This document shows, piece after piece, positions 1-45,028 of a stretch of 45,028 nt of DNA. Below the pieces are notes generated by a model that was not told the DNA's origin, did no database searches, and saw nothing but the letters and a program-made list of their open reading frames with translations. The DNA comes from an uncultured archaeon (GTDB lineage: Archaea > Asgardarchaeota > Lokiarchaeia > Sigyniarchaeales > SOKP01). How positions within the stretch are numbered: the stretch's first letter is position 1; every line of letters starts with the position of its first letter. Location: contig CAZDTP010000031.1 of assembly GCA_964508365.1 (NCBI GenBank), forward strand, positions 1 to 45,028, in the 5' to 3' direction. The position numbers and the translations under genes are program-made.

Positions 1-66
1 ATTTTTTTTCTTTTTTCTATTTTTAGATAATAGTTGGAAAAACCTTAAAATCATTTTCGATTATTT

Positions 67-1266
67 ATGATAATAAGTTATCAGGAAAAATGGAAATCAA
101 AAATGAACTATCATATCGAAAGTATTGAGCTAACTCCTCTCCATGTTCCATTCAAAGATTATGTAATAAAAGCAATGCAAGAGTCTGATGGGGGTCTTGG
201 TATGGCAATTCCTGCTGAGGAAGCTTGGTTAGGAGGAGATTTTGTAATAATTCAATTAAAAAGCAATAATGGGTGTATTGGATTAGGTGAATCATTTATA
301 TGGTTACCTGAAACAGGAGTATCTCCATATCAGATTATTGATGCAGTTAAAAACGCTTTAGCAAAATATGTCATAGGTGAAAATCCATTTAATATAGGAA
401 AAATAAATTATCGAATGGATGTTAATCTAGCTCGTAATGAAGTAGCGAAAGGACTAATAGATATGGCTTTATATGATCTTATTGGAAATATTAAAGAAAT
501 ACCAGCTTGTTATTTAATGGGTGGAAAAATGACTGAAGAAATCCCATTATCAGCTTTAATTCCAATCGGGAGTCCTATGTTAATGAAAGGATTGGTTCGA
601 TCTTACTATAAAAAAGGATTCCGTTCTTTTAGATTAAAACTTGGAAATGGAATTGAACAGGATAAAGAAGTAGTTCAATCGATTCGAGATGCTTTAGGAA
701 ATGAAATTCATCTGCGTGTAGATTATAATCAGGCTTATACACCTCAAAACGCCATTCGTGCGATAAAAGCATTAGAACCCTATGGTATAGACTTTGCGGA
801 ACAACCTGTAAAAGCATCAGATTATTTAGGTATGGCATATGTTCAAAGCAGAGTAAATGTCCCCTTAATGTCTCACGAAGGATTTTTCTCATTAAATGAT
901 TTTGTTTCATTAGTAGAATTAAAAGCAGTTAGAGTTTTAGGGTTAAATTCTGAGCGCCCAGGAGGCGTAACCAAGGCAATAAAAGCTCTCAACTATGCTA
1001 AAATGCGTGGATTAGGTGTTGTATTACATAATCAACCACTAGGAATAGCATCAGCTATGCACATTCATTTTGCTTCTGCGAAATTTCCTTGGATAGATTA
1101 TGCCACAGAGTTATTTGGACAAGAAATGCTCGTCGACGATCTCATTGCGAAACCGATTGATTACATTAATGGCTACGCAGTTGTTCCAGATGGACCAGGA
1201 TGGGGCGTGAAATTAGATGAAGATGCCATGAATAAATTTGCTACAAGTGATACGATAGTTCTCTAA
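67..1266 (+). CDS. Enolase-superfamily (mandelate racemase/muconate lactonizing enzyme-like) protein; probable start ATG 103
   Basis: N-terminal capping domain (GLGE...ID.AL.DL.G), barrel motifs VDYNQ, EQP, SHEG, and C-terminal VPDGPGWGV, all typical of the MR/MLE subgroup. Confidence 0.9.
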   Translation: MIISYQEKWKSKMNYHIESIELTPLHVPFKDYVIKAMQESDGGLGMAIPAEEAWLGGDFVIIQLKSNNGCIGLGESFIWLPETGVSPYQIIDAVKNALAKYVIGENPFNIGKINYRMDVNLARNEVAKGLIDMALYDLIGNIKEIPACYLMGGKMTEEIPLSALIPIGSPMLMKGLVRSYYKKGFRSFRLKLGNGIEQDKEVVQSIRDALGNEIHLRVDYNQAYTPQNAIRAIKALEPYGIDFAEQPVKASDYLGMAYVQSRVNVPLMSHEGFFSLNDFVSLVELKAVRVLGLNSERPGGVTKAIKALNYAKMRGLGVVLHNQPLGIASAMHIHFASAKFPWIDYATELFGQEMLVDDLIAKPIDYINGYAVVPDGPGWGVKLDEDAMNKFATSDTIVL

Positions 1267-1298
1267 AAAAAAGGTAATAATTTGATAAAAAATGTTTC

Positions 1299-2111
1299 TT
1301 ATATATTTTTTAAGAAATTCTCAATTGCAGCTGTATATTGTTCGGGCGCCTCGTATTGAATCATATGTCCAATTTTTGGAGTTAAGACTGATATTGTAGA
1401 GTTTGGTATCAAGTTATTCATAGATTCTGATTCGGTAGGGAGTATGAATATATCCTTATCACCTGTAAGAATTAGAGTGGGAACATTTATTGATTTTAAC
1501 TTATCTTCCACATTAAAGTTGTTTACAATAGATTCCATTGTTCGGAGTCCCACATATTCTTCGTTTTGGAGCGTTAAATCTACAAATTCTTCAATCAATT
1601 CTGTTTGCTCTTTCCTTGCTTTACGTTGAAAGCACAAACCTACAAAAATATTTTCGATTGTTTCTCTATCTTTAAGGGACATTGCTCCAGATTTCAAATC
1701 TTCGACATATTGAACTAATCCCGGATTATTTAATTTAGGCGCTGTCCCCATTAAGATTAATCCTTCTAATCTTTTAGCCAGTTTTGGATTTGTTGCATAA
1801 ATCAAACTTATCATCCCGCCCATAGAATGTCCTACGAGGATTATTTTCTCTTCGCCAATTATTTTTGATAGCGTCTCGTCAAGAAATTGCGCTAGTTCAT
1901 CCAATTCATACGATTCTGATTCTGGTTTATCGCTCTTCCCATGTCCTAAATGATCAATGGCGATTGCTCGATAATTACTTGAAAAATGATCTATTTGAGC
2001 TTCAAATAGCCATGTCGACCCTAAAAAACCATGGATAAATACAATATTTTTTCCCTTGCCTTTATCTAAATAATGTATTTTATAGCCTTTATCAAGTTCT
2101 ACATACGGCAT
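1299..2111 (-). CDS. Alpha/beta hydrolase
   Basis: HGF oxyanion motif, DHLGHGKS, nucleophile elbow GHSMGG, acid GDKD, and catalytic His in IGHMI. Confidence 0.92.
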   Translation of the reverse strand: MPYVELDKGYKIHYLDKGKGKNIVFIHGFLGSTWLFEAQIDHFSSNYRAIAIDHLGHGKSDKPESESYELDELAQFLDETLSKIIGEEKIILVGHSMGGMISLIYATNPKLAKRLEGLILMGTAPKLNNPGLVQYVEDLKSGAMSLKDRETIENIFVGLCFQRKARKEQTELIEEFVDLTLQNEEYVGLRTMESIVNNFNVEDKLKSINVPTLILTGDKDIFILPTESESMNNLIPNSTISVLTPKIGHMIQYEAPEQYTAAIENFLKNI

Positions 2112-2268
2112 AATTATTGCATTAGATACAATATTATTTATACATTACCTCAAGAACTTTTTCAATATGAGATTTTTTTAAGAGTACACTCATTTTATTT
2201 AATATCTATAAAAAATATATTAGAAAAATAAGTAAAGATAAAGATCATTTTTCATACAAAGAAAGGAG

Positions 2269-3243
2269 TTGAAGACAATTTTTAAAAGCATAAAACATGC
2301 CGTTAAAGTGGTATCTTATGCAGCAAATATAACCCCTATGATGACTAGTCGAACATTAGATTCGATTACGGAAGCGAAAAGAGTGATTATAAAATGTGAG
2401 AATTTTCAGCGGACAGGGTCCTTTAAGTTTAGAGGGGCGTGGAACTGTATAAGTCAAATTCCATTGATCGAAAGAAAAAATGGAATTATAGCACACTCAT
2501 CAGGGAATTTTGCTCAAGCAGTTGCATTAGTAGCTAAAATTTTGCATATGAAAGCAACTATAGTAATGCCTAATAACGCAACACCCTCGAAAATCCAAGC
2601 TACGCAAGGTTATGGAGCAGAAGTTGTTTTATGCGGAAATAATCCCAATGATCGAGCTGAAATGGTAAATGAATTAGTACAACAATATGAGTATAGATTG
2701 GTACATCCTTTCGACGATTATCGTGTCATTTTTGGTGCTGGTACAATTGTTTTTGAATTAATTCGAGTAATAAATAAACTCAATCTATTATTAGTTCCTG
2801 TTGGTGGTGGGGGATTGATTAGTGGGTGCTCAATTGCAGCAAAAGGATTAAATCCTCGAATTAAGGTAATAGGTGTAGAGCCTAAGAATGCTGATGACAC
2901 ATTTCGCTCATTTCAACTAGGGAAAAGGGTACCTGTAGAAAATCCGAACACAATTGCGGATGGTTTAAGAACTTCAGTAGGAGAAAAAACTTTTCCTATA
3001 ATTAAAGAATTTGTAGATGGTATAATTACAGTTACAGAAGAACAAATAATTGATGCTATGAAGTTCTACTGGGAGCGTATGAAACTTATTGTGGAGCCTT
3101 CCGGAGCAGTTCCCCTAGCAGGACTGTTATCTGGTACTATTGAACCTTCTTTAATAAAAGGCAAAAGAATTGGGATAATTATTAGTGGTGGTAATATCGA
3201 TCTATCAGATTTTTTCTCAACTTTGAAACAGGATTATACTTAA
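2269..3243 (+). CDS. PLP-dependent serine/threonine dehydratase (serine racemase-like, no ACT domain)
   Basis: CENFQRTGSFKFRGA PLP-lysine motif, SSGN, PVGGGGLISG, EPSGA and SGGNID. Confidence 0.92.
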   Translation: MKTIFKSIKHAVKVVSYAANITPMMTSRTLDSITEAKRVIIKCENFQRTGSFKFRGAWNCISQIPLIERKNGIIAHSSGNFAQAVALVAKILHMKATIVMPNNATPSKIQATQGYGAEVVLCGNNPNDRAEMVNELVQQYEYRLVHPFDDYRVIFGAGTIVFELIRVINKLNLLLVPVGGGGLISGCSIAAKGLNPRIKVIGVEPKNADDTFRSFQLGKRVPVENPNTIADGLRTSVGEKTFPIIKEFVDGIITVTEEQIIDAMKFYWERMKLIVEPSGAVPLAGLLSGTIEPSLIKGKRIGIIISGGNIDLSDFFSTLKQDYT

Positions 3244-3262
3244 CTGAATTTGATGATAATAG

Positions 3263-4036
3263 ATGGAATGCAAAATTAAAAATACGAGAGTTTACTATGA
3301 AGTTTACGGGGAAGGTTTACCAATTATAAATCTACATGGATTTATGCTCGATCATCGCATACTTAAAGGATGCATGGAACCGATCTTTAATAAAAGGAGC
3401 AAATTCAAACGCATCTACTTCGATCTACCTGGAATGGGAAAAACAAAAGCAGAATCTTGGATTAAAAACTCAGACCATATGCTTGAGTTAAGTATTGAAT
3501 TTATAAAAAAAATAATTCCTAATCAGAGATATTTAATCGTAAGTGAATCTTATGGTAGCTATATTGCTCGAGGCATAATTTATAAGGAGCCTAAATATGT
3601 AGAAGGCGCATTATTTATCTGTCCAGTTATAAAAGCTGAGCAGAATAAACGTTCTTTGCCAAATAATGACAATCCAGTAACCCAACCAAGTATAAAAATG
3701 TTGGATCGATGTAAAAAGGAGATTCAACCTGCACTAGAGATTGCGGATTCTGTTTTCTTAAACGAGTTCAAAGAAGTAGGTTACCCATTCTCTTTTGATG
3801 TAGATGAAAAAATTAAAAAATTTGAAAAACCTTCGCTATTTTTATTAGGAAAGCAAGATTTAGCAGTTGGTTATCGAGATGGGTGGGATGTCATAGAAAA
3901 ATACCCACATGCAACTTATGCTATTTTAGATCTAGCAGGTCATAATCTACAAATAGAACAGGAAGATCTTTTTAATCATTTAGTGAATGAATGGTTAGAT
4001 CGAATTGAATCTTATCTTTCGATTAATGATAACTAA
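3263..4036 (+). CDS. Alpha/beta hydrolase
   Basis: LHGF, DLPGMGKT, variant elbow SESYGS, GKQD and AGHNL. Confidence 0.85.
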   Translation: MECKIKNTRVYYEVYGEGLPIINLHGFMLDHRILKGCMEPIFNKRSKFKRIYFDLPGMGKTKAESWIKNSDHMLELSIEFIKKIIPNQRYLIVSESYGSYIARGIIYKEPKYVEGALFICPVIKAEQNKRSLPNNDNPVTQPSIKMLDRCKKEIQPALEIADSVFLNEFKEVGYPFSFDVDEKIKKFEKPSLFLLGKQDLAVGYRDGWDVIEKYPHATYAILDLAGHNLQIEQEDLFNHLVNEWLDRIESYLSINDN

Positions 4037-4051
4037 GAATAAAAAAAAGGG

Positions 4052-4411
4052 TTAATCATCTATGTTCGGAATGTCTTTAATTCGGCTTAAATCCCCTTCC
4101 AATACTTGAATGAGTAAATCTACAGCGTTATCCCATATTGTTTCCATTATTTTTTCGACTTTTTTGAAATCCTCTTCATTTTTGAATTTGAGCGTGATAG
4201 TCTGTCCATCATTATCAATATCTATCTCCATAGGGATATCTTCCCTTAATCCCCCATACATTTTTAACATTATGATGATTTCTTCAGGTTCGGCAATAAC
4301 ACCATCGATGTTATTTTTTATAGTCATTGAAATCGCTAATTTTAACGCATTTGTCTTTATATCTATCGCTTCCTTTAATATACCTTTTAAACTTGGTAAT
4401 AACTCTTCCAT
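4052..4411 (-). CDS. Hypothetical acidic protein (119 aa)
   Basis: ATG-started ORF 10 bp downstream of and co-oriented with the CocE gene; GGTGA RBS upstream; natural composition. Confidence 0.75.
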   Translation of the reverse strand: MEELLPSLKGILKEAIDIKTNALKLAISMTIKNNIDGVIAEPEEIIIMLKMYGGLREDIPMEIDIDNDGQTITLKFKNEEDFKKVEKIMETIWDNAVDLLIQVLEGDLSRIKDIPNIDD

Positions 4412-4421
4412 TATTTATCAC

Positions 4422-6251
4422 CTACTTATTTTCTTTTTCTATAATTGGAATATCGATATAAGAAGGATTTTTTTTATTTCTTGAAATTGTGATAATCGGT
4501 TTTCCTTCAGATGGATATCGTAAGAATGTATCTTTATCTGCTCCAGCAATAGCAATTTTGATTCTGTGTCCTTTTTTAATAAGAACTGAAGTTACGTGTA
4601 AACCGAACTTAACTTCTGTTATTTCTCCTGGAATAAGAGGCGCAGAATCTTCTTTTTTATAGCTATGATATGGAATTAAGATTTTGTAAGGTGGATCATT
4701 GGACAAGATTTTTCTATGAATCAGTCGAAATTGTCCATCAGTTATGTAAGTTATATTTCCGTTTTCATCTACATCCTCGAAATAGGCAAAAATTGCTCCA
4801 TCTTCGTGTGTTGATGTCAAATGTAGGCATAAAACTATTTGTCCAGTGATTTCAGTATCTTCTTCGAATGGTTGACTAGTGTAGCATAATAATTTTTCGT
4901 CAACTTTAATTCTGTTTTCGTATGTTATTGGAAACCCTAATAATGCCCACCATCGATTATTTCGTCCTGTAGTTGCTCGAAAATTAATGTTATATTTATC
5001 ATCTCCGACATCGTTCTCAGGTTTCTCTCTTGTCAAAGTAAAATTCTCGGAAAAATACCATTTTTGATAACTATGCCCTATTGGAGGCCAATCTTCGGAT
5101 TTTTTCCATTTTTCTTCTACTAATGTATAATAATAGATCATTTTCCCTTGTATTCCATCACTATAAATACATTTTTCAAAGAAATTAATCCAAGCGTTCA
5201 CCTTATCTTTTGGTGTTGGTGTCACTGAAGTTCGATTAGGAAAAAATTGATTTGCCGGTAAAGCTGCTCCGTGATTCCAATCACCCAAAATAGCAATTTG
5301 GGGATTTGACAAATTCATGAATCGATGAATAATCGCATCACAATATCCAGAATCTAACCAAGAACACCACGCTAATATTGGAATATTAGACCTTTCAATT
5401 TCATCCTTTCGAGCAAAGATACTGAAATCATCAAATGAAGAACCATCTGGTAATTGATCGTCTCGAAAATCTTCTTCTATGGTATTATCATAGACATATT
5501 GATTAGAACTATGTTGTTCTAATGCTTTATTCAACATTTGTAAATCTTTATCTGTTCTTACTGGCTTTACACCTTTCACAAATAGCCAAGCTTCTGGCAT
5601 CACCTGTCTAAAGACTTTAGGATTGTTTAAATCTAAATTCTTGCCAAGAAATGACCACAATTGAATAAATGCGTTATCAAAACATCCTCCTGGGAACGCT
5701 ACATCGGTATATGGATCCCAAAATCCATGTCCCGGGATTACGGCTTTTATAGCTTGATGGTTGTTCCTCGCAAATAACTCAGCTGTAGTTCCTGTATAAG
5801 AAATACCTTTAGAAACTACATTTCCGTCTGACCAAGGTTGAGCAATAATCCAATCAACTATATCGTATCCATCTTTAACTTCCTCTTCAGAAAAAGGGGT
5901 AATTCTTGAGCCAAATGACGCTCCAGTCCCTCTAACATCAGTATAAATGAGCGCATAACCTCGACTAGTAACCACCTCTGGATTTGGAGCGTTTGATACC
6001 ATACTATCAAGGATCCATCTAAATGGAATTCTCAATTCCATTGCTCTCCAGTACCTTGTTTGCGTTATTACCGTAGGAATTTTACTATCTGGAGAAAGTC
6101 CTTTTGGGAGACAAATAGTAGCAGCAATTTTAACGCCATCTCTTACTGTTATATAAGTTGAATCAACTGTATATCCATCGGTATATTTTTTTTTTGGAAT
6201 TTCACCCAATTCTTTAAAAGGATTATTTTCTATAGCATTTGGATCTGTCAT
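4422..6251 (-). CDS. CocE/NonD family serine hydrolase (X-Pro dipeptidyl-peptidase/acylase fold)
   Basis: VRDGVKIAA, QTRYW, DVRGTGASFG, nucleophile GISYTG, GDWNH and the C-terminal jelly-roll (ITDGQFR...GHRIKIAI). Confidence 0.93.
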   Translation of the reverse strand: MTDPNAIENNPFKELGEIPKKKYTDGYTVDSTYITVRDGVKIAATICLPKGLSPDSKIPTVITQTRYWRAMELRIPFRWILDSMVSNAPNPEVVTSRGYALIYTDVRGTGASFGSRITPFSEEEVKDGYDIVDWIIAQPWSDGNVVSKGISYTGTTAELFARNNHQAIKAVIPGHGFWDPYTDVAFPGGCFDNAFIQLWSFLGKNLDLNNPKVFRQVMPEAWLFVKGVKPVRTDKDLQMLNKALEQHSSNQYVYDNTIEEDFRDDQLPDGSSFDDFSIFARKDEIERSNIPILAWCSWLDSGYCDAIIHRFMNLSNPQIAILGDWNHGAALPANQFFPNRTSVTPTPKDKVNAWINFFEKCIYSDGIQGKMIYYYTLVEEKWKKSEDWPPIGHSYQKWYFSENFTLTREKPENDVGDDKYNINFRATTGRNNRWWALLGFPITYENRIKVDEKLLCYTSQPFEEDTEITGQIVLCLHLTSTHEDGAIFAYFEDVDENGNITYITDGQFRLIHRKILSNDPPYKILIPYHSYKKEDSAPLIPGEITEVKFGLHVTSVLIKKGHRIKIAIAGADKDTFLRYPSEGKPIITISRNKKNPSYIDIPIIEKENK

Positions 6252-6402
6252 TTTTCTCTTAATATTATTTTTTTCAATTAAATTAAATTAGAGTTTAGAG
6301 TTTTTATAGTTTTTATTAAAGTTATGTGATTTATCTTATTCACATAAAGGTTTATAATATTTGAAAATTTTTCTAAAAAAAAAATAAGATGTTGGGGATA
6401 AA

Positions 6403-7125
6403 ATTATTTTTTATGAAATAGAAAAGCAACAAATTCCGCTTGTTACTACAGGAACATCCCCTTTTTTAGGGGCTGGTCAGTTTGGTGCAAATGCTCGAAT
6501 ATACAGAAGAAAATTTTTGAATAACAAGGACGCAGTTTTAGAAATATTGGAAGCAAGCTATGAGGCTGGAGGGCGCGGGATAGAGTTAATACCCGCTGGA
6601 AAAGTTGGCGAGGCTGCGAAGGTTATGGCAGAAACTCACGATGACTTCATAATAACTGGATCCACCTTTCCAGGACCAGATCCCTTAATTTATGAGTTAG
6701 CCAATCTTGATGCAAAATTAATTTTTGCTCACGGAATGGTTTCGGATAAAAAGGATGAGAATTTAGAAAAACTTATTGATGAGATTGAATCAATGGGAAT
6801 AATACCCGGAATTGCGGCTCATAATCCCGTCTCTACCTTAGAATATGCTTTTGAAAATCTACCTTCTGTGAAAGCTTTTTTAATTCCTTTTAACGCTCAA
6901 GGGATGTTTATGGGCGATCAAACAAAGCTAGAGAAGATCGTAGATAGTCATAAAAATTATAATTTTATTGGGATGAAAACGCTTGCAGCAGGGAATTTAG
7001 ACCCAAATCAAGCTTTCGATTACATTTCACAACACAAAATCTGTTGTGTATCAATTGGTATGGTTACTATTGAGGAGGCAAAGGTTTCCACAGAAATTGC
7101 TTTAAAATTTCTTCAAACATCATAA
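6403..7125 (+). CDS. Conserved archaeal TIM-barrel-like protein; true start is upstream of the tracked TTG at 6517
   Basis: Frame is open from 6388 and encodes GTSPFLGAGQFG before 6517. The C-terminal FLIPFN...IGMKTLAAG resembles aldo-keto-reductase-like barrels. Start position uncertain. Confidence 0.7.
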   Translation: MIFYEIEKQQIPLVTTGTSPFLGAGQFGANARIYRRKFLNNKDAVLEILEASYEAGGRGIELIPAGKVGEAAKVMAETHDDFIITGSTFPGPDPLIYELANLDAKLIFAHGMVSDKKDENLEKLIDEIESMGIIPGIAAHNPVSTLEYAFENLPSVKAFLIPFNAQGMFMGDQTKLEKIVDSHKNYNFIGMKTLAAGNLDPNQAFDYISQHKICCVSIGMVTIEEAKVSTEIALKFLQTS

Positions 7126-7153
7126 ATTAATAAAAAACAAAACAATTTTCTTT

Positions 7154-7885
7154 TTATTCTAATTCCTTACCAAAACTCTTATAGATTAAAAAAGCGGCAA
7201 ATGTGGAAACTGCTGGCATTATCAAAAGATAGAAAGTCCGGTAAATCAGGTTATCAAACAAATTATTATATAAGAATAATGAAAAAACCACGGAGAGTTC
7301 TAGAAATACGCTAATTATAAACATATTAATCCTTCGTTTTAGTATAACTCCTTCAAATACTTTTAAAAGCTTAAATGAAAAATATATTTGGGGTATAATT
7401 AAAAAAGTTAATAAAAAAGTCCAACTGAAAATGAGAAAAAACAAGCTAAAGTTAGGTACCCAGTTTGTACTCGAATCATATATTATCCCATTGAAGTAAA
7501 ATCCTATCCAAAGTACATAAGTTGATAAGATTCCATAAAAAATAACAATTAAACGTAATTTCCAATAAGACGATTTCTCATCAAGTTTTACAATTACCCA
7601 ACTAATAATAATTAAAAAACAATGGCTGAAAAAGAAAAAATATATTCCAAATATATAAAGAAAGTATGAGACGGGAGTATTTATTAAAAAAGTTGAGAGT
7701 GTGGCAAGGAAATACGCAAGAGAAACCAAAATAAAGAAGCTACTCAGAGTAAAAGTTGACTTATTTTTAGCTCGCTTAAGTAATTTATAAGCAAAATATG
7801 CCCCATAAAAAATAGGCCATATTTGAAAAATCGAAACAATAGTTAATCTTAAAATAAATTCATTTTGAAATAACAAGTTATACAC
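7154..7885 (-). CDS. 7-TM integral membrane protein (HisKA_7TM-like sensor module without a cytoplasmic output domain)
   Basis: About seven hydrophobic segments, with a layout resembling the TM parts of the 15942 and 21014 genes. Confidence 0.75.
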   Translation of the reverse strand: MYNLLFQNEFILRLTIVSIFQIWPIFYGAYFAYKLLKRAKNKSTFTLSSFFILVSLAYFLATLSTFLINTPVSYFLYIFGIYFFFFSHCFLIIISWVIVKLDEKSSYWKLRLIVIFYGILSTYVLWIGFYFNGIIYDSSTNWVPNFSLFFLIFSWTFLLTFLIIPQIYFSFKLLKVFEGVILKRRINMFIISVFLELSVVFSLFLYNNLFDNLIYRTFYLLIMPAVSTFAAFLIYKSFGKELE

Positions 7886-7963
7886 AAAAATGTATGATTT
7901 TTTAAATGGTTTAACTTTATTCTAGACCTTCCTTATTTTTATCCTATCAAATCCTCAGCGCTT

Positions 7964-8503
7964 TTATTTTGAAAACATCTCGATTTTTAACATTTCAGCA
8001 CGAAAATATCTCCATATCGTATCAGTTATTTTTTTTTGTATTTTTTTATTTTGAGACTTTGTCGGTATTTCTTCCAACACATTTTTGATTGCCTGAAGAA
8101 TACTTTCGGTATAGGATCTAAATTTCTCCCGAAGTTTTTCTTCTTCTTTAATCTCAATCATGTAATCCTTGGAAAGTTTTTTTATCGAATCATTTAAATT
8201 TGTGATCGTAGGAAGGAATAATTTCTCGTATTCTCTTCGTATATTTTTTTTAACGTAAATTCTCACTGGTCTCTGCTTACCAGGTTTAGTAGAAGTCTTC
8301 TTAAATGCGAATCCCTTTGTACATAGACTTTCTATATAATCATAACCTTTAGTTCTACTCTTATACTTAAATTGCGTGTCGATCGCCGTCTTTATTATAG
8401 GTAACTCTTGCCCCTCGTCTTTTAAAATTATCATTAAAGCCTCGAGCTCTCTCATTGACAGATTTCTTAAACTAAAGCTATCAACACTTTTTTGATTCGA
8501 CAT
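7964..8503 (-). CDS. Putative winged-helix DNA-binding protein with C-terminal helical/coiled-coil region
   Basis: LSMRELEALMII...GYDYIESLCTKGF followed by a beta-hairpin (KKT...VRIYV) fits a wHTH pattern; GGTG RBS. Confidence 0.55.
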   Translation of the reverse strand: MSNQKSVDSFSLRNLSMRELEALMIILKDEGQELPIIKTAIDTQFKYKSRTKGYDYIESLCTKGFAFKKTSTKPGKQRPVRIYVKKNIRREYEKLFLPTITNLNDSIKKLSKDYMIEIKEEEKLREKFRSYTESILQAIKNVLEEIPTKSQNKKIQKKITDTIWRYFRAEMLKIEMFSK

Positions 8504-8519
8504 TTTTCCAACACCAAAT

Positions 8520-8537
8520 TATAAATATATATTTATA
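8520..8537. promoter_or_regulatory. Perfect 18-bp AT-only palindrome TATAAATATATATTTATA just upstream of the wHTH gene
   Basis: Read directly from the sequence; located 17-34 bp upstream of ATG 8503, overlapping the expected TATA region. Confidence 0.4.
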
Positions 8538-8902
8538 TGAAGTTACATAGCGCAAATATTAAATGACCTTAATTGAATATAAATCTATCGTTAAAAATTC
8601 TAACAAATCCAACGCATATAGCTAATTATTCTATAAATACTGAGAACCAAGGTATAGATTTAGAGAATGAAGATATTTTTCTCCGAGATTGAGGACAAAC
8701 TACGGTAATACTGAATTGATTATGGATGAATTTGGCGTACGCTTACTTTATGTCACCAAATTGCGCGTAATTTGCTATATTTCGCGTTATTAGTTGCTGG
8801 ATATGAATTCTTCGGCTTGCTTGCTTGGTATAACTCAGCTTTACTGAAGTGTTGCAGCCAGATGTGAGAATTGAGGGCAAATTAACACCCGAAGAAAATC
8901 TT

Positions 8903-8920
8903 TTCCCCAAAATTGGGGAA
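8903..8920. terminator. Inverted repeat TTCCCCA-AAAT-TGGGGAA, possible hairpin, terminator or operator
   Basis: 7-8 bp perfect stem in a 615-bp intergenic region, about 200 bp downstream of the 9120..9911 gene. Confidence 0.35.
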
Positions 8921-9119
8921 TAACACTTATATTTTCAAAAAACTAATTCTAATTTAATTCTGTGAAACTATATTTATGACAATAATCTAGGGTAGGGCAT
9001 TTAAAGCTTTAAACAATTGTTATATAACTAGTTTAATTAAGAGAGAGTAATGGGAGGGCAAAATTCATTGTTATTTCTCTCTTCTATACCACCTTTAAAA
9101 TAAGATAAGGACTTTTCTC

Positions 9120-9911
9120 CTATTGTTTTTCTTTTTCACTGGTTTTTAATTTATCTTTTAAAAAGCTGATATTTTCTTCAAGTGTTTTCATTATTGGCTC
9201 GTCTGTTAATTCAAGATTATTAAGAATTTCAAATGCTTGCTCAAATTTATTTAAAGCTTTTGGATAATTTCCTTTTCTATAATATACTCCTGGAATATTG
9301 AAAAACTTGAAGGAGAGCATTTGAATTGATGTAATTAAGATCCAAATAATGATAAGGCTCGTTAATATCCATTCAACAATAGGCTGGAAAGAAAAGAATA
9401 ATACAAAAAAAACGATGACAATTGCCATTCCCAGATAAGATAAATATCTCTTAAACTTAGGACCATTGTAGCTTATTAGTGAGCCTCCCATATACATTAA
9501 ATAACTATATAATCCAATGTAAGCTGATGTCCCTGCAAAACTTACAAACGCTACAAAATAGTGGAACGCGAAAAATAAATCAAGATATGACTTATCAGGG
9601 ATTATTCCTACTAGACCTATACAAACACAGCTGAAAATTGATACCCCAGTAGCTAATCTTCTAATGCTTTCCTTGATATTTATTAGTTCTCTTTCGAGTT
9701 GAATAAAAAAGGGGATACCTAAAGATCCAGCAACGACAAATCCTATACTAAATAAGGTTTTTGCCACTCCCTCTCCTAAAGAACTTACCGTATTTAGTAA
9801 TGGACTATAATTTGGAGTTAAAATAGCTGCAGTTAGTATAAAACTTAATGCAATGATAATTCCTAATAATCCAAACATACTTTCCATTTTATGCTCTATT
9901 TTATTTTCCAT
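9120..9911 (-). CDS. DUF998/Frag1-like multi-pass membrane protein with C-terminal TPR-like helix
   Basis: Y.PLLNTVSSLG, C.GLVG..P and H..VA..SF TM pattern; tail YYRKGNYPKALNKFEQAFEI is TPR-like; AGGTGA RBS. Confidence 0.7.
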   Translation of the reverse strand: MENKIEHKMESMFGLLGIIIALSFILTAAILTPNYSPLLNTVSSLGEGVAKTLFSIGFVVAGSLGIPFFIQLERELINIKESIRRLATGVSIFSCVCIGLVGIIPDKSYLDLFFAFHYFVAFVSFAGTSAYIGLYSYLMYMGGSLISYNGPKFKRYLSYLGMAIVIVFFVLFFSFQPIVEWILTSLIIIWILITSIQMLSFKFFNIPGVYYRKGNYPKALNKFEQAFEILNNLELTDEPIMKTLEENISFLKDKLKTSEKEKQ

Positions 9912-10060
9912 TTCAAATCACCTTAAGTACTAAGGTTATACTTTTTTAATAATTTTAAACTTTTTTGAAAAGGTAAAACTTACAAAATTATATATTAGAA
10001 AAAATCTTGATTAGAAATATATAGATTCAAGATTAATTTCATTGATCATTCATTAAAGCA

Positions 10061-10630
10061 ATGTCAAGCAAGAAAGAGAAATTTGTCTTTAAAATAACGG
10101 TAATTGGTGATGGAATGGTTGGTAAAACTTCACTAATTAAGAAATTTACTCACGGAAGTTTTCAAACTGATTATATTCGAACCATCGGTGCCCAATTTTC
10201 TAAATATAATCAAAATATTGAGGGTGATATTTGTACACTTTCTTTATGGGATATTGCAGGACAAGATGAATTTTTTTTTCTACGCCCCTCATTTTATAAA
10301 GAAAGTAAAGCTGCCATTATCGTATATTCTCTTGAGGATAATCAACATGGAAAAGACAGTTTTAAACATATTTCCAATTGGCATAATGATATTAAAAAAT
10401 TCTGTGGAAAAATTCCTATTATCCTTCTGGGTAATAAAGTAGATTTGATTGATAAGAATATTCTTGACGAGTCAAGAATGTTAAAATTGATTCAAAAAAG
10501 AGAATTTTTAGGTCATTTTATAACATCTGCTTTAACAGGTGAGGGTGTTATTGAAGCATTTCAAGTAATTATAAATGAGCTATACCATAAATATAAAAAA
10601 TTAGATGAGTTTCTAAAAATGAAAGTTTGA
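10061..10630 (+). CDS. Rab-like small GTPase
   Basis: G1 GDGMVGKT, G2 TIG, G3 WDIAGQ, G4 NKVD, G5 TSA; no C-terminal Cys prenylation motif. Confidence 0.95.
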   Translation: MSSKKEKFVFKITVIGDGMVGKTSLIKKFTHGSFQTDYIRTIGAQFSKYNQNIEGDICTLSLWDIAGQDEFFFLRPSFYKESKAAIIVYSLEDNQHGKDSFKHISNWHNDIKKFCGKIPIILLGNKVDLIDKNILDESRMLKLIQKREFLGHFITSALTGEGVIEAFQVIINELYHKYKKLDEFLKMKV

Positions 10631-10669
10631 ATAATATATTTGAACTAATTGAAGAAATAGAGTAGAAAT

Positions 10670-10810
10670 TTACTTATCATTATCTTGTTCCATATTGTAA
10701 AAGATTATTTTTTCATTTGGTGGTTTTTTTTCTATGATTTCTTTATCATCTGTCCAAATAATTTTAGGATTAGCACTATCTGCTTCTTTATTATTATCTT
10801 TTTCATTCAT
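10670..10810 (-). CDS. Small unannotated acidic protein (46 aa, MNEKDNNKEADSANPKIIWTDDKEIIEKKPPNEKIIFYNMEQDNDK)
   Basis: Translated manually from ATG 10810 to TAA 10670. It fills the gap between two + genes without overlap. Confidence 0.55.
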   Translation of the reverse strand: MNEKDNNKEADSANPKIIWTDDKEIIEKKPPNEKIIFYNMEQDNDK

Positions 10811-10882
10811 ACGATCATCATTTTAATTAATAATTTTATCTATTATTAATTTAATCACAAATATGTATAATGGATAAATATC

Positions 10883-13495
10883 GTGATTTTAAAGTTATTT
10901 ATAATAGGTCCTGGAGGGATTCTTTATTATTCTAAGAGTTTTTTTACTCATATTGAAATAGATGAATGTGTTCTTAGTGGTTTTTTGGCTGCATTTAGTG
11001 ATTTTGCAGAAGAGATAAAGGGTGGTGAGGTAAAAGCGCTGCTTTTCAAAGAGTTTAATTTCATTTATTCTTATTCTCTTGAATTCAAATTAATCTTTAT
11101 TATTGTAATAGATAAGGATAGTTTAGAAGAAGAGGCTAAAATAAAAGTGGACTTAATGAAGAACGAATTTATAAAGAGATATGAACAGCATCTTAAAAAT
11201 TGGTCAGGGAATGTCAGTATCTTTGATGATTTTGATAACTTTGTTGAAGAGAATATTTTCATTCCTCCAAAGATCTTAATCACTGGAGAACTTGGAGTAG
11301 GCAAAACAACTATTCTTAACTTATTTTCCGGAGAAATAAGAATAGAATTAGACGATGAGTTAAATCAAGTATTAAAAAAATCTATTAAAATTAAAATTGC
11401 AAATGACATTAAGGAATGTATAATTCGAGAAATCGATCTAAATAACTTAGTTAAATATTATCCTCTTTATAAGGACTTATTAAATTCTATTGATCTAATA
11501 CTTATTATAACTAATTCTGCAGCAAGTAACTTAGGCAGAACGCAAGAAATTATTTCAAAGTTAAAACTTAAAATTCAGAATATCGATTTTTATTTAATAG
11601 CAAATTTTCAAGACCTTGAAGATACCGCATTTAAACCTCAACAAATAGAAGATATATTCGATATAAAGACATATGGATTTTCTGCTATTGAAGATGATTC
11701 TAAAGATAAATTTATATCTATTTTAAATAAAGTTTTAAAAATTTCCAATTTAACGCAAGAAAATAACAGAATAAGTACCTCTCAGGATAATTCAGTGATT
11801 ACTATAACTGAGGAAGCAGAACCAGAAGAGATTCACAATGTTATGGATATCCAAATAGATTATTCGGTCATTTGGGATAAGATTGAAAAAGCACAGATTT
11901 TAGAAAAACAAGGAGATCATATTGCAGCTGCAGAAAAATTTGCTAGCGCGGCGAGTCAATTTAAAAATCTATGTTCCGATATAGAAAATTTACAAGATAA
12001 CAATGAAATGAATGCGATTTATTATCTTTGTAAAGCTTGGGAATGTATGGAGTTAGCTGAAGAACAAAAAGAACCCAGCATGTATGCAGAATCTGCTGAG
12101 TTGTTTAATAAAGCAAGTGAATTTTTTCTTGATTCAAAATATAAATCTTTAGCACTAGGAAATGCGTCATTCTGTCGAGCCTTAGAAATAGGCTCTAAAT
12201 TTGATAAATCAAGTGATAAAACTAAGAAAGCAGAATATTACCCTGAAATTAAAATGATGTTGAGAAAAGCTGCAAATTCATATCGTAAAGGTGGCTTTGA
12301 AAATGAAGCAGATTGGGCTCTCGCAACGTCCACATATTTTGATGCAACATGGTATATTATTAGTGCAGATGAGGAACTCAATCTTGATGAGAAAAAAAGA
12401 CTCCTATATATAGGTTCTAGGATGCTTAAGTCAGCAGCTGAATTATTTGAAAATGCAGGTTATAAAGATAAAGAGAAGGAAGTAAAAGATCGCTTAGAAT
12501 TAGTACAAAAGGAAGAAAAAATCATAATATCTGCTTTAAATACTATTAGTGAACCTTCGATATCTAAAAAGGCAATTTCTGTTTTAAAAACTCCTTTATC
12601 CGGGAAATCAGAATCTCAAAAGAAGTATAAATTGCTTTATAAAGACTTACTCCATGAATATTCTAAAATACAAAAAAGGCAATGTCGGATAGGTATAGCT
12701 CAAATTGGAGTATCCTCTTCAGGCGATTTATTGAGTGAATATTATGAAGAAAAAATGTCTGGTTTGATTGGACTCAAAGCTGAAAAAGTTGATCTAGTGC
12801 AGGAAAAGGTTAGATTGATGATTGAGGAAGCTCACAATGAAAAAATCAATATATTAATATTTCCAGAAATGGCCATTGATCTTAATTATGGCAAAATTTT
12901 AGAAGAACTTTCAGATTTAGCAAAGTCTTATGAAATGTATATTATCCCCGGTTCATTTCATAATTTAGAAAATAATCGTAATACTAGTATAGTAATTGGT
13001 CCAGAAGGCATACTTTGGGAGCAAGAAAAACACATTCCCGCAACCATTCATTTTCAAGGAAAAAGATTTGAAGAAAACATAAATGTCGGGACATTACCCC
13101 GTGAAACTATCATCTGTAATACTGAATATGGTAGAATAGCAATTGTCATATGCAGAGATTTTCTTGATATGGATTTAAGAGTGGAATTAAAGAATTTTGA
13201 ACCTCCTATAGATCTAATTATAAACCCGGCGTATACACCTGTGACTGCCGATTTTAAAGCAGCACATTTTGATGCTCGAAGATCTATTTATGCGTATTGC
13301 TTTTTTGTAAATATCGCAGAATATGGTGAATCTCTTATATACACCCCAGAAAAGGAAAGAGTCGAAAGAATTATCCCTCCAAAAGAAGAAACTTTGATTT
13401 ATAAAGATCTTGATCTATTTAAACTGCGTTCTGAACGTAAAAAATGGGAAATAGAACATAAAAAAAAACATCAATTTATTCAAAGTACTCGATAA
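10883..13495 (+). CDS. Multidomain fusion: longin + degenerate small GTPase + TPR/SNAP-like helical repeats + nitrilase (CN-hydrolase) domain
   Basis: Longin aa ~1-125 (LSGFLAAFSDF...FDDFDNFVE); P-loop GELGVGKT at aa 135; ANFQD and FSA as G4/G5. Ala-rich helical repeats at ~330-560. Nitrilase from aa ~602 (RIGIAQ) with triad FPE662, K716, IC757RD. Confidence 0.85.
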   Translation: MILKLFIIGPGGILYYSKSFFTHIEIDECVLSGFLAAFSDFAEEIKGGEVKALLFKEFNFIYSYSLEFKLIFIIVIDKDSLEEEAKIKVDLMKNEFIKRYEQHLKNWSGNVSIFDDFDNFVEENIFIPPKILITGELGVGKTTILNLFSGEIRIELDDELNQVLKKSIKIKIANDIKECIIREIDLNNLVKYYPLYKDLLNSIDLILIITNSAASNLGRTQEIISKLKLKIQNIDFYLIANFQDLEDTAFKPQQIEDIFDIKTYGFSAIEDDSKDKFISILNKVLKISNLTQENNRISTSQDNSVITITEEAEPEEIHNVMDIQIDYSVIWDKIEKAQILEKQGDHIAAAEKFASAASQFKNLCSDIENLQDNNEMNAIYYLCKAWECMELAEEQKEPSMYAESAELFNKASEFFLDSKYKSLALGNASFCRALEIGSKFDKSSDKTKKAEYYPEIKMMLRKAANSYRKGGFENEADWALATSTYFDATWYIISADEELNLDEKKRLLYIGSRMLKSAAELFENAGYKDKEKEVKDRLELVQKEEKIIISALNTISEPSISKKAISVLKTPLSGKSESQKKYKLLYKDLLHEYSKIQKRQCRIGIAQIGVSSSGDLLSEYYEEKMSGLIGLKAEKVDLVQEKVRLMIEEAHNEKINILIFPEMAIDLNYGKILEELSDLAKSYEMYIIPGSFHNLENNRNTSIVIGPEGILWEQEKHIPATIHFQGKRFEENINVGTLPRETIICNTEYGRIAIVICRDFLDMDLRVELKNFEPPIDLIINPAYTPVTADFKAAHFDARRSIYAYCFFVNIAEYGESLIYTPEKERVERIIPPKEETLIYKDLDLFKLRSERKKWEIEHKKKHQFIQSTR

Positions 13496-13514
13496 TTCCA
13501 ACATTAAAAAAAAT

Positions 13515-14018
13515 GTGAATAAAAGTATGTCAATTGACTATGATTTTGTATTTCCGGTCTATATTTACAATGAAATTTTGGAGAAAATTATTGAATTATG
13601 TAAAGCTTCTAGCAACGAAATTTTTGGTTATCTAATTGGAAATATCTTAAAATGGAATGACACTTTATATATTATCATTGAAGACCAACTGTTTATCAAT
13701 AATACTATACATAATAATCGATTCTCAACTTTCCAGATTGAAGGAACAGCCGGGCAATATGAAAAAGAATTTCAAAAGCTAAAAAATCTTAAAAATAATG
13801 ATTGCTTGAGAATAGTTGGATGGTGGCATTCGCATCCTGATTTTGGCTGCTTTTTATCCGACACAGATTTACATACTCAAGAGTTTTTCTTTCCAGAATC
13901 ATATCAAGTCGCATTAGTAGTAGATCCGATTAGAGATGTATTCCAATTTTTCACACTCGAAAAGCAATTAGAATCTAATTATAAAACTATAAGTTATGCG
14001 ATAATATCTTCAAAATAG
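13515..14018 (+). CDS. JAB1/MPN+ (JAMM) metalloprotease, Rpn11/CSN5-like deubiquitinase
   Basis: EIFGYLIG plus GWWHSHPDFGCFLSDTDLHTQ (H105, H107, S115, D118), nearly matching the Rpn11 motif GWYHSHPGFGCWLSGVD. Confidence 0.95.
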   Translation: MNKSMSIDYDFVFPVYIYNEILEKIIELCKASSNEIFGYLIGNILKWNDTLYIIIEDQLFINNTIHNNRFSTFQIEGTAGQYEKEFQKLKNLKNNDCLRIVGWWHSHPDFGCFLSDTDLHTQEFFFPESYQVALVVDPIRDVFQFFTLEKQLESNYKTISYAIISSK

Positions 14019-14047
14019 AGCTTTAATTAAAAATGCTGTATAAATAA

Positions 14048-14938
14048 ATGAAAGATAAAAATGATCCATTAGATATTGAAGTAGGAAGAATTGAATTAAT
14101 AGATTCAGATAAATATGATCGTCAAAAACGAATAAAAGGATGGGATCAAAATAAAATTATTAATTCGAAAGTATTGGTGATTGGTGCTGGAGCAACGGGT
14201 AATGAAGTGATAAAGAATTTAGTTTTGGCAGGTGTAGGAACAATTACTTTGATCGATTTTGACTTTATTAATTTATCAAATTTGAATAGATGTGTACTTT
14301 TCAACTTAAAATCCGCAAAAAAAAATCAATATAAGGCGGATGTAATAAAACAAGTTTGTAAAGATTTAAATCCAGAAGTAAAAATTAATACGATTATTAA
14401 GGATTTAAATCAAGTAGAAAAAAGCATTTATAAACAAAATGACGTTATCTGTTCGTGTTTAGATAATGTTGAGGCACGCTTAGAAGCTAATAATTATTCC
14501 TATTTTTATGATATTCCTTTTATTGATTCTGGAATTGATGGGTATTTTGGGACTGTGCAAGCAGTATATTCAGGAATTAAAGATTCAGCATGCTTACAAT
14601 GCGGGATAACTAATAAAGATTTAGATTTAATGTGGAAAAAGTTCTCATGTACAGGAGAGGAACTAAATGGTGAAGATGGAGAAACTACAAGAAAAATCTC
14701 TTCGATTATAACTACTACTTCCATAATAGGCGGCATTCAATCACAACAAACATTAAAATTTATATTAGGACTAGACCATTTTAAGGAATATAAGAGATGG
14801 GATCCTAAAATAGGGAAACCGCTTATTGGAAAACAATTGAATTATAATGGACTTACTAATAGCTTTAAAATAATTGAAAAAGTGAAGGATCCCACATGTT
14901 GGACATGTTCCTATAAAAAACAAAAAGAGGAACAATAA
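14048..14938 (+). CDS. E1-like ubiquitin-activating enzyme (ThiF/UBA fold)
   Basis: YDRQ, GAGATG, KNLVLAG, DFD...SNLNR, CLDNVEAR, two CxxC zinc pairs (CLQC, CWTC) and putative catalytic Cys201 (FSCT). Confidence 0.93.
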   Translation: MKDKNDPLDIEVGRIELIDSDKYDRQKRIKGWDQNKIINSKVLVIGAGATGNEVIKNLVLAGVGTITLIDFDFINLSNLNRCVLFNLKSAKKNQYKADVIKQVCKDLNPEVKINTIIKDLNQVEKSIYKQNDVICSCLDNVEARLEANNYSYFYDIPFIDSGIDGYFGTVQAVYSGIKDSACLQCGITNKDLDLMWKKFSCTGEELNGEDGETTRKISSIITTTSIIGGIQSQQTLKFILGLDHFKEYKRWDPKIGKPLIGKQLNYNGLTNSFKIIEKVKDPTCWTCSYKKQKEEQ

Positions 14939-15008
14939 AATTATAAATTAAAGTATAGAATAAATATACACAATAAAATAAAATAATATTAAAAAAGAAT
15001 ATAAAAAG

Positions 15009-15575
15009 ATGCCAGAATTACCGTATGAAATATGGAAAGATCGAATAAATAATGAGATTAATATTTTAAGAAAATCAAATTTAATAGAGCATAATTCAAT
15101 TAATTGGCGTGAAAATGATGTTGAATTTTGGATCAATATTGAAGCTTTAGGATTTGTGCAAGATCATAATAAAGAGGGTGTTAAATTAATCCCAAAGAAG
15201 TTTCATCGAGTAAATCTAAGAATAAATAGATCCTTTCCATATCCGGGCGGTATAGATTTTTCATGGTATTCTAATATCTTTCACCCAAATATCCATCCAA
15301 TTGACATTCAAGATTTAAATGTATCTGGTTCTGGATTTATCTGCCTTAACATTCTAAAAAAATGGTCAAGGCTATCAGATTTGGAAACAACAATTAAAGC
15401 GTTAAAAAAACTAGTTGAGAATCCAAATGCTGATGATCCTCTTATTTATGACTCCTGTTTAAAAGCAGCGGAGTATTTCAAAAAACATTCTATTGAATCA
15501 CTCAAGGAAGAATATAAATGTAGTGATAAAAAAGATAAAGATGAAACGGATGACATTTTAATAATCGATGAATAA
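15009..15575 (+). CDS. E2-like ubiquitin-conjugating enzyme (UBC fold)
   Basis: FPYP, IFHPNI, catalytic FIC112LNIL, W...DLET.I.AL..L..NPNADDPL; acidic C-terminal tail. Confidence 0.92.
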   Translation: MPELPYEIWKDRINNEINILRKSNLIEHNSINWRENDVEFWINIEALGFVQDHNKEGVKLIPKKFHRVNLRINRSFPYPGGIDFSWYSNIFHPNIHPIDIQDLNVSGSGFICLNILKKWSRLSDLETTIKALKKLVENPNADDPLIYDSCLKAAEYFKKHSIESLKEEYKCSDKKDKDETDDILIIDE

Positions 15576-15621
15576 AATTATATTTATAAATTCTTCCCAA
15601 AATATTTATAGAAAGAAAAAA

Positions 15622-15879
15622 TTACTGCCCACCTACCACTCTTGTCCATAGAGCTAATTTGTCGTCCTCCTTTAACCCAAATTTATGAACTGCGTCAGAA
15701 ATTGTAATTGAATTAGGGAGCTCCTTATCGCTGAGAACTAATGTATATGATCTTTGCTCAGAGTCTATTATACCCATATACTTTATTACAATATCGATTA
15801 CACGCTCAACAATATGATGTTCTTTAACGTCTAGCTTTGTAACCTTACCAGTCCTAGTGTCTTCAACTGATATTCTCAT
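15622..15879 (-). CDS. Ubiquitin-like (beta-grasp) protein precursor ending TRVVGG-Q
   Basis: 85 aa, MRISVE...TKLDV...V..VI..., YTLVL...LP...TI...GLKEDDKLAL.TRVVGG pattern; adjacent to E1, E2 and JAB. Confidence 0.9.
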   Translation of the reverse strand: MRISVEDTRTGKVTKLDVKEHHIVERVIDIVIKYMGIIDSEQRSYTLVLSDKELPNSITISDAVHKFGLKEDDKLALWTRVVGGQ

Positions 15880-15941
15880 AATCTATTCTCTATTTTACTT
15901 TTTTTTTATCTCTGAAGTATGTATAATCATTTAAAAAAATT

Positions 15942-17000
15942 TCATTTTTTAGGTTTTTCAATTTTTATTGGTTCTTTATCGGTTGATTCAATTTTAAACG
16001 GTTTGGAAGGTTTTGAATTATCTATAGGCCCATTGCAAACCCAACACGCATTTTCAGCATTACTTAGAGCACGAGCGCACTCTTCATGGTATATTGTTTC
16101 ACAATTAGGACAAAGAAAAATATTGAATCCACTAACTTTACCTTTACATATCATGCATATTTTTTGCTCTCTGTAATATGTAACTTCTTCTTCAGTTATT
16201 TGCGCAGGTCTTTTAGTTAATCTAAACAAGGATTCCTCAATTTTCATCTCTTTTTTCTTTTCTTTCTTCTCACGCTTTTCAGGTTCTTCCCTTAAACCTA
16301 AATAGAAAAGCCAAACGGCACTTAATGAGGCAATCCGAATTATTGCAACGATCTCGGCGATACCCAAAAAATCTAACAACGCCGATACATTAAGAATTAA
16401 ATATCCTATTGCTAACTGATGATATTTCTTTCTAACTACCCCTGAAAACCGATAACCTTTAATAAGCATGCCGATCCCAGAAAAAAAAATTCCTAAGAAC
16501 GTAAAAATAGTTCCGATAAGACCGGCAATTGACCCTGTAATAAGACTATCATCGATCAATTCAGCACCAGGAGGGGTAGGTTCAATAAACGTAATGTTTC
16601 CTAATGTATCTAAAAAAATACTAAGCTCAAAAATTAAAGCTAAAGCAATAATTATGATCATGTAGAGTTTTTTTATCTTAGGTATCAATAATTCAGCAGT
16701 TACATAAGATCCAAAGATGTAAGCAACAGGCACAAATGGCCAAATTAAAAAAGCAAGTAAAAATACATTTATGTTGTTTCCTGTTATAAGAATTGATAAA
16801 AAGTCGACACAAATTCCCAAATAAGCTATTCCTATTAAAAATATATTTATCCCCATAATTGAGAGAAGTTTGATATTTGTTTTCCTAGAAATATAGTAAA
16901 AGTATATTCCAAAACTACAAAATGCTATTAGCACGCCCAATGTAGAAGAACCAATAAGTCCACCTAATATAGATAACATAAGCATTCTAAAAATCCTCAA
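15942..17000 (-). CDS. 7-TM membrane protein with C-terminal C4HC3 zinc finger (RING-variant/PHD-like); probable start ATG 16985 (MLMLS)
   Basis: Seven hydrophobic segments, a charged linker, then C-x2-C-x11-C-x2-C-x4-H-x2-C-x10-C-x2-C at 16035..16157. Confidence 0.85.
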   Translation of the reverse strand: MRIFRMLMLSILGGLIGSSTLGVLIAFCSFGIYFYYISRKTNIKLLSIMGINIFLIGIAYLGICVDFLSILITGNNINVFLLAFLIWPFVPVAYIFGSYVTAELLIPKIKKLYMIIIIALALIFELSIFLDTLGNITFIEPTPPGAELIDDSLITGSIAGLIGTIFTFLGIFFSGIGMLIKGYRFSGVVRKKYHQLAIGYLILNVSALLDFLGIAEIVAIIRIASLSAVWLFYLGLREEPEKREKKEKKKEMKIEESLFRLTKRPAQITEEEVTYYREQKICMICKGKVSGFNIFLCPNCETIYHEECARALSNAENACWVCNGPIDNSKPSKPFKIESTDKEPIKIEKPKK

Positions 17001-17237
17001 AGAAAATATTAAATATAAATAAATATCTACTTTAATGTATAATTTGATACTTCGGGATAGTATAAAAGTTTAACTTATTTTATATTTGCAAGTTCAATTT
17101 AAATTCGCATTTCCTTTCTTTTTGTAGGTCTTTGGGCAATCCTAAAGATTGAAACCCCCTCAATTAATTATAATATATTCATCATATTTTATATAAAGTT
17201 TTTACAAAAAGGTCTTAAAAAGATTAAAAAAAAAAGA

Positions 17238-17477
17238 TTATTTTTTGGTTTTTAAATTACTTATATTAAAATCAAATTTATTAGGATTAAGTGCATAATA
17301 TCCCAGAGATTTTTTCCAGTTTCTTTCATCTCTTTTCTTTTGGATAGGATCAATGTCTGTTTTCTTCTCAAGTAATTGTTTTACTTCTTTTACAGCTTCT
17401 TCTTTTAATTCTTCGATAATTTTATATTTAGGAAATTCTCTAAATATTGGAAAAACTTCTTCTTTACTTGATGTCAT
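17238..17477 (-). CDS. Hypothetical protein (79 aa)
   Basis: ATG-started ORF with GAGGT RBS, divergent from the AbrB/PhoU regulator. Confidence 0.65.
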   Translation of the reverse strand: MTSSKEEVFPIFREFPKYKIIEELKEEAVKEVKQLLEKKTDIDPIQKKRDERNWKKSLGYYALNPNKFDFNISNLKTKK

Positions 17478-17518
17478 TTATTTTTACCTCTTTACTTTAG
17501 ATTTATTAATATAATGAA

Positions 17519-17580
17519 TGTTTAAAGAATGTTTAAATATATTGTATAAATTGTTTAAACAAGTTTAAACAAGTTTAAAT
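17519..17580. promoter_or_regulatory. Phased operator array of GTTTAAA(C) motifs including the perfect palindrome TTGTTTAAACAA
   Basis: GTTTAAA at 17520, 17531, 17553, 17563 and 17573 (spacing 11, 22, 10, 10) in a divergent promoter region. Confidence 0.75.
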
Positions 17581-17603
17581 ATTAATAATAATATAAGTTT
17601 AAT

Positions 17604-18494
17604 ATGGAAAGAACCTATAGAAATCTGCAGAAGATTAGCGGTTCTTTTTTTGTTAGTCTACCAAAAAAGTGGGTTGAAAATTTTAATTTAAGTAAGAAAT
17701 CTTCCATATTGATCACTGTTCGCAGTGACGGATCTTTATTAATTTCACCAAAACATAGACAGGAAGTAGATCGATCTACTGATGAGGTAATACTTCACTC
17801 AAATCCCTATATTGCTCGAGAAATTGTAAAAAAATGCCTCTCTGGTCAATCAAATATAGTAATACTATCAGATAAACCATTTGAAGAGAGTATAAGAGAT
17901 GAAATAAGATGGTTTGTTAATGGTCTTCCTAACACCGAAATAATTGAAGAACAACCTCAGAGGATTGTTGTTCAAAATTTCGGCTATAAACAAATCCCTA
18001 CTCGTAAGTTAATACAACGTTTATTATATCTTATTTTGGATATGTTTGATAACCTTGAAACTAATAAATATGAAGAGTTAAATTATAATTTTAACCAATT
18101 ACGAAAATTTTACTTTATTTTTGTAATCCATATTAGGACTTATCTTAGAACAGGCGTATATGTCACAGAAGATAAAGATTTTACGCCTTTAGAAGCCATG
18201 GATTATCGTATGTTTTGTGAAAAGATTGAAGATATTGGATCAATTCTAAGAGATTTTCATTTAAGTGAAGAAATTAAGGAATATTTTACAGAAATCAAGC
18301 AATATTTTAATGAGGTAATGATTGCTTATCAGAAGAAAGCTTTAGAATTAGCACATAAAGTATGGAAAAAAAGAGATATGTTAATTGAAAAAGGAAATTT
18401 GCTCATAAATGATTTAAAATTTAAGGAGAAGGAAAGGATTAGAGTTTTAATGAGAATTGCATATAACTGTAGGGATATGGCGGCTTTTATCTAA
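17604..18494 (+). CDS. AbrB/MazE-type DNA-binding domain + PhoU-like regulator (archaeal phosphate uptake regulator family)
   Basis: N-terminal RNLQKISGSFFVSLPKKWV...ITVRSDGSLLISP (AbrB); PhoU-like helical repeats (EKIEDIG...RIAYNCRDMA). Confidence 0.85.
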   Translation: MERTYRNLQKISGSFFVSLPKKWVENFNLSKKSSILITVRSDGSLLISPKHRQEVDRSTDEVILHSNPYIAREIVKKCLSGQSNIVILSDKPFEESIRDEIRWFVNGLPNTEIIEEQPQRIVVQNFGYKQIPTRKLIQRLLYLILDMFDNLETNKYEELNYNFNQLRKFYFIFVIHIRTYLRTGVYVTEDKDFTPLEAMDYRMFCEKIEDIGSILRDFHLSEEIKEYFTEIKQYFNEVMIAYQKKALELAHKVWKKRDMLIEKGNLLINDLKFKEKERIRVLMRIAYNCRDMAAFI

Positions 18495-18497
18495 TTT

Positions 18498-19073
18498 TTA
18501 AAAAATTTTGTAAATAATATCATCCAAATCTCTTTTTGGTACATGCATAGTACCATCGGGATTTTTCCAATATTTATATGAATCTTTATAAGGTTCCATA
18601 AATGATTCTTCATCAGGGTATCCTAAACTGATTACATGTTTGACTTGATATTGATCTGGAACTTTTAATAGCAATTTAATTTTTCTGACATTAATGTTAG
18701 CCATCCAACAACTCCCTATCCCATATTTAACTGCACCTAATAATATATTTTCTACCGCAGCTCCAACATCAAAATCAAAAAATGAAGGCTTAATTTCTGT
18801 ATTAACAAGTACTATTATGTACGCTTTAGGTTCTCTTCCTGGCTCTGGAGTTCGCTGGTCTTCAGGTAAAGAACCTGCAAATTTAATTAATTTAAATAAT
18901 TTTTCTCTTGTTTCACTATTTTCAACTAAAACAAACTCAAGACCTTGAACATTTCGGGCCATTGGAGCAACTCGAGCGTAATCAATTAATTTTTTCAGAA
19001 TATCCCTTGGAATTGGATCTTGCTTATATCTTCTTATAGTTCTTCTTTTATATATTGCTTCTTCAATATCCAA
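18498..19073 (-). CDS. Nitroreductase family protein
   Basis: AIYKRRTIRRY, AP..RNVQ, DVGAAVENILLGAVKYGIGSCW and ISLGYP. Confidence 0.93.
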   Translation of the reverse strand: MDIEEAIYKRRTIRRYKQDPIPRDILKKLIDYARVAPMARNVQGLEFVLVENSETREKLFKLIKFAGSLPEDQRTPEPGREPKAYIIVLVNTEIKPSFFDFDVGAAVENILLGAVKYGIGSCWMANINVRKIKLLLKVPDQYQVKHVISLGYPDEESFMEPYKDSYKYWKNPDGTMHVPKRDLDDIIYKIF

Positions 19074-19084
19074 ATTTAAAACCT

Positions 19085-20143
19085 TTATTTTTTCCCTAAT
19101 CTTGAATTTATTATCGTCTCTGCTATGTCGTAGAAAGCATATTCTACATTTTTTCCAGTCAAAGCAGATGTTTCTATATATTCTAAATTTAATTCTTTGG
19201 CTAAAGCTAAAGCCTCAACTAATTTAACTTTTCGTACTTCTGTTAAATCACTTTTATTACCAAAAATATATCCAACCATTTGATGATGGTGTTTTTCCAT
19301 ATTATTCATAACATCATTATACCAATTTTTGATACTCGTAAAGGAAATTCTATTTGTCAAATCAAAAATAAGTAAAATAGCCTCAGAGCCTTGGTAGAAA
19401 TATCTTCTCATCGTCTCGAATTTTGCTTGTCCGGCGATGTCCCATAAGATCATTTCAATAACTCCACTTTTAGCATGAAATATTTTTTCAGTGATACTTA
19501 CTCCAAGAGTGGGAACGTAAGTTCTTAAGAACGCATTATCAGTAAATCGTAGTATTGTAGATGTCTTCCCTACGCCGGGATCTCCAACAACTACGAGTTT
19601 AAACCTATAGTCTACTATTTTTTCTTCTTTACTTCGTTTTTCAGGAAATTCTTTTGATGTTGGTGAAGATATTTCTTTAGTTCTAAAATCTTCTAGTAAC
19701 TTACTGACGCTATTTTGTAGAATTTTAATCTCTTCAAAAATCTTTTCACTTTCTACATTTCGATTCTTTAATTCAATAATTTTTCTCGTTGTTTCATCAA
19801 AGGGAGCCTTAAGGTAATTAATATATTTATAGAAAATCACATCATCTGTCTCTTTAAACAAGAATGTTATCGCGGATCGTGCAAATCCTCCTCTTTTACT
19901 TTCATCTTTTCTTTCAAAATATCTAATTAATCCCTTTAATCTTAAAGAAGGAAAGGGAATGATTAAAAGTGAATCTGGTACAGAACCCTGATCACCTGAA
20001 AGTATTGTCATAGTTTTAATTCCGACTAACATTCTAATAGATTCAGGTAAATTTGATGGTAGCCAATTTATGGGATTAGGACCGAGTTCATCGTCAATAT
20101 CTGTGTATATAACGGCATCAATTAGCTTTTTCAATTTTTTCAC
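19085..20143 (-). CDS. uDENN/folliculin-NPRL2-like longin domain fused to a Rab-like GTPase
   Basis: N-terminal D.DDELGPNP..W.P, IIPFP and KDESKRG; C-terminal GDPGVGKT, WDIAGQ, NKSD, ETSA. Confidence 0.85.
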   Translation of the reverse strand: MKKLKKLIDAVIYTDIDDELGPNPINWLPSNLPESIRMLVGIKTMTILSGDQGSVPDSLLIIPFPSLRLKGLIRYFERKDESKRGGFARSAITFLFKETDDVIFYKYINYLKAPFDETTRKIIELKNRNVESEKIFEEIKILQNSVSKLLEDFRTKEISSPTSKEFPEKRSKEEKIVDYRFKLVVVGDPGVGKTSTILRFTDNAFLRTYVPTLGVSITEKIFHAKSGVIEMILWDIAGQAKFETMRRYFYQGSEAILLIFDLTNRISFTSIKNWYNDVMNNMEKHHHQMVGYIFGNKSDLTEVRKVKLVEALALAKELNLEYIETSALTGKNVEYAFYDIAETIINSRLGKK

Positions 20144-20452
20144 GAAAAATTATTAAAATTTGTTAAAAAACTACATTTGCTTTTATATTCGAAATTAATT
20201 TATAATTAATATTAAAAATATTTATACTTGAGTTATTCCAAAAATAGGATGGAAATTAGGTAATTGATGAGTTTCTAATCGTTTTAAAACTTATATTTCA
20301 TTATAAGGTTTTTTTTCTTCTTAGCCTACTTTTAAAAGATTTATATACATGAATGTATAATGTTAATTTAAGAAAAATTTTTAATAAAAAATATTTGTAA
20401 ATACGACGAATAATTAAATTTCTTGTTATTTCATGTAGAGGTTTAACTCAAA

Positions 20453-20554
20453 ATGCTAATGCTTTCTGACGCAGATTTAATATTGGCAGTTCGGCAAACT
20501 ATAATTGGATTTTTGTTAACCTCTACACTCGGATTATTTTTTGTTTTCAAATAA
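20453..20554 (+). CDS. 33-aa single-helix micro-ORF (MLMLSDADLILAVRQTIIGFLLTSTLGLFFVFK); truncated paralog of the 7TM-zinc finger N-terminus or a leader peptide
   Basis: GAGGT RBS; gapless alignment (12/33 identical) to the N-terminus of the 21026 protein; shares a 20-nt direct repeat with it. Confidence 0.55.
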   Translation: MLMLSDADLILAVRQTIIGFLLTSTLGLFFVFK

Positions 20555-20570
20555 AGAGGTAAATAGAAAA

Positions 20571-21017
20571 ATGGTTAAAAAAATTTTGAAAGGGTTAAAA
20601 TGGACATTTTTAGTGAATTTTATTGTTTTTGTTGTTTTTGGAGTACTTTTATTCTTCCTTGTGGAAGATTATATGGAGTGGTTCAGTATTCCTTTTCTAG
20701 CTCCCGTTGGTTATGGAGGATTATTCGGTGGCGCCCTTTTAGGCTATGCGAGCGCTTCCTTTATAGCGTGGCAAGAGACAGAATGGGAGAAAGTAAAAAT
20801 CCTCGTAATAATGGAGATAGTTTGGCATATGCTAGGAGTATACACTTTTTTTTGGTGGAATATTTTTTGTTGGCCAAATATCTCTATATTATTGCATGCA
20901 AAAATAATGAACTTGATATATCTCATTCTTTTTTCTGGATTCCTCGCAGCATTCATCACTTTCTATATAAAACATGAAAAGGAACAACCACATAATAAAT
21001 CATTTTTGGTAGGGTGA
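20571..21017 (+). CDS. 4-TM membrane protein (tracked ORF starts 20541; ATG 20571 is more likely)
   Basis: Four hydrophobic helices and GGLFGGALLG; GAGGT RBS at 20556-20560. Confidence 0.8.
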   Translation: MVKKILKGLKWTFLVNFIVFVVFGVLLFFLVEDYMEWFSIPFLAPVGYGGLFGGALLGYASASFIAWQETEWEKVKILVIMEIVWHMLGVYTFFWWNIFCWPNISILLHAKIMNLIYLILFSGFLAAFITFYIKHEKEQPHNKSFLVG

Positions 21018-22111
21018 AAGTTAAAATGCTAATGCTTTCTGATGTAGTTTTTTACAACACACTTTTAGAGATTGTGATGTATTTTTTTCCGTCTTTTATA
21101 ATAGGATTATTTTTTATGTTCCAAGGAAGAAAGACAAAAACTAAGCTTCTCTTTTATTATGGGTTAGCATTAATTGGAATTAGCATAACTCTTGGATTTG
21201 GCACTTTCATCGATTTTACAACTATCCTTATAACAGGAAATAACATGGACGGCCAATTAAAACTTTATATATTTTGGGCACCTACTGGTTTTACAGCGCC
21301 CGTTATGGCTTATGTGTGGGCTGAAATATTAATACCCAAGAAGAAGTGGTATTTTTTATCTATAATTTTATTTTTGAATATGCTCAGTTTATTGGATCTA
21401 TTTATATTTCATTGGACGACTGAAATTATTGTACCTCCCATAATACCTGGAGAAGGACTAATAGAAGTCTATTATGATTTGCCAATACCAACGCAAAAGT
21501 TTCCCTTTAGGTGGAATGTATTTACATATTCTTATGCCTTAACCATTGGAGTTGGACTTCTATACAAAGCTTCTGGGACAAAAGGCATATTTAGAAAGAA
21601 GTATATCTATTTATCTATTGGTATTATACTTTATAGTCTCTCACGAATCCTTATGTTTCAAATGGTGCAAGCTTTTGGGGAAGAAGTTCAATATATTTTC
21701 ATGATAATTGACGTGACATCCTTAGTAACTGCTTATTTGGGTTTAAGAGCAGAGCCTGAGGAGCGTAAAAAGAAAGTTAAAAAGAAGATTATAGCTAAAG
21801 ATTCACTATTTCGAATAATTGAAAGACCTGAACAAATTACAGACGAAGAGGTCTCCTATTATCGGGAAAAGAAGATTTGCTTGATGTGTAAAGGAAAAGT
21901 CGCTGGATTTAACATCTTTCTATGCCCTAAATGTGAAGCATTGTATCATCAAAACTGCGCTCGAACGCTTTCTGACTTAGAAAATGCTTGTTGGGTCTGT
22001 AATCAACCGATTGATGAAAAAAAACCCACGAAACCATTTAAAATTGCTGAAGAAAAGAAGATTGTTGAAGATGTAGTAAAAAAAGAGAATAATTCAAAAT
22101 TGGATAAATAG
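21014..22111 (+). CDS. 7-TM membrane protein with C-terminal C4HC3 zinc finger (paralog of 15942..17000); probable start ATG 21026
   Basis: Same architecture; finger at 21878..22000 has identical spacing and 30/41 identity to the paralog; GGGTGA RBS before ATG 21026. Confidence 0.85.
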   Translation: MKVKMLMLSDVVFYNTLLEIVMYFFPSFIIGLFFMFQGRKTKTKLLFYYGLALIGISITLGFGTFIDFTTILITGNNMDGQLKLYIFWAPTGFTAPVMAYVWAEILIPKKKWYFLSIILFLNMLSLLDLFIFHWTTEIIVPPIIPGEGLIEVYYDLPIPTQKFPFRWNVFTYSYALTIGVGLLYKASGTKGIFRKKYIYLSIGIILYSLSRILMFQMVQAFGEEVQYIFMIIDVTSLVTAYLGLRAEPEERKKKVKKKIIAKDSLFRIIERPEQITDEEVSYYREKKICLMCKGKVAGFNIFLCPKCEALYHQNCARTLSDLENACWVCNQPIDEKKPTKPFKIAEEKKIVEDVVKKENNSKLDK

Positions 22112-22117
22112 AAGTAT

Positions 22118-22328
22118 CAGACTAATCTCTAGGAGGAAGAATTAGGTGTAATTCGATATGATTTTCTTATCAGCTGAAAGTTGGACTGTTGGGTTATCTC
22201 GCTTGATTTTGGTTATTTGGGGATTGATTTGGGGTATATTCTTATTTTTGGAGTGTAACTAGCTTTCTATCGTTTATTACATGATTGGATAAGGGTCACC
22301 CTAATTCTCTTAAATGAGATCTAGTCTG
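22118..22328. repeat. Imperfect ~31-bp inverted repeat bracketing a micro-ORF
   Basis: Left arm CAGACTAATCTC...AGAATTAGGTG (22118-22148) versus right arm CACCCTAATTCT...GAGATCTAGTCTG (22297-22328). Confidence 0.55.
22158..22262 (+). CDS. 34-aa single-helix micro-ORF (MIFLSAESWTVGLSRLILVIWGLIWGIFLFLECN)
   Basis: AGGTG RBS 9 nt upstream; one TM helix resembling TM1 of the 7TM family. Confidence 0.5.
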   Translation: MIFLSAESWTVGLSRLILVIWGLIWGIFLFLECN

Positions 22329-22469
22329 CCCTAAAACATAATATAAAATATATTCGATTTTTTTAATTTGTTCGTTAGTCACGCAATTGTCAAAATAACA
22401 ACTATTTTTTAAGCCTTAATTTCTTCATTTATTACAACGGGAAATAAATTTACGGGATAATAATTAAAA

Positions 22470-22736
22470 ATGGAAAATACAGATATTATTTACGAATCGA
22501 CTAAAAAGGCAATGATTAATTTTGAGAAGATAAAAGAATGTATCCAAGGACTCTATGAAGTTTTAAAGATTACACTTCCCTCTGAAGATATATACCTTAA
22601 AATTGGGCAAGACAACATAGAACATCTCTACGAAAATCTATTAGAATTAATGGTAAATGAAATTGGAACGGTTGAATTCATGAAAAAATTAAAATCTGCT
22701 GAAGTAGATTTAGATTTACCATTGGATAATTTGTAA
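22470..22736 (+). CDS. Hypothetical helical protein (88 aa)
   Basis: Non-overlapping ATG-started ORF with natural composition. Confidence 0.75.
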   Translation: MENTDIIYESTKKAMINFEKIKECIQGLYEVLKITLPSEDIYLKIGQDNIEHLYENLLELMVNEIGTVEFMKKLKSAEVDLDLPLDNL

Positions 22737-22750
22737 AAGTAGCCGATCTT

Positions 22751-23377
22751 TTATTTTAACACTTCATTAGTTTCCATATACCATAAATACAAATCTAATT
22801 CATCCAAATCCAACTTAACACGCTCTCCTATTTTTTTAAGAACTTGCTCAATCTCAGTGTATTTCTTTTTAGTTAGAGTTTTTGGTTTTTGGATAATTCC
22901 GAATTCATCTAAGATATCTATTATATGAAAATCTATAATCGCGATGTTCTTAAATCCTATATTTCTTAAAAAATGACTAGCCTCTTTATAACCTAATCCC
23001 TTAATAGTCTTCGCTAGCCACTCTCTTAGCATCATTTCGTCTACATTTGAATTTATTTTTTTTTTAATATCTAAAATAAGGTTTCTGGCCTCAACTATGT
23101 ACTTTGCTCTTATATTAGGAAAACGATAACCGTATTCCTTGAATCTGTTCCTTAACTCCTCTTCAGAATACTTTAAAAAACCAGTATTTATTCTCTTCTG
23201 GACTTCAATACAACTTTTTGCAGCACAATTGGCAGTTAGGATACAAAAACAAAGTTCTTCAAATATCTTTTCGATCCCAAATTCCCTTATTTCGGAGAAT
23301 TCCTTAATACGCTCAGATATGATATTAGAAATATTACTATCTTTTAACGATTCAATTGATGCCAAGAGTTCTTTCAT
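22751..23377 (-). CDS. ogg: N-glycosylase/DNA lyase (archaeal 8-oxoguanine DNA glycosylase, OGG2 type)
   Basis: ELCFCILTAN, YRFPNIRAKYI, HhH IKGLGYKEASHFLRNIG with catalytic Lys, IIDFHI with catalytic Asp, LDLYLWY. Confidence 0.93.
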   Translation of the reverse strand: MKELLASIESLKDSNISNIISERIKEFSEIREFGIEKIFEELCFCILTANCAAKSCIEVQKRINTGFLKYSEEELRNRFKEYGYRFPNIRAKYIVEARNLILDIKKKINSNVDEMMLREWLAKTIKGLGYKEASHFLRNIGFKNIAIIDFHIIDILDEFGIIQKPKTLTKKKYTEIEQVLKKIGERVKLDLDELDLYLWYMETNEVLK

Positions 23378-23457
23378 ACAACTGAAAGAGTAATTGATAA
23401 GTTAAAAGTAGAACTCTTTCATTTAATAAGTTAGTTATTTCATAAAATCTAAATTTA

Positions 23458-24513
23458 ATGCTTAAAATTAGTATATTATCGCTTTACTTAATTATGTATA
23501 AGGTTAAGATTGAAATGAAACGAGATAAGATTTTAATTTTAGGTTCCTTAGCATTCGATCATATTATGGGATTTGAGGAAAATTTCGTTAATGCGGTGTC
23601 GATCGACCTTAATAAAAAAGAATTCCAAAGTACAGTAACTGCCAATAGTCGCACTCAGCATTTCGGCGGAACTGCGGGAAACATTGCATATAACCTTGGT
23701 TTACTCAATTTAACCCCTGCTTCACTTTTAGGTTCGGTTGGTAAAGATTTTGAAAGTTTAGGTTATGCTGAACACATAGCTCAATTCGGTAATATTGAAT
23801 TAAAAGTCGACATTCAAGATAATCTATTCACAGCAGCTTGCTACATTGTAAATGATAATAAATCTAATCAAATGATTATATTTCATGGAGGCGCATTAGA
23901 TGAGAGTAAGAATATCGATTTAAGAAAAAAAATTGAAAACCCTGAACAATACGCTTATGCAATAAATTCAACCCAAGGTATTGAGGCTATGATGAATTTT
24001 TCAGAACAATTAAACGAACTGAATATTCCAACGATATTTGATCCAGGCCAAATAACTCCTCTATTTTCCAAAGATAATTTACTGAGCGTTTTAACCAATT
24101 CAGAGATATTAATAGGAAATGCATATGAAATAAATCAAGTCATAAGCAAGACAGAGATGAACGAAAAAGATTTACTAAAATATATTAGTACTATAGTAAA
24201 AACTAAGGGATCAGAGGGTTCAGAACTTATAACAAAAACAGCTTCTGGAAAATTAGAATACATAGAAATTCCTATTTCGACTCCTAATAAAGTAGTTGAC
24301 ACTACAGGCGCAGGGGATGGATACCGCGCAGGTCTTTTATCTGGAATGATTCTCGAAATGAATGTACAAAATTCTTGTCGTTTAGGTTCAATTATAGGTT
24401 CTTTTGTTGTAGAAACTAGTGGTGCTCAAACACAAATTTACGACATTGCAAGCGTGAGAAAGCGGTTTTTAAATACATTTGGATATATTCCTTCAGAAAT
24501 TGAAAATCGATAG
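23458..24513 (+). CDS. PfkB-family carbohydrate/nucleoside kinase (probable start ATG 23515)
   Basis: GSLAFD, GGTAGNIAYNL, FDPGQ, TKGSEGS and DTTGAGDGYRAG anion hole. Confidence 0.93.
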   Translation: MLKISILSLYLIMYKVKIEMKRDKILILGSLAFDHIMGFEENFVNAVSIDLNKKEFQSTVTANSRTQHFGGTAGNIAYNLGLLNLTPASLLGSVGKDFESLGYAEHIAQFGNIELKVDIQDNLFTAACYIVNDNKSNQMIIFHGGALDESKNIDLRKKIENPEQYAYAINSTQGIEAMMNFSEQLNELNIPTIFDPGQITPLFSKDNLLSVLTNSEILIGNAYEINQVISKTEMNEKDLLKYISTIVKTKGSEGSELITKTASGKLEYIEIPISTPNKVVDTTGAGDGYRAGLLSGMILEMNVQNSCRLGSIIGSFVVETSGAQTQIYDIASVRKRFLNTFGYIPSEIENR

Positions 24514-24550
24514 GATGATTCTTTTCTTTTCCTAATTATAATTCGTCTCA

Positions 24551-24564
24551 CTCACTTAAGTGAG
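24551..24564. promoter_or_regulatory. Perfect 14-bp palindrome CTCACTTAAGTGAG
   Basis: Intergenic, 37 bp after the PfkB stop codon; could be an operator or terminator hairpin. Confidence 0.4.
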
Positions 24565-24761
24565 ATAATATCAGCGTATTACATGGGATATTAAAAAACC
24601 ATATAGAAATTCTTATTTGTCAATAATGGATGTTTCTTCAATCAAGAACTAAAAATTTTTATAGAATTAATGTGCGGTTTGTCACAACAGAAAACCAAGA
24701 TTCTCAATCAATTTAAAAGCATATTATTTGGTTTTATATTTATAAAAACGGTCAAAAATTT

Positions 24762-25085
24762 ATGAATAAATCAAACAACTGCAATAACTCTGAATTTGAT
24801 TATTACTTGAGTATTATAGAATTCTTCCAGAACCAGAAAGTAATAAAAGATACTAAAGAAATATGGAAGAGTAAATCACTCATAGAATTAATGAAGGTTT
24901 TAGAAAGAAGCAGTAAAAAAGAGTTTGTAAAAAATGCCATATTAGTCATTCTTTCATTGTTTGATGAAAATCCTCCCGATATTTATAATTGTAGAGGCAC
25001 AAATGTGAATTCTCTAGACAACGGAGAAAAAAGGTCTTATCTTTCAATTCTTAGAACGGAGTTTTCCGATGAACTGCCAAATTAG
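24762..25085 (+). CDS. Hypothetical helical protein (107 aa)
   Basis: Non-overlapping ATG-started ORF co-oriented with the large surface-protein gene. Confidence 0.75.
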   Translation: MNKSNNCNNSEFDYYLSIIEFFQNQKVIKDTKEIWKSKSLIELMKVLERSSKKEFVKNAILVILSLFDENPPDIYNCRGTNVNSLDNGEKRSYLSILRTEFSDELPN

Positions 25086-25154
25086 TAAGTGGAATTTCCA
25101 AAATGTTGATCCACTCCTTAATTTATTCTTTATTAATTCCCAAAAAGTATTTTT

Positions 25155-28100
25155 TTGAATAAAAATTCTCCCCACTGTAACTTAAATTTATTAATTTTTA
25201 ATTTTATCAGTATTATAATTATTTTTTTCATTAACGGGGATTATATGGAAAAGTTTTCTAATAATTCACTTTTAAAAAAAAAAATCGTTCTAAGAATAAC
25301 AACTATTATTATTATATTAGTAATATTTCTTTCGAGTAGTTTTCACATTCCAAATTCCAACATTATTACAGAAATTAAGAATGATTTTAATGATTTCTCC
25401 CAAAAACCCTTACTTGCAGATACTGATCTAGTTTTATTTGAAGGAAATGAAAATGCTTTAAATATAACAGATTACGGTAATTTATATGATAATAACCAAG
25501 AGGTGTCTTTAAACAATCAAGAGGAGCTAAATCTAACTTATTATCTTGATGATGTTCATGACTGGAAGGTTTCTAAAATTGAAACTCAAGTAAGTAATAT
25601 TCAAGATACTAGAGATTGGGTTAATAATAGCGATTTTGTAAAAAATGTTACAGTTTATAGAAAAAATGTTGATCTTCATAATAAAGACCCTCCTCCACCA
25701 GGAGATCATAATTATGGTGACGATTTAGATGAAGATCCTACTAATCCAGCTAATATCCATTCTAAAATCTATCAAAACGATGCTCTGGCTATTAGGGTTC
25801 ATTTTGAAATAATAGATTTTGAAGATATTTGGGACTGTGTTTTCATATGGGATAAATATGATAAGTGTTATTACTGTGATACTGGATACAGGACAGATTT
25901 CTATAGCCCTTGGATATTAGGAGAAGGAATAAATATTACTATTGGTTCTGATGATTGGATAGGTTCCAATGAATATGGTTATCATATTGATTATTATGAA
26001 TATATCAACGCAAGCTCTGGAATTTCAGAGAATTTAGCCTTTTGGTCAAATTCCACTAATACAGATAAAGATAATTATGGATCTGGCTGGATTGGAAATA
26101 ATACTGCTATGTACACAGCATTATATTCTTATCCCAATAGATTTGATCATAGTGATTATTTTTCTGCTTCTTATACTAAAGGATATTACTCTGAAATATA
26201 TCAAAATCTAACAATTCCAAGAGGTAAAGTTATTGATGCTTATATTAGTTTTAATTATTACGCTGAATTTGCCATGGAATCAAATGATAACTTTATTTAT
26301 TTTAAAATAAATAATAATAAGGTATATACTTTAGGATTAAGAGATGTTGTCGAAGCTGGGAGGTATAAATGGCATCATACTGGTCAAATTAATATAGATT
26401 TATGGGTGAATACTTCAAATATATTTAATAATCTGATAAATAATCAAAAAATTAATATTTCTGTTGGAATCATGAGCGGTGCTTCTGTTAGTTATTCTGG
26501 TTTTCAAGATGCATATCAACAAGTGATATGGTTCGATAATTTATCTTTATTACTTACTACACTCGCAAATTCAAGTCAAAACGATATAAATCTTAAGTTA
26601 AATGAGTATTCTCTTAATCAAGGAGACCAATGGGGGGAATCAGAGTTAAACATTACGGGGACTTGGGATGTTAATCCTGTAGTTCTTAAAGTAAATACAA
26701 GTTCTCCTTCACTTTCTTTTGATTTGGACACCTACTTGTATGGATATCACGAAACTACTTCACGGATTGGGCAAACGACGCTTGAAGGAGTCTCTTTTGA
26801 AATCTTAGAAAATGGGACAGTGTATTGGTATTTTTCACATAATTTTTTTATGCCTTCGCAATACTCAGATTTTGAATTCATCATAAATAAACCTCTGAAT
26901 TGGGAGTTTATCTACGCCCTAGATCCGACCCTTCTTTCTCGTCTTTTTGAAAATGGAAATGTAGGTGATTCAATATTAAAAATCAATAAATCAAGTGCTC
27001 TTTTCCTGGGTTGGTGGTCATTTAAAGCAAGATCTCCAAATTATCTTGATATCGAAAATACAAAGATGTTGAAACAAGATGAATGGTCACGCACTAGTTT
27101 TAATACCGGCGAATCTACACGAATTAAAACACAAGTAAATTACAGTGGTGAAATCCCTAGAAATATAGAGTCTACAGAAGTAAACTTAACGATATCTGAT
27201 CCCGATGGAAAGCAGTGGTATTCAGAAATGAAATCACCCTTGTCAAATGGAAGTGTGTTCTTTTCTGAAATATATTTTGATGCATTAAATACAACCGGAG
27301 GACAATATGATTATACATTATTCTGGTCTAATGGCACTTCTCTGGGAGGATTAAACTCTAGTTTTTTAGTATTACATCAGAGTTCATTCTCACTTATTAA
27401 ACCTAATGATGCAATTTCTGATTTTCAAACTGACGCGTTTATTGGAGATATTATACCAGTGCAAATAAAATTAAAAGATTCTGAAAACAACAATTCCATT
27501 TCAAATGCAATAATTTCATATAATTGGACCTCGGGAACTTTAGATTTTGATGAAGCAGGTTTAGGAATTTATGAGACCATTTTAGATACATCAGATTTGA
27601 TATCAAATGGTTTTTATGAGATTTTAATTGAATTCTCAAAAGTAGGTTTCTTCGATTATAATTTGACTTTGAAAATTAACCTTAGAGAGGAAACTAATGT
27701 CCAGCGAATTCAGTCTGATTATAATATAGAGTTGCACGCAAATAGCACAATAAAATTTAGATATCATTCATTTTTAGATGGAGAAGGAATTGATGGAGCA
27801 AATGTAGGCGTTAATATATCAAATCCTGATTTATATAGCATTGAAAATCTACTTGGTGGTTATTATAATATTGAATTTGATACTTCATTTACCGATAATT
27901 TAGGTATAATTCAGCTTAATTTCAATTTTTCAGCTCCTTCTTTTGAACCTCAAATGCATATTTATCAATTTGAGATTGTAGAACAAAGTGTCAACATTAC
28001 TGCTTATGTTGATAATGTAGAAATTCAACAAAATTCAATTATTGAACTTACATATATGGAAGAGATAAATATCTCTACTCAAGCTAGAGCCTTGATTGAT

Positions 28101-30407
28101 GATGATCTATTAATGGGAGGAAATTTCACATGGAAAATTAATACTTATGAACAGACTTTAAATGAATATTCGAATTTTTGGTATAATACTTCAATTCAAA
28201 TTAATCCATCAATTTTCTCACCTGGATTAAATTTAATAGGGATACAATTTGAAATGGAAAAATACAAAACTGACATATTTTATTTCCAATTGTTAGTATA
28301 TGAGCAACCAGTCAATCTGTCTGTATTTATTAATTCCCAACAAATTTCAGAAGATCAGTTAATTGAGGTAATGTTTAAACAAAATATAACAATTTCTGTG
28401 AGAGCCTATGGTAATATTGATTTGAATTATATTAACGAGGCTTCTATCTCTTGGAAAAGTGTTTCTTATGTTAAGAATTTTATTGAGTATGGAGCTAATT
28501 GGTATAATTTATCCTTAATTTTTTCAACGACAAATTTCAGTTCAGGGATTAATACAGTTTCAATTAAATTCCAAAAGCAAAATTATACGACAACTTACTT
28601 TTCTTTTCAATTGTTAGTTAGAGAACAATTAACACAACTTAATGTATCAATTAATAATCAATCTATCCTCGAAAACGCTCTAATTGAAATAATGTTTAGA
28701 GAGAATATAACTATAGCAGCACAAGTATATGCGATGGGAGAGGGGATTTTTCTTTCTGGAGGAAATATAACTTTAATAGGGGAAATGTTTAATTTTAACG
28801 TTGGTGAAAATCCTTCTTATCCTACATGGTTTACTACTGTTATCATAGTTGATGGAGCCTACTTTGATTTAGGAATCAATACAGTATCTATCAAATTTGA
28901 GCAAGCTAATTATACTGATGCCTATTTTTCATTTCAATTTTTTATAACTGCAGAAACAGTTAATTTGTCGTTATATGTAAATTCACAAGAAATTGTTGCG
29001 AATAGTTTAATTGAAATTACTTATTATGATGGATTTTCTTTATCATTAAGAGTTCTCGCAAACGTAGAGAAACTTTTTCTTGATGGGGGTAGTGCTATTT
29101 TTGTTGTTGGGAGTTGTATTCACGATTTCATTCAGTATGCTAACCATTGGTATAACATATCTGTTCTATGTAATTATTCTCATTTCGATTTAGGGATAAA
29201 TTCTGTTTATGTTAGGTTTATGCATCCGAATTACACATCTACCACCTTTTATTTTCAATTATTGGTTAATCAAATTGAAATGAAAGTTAACACTATTGAT
29301 TTTCAAGACTCAATTGAAAGCCTTCCTGGAGAATCATTAGTCATCAGAATTAATTTGACAGAAATAATTTCTGCCAAATATATTGAGAATGCTACAATCT
29401 CCTATTCATGGGAATTTGGATTAGGCAATTTTGAAGAAAGGGGAAATGGAATTTATGAATGTGAACTTGAGATCCCAGATAATATCCATGGAAGTTTTAA
29501 AGTATCTTTAATTATTTCAACAGAAAATGTTCTTTATAAAGCAACTCAAATTTCATTTCTTTTAGTAATTAGCGAACCAGAATTTCCTGTGTTTATAATA
29601 TGGATTATTATATTAATTTCTGCAGCGATTATAAGTGCTTTAGGAGTTTTAAGTTTGAGATCTTACGTGATTTTACCACGAAGAAGGAAATTTGAAACAG
29701 AATTATTATCAAGAACCCAAAAATTTAAAGATATCCAGAACATTCAGGCAATTGTAGCAATTCATAGATACAGTGGAATTCCACTCTATTCAAAAAGTTA
29801 TTCAATATTGGAGAAGCATAAAAAAGAACTTTTTTCAGGTTTCATCCAAGCTATTATTACAGTTGGAGAAGAAATGGTTGATAAAAGGGCATTCGACCGT
29901 GATTTAGCCAAATTTGATGACTCAGATGGTAGTAGAACAATTCTAGAATTAGATTTTAAATATTTTTATTGCCTAATTTGTGATCGACAAGATTTACGGA
30001 TGATTTTTATACTCAATGAAAGAGCTTCAGACAGATTGAAGAAACTGATATCGGATTTATCATTGGGAATCATGCTCGATCTTTCACAGCTAATTGAGAA
30101 CTGGGATGGCGCTATTCATGATTTTGAATTACAAATGCCTCCAATCATAGCAAAATATGTAGAATTATATTATAAAGACACTTTTGAAATAAACAATGCA
30201 GAGTTTATAGCTAGATTAAGAAAGGAAAGCGAGTTAACTTCAATGGAAACACGAATATTAAATGTTATATATTCAATAGCTAAGAGTAAAAAGGAATTTC
30301 ATTTGGATACAATCTTTGAAGTTGTACACGAAAAAAATCAAGATCTGATAATAGATGCAATTGAAACTCTATTAAACAAAAAAATTATAATATCATCAAA
30401 TAAATAA
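25155..30407 (+). CDS. Large single-pass cell-surface protein: signal/TM, CUB-like domain, beta-sandwich repeats, TM, cytoplasmic longin + wHTH (probable start ATG 25245)
   Basis: N-terminal hydrophobic segment; CUB-like IRVHFE..DFE...D.V.I.D...SPWI.G..I.I...SD; many N-x-S/T sequons; TM at ~29580-29665. Tail AIHRYSGIPLYS...LFSGFIQAI is longin-like and LTSMETRIL...IDAIETLLNKKII is wHTH-like. Confidence 0.85.
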   Translation: MNKNSPHCNLNLLIFNFISIIIIFFINGDYMEKFSNNSLLKKKIVLRITTIIIILVIFLSSSFHIPNSNIITEIKNDFNDFSQKPLLADTDLVLFEGNENALNITDYGNLYDNNQEVSLNNQEELNLTYYLDDVHDWKVSKIETQVSNIQDTRDWVNNSDFVKNVTVYRKNVDLHNKDPPPPGDHNYGDDLDEDPTNPANIHSKIYQNDALAIRVHFEIIDFEDIWDCVFIWDKYDKCYYCDTGYRTDFYSPWILGEGINITIGSDDWIGSNEYGYHIDYYEYINASSGISENLAFWSNSTNTDKDNYGSGWIGNNTAMYTALYSYPNRFDHSDYFSASYTKGYYSEIYQNLTIPRGKVIDAYISFNYYAEFAMESNDNFIYFKINNNKVYTLGLRDVVEAGRYKWHHTGQINIDLWVNTSNIFNNLINNQKINISVGIMSGASVSYSGFQDAYQQVIWFDNLSLLLTTLANSSQNDINLKLNEYSLNQGDQWGESELNITGTWDVNPVVLKVNTSSPSLSFDLDTYLYGYHETTSRIGQTTLEGVSFEILENGTVYWYFSHNFFMPSQYSDFEFIINKPLNWEFIYALDPTLLSRLFENGNVGDSILKINKSSALFLGWWSFKARSPNYLDIENTKMLKQDEWSRTSFNTGESTRIKTQVNYSGEIPRNIESTEVNLTISDPDGKQWYSEMKSPLSNGSVFFSEIYFDALNTTGGQYDYTLFWSNGTSLGGLNSSFLVLHQSSFSLIKPNDAISDFQTDAFIGDIIPVQIKLKDSENNNSISNAIISYNWTSGTLDFDEAGLGIYETILDTSDLISNGFYEILIEFSKVGFFDYNLTLKINLREETNVQRIQSDYNIELHANSTIKFRYHSFLDGEGIDGANVGVNISNPDLYSIENLLGGYYNIEFDTSFTDNLGIIQLNFNFSAPSFEPQMHIYQFEIVEQSVNITAYVDNVEIQQNSIIELTYMEEINISTQARALIDDDLLMGGNFTWKINTYEQTLNEYSNFWYNTSIQINPSIFSPGLNLIGIQFEMEKYKTDIFYFQLLVYEQPVNLSVFINSQQISEDQLIEVMFKQNITISVRAYGNIDLNYINEASISWKSVSYVKNFIEYGANWYNLSLIFSTTNFSSGINTVSIKFQKQNYTTTYFSFQLLVREQLTQLNVSINNQSILENALIEIMFRENITIAAQVYAMGEGIFLSGGNITLIGEMFNFNVGENPSYPTWFTTVIIVDGAYFDLGINTVSIKFEQANYTDAYFSFQFFITAETVNLSLYVNSQEIVANSLIEITYYDGFSLSLRVLANVEKLFLDGGSAIFVVGSCIHDFIQYANHWYNISVLCNYSHFDLGINSVYVRFMHPNYTSTTFYFQLLVNQIEMKVNTIDFQDSIESLPGESLVIRINLTEIISAKYIENATISYSWEFGLGNFEERGNGIYECELEIPDNIHGSFKVSLIISTENVLYKATQISFLLVISEPEFPVFIIWIIILISAAIISALGVLSLRSYVILPRRRKFETELLSRTQKFKDIQNIQAIVAIHRYSGIPLYSKSYSILEKHKKELFSGFIQAIITVGEEMVDKRAFDRDLAKFDDSDGSRTILELDFKYFYCLICDRQDLRMIFILNERASDRLKKLISDLSLGIMLDLSQLIENWDGAIHDFELQMPPIIAKYVELYYKDTFEINNAEFIARLRKESELTSMETRILNVIYSIAKSKKEFHLDTIFEVVHEKNQDLIIDAIETLLNKKIIISSNK
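27981..29270 (+). repeat. Four tandem ~107-109-aa beta-sandwich repeats inside the surface protein
   Basis: Units begin at ~27981, 28302, 28623 and 28950 (EQ.VN...IN.Q.I..N.LIE..F..NITI...F..G.N.V.I.F...NY....F.FQL.V). Confidence 0.8.
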
Positions 30408-30444
30408 GTAATTAGTACTTTTTTCGCATTCTATTAGATACATT

Positions 30445-31056
30445 ATGGGTATTAATAATAAATTAAGGTTTCAATGCGTACATTGCGGTCAGTGTTGCCT
30501 TAATCAGAATACGCTCGTAAATACGACATATTTAGATGTTCTGAGAATAAAAAATGGATTAAATTTAACTCTCGATGAAGTAATTGAAATTCTAGGTTTC
30601 TATGTATTTGATCAACCACCCTTAACGAGCGAGATAGATCGAATGGTAGTTCCACCTATACACACCGAAAGAGGAATGGCATTTGTCGGTTTGAAAAAAA
30701 AATCAAATGGACAATGTTTTTTTTACGATAAAGCCAAAGAAAGATGCTCCATTTATGCATTTAGACCAGGATTTTGTAGAACATTTCCTTTTACATTCAC
30801 AATTCAAAGAGACAAAAATAAGAAAGAAAGCAACATCAACATATTTTACACCCAAAAAGGGATTCAATATTGCCAAGGCATAGGAGAAGAATACCCTAAT
30901 ATTGATTTGGAACAATGGATAAAATTAGGTCGTGAAGTCATACAAGATTTATCGAAAAATAATCAATTAATTGAAAAATGGAATATGAGTATTAAAAATA
31001 AACAGATTTTACCTACAGCTAGGAATTTTATCTTGACTATTTTTAATTTAGAATAA
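30445..31056 (+). CDS. YkgJ family cysteine-cluster (CxxCxxCC) zinc/iron-chelating protein
   Basis: FQCVHCGQCC, C.FYD...RCSIY..RP..CRTFPF and YCQGIG. Confidence 0.9.
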   Translation: MGINNKLRFQCVHCGQCCLNQNTLVNTTYLDVLRIKNGLNLTLDEVIEILGFYVFDQPPLTSEIDRMVVPPIHTERGMAFVGLKKKSNGQCFFYDKAKERCSIYAFRPGFCRTFPFTFTIQRDKNKKESNINIFYTQKGIQYCQGIGEEYPNIDLEQWIKLGREVIQDLSKNNQLIEKWNMSIKNKQILPTARNFILTIFNLE

Positions 31057-31073
31057 AATTTTAATACATACAG

Positions 31074-32657
31074 TTAGATGTACTGAGAAAAAGCTAATAA
31101 TAACCAAAATAGCATCCGTAGTTCAATTTTAAAAGCAATCTTATTATTTTTCCAATCGAATTCATTAAGTTTGCTTTCGGCTTTAAACATATTTAAGTTC
31201 TGATTTAAAAAATTTAATAATCCTGATATTATATTCAATTCTTTATCACTTAAGCCTAATAATATTAAACTCAACAACCCTCTAGCAGTTTCAGTAATAC
31301 TTTCATTAAGAGAACCATTAGGTAATATTATGTTTTTAAGCTCGTTCAAATAAGGTTTTCTAAAATTGCTGAAATCAACATTCTTGTCTAATAATCTCAT
31401 AAGTCCTAAAAAAAAGAAAATGTCTGAAGCTGGTTTAAATCCTTCCAAATTAAATACATCTACTTTTTTAAGCGGTTCTATTAAATATTTCTTCTCGGTT
31501 ATTATACCTCCATTTATTTCAAGTATTTTTAAGCATAGAATTGTAAAAAAATGTAGAAATATCTTTTCAGGTACAAAATTTTTTAGTTCATTCTCAAGGA
31601 ACATTTCAATATCTAATAAATCAATAATTTCATCATTATTTAGCATATTTAATTCACGAAGAATTGACAACCCATAATAAATACTAATTGGGTTTGGGAT
31701 GTGATATATTCCGGTGCTAAAGACTCCTCCGTTTATATAATTACCCATGATATTTTTAACATATCCCGTTTCAAACTGATTTCTTAATCCTAACATTTTA
31801 AGTATATTAATACAATAAAAGAGATTCTCTAAATCTAAAAATTCAGGTGAGGAATTAACAAAATTTATTAATTGTTTTGCATCCAATCTAATCTTATCCT
31901 TAATTGATTGGTTCACATTGGGAAAATCTAAGAAATGATTTAAAAGCGATTGGGATTCTTTTTGATATACACTACTCTCTCCCCGCTCTTGAATTATTGG
32001 CTTTTGAAGAACTTCTAAATTATCCACACGAGCGTCTTGTAAGCGTTTTAATATGTTATCTTCGGATATATCCTCTTTAGTTTCTTGAATTTGAAAATTT
32101 TTTTTCTTGAATATTAACTTCGACGGATTGAAATATGTTTCAATTTCATTATAAAAAGTTTTAAATATTTTCTTGCTCTCTTCTGATATCACGAATTTCT
32201 TTCTAAGGATTCTCAAGTTGCTGAGAAAACCTCGAGGTAGTAAATCAAATAAATCCAAATTTTCAAGGATTTTGTCATCAGCATCGATTATATAGTTTAA
32301 AATTATTACAAATAGATGCTTATTGATATAATCGTTTATCCCAAGTTGTAAAAATGAGAGATAATTAGTAAAATTACTTCTCTTACTTAAAAAAGAGTCT
32401 TGGAATAAAATTTGATTAGATGTAATTTCACTTTTAGATACTCCAATCGTCATGAACGCCGAATTCGTAGTAGCTATTATTTGAAATATTGTACTATTTA
32501 TCTTTTCCTCTGTTTCATTATCGATAATCGCGGAAACACTTATGTTTTTAGAAATTATGAGATCTCCTATGTAAGATTCATAAATCTTATACAGCCTGTA
32601 GATATCATTATTCAAAAAATCTATTATATCGGTTATTACGTTCACTATTTCATCCAT
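31074..32657 (-). CDS. Hypothetical protein with C-terminal prenyltransferase/terpene-cyclase-like alpha-alpha repeats
   Basis: Repeated helices LENLFYCINILKML, NGGVF...NPISIYYGLSILREL, ASDIFFFLGLMRLL and NGSL..SITETARGLLSLILL. Confidence 0.55.
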   Translation of the reverse strand: MDEIVNVITDIIDFLNNDIYRLYKIYESYIGDLIISKNISVSAIIDNETEEKINSTIFQIIATTNSAFMTIGVSKSEITSNQILFQDSFLSKRSNFTNYLSFLQLGINDYINKHLFVIILNYIIDADDKILENLDLFDLLPRGFLSNLRILRKKFVISEESKKIFKTFYNEIETYFNPSKLIFKKKNFQIQETKEDISEDNILKRLQDARVDNLEVLQKPIIQERGESSVYQKESQSLLNHFLDFPNVNQSIKDKIRLDAKQLINFVNSSPEFLDLENLFYCINILKMLGLRNQFETGYVKNIMGNYINGGVFSTGIYHIPNPISIYYGLSILRELNMLNNDEIIDLLDIEMFLENELKNFVPEKIFLHFFTILCLKILEINGGIITEKKYLIEPLKKVDVFNLEGFKPASDIFFFLGLMRLLDKNVDFSNFRKPYLNELKNIILPNGSLNESITETARGLLSLILLGLSDKELNIISGLLNFLNQNLNMFKAESKLNEFDWKNNKIAFKIELRMLFWLLLAFSQYI

Positions 32658-32851
32658 TATTATCCCGCTTGTCCACGTAGCTCATAAATATTTAATAATA
32701 TCTGTAGTAAAAATACTAATTACAAATAAATTTACATTAAATTAGAGAATTATTATTTTTTCTAGTATTTATTACTAAATCGGTAAGAGCAAAAAATCTA
32801 GGATTAAAGGAAAGAAATTTTTTAGATAATAAATGTGTTTTACTTACAGAG

Positions 32852-33646
32852 ATGAATAAGAAAATTTACGATATTTTAGCGCTAGATTATCATCAAAAAC
32901 GATTTTATCCATGGAAGGATTTTGAATTGTTTTTTAATAAGCTCATTCAAAAAGGAGTATCCTTTAATGGATATAATATCGATTTAGGATGTGCAAATGG
33001 AAGAAATTTTAAAATTTTTTTACAATCTAATATTAAATTGATTGGTATTGATAACTCAATAGAATTACTGAAAATTGCTCGTAATCGATTAAAAACTGGA
33101 AATAATTATACGATTAAAGAACAGAGATCAATTGAACTAATTCAAAGTGATATCAATAGAATACCAATCAGACTAGAATCGGTAAATAATATCTTTTCTA
33201 TCGCAGCAATCCACCATATTAAAAACATTCATAATCGTAATCGAGTTTTAAAACAAATCTACGCGATTTTAAAGAATAATGGATTATTGTTCTTAACCGT
33301 GTGGAGAAAATATCAAAAAAAATATCGATATTATTTCATTCGCGATTGGTTTAAAAGATTGTATAGTTCGGACTATAGAAGTGCACAAAGTAATCTTAAT
33401 TTAGCAGAACATGGAGATAAATCTATCCCATGGACAATTTCAAAAGAGAATTTGACTTACAATCGATTTTATCACTTTTTTTCAAGTAAAGAACTGAAAA
33501 AATTGTTAAGAAGCTTTGTAATTAAGGAAATGGAAAAGAGAGGAGGTCCTAATAAAAAAGACAATTTTTTTGTTCTGGCCAAAAAAGAGAGCGAAGTTAA
33601 AAAAGTTAAAACTGATAGTTCACTCGTGACATATAATGGTGTTTAG
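32852..33646 (+). CDS. Class I SAM-dependent methyltransferase, Trm9/ALKBH8-MTase-like
   Basis: DLGCANGRN, GIDNS..LL, SIAAIHHI...R, GLLFLTVW, D..IPW and YNRFYHFF...EL match the Trm9/ALKBH8 family pattern. Confidence 0.8.
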   Translation: MNKKIYDILALDYHQKRFYPWKDFELFFNKLIQKGVSFNGYNIDLGCANGRNFKIFLQSNIKLIGIDNSIELLKIARNRLKTGNNYTIKEQRSIELIQSDINRIPIRLESVNNIFSIAAIHHIKNIHNRNRVLKQIYAILKNNGLLFLTVWRKYQKKYRYYFIRDWFKRLYSSDYRSAQSNLNLAEHGDKSIPWTISKENLTYNRFYHFFSSKELKKLLRSFVIKEMEKRGGPNKKDNFFVLAKKESEVKKVKTDSSLVTYNGV

Positions 33647-34114
33647 GGATTTAATGATAAACGGTTTAAAATTCTCAAAAAACTTATCAATAACATTAGC
33701 ATGAACATTAATTAAACGCTCAGTAACATCACAATAGAATATTCCATGTATACATTTTTCTCGATAATATCTTTTCCTCATCATTTTAGTTCTTTGTCCG
33801 AACCATCTAATAATTTCGTGGCTAAGCAGCCAATCGCTTTCCTTATTTGTGATTACAAAATCGATGGAACTATAAAGCTCGATAGAATTTTGAACTTCTT
33901 TACCAAAAAAAAAACTGGTTCTATCTTTTTTTTCCCAAGTTATCTCCATTTTGGCATTTGAACCATAAATCTCATCATAATCATTCTGAGAGTGGAAAGA
34001 GATGAACCCTTCATTTGCATCTCCTTCAAACTTCTCTTCAATTAGCCATTTAGCTAATTTATGAATGGTTATATTACCCTCATTTTTTTCGTAGGTATAG
34101 TAATTATACTCCAT
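33620..34114 (-). CDS. Hypothetical protein (164 aa), possibly Mog1/PsbP-like fold, C-terminal C-H motif
   Basis: Natural composition; YCDVTER...ICHE; 27-bp convergent overlap with the MTase gene. Confidence 0.7.
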   Translation of the reverse strand: MEYNYYTYEKNEGNITIHKLAKWLIEEKFEGDANEGFISFHSQNDYDEIYGSNAKMEITWEKKDRTSFFFGKEVQNSIELYSSIDFVITNKESDWLLSHEIIRWFGQRTKMMRKRYYREKCIHGIFYCDVTERLINVHANVIDKFFENFKPFIIKSLNTIICHE

Positions 34115-34295
34115 TATTAGAACGATTTAATTAGGTCATTTAAAAAATTGATATTTTAGTATATCAAAAAAATAGTATACATTATTAAAAATCTTTATTT
34201 TCTCATTTATTTGTTCAAAAATAATTTTATAACTCTAAAAAGACCATAAAAATATACAAAAAAAAGAAAACTCGATTATAATAATAATAGGATTA

Positions 34296-34898
34296 TTATT
34301 GCAGTAATTCCTTAGATTCTTTAATCCAAGATCTTATTCTTTCTTCTGAAACTCCTTTAATCAGGTTAGCCAACTCTGCGGGATCTTCGTTTGCGAGTTC
34401 TTCTATACAACTTACTCCAAGTTCTTCAAATTTTTTGGCAGTGGCCGGACCCAATCCTGTAAGGGAAGTTAATTCTGTTGTCTCAGCTTTTGGAAGTTCT
34501 TTCTTTATTGGTTTTGATTCTTCTTTAACTAGCTCTTTTTTGGAAGTACGCGCTTTTTTAGCGACTTTAGCTGGTTTCTCAATGACAACTTTTTTAACAG
34601 CCATCTTTTTTGGTTTTGAAACCTCGGCTTTAAAAGCCGTTCTCTTCTTCTCTTTAGCTTCGAAAGGCTTTTTCTTCTTTACTTTTTTACTAATTTCTTT
34701 TAATTTTTTAAGCTCTTCAATATTACTTTCTTTTCTAGATTTTCTGAAATAATCAATGCTAATGTTCAATGTTTTTAGTAATTCAACTGTTTTTCCTGCT
34801 TCTTGTATTTCTCCTAAAGAAAATCCTTTCGCTTTGCGTATATGAGCGTCTTTTGCAGGTGAAACTACCATTGGTACAACTTTTCTATTACTCTCCAT
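34296..34898 (-). CDS. rpl13e: 50S ribosomal protein L13e fused via a Lys-rich linker to a helix-hairpin-helix (DUF4332-like) domain
   Basis: N-terminal V.SP...R.AKGFSLGEI.EAG.......L.I.ID..RKS...NIE.L is the eL13 signature; C-terminal LTSLTGLGPATAKKFEELGV..IEELA is HhH. Confidence 0.85.
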   Translation of the reverse strand: MESNRKVVPMVVSPAKDAHIRKAKGFSLGEIQEAGKTVELLKTLNISIDYFRKSRKESNIEELKKLKEISKKVKKKKPFEAKEKKRTAFKAEVSKPKKMAVKKVVIEKPAKVAKKARTSKKELVKEESKPIKKELPKAETTELTSLTGLGPATAKKFEELGVSCIEELANEDPAELANLIKGVSEERIRSWIKESKELLQ

Positions 34899-35060
34899 AA
34901 TCTAAGCGTCACATAATTGATTCTAAGGTAATTTAGATAAATATAACAACCTTTTATTTTTTTCTATTTTAATATCGAATATAGGGATTATTTAACTTAA
35001 AATATAATTTAATTTTTAATACCTTTATAACTAAAGTTAAGGATTAGTATGACATTGACA

Positions 35061-35702
35061 TTAGAAATTGACGATATCTAACTGTTCTAATTTTTTTAAA
35101 ATGTTATTTACATCGTTCCGTGATTTAGCTAACTCCCTAGATATTCTTAAGGGTGAGGTTTTTCCATTACATCTCAATGCAACTTGAAGATCTTCTTCGT
35201 CAATCATCCCCATTGAAACGATTTTATGCAATACATTCTCGACAACAAGTAATCTTGGCATCATTTCTGCGATCTTTCCGCCTTGACATATATTTTCTAT
35301 ATCAGCAATAATAGTTTGAAATCGCGATTTCTCAGAAGTAGTTCTAAATAATTTTATATCAGATTGATGCTTTTTCCAGAACCTAATAGATATTTTTTTT
35401 ATTACATCAATTAGCTTATCCACATCATCGTCAGCATCAGAAATAGAACAAAATAAAATCCTCGAAGGAGGATGGTATACTATTATAATTGTAGAATTCT
35501 CAGATTCGACAACTCTATTCATTTCATCCCCATTTTTACCCTTAACCATAGCATCTTGAATTTTATCAATTATCTCATTTATTTCATTAAAAAATCCGGG
35601 TATAACTTTATTACTATTGCTTTGATATTTTAATTCTTTAAATGTAGCTTCTAAAAGTGATATTCCATTATCACTATCAATAAGAAAGATTTTATAGATA
35701 AT
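35061..35702 (-). CDS. Longin domain + C-terminal wHTH protein; frame extends 51 codons upstream of the tracked ATG 35549
   Basis: Upstream in-frame codons give IIYKIFLIDSDNGISLLEATF...IPGFFNEINEIIDKI (longin beta1-beta2-alpha1); C-terminal SPLRISRELAKSRNDVNNILKKLEQLDIV is an HTH. Confidence 0.75.
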   Translation of the reverse strand: MIYKIFLIDSDNGISLLEATFKELKYQSNSNKVIPGFFNEINEIIDKIQDAMVKGKNGDEMNRVVESENSTIIIVYHPPSRILFCSISDADDDVDKLIDVIKKISIRFWKKHQSDIKLFRTTSEKSRFQTIIADIENICQGGKIAEMMPRLLVVENVLHKIVSMGMIDEEDLQVALRCNGKTSPLRISRELAKSRNDVNNILKKLEQLDIVNF

Positions 35703-35856
35703 ACTACTTTACCCTTATCATTTTTAGAATTTATTAATTACTACCATAATGAAAATTCTGTGTTAATAATGTTTTTCTTTTCCAAAATTACAAGTAAAAA
35801 TAAAAATAGAGAGTTTTATAATATAAACAAACCATAATTAATTTTATCTAACAACC

Positions 35857-37083
35857 ATGAAAGCCTTCAAGCTAGTGTTATTAGTATTAATTATTACCTT
35901 TCCGGTAAATATCAACAATGAGCTCAAGGTTAGCTCTAGTAATGGCGTATCTAACTATTCAATCAACCAAAGTATTACATATCAAGTAGAAATAAACTAT
36001 ACTTTCACTCACACGGAAACTCCTTCACAATCCTATTATTTCAAAGTTGCGCGCTTAAATGATAGACAACCAAATTCGTCTATAACCCAATATTGTCCAC
36101 CATATCAAGAAGCTCAACTATTATACAATTCCATAACTGGACCCATTACGCTGATAATGGGCTCACATGATAAATTTAATAATACCTATGATTTATTTAA
36201 TGCCACTCTGAGTAATTCTGATACAATTGTATTGAGTCAGAAATACATCGTAAAGCTTAACGAGGTTGCTTTTGGCACCATAGGAGATACTGATATAGGA
36301 AGCTATGACACATCTGATGAAATATTTAGTTTATATTGTAACAATACAGAAACATATTATGATATAAACGACCCCGATTTAATTGCCGCTTCAAATAACA
36401 TCGTAGATCCTTCTGATAACCCATTAGAAAAAGCTAGGAAAATATGTGAAAATGTATCCAATTACTTAATATACGATGGAACTCTTCCCGCTGAAGAACA
36501 AGGAGCCTCTTGGGCGTTTGATAACAAAAGAGGTGATTGCAGTGAATACTCTACCTTAATGATTACACTATTGCGAATTCAAGGGATTCCAGCAAGAAAA
36601 GTAACCGGTTATTTAATTGCTGCTGAAAGGGAATTCAATCCTGCAGTAGGAGATGTTTTCACATTCACTGCGGATTCCAGTTGGAGTTCAAGCTTACTAG
36701 GACATGCTTGGGTCGAATATTATATCCCTGAAATAGGATGGATTGCGTGCGAACCTCAAATAGAAAGTTCCTATAAGAAAATTGATTATAGAAGATTTAA
36801 CCTAAACATTGGAGCTTGGTTTTTTATGCCCGGAGCCTCACCCGGTTATGATTATGTATCAGAATTTCCCCACATCCCGTCTCCAGTTGCATCAGATCAC
36901 GACGCTTACACCTTCGATTACGAGGTTAAGATAACAGTACTAGAAGCAGACTTGCTTTTTATGGATTTAATTGTTATCATTGTTATAATATCTATTGTTG
37001 GGATAGTAATAATCGGTGTTACGCTATTAATTAGATCGAATAGGAAAAAAAGAAAGCAAAACGAACAATTTTCAAACTATTAA
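35857..37083 (+). CDS. Membrane-anchored extracellular transglutaminase-like (papain-fold) protein
   Basis: Signal peptide; GDCSEYSTLM..LLR..GIPAR.V.G; HAWVEYY.P..GWI.CEP; C-terminal TM followed by a basic stop-transfer segment. Confidence 0.9.
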   Translation: MKAFKLVLLVLIITFPVNINNELKVSSSNGVSNYSINQSITYQVEINYTFTHTETPSQSYYFKVARLNDRQPNSSITQYCPPYQEAQLLYNSITGPITLIMGSHDKFNNTYDLFNATLSNSDTIVLSQKYIVKLNEVAFGTIGDTDIGSYDTSDEIFSLYCNNTETYYDINDPDLIAASNNIVDPSDNPLEKARKICENVSNYLIYDGTLPAEEQGASWAFDNKRGDCSEYSTLMITLLRIQGIPARKVTGYLIAAEREFNPAVGDVFTFTADSSWSSSLLGHAWVEYYIPEIGWIACEPQIESSYKKIDYRRFNLNIGAWFFMPGASPGYDYVSEFPHIPSPVASDHDAYTFDYEVKITVLEADLLFMDLIVIIVIISIVGIVIIGVTLLIRSNRKKRKQNEQFSNY

Positions 37084-37109
37084 AATTTTTCTTTTTCTTT
37101 TAAACTAAA

Positions 37110-38558
37110 TTATATATAAGTTTGAATTAGTTCATTCAGGTTTTTAGATAATTTAGGTAAATTTTTATCGATTTTATCTAAATTTAACTCTTTTTCCATG
37201 AACAAAAGGAGGTATAAGTTATATTTCTCAACTGGTATTCTTTTAAAGATTATTTTTTTTGATTCGGAAGTTATTCCAGAAGAAATTAAAAAATCTTGCT
37301 TTAATAGTTTAAACTCTTTAAACGTTTTATATAAGGTTTGGAAGTGAGGGGCAGATATTTCAAAAACTTTTTCAGAAATACCGTGCCTAGAGAAATTAGA
37401 GAGTATAATTCCATTTTCGTTGAGTAAAAGGATTGCATCGGAACTTATTTTTTTAGCGAAGTTTTTTAATTGATTTTCAAACAATTCTCTATTAGGACTT
37501 AATTGTGATAAACCGTAAGAATAAGCTGATATTAATGACCAATGATCAAATATAGAAGTCTCGAAAATCTTCACAAAAAACCTTTCAGAGATTTCCTTTA
37601 TGCTTACATTTACAGTTTTAATATTTTTTTTAATATCCTTCGCGTTTTTAATATCAGGATCAAACTTATTCAGACAGATAACTATAGGAGGAAATTCTTC
37701 CAATTCGATAAGAGATTTAATGATGTTTCCAAATAATTCAATCGCTTCTGTTATTCTTTCTGAATCTTGAATGTCGATAAAATAAAAAAGTAGATCAACA
37801 TTATAGAGGTAAACTTTTCTTTGTTCAAGAAATAAATCTCTATACTTCTTTTGACCTCCTAAATCCCAAAGTGATATAATAGAATTTTGTTCATCGAATA
37901 CTTTTTCTTCACTTCGTGCAACTCCTTTAGTTGGAAGAGTTTTGATAATCTCAGAATATCTTTGCTTAATGGCATGCAAAAAACTAGTTTTTCCAGCTCG
38001 ATCCAATCCTGTCATAAGAATTTTGATTTGTCTCTTTAAGGAGAAAGGATCCTTTATTTCATTAGTAAAATTGAATAATACTTCTTTTAGTTCATCCATA
38101 ATTGTTTGATTTTCTTCTAACGTTTTAGCTAGTTGAACTTTTGACGCAGATTTATCTATTATGACTCTTAAATACTTCATGTTTTCATAGAAAAAAACTC
38201 TATCATCTTCATTTATTAGAATGGTAATCGTTGCTGCTTTAGCGTTTCCTCTTGCCGTCGGATCAAGAATTAAAAAGAAATAAGTCAACCCATTCAGTTT
38301 TAAGTCTGGAAAAGGTAATATCCCGAAATAATTAACGGTATCTGACGAAATTCCATTTTGGTAGGCAGAATCTCCCATTAATAGTGAAATAGTTTTCATA
38401 GCTATTAACAAGCGAGATGATTCGTCCATTGTTATTGGCCAGTAGATCTTAGGTGTGGGACCATTATCGTCGAATAAACTTAAAACGATTGATTTGATAA
38501 TATTGTTTTTCTGTTCTGACATAATCCTATTATAATCTTTAATCTTCAATACTGTCAA
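37110..38558 (-). CDS. Folliculin/NPRL2-like longin + Rag/Arf-like small GTPase + C-terminal roadblock-like domain (probable start ATG 38522)
   Basis: FDDNGPTP..YWP, ILPFP, LDPTARG; GLDRAGKT, WDLGGQ, NKFD, Rag-type G5 TSIFD; C-terminal DAILLLNENGIILS. Confidence 0.87.
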   Translation of the reverse strand: MTVLKIKDYNRIMSEQKNNIIKSIVLSLFDDNGPTPKIYWPITMDESSRLLIAMKTISLLMGDSAYQNGISSDTVNYFGILPFPDLKLNGLTYFFLILDPTARGNAKAATITILINEDDRVFFYENMKYLRVIIDKSASKVQLAKTLEENQTIMDELKEVLFNFTNEIKDPFSLKRQIKILMTGLDRAGKTSFLHAIKQRYSEIIKTLPTKGVARSEEKVFDEQNSIISLWDLGGQKKYRDLFLEQRKVYLYNVDLLFYFIDIQDSERITEAIELFGNIIKSLIELEEFPPIVICLNKFDPDIKNAKDIKKNIKTVNVSIKEISERFFVKIFETSIFDHWSLISAYSYGLSQLSPNRELFENQLKNFAKKISSDAILLLNENGIILSNFSRHGISEKVFEISAPHFQTLYKTFKEFKLLKQDFLISSGITSESKKIIFKRIPVEKYNLYLLLFMEKELNLDKIDKNLPKLSKNLNELIQTYI

Positions 38559-38827
38559 TGATTTAAAAGAAGTTAGCTAAAGAAACACTCTTCTAAATCT
38601 AATCATAAGCCTATTTTAATCCTAATATCTTATAAGACCATTAAAAATAATATATTATACTAATATCTAATATATCAAAACTAAATCCTTTTATAAATTT
38701 ATTCAAGTTATATTATTCGATTTCAATCTAAACCAATTAAAGAAAGAACATAAAAATCGCTACCTATATGTCAAATCTTTTATTTAGCATGTAATTAGAA
38801 TTAATAAAAAATTAATAATAGTTTTTA

Positions 38828-39301
38828 ATGACAAGCATTTATTTTTATAATTTAATCATAAAAATTAAAATTAAGAGTCCTCAAATGTTTGACGAAATTA
38901 TAATTCAATCTTTACCAGAAGTCCTCTATAAAGATAAAAAAGAGGGAATTGTAAAGAAGAACAAATTCGATCCTAATCGAATATATGATACGCTGATTAG
39001 AGAGACGAGTCTTTCTAAAAACGACGCTGAAAAAGTGACTCTTGACCTTTTCCGTTTTATTGCTTCATCTAACCTTAAAATTTTAACAGCACCACTAATA
39101 AGAGAGTTGGTTAGTTATACTCTTTCAAAATTTGGGTTTGAAATAGCTCGTTTACAAAATACAAGAATAGGATTTCCTTATAAAGATTTAGAAAATAAGA
39201 TTGATGAGTGTCAAAATGTTGATGAACTAAAAGAATTTATTTATCATGGAGTTGTTGATGAATTTAATGAAGTTAGAAAACTTATTGGAAACCCTGACTA
39301 A
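38828..39301 (+). CDS. Stand-alone ATP-cone protein resembling the N-terminus of archaeal NrdD (probable start ATG 38885)
   Basis: FDPNRI..TLIRET.LS...AEKV...LKILTAPLIRELV...L...GFE..R...TRIGFP..D. Confidence 0.75.
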   Translation: MTSIYFYNLIIKIKIKSPQMFDEIIIQSLPEVLYKDKKEGIVKKNKFDPNRIYDTLIRETSLSKNDAEKVTLDLFRFIASSNLKILTAPLIRELVSYTLSKFGFEIARLQNTRIGFPYKDLENKIDECQNVDELKEFIYHGVVDEFNEVRKLIGNPD

Positions 39302-39400
39302 TCTAGCTAATAAAAGAACATTTAACCTAAAAATACCACAATTAATCAATATATCAATACTCTCTTTATATTATTTTTAATCATTTACTTCATTTAGGAT

Positions 39401-40198
39401 ATGATTGATCCTTATTCTTTTACTTCAATTAAACAATTTTTTTTAGAGATTTACAACTTATTTAAAGAATCGAATTCCGAAGTTACCGAATTGTGGTTCG
39501 AGTTTTCCGACATTGATTTTTTTAAGACTTTTGACAAATATGAACTCCAAGATTATATAAAAAGATTTGAATTTATTACAATTCAAAAAGGAAATTACAT
39601 ACCTTACGTTGTAATTGACAAAATTGCATTTATTACGAGATGTTTCAACTATTTGGACTTAGATATAAACCAATTATCATATTTATTAAATTACGACGGT
39701 TTTGAAGCTCTCATTCAAGAGATTTTATCTCAAAATCATTATAAGACAATAAAGAACTATAGGTTTGCAGATAGATCTAAGTTAAAATATGAAACTTCTC
39801 AAAAACGATATGAAATTGATGTTATAGGAATCTATCAGAATTACATCCTAGTTATAGACGCTAAACAATGGAAACGTAAAGATTCTTATTCTGCAATGAA
39901 CAAGGCTGCAAATTTGCAATATCAGAGAGTAAAAGCCCTTAAAAAAAATCCTGAAATTCTATCTAATTTGATTCAAGAAATCTTAGGTTTAACCTATAAT
40001 TATAAAAAACGCTTACCATTTATCCTAATTCCGCTTATGGTTACAATAGAATCAAATTGGATAAAAATTAATGAAAATTCAGTTCCTCTTGTGGCAATTC
40101 TAAATTTGAACTCATTTTTACAGGAATTATCAGCAAACTTGCAATATTTTAAAACTGTTAATGTTGAAAAAATGACTGTACAAAAGCAGTTACATTAA
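39401..40198 (+). CDS. PD-(D/E)xK (Mrr/NERD-like) nuclease-fold protein
   Basis: FEALIQEIL...Y, RYEIDVIG.....LVIDAKQW and LQYQR. Confidence 0.8.
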   Translation: MIDPYSFTSIKQFFLEIYNLFKESNSEVTELWFEFSDIDFFKTFDKYELQDYIKRFEFITIQKGNYIPYVVIDKIAFITRCFNYLDLDINQLSYLLNYDGFEALIQEILSQNHYKTIKNYRFADRSKLKYETSQKRYEIDVIGIYQNYILVIDAKQWKRKDSYSAMNKAANLQYQRVKALKKNPEILSNLIQEILGLTYNYKKRLPFILIPLMVTIESNWIKINENSVPLVAILNLNSFLQELSANLQYFKTVNVEKMTVQKQLH

Positions 40199-40218
40199 TG
40201 TTTAGAACTAACTTTTTT

Positions 40219-41268
40219 TTATTTTGATAAACCTAGATATTGCTTTACTCGTTTCTTTACAATGCTGACTGCGAAATGTATAATTCCTGATTTTATCTTA
40301 GGGTGAGAGAAAATAACTAAGATCATATCGTCTCCAGGGGGTTTTTTAAAGCTGATAGGCGCTAAATCTAATACCCCATCAGTGCCCCTTATGGATATAT
40401 TTAATAAAGTTCCAGCATTTAAGCCTTCAATAATATCTTTTCCCATCATTGACAAGTTGGCTGCAATTGTCGCAAAAAGTGAGTCTGAAATCCTTGAACT
40501 AAGAGCTGAGGCTAATATTATCCCGTCTTTTTTAATAATTGCAGAAGCTTCAATGTGTAAGTCTAATTTTAACAAATCCTTTAAGATTTCGTTCATACTC
40601 GAGGGAGGTATAGTAGCCTTAGATTTTGTTGAAGCGTCTACCCCCTTTTTAACAGGTTTTAAGGACTTTACTGTTATTTTGTTTGACAAGAATGAAAGCA
40701 CTTTAGTCATATCTTCTTCCAATTGTTTCTGCTTTAGTAAGGTTGACTCAGTAATTTCGGAAGCAACTGCATCTTGTGTAACTATTTTAGAACTAGAACT
40801 TGGTACCTTTCCTGATTTTTTAGGTTTTCCATAAACATTTTTATCAGCAATTATCGAACCACGGAATGGTTGTGGAGCAATCTCTTTTAGAAAATCTAAA
40901 TCTTCTTCCACATCGTCTAAATTTTCCTCGAAATCATCTTCTTCTATTTCCTCTTTTACATCTGTCAAATCTTCAAAAATTTCGACATGATCATTATTCA
41001 ATGCTTTAACTTTCGGGATTTCGTGAAGAACAAATTCTTTTGGTTTAGTTGGTTCTTCCTTATTTGATGTTTTTTTCTGTGGTCTAGCCGCTTGTGTGTG
41101 TGTTTTTGTTTTTATTTTTTCTTCTTGAGATTCTAAGACTTCTTTACTCTTTGTAGTAATCTTAATCCTTGGCGCTCTACGCGATCTTGGAAGTAATGCT
41201 CCGCAGTTTCTACAAATATTGCCCGCGGATTCATTGTTAGTAGTACCGCAATTAGAACAAATAATCAA
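40219..41268 (-). CDS. Zinc-ribbon + acidic disordered linker + C-terminal roadblock/LC7 domain protein
   Basis: CSNC...CRNC; E/D-rich tract; IEASAIIKKDGIILASAL...LFATIAANL...G.L..ISIRGTDG; GGAGG RBS. Confidence 0.88.
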   Translation of the reverse strand: MIICSNCGTTNNESAGNICRNCGALLPRSRRAPRIKITTKSKEVLESQEEKIKTKTHTQAARPQKKTSNKEEPTKPKEFVLHEIPKVKALNNDHVEIFEDLTDVKEEIEEDDFEENLDDVEEDLDFLKEIAPQPFRGSIIADKNVYGKPKKSGKVPSSSSKIVTQDAVASEITESTLLKQKQLEEDMTKVLSFLSNKITVKSLKPVKKGVDASTKSKATIPPSSMNEILKDLLKLDLHIEASAIIKKDGIILASALSSRISDSLFATIAANLSMMGKDIIEGLNAGTLLNISIRGTDGVLDLAPISFKKPPGDDMILVIFSHPKIKSGIIHFAVSIVKKRVKQYLGLSK

Positions 41269-41398
41269 AAAGTTTACCTCCTCGACCCATTATTAAAATG
41301 AGAAAAATTAATTCTTAGAAAGATTTAATAATATATAGTACTAATAAATAAATTTGATTTTATTAATGTTGACAATAAAGTTTTAAAGAGAGTAGAAG

Positions 41399-42373
41399 TT
41401 AACTGTACAAAATCTCTTTTAGGAGATTAGCAAAAGTTTCAATTTCTTCTTTGATTATATTAGTATCTTGCTTGAGCATAAGGACATAATAAGGATTCAT
41501 CCCCTCTTTAAATGTAAGCGTTTTAAAGATAAAATTCTTTCCATATCTCTGTACAACCATATGATTTTCTTCTTGTTGGCGTCCTGGTTGTACTTCCGTA
41601 AAGACAAAACTGTCATTGAGGGTTAGGAAATACGGAGTTGAAGCTGCTAGGAGATTTTTCGTTTCTTCGTCTTTATAATAGCTTCCAACAATAAGAGAGT
41701 TATCATCGAGTAATACAACTCCATCAGAATTGGTTTTTTTACCAAATGCTACTATTGTTTTTTCAATTAATTCTGATTTAGAATACAAACTTAATAATAT
41801 TTCAGACATTGCTTTAATTATACTAGGCAGATCATAAATTGATGTCGTGTAATAAAAGATTTCTTTATAATCTACGGCTTTCTTTATTTTTTCCTTGATT
41901 TCTACTTCGAGATTCTTCATTTCGTTTAGGGCATTTCTTCTCAGTGCCGGATCGTATTTATGTAGGAAGACATATATTGGTGGAGCAATCTCGAGTTTGT
42001 TAAAGCGCTCAACTACATCTTTTAAATAACTAATGGCTTCGGGAATCCTCACACGACTTTGGACATCTATAACATAAATCGCAATCTCAGTATCATCAAA
42101 ATATTTTCCAGGATTTTTCAAATAAGAGATTCTATAACTAATCTGTCCGCCGAGGTCCCACTCTGCAATTTCTCTTCCCATAAATTCGAAAATTCTTCTC
42201 TGAGCACCTCTTGTTGGCTTGAGAAATGCGATTTTCGAAAACTCACGTTGTATTCCGTGAATTATGGTTGTTTTTCCTGCGTTGTCCAACCCTGTGAAAA
42301 GGAGTTTACTTGGGCTAACTGTTTCTCTTAATTTCTTTTTATCATCGTCTTTAGTTAAAAACTGAATTGTCAA
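41399..42373 (-). CDS. Rag/Gtr-like small GTPase with C-terminal roadblock domain
   Basis: GLDNAGKT, WDLGGQ, G4 HKYD (His-type, as in Rag), G5 TTSIYD; C-terminal DGVVLLDDNSLIVGS; GGTGA RBS. Confidence 0.88.
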   Translation of the reverse strand: MTIQFLTKDDDKKKLRETVSPSKLLFTGLDNAGKTTIIHGIQREFSKIAFLKPTRGAQRRIFEFMGREIAEWDLGGQISYRISYLKNPGKYFDDTEIAIYVIDVQSRVRIPEAISYLKDVVERFNKLEIAPPIYVFLHKYDPALRRNALNEMKNLEVEIKEKIKKAVDYKEIFYYTTSIYDLPSIIKAMSEILLSLYSKSELIEKTIVAFGKKTNSDGVVLLDDNSLIVGSYYKDEETKNLLAASTPYFLTLNDSFVFTEVQPGRQQEENHMVVQRYGKNFIFKTLTFKEGMNPYYVLMLKQDTNIIKEEIETFANLLKEILYS

Positions 42374-42535
42374 AATTATCTCACCTGTATTAGCTAAAAA
42401 ACTTCTAATATATATTCTTAAATAGAATATGCATATACATTCTTATAAAATTAACTTTAACTTAAAAAGCAAACATCTAGTTTAAAAGAATTTTAAAGGT
42501 TATTTTTTGGATAAAAAAACAAAAAAAATTCCCTT

Positions 42536-43096
42536 TTAAAATTCAGTGGGCATCTTATACTTGATATTTTGTTTAGTTTTAAAAATTTCTTTCAATCGAT
42601 CAACGACTTCTTGAGCTGAAGAAGCTCCATATATCGTATCACTTCTTCTGTCATCGATTTTTTTTCCCGCCATTTTAGAGGACCACCCATTAATCTCACC
42701 AGTCAGTGCAATAATAGGTTTTCCATAAATCCAGGCAAAACACATTTCAGAAAGAGTTCCGGCTTTTCCTTCTACAGCAACGCAAGCATCACCACTCAAG
42801 ACTACAACAACATTTCGAGCCTGAGAAAAAGGGACAGGAATCACAACATCTATAAATTTATTTGCTAGACTCTTATCTTCATAAGGAATGATGCCTATGG
42901 TAAAACCACCTTCTTGCTTAGCGCCCTTACAAACTGCTTCCATAACACCATATAATCCACCACACGCCACGGCATATTTATTAATAGCTAATAACCTTCC
43001 TAATTCTATTGCTATTTCTTCTGTTCTTGGTTCGATTTCGCTCGTACCAATAATAGAAATAGTTCCCTTAATGTTTCTTTTAAAATTAAAACTCAT
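42536..43096 (-). CDS. LOG/SLOG family protein (TIGR00725-like)
   Basis: IGTS, CGGLYGVMEAVCKGA...GG.TIGIIP, ARN..VV.SGD and GKAGTLSE. Confidence 0.9.
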   Translation of the reverse strand: MSFNFKRNIKGTISIIGTSEIEPRTEEIAIELGRLLAINKYAVACGGLYGVMEAVCKGAKQEGGFTIGIIPYEDKSLANKFIDVVIPVPFSQARNVVVVLSGDACVAVEGKAGTLSEMCFAWIYGKPIIALTGEINGWSSKMAGKKIDDRRSDTIYGASSAQEVVDRLKEIFKTKQNIKYKMPTEF

Positions 43097-43163
43097 ATTT
43101 TATAAACTCGTTTTATTATTTTAAGTTCTCTTATGAGTCTAAGGCTTTTATTTGTTAATGAAT

Positions 43164-44129
43164 TTAATGATTTTTTAAATCTATAACTTCGATTGAATCT
43201 TTTCCATCATTTATTTTTAAAACATTCTTGGTGATTATCTCGCCAATCACGGTCGCTGTCAAACCGTAGTTATTAAAAATTCTTAAGATTTCTTCGAAGT
43301 ACTCTTGCTGTGTCGTCAAAATATAGGATGTTGTCAAAAACATTTGGATATATGTTTCTAAGGTATATTTATTATTTTTTAATAGTGGAGGAATCTCTAT
43401 TTCATCAACATTAATGTTTGCTCCAACTTTAGAATAATTTATTAGTTGCAAGATTGTTCCAAAAATACCTCCATTGGAAATATCTTTAGCGGAATTTACG
43501 ATTTTTAGCTTAGCAATTTCATTCATAGATTTCCTCTTCTTCAAAACTTCTTCAGAACTTTTATAAGTTACTGTATCCCAATGGAGGTTACTGGCTCTTC
43601 CAACTTTTCCATTAAAATCTACAGCTAAAATTATCTTGTCTCTATTTTGAGCATTAGTAGCAGAAATATACTCGTCTCTCTTAATCTCCCCTATAACGGT
43701 CGAACTCAATTCGTTAAACCCTTTTATATTCGTGTGACCTCGAACTATTGGAACCTTGAACAATTTTGAACCTTTACAAATACCATCGATCATTTTTTGA
43801 CCAATGATTTGATCTCTGAATGATATAATTATGCTTACTGCTAACGGTTTTCCTCCACACGCATAGATATCGTCCACACCGACCAAAATTGAGCTAAATC
43901 CCGCGCCTGACGGAAAACTCTCTATATAACTCGTCTTTATCCTGTCAGTAGTGATTAATGTGAGCATATCATTGTCATTTTTAATAGCTGCAGAGTCTTG
44001 ACCTATATCTGAAAAAATTCGAGGGCTTTTATATGAATTTTTGTTAATATTTTGAACAAAAGGGCTAATCTTCGTTTTTTCTATAATGTTTCGATTAGAC
44101 CTTATATATTCAGCAATTTTATCTAGCAT
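43164..44129 (-). CDS. AIR synthase-related (PurM/selenophosphate synthetase-like) protein
   Basis: GQDSAAI, G...VGVDDIYACGGKP, VPIVRGHT, SAKDISNGGIFGT and GA.INVDEI. Confidence 0.88.
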   Translation of the reverse strand: MLDKIAEYIRSNRNIIEKTKISPFVQNINKNSYKSPRIFSDIGQDSAAIKNDNDMLTLITTDRIKTSYIESFPSGAGFSSILVGVDDIYACGGKPLAVSIIISFRDQIIGQKMIDGICKGSKLFKVPIVRGHTNIKGFNELSSTVIGEIKRDEYISATNAQNRDKIILAVDFNGKVGRASNLHWDTVTYKSSEEVLKKRKSMNEIAKLKIVNSAKDISNGGIFGTILQLINYSKVGANINVDEIEIPPLLKNNKYTLETYIQMFLTTSYILTTQQEYFEEILRIFNNYGLTATVIGEIITKNVLKINDGKDSIEVIDLKNH

Positions 44130-44210
44130 TAATGTTAGAGAATAAAGCTATATATAATTAAATTTCCTACCTTTTATTATTAAAAAATAATATACAAGAA
44201 ACTCCAGCCA

Positions 44211-45028
44211 ATGGATAAATTAATTGAATCCTCTATAATCAAAGGATTATTATTTTCTGCCTTCGATAAACTTGGTCCTCAGCCAATTTATATGTTTCCA
44301 GATCCTAAGGATGAAGATCAACTAAAAAAGACACATTTAAATAATGGAATAACGAATAACCTTGGAATTACCTTAAGAGATTACACTCAGATAGCGATTA
44401 AAAATATTACTCTTTTACTAGGGAATGGAAATATATGTAACCAAGATTATGAAATATTAAAGAACTACCAGCATTTTGGAATTATGCCATTTCCTGATTT
44501 CCATCTAACATCGCTAAGTTATTTTCATTTTATTAATGCTAAATTTTCAGAAATACCCTTGGCAAGTGCTTTTTGCATATTAATAGACGAAAAAAAAAGA
44601 GGTTTCTTATATAATAATATAAACAGGTTAAAGAATGTAATTACGGATTTTTTTTCTGAATTTGATAGTCGGATTACTAGAGCGCTATTACCTCAAGAAC
44701 AAGTTGTTGGAGATTTTAAAAAACTCTTGGAAAAAATAATAATCATTGAACAAACTCCTTCAACACCGATAACAACACAAAGAAAAATGAAAATTATTCT
44801 TTCTGGTCTTGACAACAGCGGAAAAACAAGCTTTATTATATCTGTTGATAGAAAATTCTCTAAACTAATTGGATTAAAACCTACAATGGGAGCAGATGTA
44901 AGTTCGATAGAGGCTCTAGGAACAACGATCTTTTTGTGGGACTTAGGTGGACAAAAAAAATATCAAGAAAGATATCTTGATAAAGCCCAAATTTACCTAT
45001 TTGAAGCAGATTTGTTATTTTATTTCAT
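44211..45028 (+). CDS. Partial (runs off the window): folliculin/NPRL2-like longin + Rag/Arf-like GTPase
   Basis: Manual translation from ATG 44211: FSAFDKLGPQPIYMFP, IAIKNITLLLG, FGIMPFP, then GLDNSGKT and WDLGGQ. Paralog of 37110..38558, absent from the ORF track because it has no stop codon. Confidence 0.88.
   Translation, partial: MDKLIESSIIKGLLFSAFDKLGPQPIYMFPDPKDEDQLKKTHLNNGITNNLGITLRDYTQIAIKNITLLLGNGNICNQDYEILKNYQHFGIMPFPDFHLTSLSYFHFINAKFSEIPLASAFCILIDEKKRGFLYNNINRLKNVITDFFSEFDSRITRALLPQEQVVGDFKKLLEKIIIIEQTPSTPITTQRKMKIILSGLDNSGKTSFIISVDRKFSKLIGLKPTMGADVSSIEALGTTIFLWDLGGQKKYQERYLDKAQIYLFEADLLFYF

Follow-up and report, generated by a model that had tools for sequence, protein, structure and literature searches.

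One block of genes in an uncultured Lokiarchaeia archaeon is read, with a probability of roughly 55%, as a self-contained, lineage-specific module for the conjugation of a ubiquitin-like protein (Ubl), which is coupled to the membrane and coexists with the canonical ubiquitin system. The module is probably membrane-anchored and signal-gated. By sequence and comparison, its precursor Ubl (pro-Ubl), JAMM protease, E1, and E2 are passed on together; a longin/Arf-like G-domain protein almost always leads them, and a seven-transmembrane protein carrying a RING-like finger (7TM-RING) usually accompanies them. No paper on a second Ubl kit inherited with a 7TM-RING and a longin/GTPase-like protein was found in the literature. 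The block lies in a stretch of 45,028 nucleotides (contig CAZDTP010000031.1), here called the window, with the following features:

10607..18491, no strand: presence/absence cassette with the lead gene, JAB, E1, E2, Ubl, 7TM-RING, 79-aa ORF, and AbrB/MazE-like gene
10883..13495, plus strand: lead gene, 870 aa, a longin, G domain, solenoid, and CN-hydrolase fusion
Lead gene, aa 1-125: longin domain, assigned through paralogues that pass Pfam Fuz_longin_1 and an alpha/beta/alpha AF2 model
Lead gene, aa 128-290: Arf/MglA-like G domain with degenerate G3 (small_GTP 4e-5)
Lead gene, aa 328-552: TPR-like solenoid of nine helices
Lead gene, aa 600-870: CN-hydrolase, triad E662, K716, C757
13515..14018, plus strand: JAMM/MPN+ metalloprotease, 167 aa (E35, H105, H107, S115, D118; Pfam JAB 2e-12)
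14048..14938, plus strand: minimal E1, 296 aa (ThiF 2e-49; nucleotide loop G46-G51; catalytic candidate C201)
15009..15575, plus strand: UBC-fold E2, 188 aa (UQ_con 3e-10; HPN 92-94, C112)
15622..15879, minus strand: pro-Ubl, 85 aa, C-terminus VVGG-Q
15942..17000, minus strand: 7TM membrane protein with a cytoplasmic C-terminal RING-like finger, 352 aa (finger at nt 16035-16157, aa 282-322); the start is likely the ATG at 16985
17238..17477, minus strand: conserved ORF, 79 aa, which accompanies the fusion-type cassette
17604..18494, plus strand: AbrB/MazE-like protein, 296 aa (Pfam MazE_antitoxin 2.9e-8)
21014..22111, plus strand: paralogous 7TM-RING with 44% identity, within a second small indel block at about 20108-22462

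The limits of the cassette are defined by two relatives from the same genus (G016 and G017), both 100% complete and without a match to the E2 or the Ubl. In these genomes, the counterparts of window positions 9131-10606 and 18492-19072 adjoin, with 10 bp between them in G016 and 127 bp in G017. Because the flanks adjoin, positions 10607-18491 are regarded as a presence/absence cassette, the whole gene set being missing from both relatives as a single 7.9-kb block. The cassette occurs in 14 of the 41 genomes of the genus, and in five near-complete genomes of the genus it was matched by neither the E2 nor the Ubl query. Across the phylum, an E2 orthologue is present in 73 of 399 genomes, almost all from one family; in the sister family f4, the E2 is solitary. 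Such accessory status is as compatible with a dispensable or conflict-related role as with a regulatory one. Orthologues of the 79-aa ORF, which has no Pfam family, adjoin the cassette in L036, L066, L067, L076, and L077 (1e-22 to 6.5e-42). The AbrB/MazE-like gene is inside the indel block, yet among the related loci it is found only in L036 and L076, and it is not a conserved companion of the cascade.

Catalytic residues were compared in 22 orthologous loci, and the architecture was read in 21 loci, from six genera of one family, that provide enough sequence. In these, the core is JAB-E1-E2, usually led by the longin/G-domain gene and converging on the Ubl. The six genes reported in the earlier note were recovered at their positions when the ORFs were recomputed, with gaps of 19, 29, and 70 bp along the plus-strand unit and 62 bp inside the minus-strand unit. 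The conservation of the genes flanking E1, E2, and JAB, proposed there as a test, holds for the most part. The longin/Arf-like lead gene is the most constant companion of the cascade; in 18 of the 21 loci, representing six genera, it stands directly 5′ of JAB at a distance of about 20-60 bp. In about 15 loci, a 7TM-RING that is intact, or a variant TM-RING, is located at most about 4 kb away, but the adjacent copy is a truncated, decayed remnant in two loci, L070 has only a 7TM gene without the finger, and none was seen within the stretch examined in L071, L074, L078, and L079 (short contig). Where the adjacent RING is a remnant or unseen, the E3 would be dispensable or encoded elsewhere, or the 7TM-RING would not be the E3. 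The 7TM finger is also not the sole E3 candidate, as had been claimed, since other RING-like proteins are encoded in the same genome.

These last observations would suit a Caldiarchaeum-type system for ordinary, soluble proteostasis tagging, in which the 7TM-RING and the lead gene are mere neighbours or belong to other pathways; the core survives without an adjacent RING at several loci, and the Rpn11-like JAB, the further RING-like proteins, and the solitary E2 of family f4 point the same way. Such a role is nevertheless improbable, given the position of the lead gene immediately 5′ of JAB, the co-occurrence of the 7TM-RING with the cassette, and the canonical ubiquitin system already present in the genome. 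A full-length 7TM-RING occurs in five E2-positive genus relatives besides the window genome and in one of 16 E2-negative ones, counts that are not independent because the genomes are kin; G012, which has no cassette, retains full-length 7TM-RING genes.

The completeness of the cascade is well founded. The motif residues of JAMM, E1, E2, and Ubl were recomputed and are invariant in 22 orthologues, in agreement with the earlier description of intact catalytic residues, and the JAB, ThiF, and UQ_con matches are all above the Pfam cut-offs. The JAMM motif reads H105-x-H107-x7-S115-x2-D118 with E35, and the best solved relatives of the protein are Rpn11 (1.5e-10) and the Caldiarchaeum Rpn11-like protein (2.6e-8); it is likely a pro-Ubl maturase and deconjugase. 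The E1 has GAGATG at 46 and the CxxC pairs 182/185 and 284/287, which form the Zn site C182/C185/C284/C287; both pairs and the FSC201TG motif are invariant among orthologues. In the E2, the loop from HPN to the Cys is enlarged, and an acidic-hydrophobic C-terminal tail of the DDIIIIDD type is conserved in a 20-orthologue alignment; the best solved matches are UBE2C and UBE2N (~3e-6), in which the partner shows a 6-residue gap between HP and Cys. In 22 of 22 orthologues, the Ubl ends in V[VI]GG plus a variable tail of 0-5 residues, and such a tail after GG fits maturation by JAMM. Its profile is collinear end to end with ubiquitin residues 6-76, and the top matches are all ubiquitin or NEDD8, although a comparison with single ubiquitin gives E-values of only about 0.3 and Pfam ubiquitin does not match it.

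It is hardly credible that these genes form a sulfur-carrier or cofactor pathway, with MoeB/ThiF and a ThiS/MoaD-like protein instead of protein conjugation. The short E1 (296 aa) does carry MoeB/ThiF zinc motifs and has no extra E1 domains. However, its best solved match is the active adenylation domain of Uba1 (4e-32), with MoeB behind at 5e-19, the Ubl is a tailed precursor, and the block includes a UBC E2, a JAMM protease, and a RING finger but no sulfurtransferase or cofactor genes. By these comparisons, the predicted cascade is of the eukaryote/Asgard type, not of the sulfur-carrier or bacterial type. Contig C3 of the same genome carries a canonical locus, Ub-E1(411 aa)-E2-JAB(268 aa), and in phmmer searches the cassette E2 and the canonical E2 do not match each other. 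The cassette cascade thus represents, at the level of sequence, a separate, compact, and divergent second ubiquitin system.

The lead gene combines a constant and a variable part. In most loci it encodes 295 aa, and the TPR-like solenoid and CN-hydrolase are fused to it in one subclade only (six loci), so the amidase is not locked to the cascade as the earlier note had it. Tandem copies also occur, and G262 carries two copies of a 1275-aa protein with the nitrilase module directly upstream of JAB. The longin-GTPase assignment stood for the longin domain, through paralogues and model, but the G domain is not a standard one. G1, G4, and G5 are conserved and G3 has no DxxG glycine in every orthologue; the P-loop and guanine-specificity motifs are thus kept and canonical switch II is absent. 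By Foldseek on the AF2 model, the G domain is Arf/Arl/MglA-like (TMt 0.62-0.70), and the paralogues of the lead gene in the same genome are canonical Arf/Ras/Gtr1-like longin fusions. Pfam CN_hydrolase matches residues 641-850 of the fusion above the cut-off (2e-8), and the nitrilase triad and the C-terminal FIQSTR are invariant in nine sequences. The nitrilase module is common to 934 proteins of two architectures; it abounds in 1275-aa proteins that do not adjoin Ub genes.

In the nitrilase superfamily (e.g., Lnt), the catalytic Cys-Glu-Lys triad forms acyl-thioester intermediates. By analogy, the CN-hydrolase might act on the Ubl pathway itself, as a C-terminal Gln deamidase (Pup/Dop-like), an isopeptidase, or a Cys-thioester transferase, and its tie to the cascade in two ways, through the six fusions and the pair in G262, would agree with this. 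Such an activity is very doubtful, since the amidase is missing from most cassettes and its module abounds away from Ub genes. The residue after GG is moreover variable or absent among orthologues, at amidase-carrying loci included (Q, Y, IR, S, NL), and for this reason Pup-like GGQ chemistry was excluded.

The 7TM-RING is the second probable partner of the cascade. Its AF2 model has seven membrane helices, with pLDDT >90 for residues 10-230, and the RING is modelled at pLDDT 58-65 only. Pfam RING families match the finger at 1e-4 and 22 bits, under their 27-29 bit cut-offs. The eight Zn ligands of the finger are conserved, ligand 7 is followed by an invariant W, and a pair of hydrophobic residues lies between ligands 1 and 2. 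The eight ligands of the proposed C4HC3 finger were thus retained, but the fifth is His in the window protein and Cys in most orthologues, and the finger is therefore described as C4[H/C]C3. Against bacterial HisKA_7TM sensor modules, the 7TM model reaches a TM-score of 0.56 by query and 0.74 by match, and 0.72 against a Promethearchaeota 7TM-TIR cluster; 7TM-TIR fusions were confirmed within the genus. The idea of a membrane sensor gains support from this likeness and from the reuse of the bundle with a TIR output, the similarity to sensor modules being a structural one, seen in models. Matches in the PDB are generic 7TM bundles only (TM-score 0.38-0.43), and the Hrd1-like concept found no backing, as no Hrd1-like fold appeared in the structure comparison of the membrane part.

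The pairing of the E2 core with the RING, suggested earlier, was modelled by co-folding, with a score of 0.51 against 0.01 for the best control, at least 56% of contacts in common between runs, and a partner pLDDT of at least 71. Among solved complexes, 58 of 80 came up to this mark, as did 2 of 110 mismatched pairs, and scores at the mark but not above 0.60 were given by only seven of the 80 solved complexes and by both passing mismatches. Because E2-RING complexes are already solved, the result expresses likeness, not binding, and lends the predicted pairing weak support.

In the proposed membrane-wired module, the JAMM enzyme would trim the Ubl tail, exposing Gly-Gly, and would later remove the conjugates. 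The E1 would adenylate the Ubl and then hold it as a thioester on C201, from which it would pass to C112 of the E2. The RING of the 7TM protein may dock E2~Ubl at the membrane, and tagging would therefore be restricted to proteins brought to the 7TM receptor; the input sensed by the 7TM bundle may also gate it. The longin/G-domain protein could serve as a nucleotide-binding adaptor or a preferred substrate, linking the cascade with the receptor. In the window subclade, this adaptor would have captured the TPR-like solenoid and CN-hydrolase from the widespread 1275-aa Loki protein family, and the captured, predicted-active CN-hydrolase may add an amidase output or an editing activity.

The same parts could alternatively form an antiviral or conflict system, in which the 7TM protein would sense disturbance of the envelope or membrane and the Ubl cascade would respond by tagging a protein of the invader or host or by activating an effector; the nitrilase, where present, would be a toxic or abortive effector as in DRT1. 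The patchy, clean 7.9-kb indel is compatible with such a role, as is the second 7TM-RING block, which is missing from G017 at the syntenic place. So are the variable architecture and tandem copies of the lead gene, the one to three tandem 7TM-RING copies, which diverge in their TM parts but conserve the finger, and the joining of the same 7TM module to TIR. The nitrilase fits the PADLOC RT-associated nitrilase model (5.9e-16, 56.5 bits) better than Pfam CN_hydrolase (34 bits), the combination of helical repeats, effector nitrilase, and conserved C-terminal lid is seen in DRT1 as well (PMC13275509), and conflict systems can contain complete prokaryotic Ubl systems that include RING E3s (PMC7159879). 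This reading is nonetheless unlikely, though it deserves serious weight. PADLOC gave no match for the E2, Ubl, or 7TM-RING and only generic ones for E1 and JAB, the components are nearest to eukaryotic or Asgard housekeeping enzymes, and no defence genes are among the cassette neighbours. Among the next relatives of the nitrilase that were examined, some have HEAT, TrmB, or BRO1-like domains, others consist of the nitrilase alone, and none has a reverse transcriptase; a 1275-aa paralogue is surrounded by metabolic genes. No relative of the cassette E2 was found on viral contigs, and the core has no sign of arms-race divergence, the Ubl being 66-81% identical across genera.

Several known systems resemble the membrane-wired module in part. 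The ubiquitin operon of Caldiarchaeum subterraneum, which Nunoura 2011 and Hennell James 2017 are said to have described, reportedly holds Ub, E1, E2, a small RING, and an Rpn11-like protein. Both systems cluster a GG+tail pro-Ubl, a single-chain E1, a UBC E2, an Rpn11-like JAMM, and a RING-type finger. The Caldiarchaeum finger is small and soluble, whereas here it is carried by a 7TM protein, the E1 has only 296 aa, the active-site loop of the E2 is larger and its tail acidic-hydrophobic, and the operon is led by a longin/G-domain gene and is accessory within the genus. The Pfam family Prok-RING_1 (PF14446), of fingers from prokaryotic Ubl operons, reportedly includes bacterial versions with transmembrane helices, according to its Pfam entry and Burroughs et al. 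2011. This family, among the best Pfam matches of the finger (1.5e-4; 22 bits, below the 29-bit cut-off), likewise places a binuclear treble-clef finger on membrane helices beside E1, E2, JAB, and Ubl genes; the full 7TM bundle, also found alone and TIR-fused, and the eukaryote-like cascade enzymes set the cassette apart. Like Hrd1 and MARCH/RING-CH proteins, the 7TM-RING is a multi-pass membrane protein whose cytosolic RING would bring E2~Ub to the membrane, but no homology was detected in the membrane part. The RING of MARCH proteins is N-terminal, and the spacing and H/C variability of the cassette finger presumably do not fit the RING-CH layout.

The canonical Asgard ubiquitin cascade is often linked to ESCRT genes (10.1101/2023.07.25.550441). 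The cassette shares its enzyme families and the precursor form of the Ubl with this type (contig C3), but represents a divergent paralogous set with membrane and GTPase partners and no neighbouring ESCRT genes. In DRT1, a class 3 UG/Abi reverse transcriptase is combined with helical repeats and an effector nitrilase (PMC13275509). The window fusion also has helical repeats, and the C-terminal CN-hydrolase after them keeps its catalytic set intact and is strongly conserved at the extreme C-terminus; the fusion differs in having no reverse transcriptase, the nearest non-Loki relatives of its nitrilase have other architectures, and direct comparison with the solved DRT1 chain gives no significant match (E 0.39). 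Longin-GTPase fusions have been noted in Asgard archaea (10.1101/2020.10.19.343400), and together with the MglB-MglA and Rag-Ragulator pairs they resemble the lead gene in combining an N-terminal longin-type domain with an Arf/MglA-like G domain. In contrast to these, G3 in every orthologue of the lead gene is missing both the DxxG glycine and the position of the catalytic Gln; the gene shares an operon with a Ubl cascade, and in the window subclade it adds a solenoid and a nitrilase.

The ubiquitin-like cascade is restricted to one family of Asgardarchaeota and is carried there on an accessory block. It is complete, intact and conserved, and it is inherited together with a longin/G-domain gene and, in most cases, with the gene of a seven-helix membrane protein that bears a RING-like finger (7TM-RING). 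The host genome (4.07 Mb, 149 contigs, of which the window is C31, about 30% G+C) contains dozens of Ras-like GTPase genes, and the public relatives of its proteins carry the labels Lokiarchaeota or Promethearchaeota. DUF998-Ras and nitroreductase-Ras, the genes that flank the block, adjoin each other in two complete relatives from the same genus that have neither E2 nor Ubl; window position 10606 meets 18492 within 10 bp in genome G016 and within 127 bp in genome G017. The six open reading frames described in the earlier note, with gaps of 19, 29, 70 and 62 bp, were recovered, and the block and its surroundings are composed as follows.

10061-10630: upstream Ras gene, outside the block
10607-18491: the 7.9-kb block, which also holds an AbrB/MazE-like gene
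10883-13495, + strand: lead gene, an 870-aa fusion of a probable longin domain, G domain, TPR-like solenoid and CN-hydrolase (amidase)
13515-14018, + strand: JAB (JAMM protease)
14048-14938, + strand: E1
15009-15575, + strand: E2
15622-15879, - strand: Ubl
15942-17000, - strand: 7TM-RING
17238-17477, - strand: conserved 79-aa ORF
21014-22111: second 7TM-RING gene, on its own 2.4-kb indel

The 79-aa ORF matches no family; five other genomes keep it next to the fusion-type cassette (1e-22 to 6.5e-42). The second 7TM-RING gene lies with a small upstream ORF (20541-21017) in another presence/absence block, 20108-22462, for which G017 has no counterpart at the syntenic position. A passing, unsystematic look at the 7.9-kb block brought up no integrase or transposase. 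Both ends of the cassette carry an imperfect 24-nt inverted repeat (10583-10606 and 18489-18512, 75% complementary), which may represent the two halves of a terminator belonging to the convergent flanking genes, or a chance occurrence in AT-rich DNA.

The most far-reaching reading that joins these genes is receptor-coupled ubiquitylation, to which a probability of about one in five is given. A 7TM sensor with its own RING and a switch-like longin/G-domain adaptor would turn signals from the membrane or from outside the cell into Ubl tags on selected proteins, with amidase activation in some lineages, and the same 7TM family would drive RING or TIR outputs. The favoured explanation is more modest, a Ubl-conjugation module tied to the membrane. 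Its main rival is an immune or conflict module, and the distribution of the cascade, which is patchy, speaks for this rival. E2 orthologues (E <= 1e-10) occur in 73 of the 399 genomes of the phylum sampled, the window's genome included; 69 of 134 genomes are positive in family f1, spread over six genera, and three of four in the sister family f4. The f4 genome examined (G033, L034:9619-10119) has E2 alone beside a gelsolin-repeat gene, and no E1, JAB or Ubl is found nearby. The genes around the cascade are non-defence neighbours, which counts against the immune explanation, and no E2 relatives were found on viral contigs with the search patterns used.

Gene order could be read in 21 of the 25 loci examined, and it is lead gene, JAB, E1, E2, converging on Ubl. 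The identity of the lead gene is more changeable. Most loci have a gene for a protein of about 295 aa, corresponding to fusion residues 1-290; L074 carries two copies of it and L075 three. The 868-882-aa fusion is found in six loci, the window among them, and a 338-aa form consisting of a G domain and a helical part in two. The lead gene is reduced to a 67-aa N-terminal fragment in L071 and is missing from genome G262, where two 1275-aa proteins with solenoid and nitrilase C-terminal halves lie directly upstream of JAB. The longin/G-domain gene is therefore a near-constant companion of the cascade and the amidase a later addition, so the amidase is not the constant member of the operon that the earlier note had assumed. 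Its expectation that the neighbourhood would be kept in other genomes holds for the longin/G-domain gene and, as a usual feature, for 7TM-RING; the amidase is absent from most loci, and 7TM-RING is a remnant or unseen in several. In a midpoint-rooted FastTree phylogeny of JAB, E1 and E2, the fusion-type locus of the window is placed inside its genus clade, with the fusion-type loci of genus g21 as the apparent sister group; no order of events was inferred from this tree.

The catalytic residues named in the earlier note (JAMM H105/H107/D118, E1 C201, E2 C112 and the GG of Ubl) proved correct on recomputation and are invariant across 22 orthologous loci. Pfam matches above cut-off are obtained for four proteins: CN_hydrolase at the C-terminus of the 870-aa protein, JAB, ThiF and UQ_con. 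Only weak matches are obtained for the 85-aa Ubl and for the finger of the 352-aa 7TM-RING protein. The profile of the Ubl, which ends in VVGG-Q and keeps its GG in all 22 orthologues, is collinear with ubiquitin residues 6-76, and all of its top matches are ubiquitin or NEDD8. Single-ubiquitin E-values are nevertheless around 0.3, the Pfam ubiquitin model misses the protein, and profile-profile comparison with the canonical ubiquitin of the same genome gave a probability of 1% and no useful match. The tail that follows the GG is absent in four orthologues and otherwise reaches up to five residues (Q, Y, S, F, LF, IR, NL, YFY, LKV and SSFF, among others). Such a range, from none to five residues, suggests that the JAMM protease matures the Ubl precursor. 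The same variability rules out Pup-like chemistry, in which the adjoining amidase would deamidate a GGQ end.

The E1 matches the Pfam ThiF model at 2e-49; its nearest solved match is eukaryotic Uba1, in the active adenylation domain (4e-32, versus 5e-19 for MoeB), ahead also of ThiF. The nucleotide loop GAGATG is present, and C201, flanked by two CxxC pairs, lies inside an invariant FSCTG. With only 296 aa, the protein has no room for the ubiquitin-fold domain or the second catalytic domain of canonical E1s. The E2 (UQ_con 40 bits, cut-off 27 bits) keeps HPN 92-94 invariant together with C112; it is nearest to UBE2C and UBE2N, and its loop between HPN and the cysteine is longer than in UBE2C. 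Nearly all of 20 E2 orthologues also retain an acidic-hydrophobic C-terminal tail of the DDIIIIDD type (aa ~178-188), which resembles a SIM/AIM-type beta-strand motif and could, judged from its sequence, be a binding site for Ubl or for the longin domain. The JAB protein, in which E35 and S115 are invariant besides the three residues already named, is nearest to Rpn11 and also matches the solved Rpn11-like protein of Caldiarchaeum. The immune explanation fits poorly with enzymes that are so housekeeping-like and with a Ubl that is so highly conserved.

Membership in the bacterial antiviral Ubl systems (Bil, CBASS Cap2/Cap3, 6A-MBL) was rejected in a PADLOC search, in which no model matched E2, Ubl or the 7TM protein, E1 matches were partial and JAB matches generic. 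A fused E1-E2 is among the models of those systems; E1 and E2 are separate genes here. The same genome has a canonical locus on contig C3, Ub(111 aa)-E1(411 aa)-E2(175 aa)-JAB(268 aa), and a further E1/E2 pair on contig C6. In view of these loci, the set of the window is an additional, divergent and compact system.

The membrane protein is a less regular partner than the longin/G-domain gene. Eight loci have 7TM-RING directly beside Ubl, three of them (L068, L076 and L080) in two or three tandem copies, and 7TM-RING or a variant TM-RING occurs within about 4 kb of the cascade in seven more. Two loci have only a truncated remnant, L070 has a finger-less 7TM gene only, and no 7TM-RING was seen in the stretch examined of L071, L074, L078 and L079 (a short contig). 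The remnants in L066 (11426-11602) and L072 (11117-11293) are finger fragments of decayed 7TM-RING genes beside intact cascades, one lacking the first ligands and carrying a Cys-to-Phe change, the other cut before the last CxxC. They had been taken as candidate small soluble RINGs, which the truncation and the mutated ligand refute. In L069 (7845-9617, genome G196) a 590-aa protein with two RING-like stretches and several zinc ribbons (DZR, DUF7575) replaces 7TM-RING beside Ubl. The presumed sensor and adaptor genes are both variable and duplicated, a point in favour of the immune alternative. Among 24 relatives of the genus, the eight E2-positive genomes comprise five with full-length 7TM-RING and three with divergent TM-RING variants beside the cascade. 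Of the sixteen E2-negative ones, a single genome has full-length 7TM-RING, the rest having finger-less 7TM paralogues or 7TM-TIR fusions only. Since these genomes are related to one another, the co-occurrence describes a pattern and carries no statistical weight.

The finger follows the pattern C-x2-C-x11-13-C-x2-C-x4-[H/C]-x2-C-x10-C-x2-C, with all ligand columns conserved in 15 sequences. The fixed C4HC3 finger of the earlier note, and with it the MARCH or RING-CH type, does not stand up to this alignment, because ligand 5 is His in the window, in L036 and L077 and in the window's own paralogue, and Cys in 11 of the 15. Even the best-scoring curated models stay below threshold (zf-RING_16 22.2 bits, cut-off 27.4; Prok-RING_1 22.1, cut-off 29.1), and PHD and C1 models score the finger about equally with RING models. 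Co-folding of the E2 core with the finger gave a score of 0.51 (best control 0.01), which is rated as weak support. Of 80 solved complexes 58 pass the mark, as do 2 of 110 mismatched pairs; scores of 0.60 or below account for only 7 of the 80 and for both passing mismatches. The runs agree on at least 56% of contacts with a partner pLDDT of at least 71. Many E2-RING pairs have solved structures, so the score may reflect likeness rather than binding.

In the AF2 model, the 7TM bundle is predicted with pLDDT > 90 and the finger poorly. The Foldseek PDB matches listed for the 7TM domain are generic, GPCRs and rhodopsins at TM-score 0.30-0.43, so that no specific PDB fold emerges; no Hrd1 chain is among them, which leaves a homologous Hrd1-type membrane domain unsupported. 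In the ESM Atlas, the closest models belong to a Promethearchaeota 7TM-TIR cluster, to several clusters with the 7TM part alone and to bacterial HisKA_7TM sensor modules. The superposition with HisKA_7TM (PF16927) has a TM-score of 0.56 by query and 0.74 by match (rmsd 3.5 Å), with predicted models on both sides and no Pfam hit. Two 7TM-TIR genes were confirmed in the genus, L092:1873-3114 (G015) and L093:4077-5294 (G007), with TIR_2 domains in proteins of 413 and 405 aa. Given these exchangeable cytoplasmic partners, the 7TM part behaves as a portable membrane module; its TIR-bearing siblings also favour an immune role. The L093 gene adjoins two Ras-type GTPases of 346-350 aa whose N-terminal extensions resemble that of the gene at window 19085-20143. 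A general link between 7TM paralogues and Ras-like GTPases was not borne out, as the association is found in the syntenic block and beside one 7TM-TIR gene and not at the other 7TM paralogues of the genome.

In the lead protein, residues 1-125 have no direct Pfam longin hit, and their paralogues in the genome (1e-7 to 1e-9) pass Fuz_longin_1 with 32 and 30.7 bits (cut-off 26.1); the AF2 model of this region is alpha/beta/alpha (pLDDT 56-88). The G domain (residues 128-290) has an Arf/MglA-like fold, its model superposing on Arf, Arl and MglA, and scores 23 bits against small_GTP, below the 42.5-bit cut-off. The motifs G1 GExGVGK[TS]T, G4 NFQD and G5 SA are conserved in 20 sequences, all of which have RE[IVMF][DN][LI]xx[LIT] at the G3 position, without the Gly of DxxG and without Gln. 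Judged by these motifs, nucleotide binding is likely and canonical hydrolysis doubtful.

Residues 328-552 form a confidently modelled TPR-like solenoid of nine helices, which is followed by the CN-hydrolase domain (34.4 bits, cut-off 23.2). E662, K716 and C757 of the latter are invariant in nine sequences, C757 aligning with the cysteine of Nit2 ICYD, and the C-terminus FIQSTR is likewise invariant. A total of 934 proteins share the solenoid-plus-nitrilase module, for the most part fusions of about 875 aa or TPR proteins of about 1275 aa. The latter are highly conserved and widespread in Lokiarchaeia, comprising TPR, a weak MIT-like hit, solenoid and a CN-hydrolase ending in FIQSTR, and the C-terminal 560 aa of the fusion derive from this family (59% identity). 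The copy of the window's genome lies among metabolic genes at C4:92388-96206 (L081:7389-11207), and a GPP34 (Golgi phosphoprotein 3)-like gene (L081:6102-6707) is found divergently upstream of this 1272-aa paralogue. An exhaustive nitrilase search returned 49 clusters at E < 1e-30 with very different N-terminal parts, after which identity drops to about 30%. The solenoid-nitrilase homologue profile found nothing in PDB beyond Nit2 and beta-alanine synthase. The nitrilase domain scores better against the RT-associated PADLOC model than against the general Pfam model, and DRT1 is built in a similar way, with a helical repeat, a nitrilase and a C-terminal lid (PMC13275509). Such DRT-likeness is a further argument for the immune reading; no reverse transcriptase was found among the nitrilase relatives examined, nor any reverse transcriptase or defence gene in the neighbourhood of the nearest stand-alone bacterial relative.

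In the favoured explanation, the JAMM protease would trim the residues behind the GG, and the finger would act as E3, localising tagging to the membrane, perhaps under the control of the 7TM module. The G-domain protein would work less as a classical switch than as an adaptor or substrate, and the amidase would add an output or editing step. If the receptor-coupled reading is true, the cassette represents a modular archaeal family of signalling or innate-immunity receptors that joins three toolkits of eukaryotic style, ubiquitin, small GTPase/longin and 7TM receptor. As a genetically defined set of just six genes in 6 kb, the cassette offers a usable test bed for how a membrane-receptor RING, a minimal E1 that lacks accessory domains and a G domain with an impaired switch work together, and for the role of the attached nitrilase-superfamily enzyme.

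The Pfam entry for Prok-RING_1 notes membrane-anchored fingers in bacterial Ubl operons, which gives a membrane RING in this kind of neighbourhood a precedent in principle. No description of the cassette was found in the literature searched. Its elements have separate precedents: Asgard ubiquitin cascades with soluble RING E3s linked to ESCRT (10.1101/2023.07.25.550441), longin-GTPase fusions as a class (10.1101/2020.10.19.343400) and prokaryotic Ubl-RING systems inside conflict systems (PMC7159879). Being accessory and confined to one family, the cassette has little bearing on the ancestry of eukaryotic signalling, and it makes more sense as a parallel invention or a possible archaeal immune module. 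The ubiquitin systems of Asgard archaea are usually treated as precursors of proteasomal and ESCRT-linked tagging; here, one Lokiarchaeial family evolved a second, compact cascade, which is usually accompanied by a longin/small-GTPase-like protein and by a membrane RING protein with seven helices, and three toolkits that eukaryotes combine at membranes were assembled independently on a dispensable block.

Follow-up and report, generated by a model that had tools for sequence, protein, structure and literature searches.

An archaeal protein of 870 residues that joins a longin-fold domain, an Arf-like G domain without its switch motif, a helical module, and a nitrilase-superfamily domain is encoded next to a set of ubiquitin genes in the stretch of DNA analyzed here (the window, 45,028 nucleotides). 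On balance, the protein appears to be an effector enzyme under regulation that is attached to an accessory module of ubiquitin and membrane-RING components and whose probable substrate is a small molecule. No published description of the family was found in the literature on Asgard/Lokiarchaeota nitrilases, longins, GTPases, ubiquitin operons, TIR, and TPR proteins.

The fusion gene and its ubiquitin locus

The fusion gene and its neighbors are arranged as follows.

9120..9911, − strand: DUF998 membrane protein, conserved upstream neighbor (13 of 18 orthologous loci)
10061..10630, + strand: Ras/Rab-like small GTPase of 189 aa, conserved upstream neighbor (Pfam Ras, E = 1.5e-40; 14 of 18 loci)
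10883..13495, + strand: whole fusion gene, 870 aa, GTG start; longin, switch-less G domain, helical module, and nitrilase
13515..14018, + strand: JAB/MPN metalloprotease (Rpn11-like) with intact HSHP...S..D, starting 19 nt past the fusion-gene stop
14048..14938, + strand: E1-like ThiF enzyme (Pfam ThiF, E = 2.3e-49)
15009..15575, + strand: E2-like enzyme with HPN and a Cys; its gene diverges most among the three E2 genes of the genome
15622..15879, − strand: ubiquitin-like protein ending ...VVGG-Q; what follows GG differs between orthologues
15942..17000, − strand: multi-TM protein with a C-terminal RING/PHD-like finger (16 of 18 loci), the most constant neighbor of the fusion gene

The open reading frame at 10883-13495 on the + strand contains no internal stops, and the starts of orthologues coincide with its start residue (MILK...). 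The same four-module architecture occurs in more than 30 proteins from independent assemblies (NCBI, JGI, ENA, and Logan) with 60 to 77% identity and was recovered at 20 genome loci, with two closed chromosomes among the carriers. The single frame is thus not the product of a chimeric assembly. Profiles, structure matches, and these related proteins bear out the four-module fusion of longin, pseudo-GTPase, helical region, and nitrilase that the original prediction had described, and all motifs quoted there (GELGVGKT, REIDLNN, ANFQD, FSA, E662, K716, and C757) were found at the positions given.

The suggested tie to the adjacent ubiquitin genes also held as a physical link, in most of 18 orthologous loci with flanks and, for the head module alone, in four of four sister loci. 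Across the 18 loci, the RING protein was present in 16, the Ras-like GTPase and the ubiquitin-like protein in 14 each, DUF998 in 13, and JAB, E1, and E2 in 12 each; the same neighbors reached counts of only 0 to 4 in 56 paralogue loci. At five orthologous loci the RING protein alone was adjacent, without JAB-E1-E2. The residues that follow the GG of the ubiquitin-like protein in orthologues were S, QL, NL, YSY, YYKH, LEYNY, IR, Y, or none. A Pup-like role of the GGQ ending, with the nitrilase or JAB acting on the terminal Gln, was rejected because the residues after GG are not conserved.

No reverse transcriptase was detected in the fusion protein, in the scanned window ORFs, or among the genes called at related loci. 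Pfam matches of the 37 window ORFs scanned revealed no phage gene, integrase, or recognized defense gene flanking the locus, and the window contained no tRNA genes. PADLOC matched JAB and E1 to CBASS-type JAB and E1-E2 models; these matches are generic and weaker than the Pfam matches and were therefore set aside and not taken as evidence for defense. The neighbors are eukaryote-signature trafficking genes, an observation that also fits a cell-biological role.

In the E1/E2/RING/Rpn11 ubiquitylation operon of Caldiarchaeum subterraneum, a pro-ubiquitin and a JAMM protease are encoded together with the conjugation enzymes (PMC5654768). The locus described here likewise encodes a C-terminally extended pro-ubiquitin along with a JAMM protease, E1-like and E2-like enzymes, and a RING-type finger protein. 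It differs in that the RING finger is carried by a multi-TM protein and that a longin-GTPase, fused to a nitrilase, heads the operon; moreover, two other loci of the genome also contain an E2 gene, and the locus is distributed patchily among genomes of the genus.

A switch-less longin-GTPase head and its free-standing relatives

Within the fusion gene, the following modules and motifs were delimited.

10883..11257, + strand: longin-fold domain, residues 1-125 (AF2 model with pLDDT 83 and longin strand/helix order; structure matches)
11258..11758, + strand: Arf-like G domain, residues 126-292 (Arf1 structure match, Arf-family profiles)
11285-11308, + strand: P-loop GELGVGKT, residues 135-142, intact
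11426-11446, + strand: G3 site REIDLNN, residues 182-188, DxxG absent
11600-11614, + strand: G4 motif position ANFQD/NFQD, residues 240-244
Residues 266-268, + strand: G5 motif position FSA
11759..11848, + strand: acidic variable linker, residues 293-322, pLDDT below 50, poorly conserved
11849..12550, + strand: helical module, residues 323-556, nine antiparallel helices, TPR/Bro1-like, pLDDT 80-94
12551..12652, + strand: conserved linker, residues 557-590, with EPS... and KYxLxYxD motifs; no confident AF2 model
12653..13474, + strand: nitrilase-superfamily domain, residues 591-864 (Pfam CN_hydrolase, PADLOC RTasNitrilase, and DRT1 match)
12866, 13028, 13073, and 13151, + strand: catalytic tetrad E662, K716, E731, and C757, respectively, by alignment
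13475..13492, + strand: near-invariant C-terminal tail FIQSTR, at, or 1 to 3 residues from, the carboxy terminus

The longin region gave no sequence-profile match in Pfam or PDB profiles. Its model (pLDDT 83) shows two strands, a helix, three strands, and then helices, which is the longin topology, and structure comparison of the model returned 7q3d_C of CPLANE (Z = 14.8, rmsd of 2.6, 125 aligned residues) and 3cue_A of TRAPP (Z = 13.9, 127 aligned). As modeled, residues 1-125 are a longin domain by fold order and by likeness to known longins. A full-length AF2 model, calculated from 22 close orthologues, had a mean pLDDT of 56, and only its helical module and G domain were used. The G domain matched Arf1 (Z = 18.1, rmsd of 2.4, 151 aligned) as well as Arf-family PDB profiles (E = 2.6e-8).

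Residue conservation was scored over 22 full-length orthologues. G135, G140, K141, T142, T143, N241, Q243, and D244 were invariant, as was the GxxxVGKT pattern. G4 reads NFQD, with invariant Asn and Asp and with Phe replacing the Lys of NKxD, and the G5 motif FSA is present. At the DxxG position, Gly was found in none of the 22 orthologues and D185 was replaced by Asn in four; the G3 site of orthologues reads REIDLEE or QEINMEE, so that neither DxxG nor the catalytic Gln is found. Since distant free-standing relatives retain NKQD and one of them (P0255) retains WDFGGQ, the loss of DxxG is derived. The head thus consists of a longin domain and an Arf-like G domain that keeps the P-loop and the putative guanine-specificity residues and has lost the switch II DxxG. 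The impaired switch that had been suggested from the single protein, with its retained P-loop and G4/G5-like motifs, was thereby confirmed in all 22 orthologues; the membrane gating proposed along with it was not supported, the fusion protein having no hydrophobic segment.

Free-standing versions of the head (about 298 aa) are 48 to 57% identical to residues 1-295, have also lost DxxG, and share NFQD. They are encoded directly upstream of JAB-ThiF in all four sister loci examined (L088, L089, L090, and L091), and an E2 gene (UQ_con) follows JAB-ThiF in L088, L090, and L091. P0255, the distant relative with intact G motifs, lies outside such an operon. Sequence and gene position identify residues ~1-300 as the orthologue of the ~298-aa protein that heads JAB-E1-E2-Ub operons in sister genomes. 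The free-standing proteins, for which no describing publication was found, end after the G domain, whereas the fusion adds about 570 residues that comprise the helical module and the nitrilase. Asgard genomes are rich in longin-GTPase fusions (preprint 10.1101/2020.10.19.343400). The head resembles the Rag-like fusions of Asgard archaea, eukaryotic SRX/SR-beta, and the Mon1-Ccz1/TRAPP pairs in placing a longin beside an Arf/Rag-like G domain; it differs from them in the order of longin and then GTPase, in the absent switch II motif, and in the attached enzyme.

The nitrilase module was present in 95 of 300 Asgard genomes, in 5 of 30 families, and in 12 of 27 genomes of the source genus. The head occurred in 13 of 41 genomes of that genus (fused in 4, free-standing in 8, and in both forms in one), a patchiness that rests on metagenome-assembled genomes and single-query searches and that includes complete genomes. 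Judged by this gene distribution, the ubiquitin system with this head is accessory.

An exchangeable nitrilase cassette

The helical module matched the Bro1 domain of ALIX with a Z of 14.6 but an rmsd of 6.3, which is a weak match, and a designed CTPR protein with an E value of 0.019. Both scores lie in the range expected for generic helical repeats. A PDB profile search with the module yielded nothing specific and did not match the helical repeats of DRT1. Between the helical module of the fusion protein and the final one of a 1272-aa paralogue, identity is 49%. In the linker that follows, E557, P558, K581, Y582, L584, Y586, and D588 were invariant in the 22 orthologues.

The nitrilase domain exceeded the cutoff of the CN_hydrolase model PF00795 (34.4 bits versus 23.2; E = 2e-8; residues 641-850) and scored 37.8 bits in the genome search; in the full-length AF2 model this region had a pLDDT of about 25, that is, no usable fold. 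The triad E662-K716-C757, previously noted as complete, proved invariant in the 22 orthologues, together with E731, the fourth catalytic residue, which aligns with the second Glu of Nit2. The tetrad, which could be aligned with that of Nit2, was invariant or nearly so in 33 diverse family members, the exception being P0158, which has FPD and a Gly replacing the Cys. FIQSTR ends all 33 of these proteins, bacterial members included. Sequence conservation of the family is far above that of typical immune effectors.

The best profile for the domain was PADLOC RTasNitrilase (56.5 bits, E = 5.9e-16, residues 591-831, versus 34 bits for Pfam CN_hydrolase), and DRT1 (9yfd; E = 4.4e-6) was the sole PDB match that covered the whole domain, with C757 aligned on the catalytic C1116. 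A profile of the family itself scored a Pseudoalteromonas RT-nitrilase at 37 bits, an Agrobacterium metabolic enzyme at 29 bits, an E. coli plasmid protein presumed to be an RT-nitrilase (annotated only as hypothetical) at 19 bits, and the two ordinary CN hydrolases of this genome at 6 to 7 bits. A tblastn search against plasmids gave six weak matches in which metabolic CN hydrolases were mixed with RT-linked proteins at equally poor E values; BLAST alone therefore cannot place the domain. A PDB profile search to E = 10 gave 43 matches, which included Nit2, DRT1, beta-ureidopropionases, carbamoylases, NAD synthetases, and pantetheinases, and no chain among them was named an N-terminal amidase. 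Profile comparison thus points, with moderate strength, to the RT-associated nitrilase effectors DRT1/UG1 and UG5 as the closest characterized relatives. A homologue search with the nitrilase domain alone retrieved Asgard fragments only and no bacterial stand-alone relatives. A feature search of the ESM Atlas returned bacterial hypothetical proteins of about 297 aa (score of 0.95).

Modules with 41 to 78% identity to this nitrilase were also found on TPR arrays, MalT-like TPR proteins, one AAA_16 protein, NosD/beta-helix proteins, and alpha/beta-hydrolases; the bacterial alpha/beta-hydrolase fusions include one protein of Sandaracinus amylolyticus. TPR-nitrilase genes form tandem arrays of three to four copies, in which the TPR parts are 36 to 42% identical and the nitrilase domains 62 to 78% identical. 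TPR-nitrilase paralogues whose nitrilase shows this within-genome identity of 62 to 78% are not adjacent to ubiquitin genes. In this genome, the paralogue has a GPP34/GOLPH3 homologue upstream of it. A TIR_2 domain terminates the same TPR scaffold in L058:4394-7756 and also in seven proteins from databases (P0163, P0169, P0172, P0173, P0182, P0198, and P0219), and L088 encodes, beside Ub, a 317-aa protein in which the same switch-less G domain (52% identity) is joined to TIR_2. These proteins characterize the nitrilase as a promiscuous C-terminal cassette on many sensor/scaffold regions, with TIR replacing it on the same scaffolds. In a quick tree of nitrilase domains, the fused proteins formed one group (SH-aLRT of 92) among TPR-type ones. 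The fusion thus probably arose once, and comparison of the modules indicates that in this lineage the adaptor gene acquired three parts from an Asgard TPR-nitrilase family, namely the final helical module, the linker, and the nitrilase domain.

In DRT1, a conserved C-terminal tail swaps over the neighboring active site and oligomerization is required (PMC13275509); in UG5, the nitrilase Cys is needed for defense (PMC13436386). Like DRT1 (UG1, 9yfd) and UG5/DRT11, the fusion protein has a C-terminal nitrilase with an intact catalytic Cys, a helical region before it, and a conserved tail after it, and the nitrilase would again be the effector of a larger regulated protein. The systems differ in that the fusion protein and its locus are without a reverse transcriptase, the regulatory part being a longin and a switch-less GTPase in the context of an archaeal ubiquitin operon. 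The FIQSTR sequence is unrelated to the DRT1 tail, and the helical module has no detectable similarity to the DRT1 helical repeats. The pairing of a variable repeat/NTPase region with an exchangeable C-terminal effector also recalls the TPR- and NTPase-scaffolded TIR effectors of prokaryotic conflict systems; the very scaffolds used in Asgard archaea also come with TIR, while the effector here is a nitrilase.

Proposed function and its alternatives

We propose that the fusion protein would act as a soluble, regulated effector attached to the accessory ubiquitin system. The G domain would hold its nucleotide as a fixed cofactor rather than switching, and the head may dock the protein, as adaptor or substrate, on the ubiquitin machinery or the multi-TM RING ligase. 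The nitrilase would be active only on oligomerization; by analogy with DRT1, the FIQSTR tail may be a trans-acting lid, with the tail of one protomer completing or capping the active site of its neighbor. C757 would attack the amide or nitrile of a conserved, ubiquitous substrate, for which a small molecule (e.g., an NAD- or nucleotide-derived amide) seems likelier than a protein N-terminus. The whole module would behave as a conflict/stress-response system rather than as core proteostasis. A more specific reading, which we consider rather unlikely, is that the JAB-E1-E2-Ub operon headed by the longin-GTPase adaptor is an archaeal immune or programmed-response system; tagging by the ubiquitin-like protein and the membrane-bound RING ligase would then govern interchangeable toxic effectors (the nitrilase here, TIR in sister operons) that attack a central metabolite such as NAD.

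The very high sequence conservation would suit a housekeeping metabolic or lipid amidase or acyltransferase localized by trafficking-type scaffolds, for which the ubiquitin link would mean turnover or membrane targeting only. So would the neighbors, which are Ras/Rab-like GTPases and membrane proteins of the kind found among Asgard trafficking genes, the GPP34/GOLPH3 homologue upstream of the paralogue, the scores of some metabolic CN hydrolases, which equal those of RT-nitrilases, and the absence of mobile-element or defense genes nearby. Such a role is nevertheless unlikely in view of the patchiness inside one genus, complete genomes included, the tandem multicopy arrays whose repeat regions diverge faster, and the two distinct scaffolds on which TIR takes the place of the module; in addition, the best profile is a defense-associated nitrilase model, and the genome already encodes two canonical CN hydrolases.

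Nitrilase chemistry runs via a thioester acyl-enzyme, and Lnt passes its acyl group to an amine. The domain could accordingly act on the ubiquitin-like protein or its conjugates, as a Cys-dependent isopeptidase, a deamidase, or a transamidase making a Ub-thioester from an amide, and tight linkage to Ub, JAB, E1, E2, and RING and the encoded C-terminal extension of the ubiquitin-like protein speak for this. We consider it improbable: orthologues vary in the extension or lack it, a JAB protease with an intact motif is on hand for its removal (PMC5654768), paralogues carry a nearly identical catalytic domain without Ub neighbors, and the fusion partners of bacterial homologues are esterase-like domains.

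Yeast Nta1, the protein N-terminal amidase of the N-degron pathway, has a nitrilase fold. The original prediction had extended this analogy to an Nta1-like amidase, gated by the GTPase-like head, that would make Asn/Gln degrons for the adjacent ubiquitin system. The analogy lies in nitrilase-superfamily chemistry and a functional tie to ubiquitylation, and the intact tetrad and the position of the gene 19 nt upstream of JAB-E1-E2 in conserved synteny speak for it, but the idea did not find support and is very improbable. The same module (62 to 78% identity) sits on paralogues away from ubiquitin genes and also on NosD, AAA_16, and alpha/beta-hydrolase proteins, including bacterial ones, and TIR takes its place in sibling proteins. 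The best profiles are RT-associated defense nitrilases rather than Nta1, and the PDB-profile matches show no specific sequence affinity to such an enzyme, none of the 43 up to E = 10 being named an N-terminal amidase. Furthermore, five orthologous loci adjoin RING and not JAB-E1-E2, the Pfam matches of the 37 scanned window ORFs include no N-recognin, and the post-GG residue is not conserved. An assembly chimera or a decaying pseudogene can be dismissed, as no support was found for either in this 149-contig assembly and the uninterrupted frame, the same architecture in more than 30 independent assemblies and two closed chromosomes, and the invariance of all catalytic and P-loop residues contradict both.

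Several reverse-transcriptase systems with which bacteria resist phages need a nitrilase domain as effector; the large, extremely conserved Asgard family, present on many scaffolds, could serve to find the substrate of such domains. One class of Asgard ubiquitin operons is accessory, with a switch-less longin-GTPase adaptor at its head and links to exchangeable nitrilase or TIR effectors. Some eukaryote-like ubiquitin clusters may thus be conflict or stress modules and not forerunners of housekeeping proteostasis, with small-GTPase-type adaptors, ubiquitin tagging, and effector enzymes tied together in the closest archaeal relatives of eukaryotes. If the immune reading were true, the module would constitute an Asgard counterpart of eukaryotic ubiquitin-regulated innate immune signaling, and the orphan defense nitrilase would gain a tractable, highly conserved model enzyme.

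Modules and conserved residues of the fusion protein

The fusion gene (window 10883-13495, +) comprises one open frame of 870 codons with a GTG start, in a window of about 30% G+C. Translation of this frame recovered all motifs cited in the original prediction, each at its residue. When 22 full-length orthologues (60-77% identity) were aligned, the predicted complete nitrilase triad E662, K716 and C757 was invariant, as were the P-loop residues G135, G140, K141, T142 and T143 and N241, Q243 and D244 of the NFQD motif. E731, at the aligned position of Nit2's second glutamate, constitutes an invariant fourth catalytic residue. The predicted loss of DxxG extended to the whole alignment: the G3 segment reads REIDLNN, REIDLEE or QEINMEE, and the DxxG glycine was retained in none of the sequences. 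The final six residues, FIQSTR, were conserved too, and no hydrophobic segment was found in the protein. Wherever a relative carried a name, its source was an Asgard archaeon, either of Promethearchaeota/Lokiarchaeia or a MAG with a Hermod-, Hod-, Thor- or Heimdallarchaeota label.

The Pfam CN_hydrolase model matched residues 641-850 above its gathering score (E 2e-8). The head (residues 1-300) was modelled with 49 sequences as input (pLDDT 83, pTM 0.72). Residues 1-125 displayed the strand and helix order of a longin domain, and structural alignment of the model matched them to the CPLANE and TRAPP longin proteins (7q3d_C with Z 14.8 and rmsd 2.6 over 125 residues, and 3cue_A with Z 13.9, respectively). 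For residues 126-292, the best structural match was Arf1 (Z 18.1, rmsd 2.4, 151 residues), and profile matches to Arf-family chains were obtained at E 2.6e-8. Residues 323-556 formed nine antiparallel helices (pLDDT 80-94) within a full-length model that is poor elsewhere. The top structural matches of this helical module were Bro1 domains (ALIX, Z 14.6), though with an rmsd of 6.3, and its top sequence match was a designed TPR (E 0.019); therefore, we name it TPR/Bro1-like and no further.

A free-standing form of the head, about 298 aa long, was found in 189 matches. The closest share REIDL.. and NFQD with the G domain of the fusion protein, while more distant ones retain NKQD and one of them, P0255, also WDFGGQ. 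Thus, the loss of switch II is secondary and specific to the clade, and the G domain of the fusion protein is, as judged from its sequence, a derived pseudo-switch.

The head and its ubiquitin cluster

The JAB gene lies 19 nt 3′ of the end of the fusion gene, and beyond it come the genes for E1, E2, the Ub-like protein and the multi-TM RING-finger protein. On its 5′ side, the fusion gene is preceded by genes for a DUF998 membrane protein and a Ras-like GTPase of 189 aa. Across 18 orthologous loci with flanks, the genes adjacent to the fusion gene included RING in 16, the Ras-like GTPase and Ub in 14 each, DUF998 in 13, and JAB, E1 and E2 in 12 each. Loci L002, L011 and L017-L019 kept the RING protein beside the fused gene and lacked JAB-E1-E2 there. 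L019 and L091 derive from one assembly, so that at least this one of the genomes has JAB-E1-E2-Ub, together with a free-standing head, on a separate contig. Close free-standing heads were found directly 5′ of JAB-ThiF in all four cases looked up; UQ_con came next after JAB-ThiF in L088, L090 and L091. In L091, one additional head copy is interposed. P0255, a distant head with intact G motifs, did not lie in an operon of this type.

The Ub-like protein of the window is as follows:

Window 15622-15879 (-): Ub-like protein, ending VVGG-Q

After the GG, its orthologues carry S, QL, NL, YSY, YYKH, LEYNY, IR, Y or nothing. Because they end differently, the extension is a variable pro-peptide; a conserved Pup-like GGQ was ruled out on the same residues.

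The genome of the window contains three E2 loci, and the E2 encoded in the window diverges most (UQ_con 35.8 bits, versus 93.5 and 88.9 bits for the E2 genes of contigs C3 and C6). The further E1/E2 loci lie at C3 (~61800-64200), where a weak JAB-like match was also observed, and at C6 (~43500-46400). Within the archaeon's own genus, 13 of 41 genomes carried the head (4 fused, 8 free-standing, and both forms in one genome, G150), and with this query it was not found in several genomes of the genus reported to be 100% complete. The nitrilase module was present in 12 of 27 genomes of the genus; across the phylum, 95 of the 300 genomes sampled carried it (5 of 30 families; 1-7 copies each). This patchy distribution, together with the divergent E2 among three E2 loci, indicates that the window's ubiquitin cluster is accessory. 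Other genes of the window are given below.

Further genes of the window
15942-17000 (-) and 21014-22111 (+): paralogous multi-TM proteins (~43% identity), each with a RING/PHD-like Cys/His finger at the C-terminus; third copy on contig C8
19085-20143 (-): Rab/Ras-like GTPase with a ~175-aa N-terminal extension; homologues on contigs C73 and C21; many orthologous loci keep it 3′ of their ubiquitin cluster
25155-30407 (+): ORF of 1750 aa, unmatched in Pfam at E 0.001
35857-37083 (+) and 39401-40198 (+): transglutaminase-core protein and NERD nuclease-related protein, near the Rag-like GTPases
37110-38558 (-), 40219-41268 (-) and 41399-42373 (-): two GTPases of the Rag/Gtr1 type, one of them extended N-terminally by ~170 aa, on either side of a zinc-ribbon and Roadblock/LC7 protein

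The nitrilase cassette and its exchange

The modules of the fusion protein recombine, as an exhaustive search across 1.8 billion representatives revealed. The nitrilase domain (41-69% identical) lies at the C-terminus of proteins of several types, and all 33 sampled members of the cassette end in FIQSTR.

Scaffolds carrying the nitrilase
TPR proteins, ~1275 aa
MalT-like TPR proteins
NosD/beta-helix proteins, 1616-1800 aa
High-G+C alpha/beta-hydrolase fusions, one from Sandaracinus amylolyticus (Myxococcota)
One AAA_16 protein, with the nitrilase internal

Loci of TPR scaffolds and of exchanged ends
L087:8389-12207 (contig C4 ~92388-96206): TPR scaffold with nitrilase, 1272 aa, ending LFIQSTR, in the genome of the window
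L087:7102-7707: GPP34/GOLPH3-like gene (Pfam GPP34, E 8e-12), 5′ of this TPR paralogue and divergent
L067:3843-19651: array of four TPR-nitrilase genes, each ~1278 aa
L029:7910-19676: array of three TPR-nitrilase genes, each ~1278 aa
L058:4394-7756: the same TPR scaffold with TIR_2 end, 1120 aa, immediately 5′ of a TPR-nitrilase gene
L088:10305-11258 (-): switch-less G domain with TIR_2, 317 aa, beside a Ub-like gene

Five alpha/beta-hydrolase-fused homologues end in F(I/V)QSTR: P0190 (AKF05140.1), from the myxobacterium S. amylolyticus, which is the sole named source, and the high-G+C metagenome proteins P0167, P0184, P0187 and P0189. The genome of the window encodes one TPR paralogue, whose nitrilase is 68% identical to that of the fusion protein, and two ordinary CN hydrolases, which scored 138 and 91 bits with Pfam versus 6-7 bits with the family profile of the cassette. 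Other genomes contain tandem arrays of three or four TPR-nitrilase genes, in which the nitrilase is 62-78% identical, versus 36-42% for the TPR part. TPR-nitrilase genes almost never lie beside ubiquitin genes. In a tree of nitrilase domains (quick method, midpoint root), the head-fused domains clustered together, with an SH-aLRT of 92, among those of the TPR types, a placement that fits a single capture of the helical module and nitrilase by the head gene.

The C-terminal end is itself replaced in some proteins. The TIR end of the L058 protein is common to seven database proteins, and a JAB-E1-E2-Ub cluster lies less than 2 kb from its gene. The 317-aa protein of L088 consists of the same switch-less G domain (52% identical, NFQD present) followed by TIR_2, and the sister operon at this locus starts with a free-standing longin-GTPase. 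Since TIR_2 was found on both the TPR scaffold and the switch-less G domain, nitrilase and TIR are alternative C-terminal modules on both scaffolds. P0212 (1326 aa) combines the same TPR scaffold and the helical module with a C-terminal KaiC-like ATPase that replaces the nitrilase.

Among PDB sequences, the family profile matched Nit2 (E 2e-6, partial coverage) and the DRT1 nitrilase 9yfd (E 4.4e-6). The latter was the only PDB match over the whole nitrilase domain, and its catalytic C1116 falls on C757. With the PADLOC model of RT-associated nitrilases, the score reached 56.5 bits (E 5.9e-16) and clearly exceeded that of the generic Pfam model. In the DRT1 structure, a helical-repeat region lies on the N-terminal side of the nitrilase, the oligomer is formed through the nitrilase, and a conserved C-terminal tail is swapped over the neighbour's active site; its substrate is given as unknown (PMC13275509). 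UG5 defence requires the nitrilase cysteine (PMC13436386). In tblastn searches of plasmids, metabolic CN hydrolases and RT-linked proteins were matched at an equally weak level. The family profile gave 29 bits for an Agrobacterium metabolic enzyme, a score that falls between those of two presumed RT-nitrilases: 37 bits for a Pseudoalteromonas protein whose annotation names an RT domain, and 19 bits for an E. coli plasmid protein with no annotation beyond 'hypothetical'. These matches suggest a moderate, not exclusive, affinity of the nitrilase domain to RT-nitrilases. The fusion protein is not a DRT, because no reverse transcriptase is present.

A candidate regulated effector enzyme

We found no published description of the fusion family or of the longin-GTPase head of these ubiquitin operons in the literature. 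A regulated effector enzyme is consistent with these data: the adaptor of an accessory ubiquitin/membrane-RING module is fused to an exchangeable, effector-like nitrilase cassette. A housekeeping function on trafficking scaffolds constitutes a serious rival: the conservation of the fusion protein is unusually high, its neighbours include trafficking-type genes, and no recognised defence or mobile-element gene was found in the locus. The original prediction of an Nta1-like N-terminal amidase feeding the adjacent ubiquitin system is unlikely, because the catalytic domain occurs nearly unchanged in proteins without a ubiquitin link, TIR substitutes for it, and the residues after the GG of Ub are not conserved while an intact JAMM protease is there for maturation (PMC5654768). 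As a regulated effector enzyme, the fusion protein would bind nucleotide at its G domain without switching and would dock on the operon products or be ubiquitylated by them. The nitrilase may then be activated through oligomerisation, with the tail acting in trans, and its substrate would probably be a small-molecule amide.
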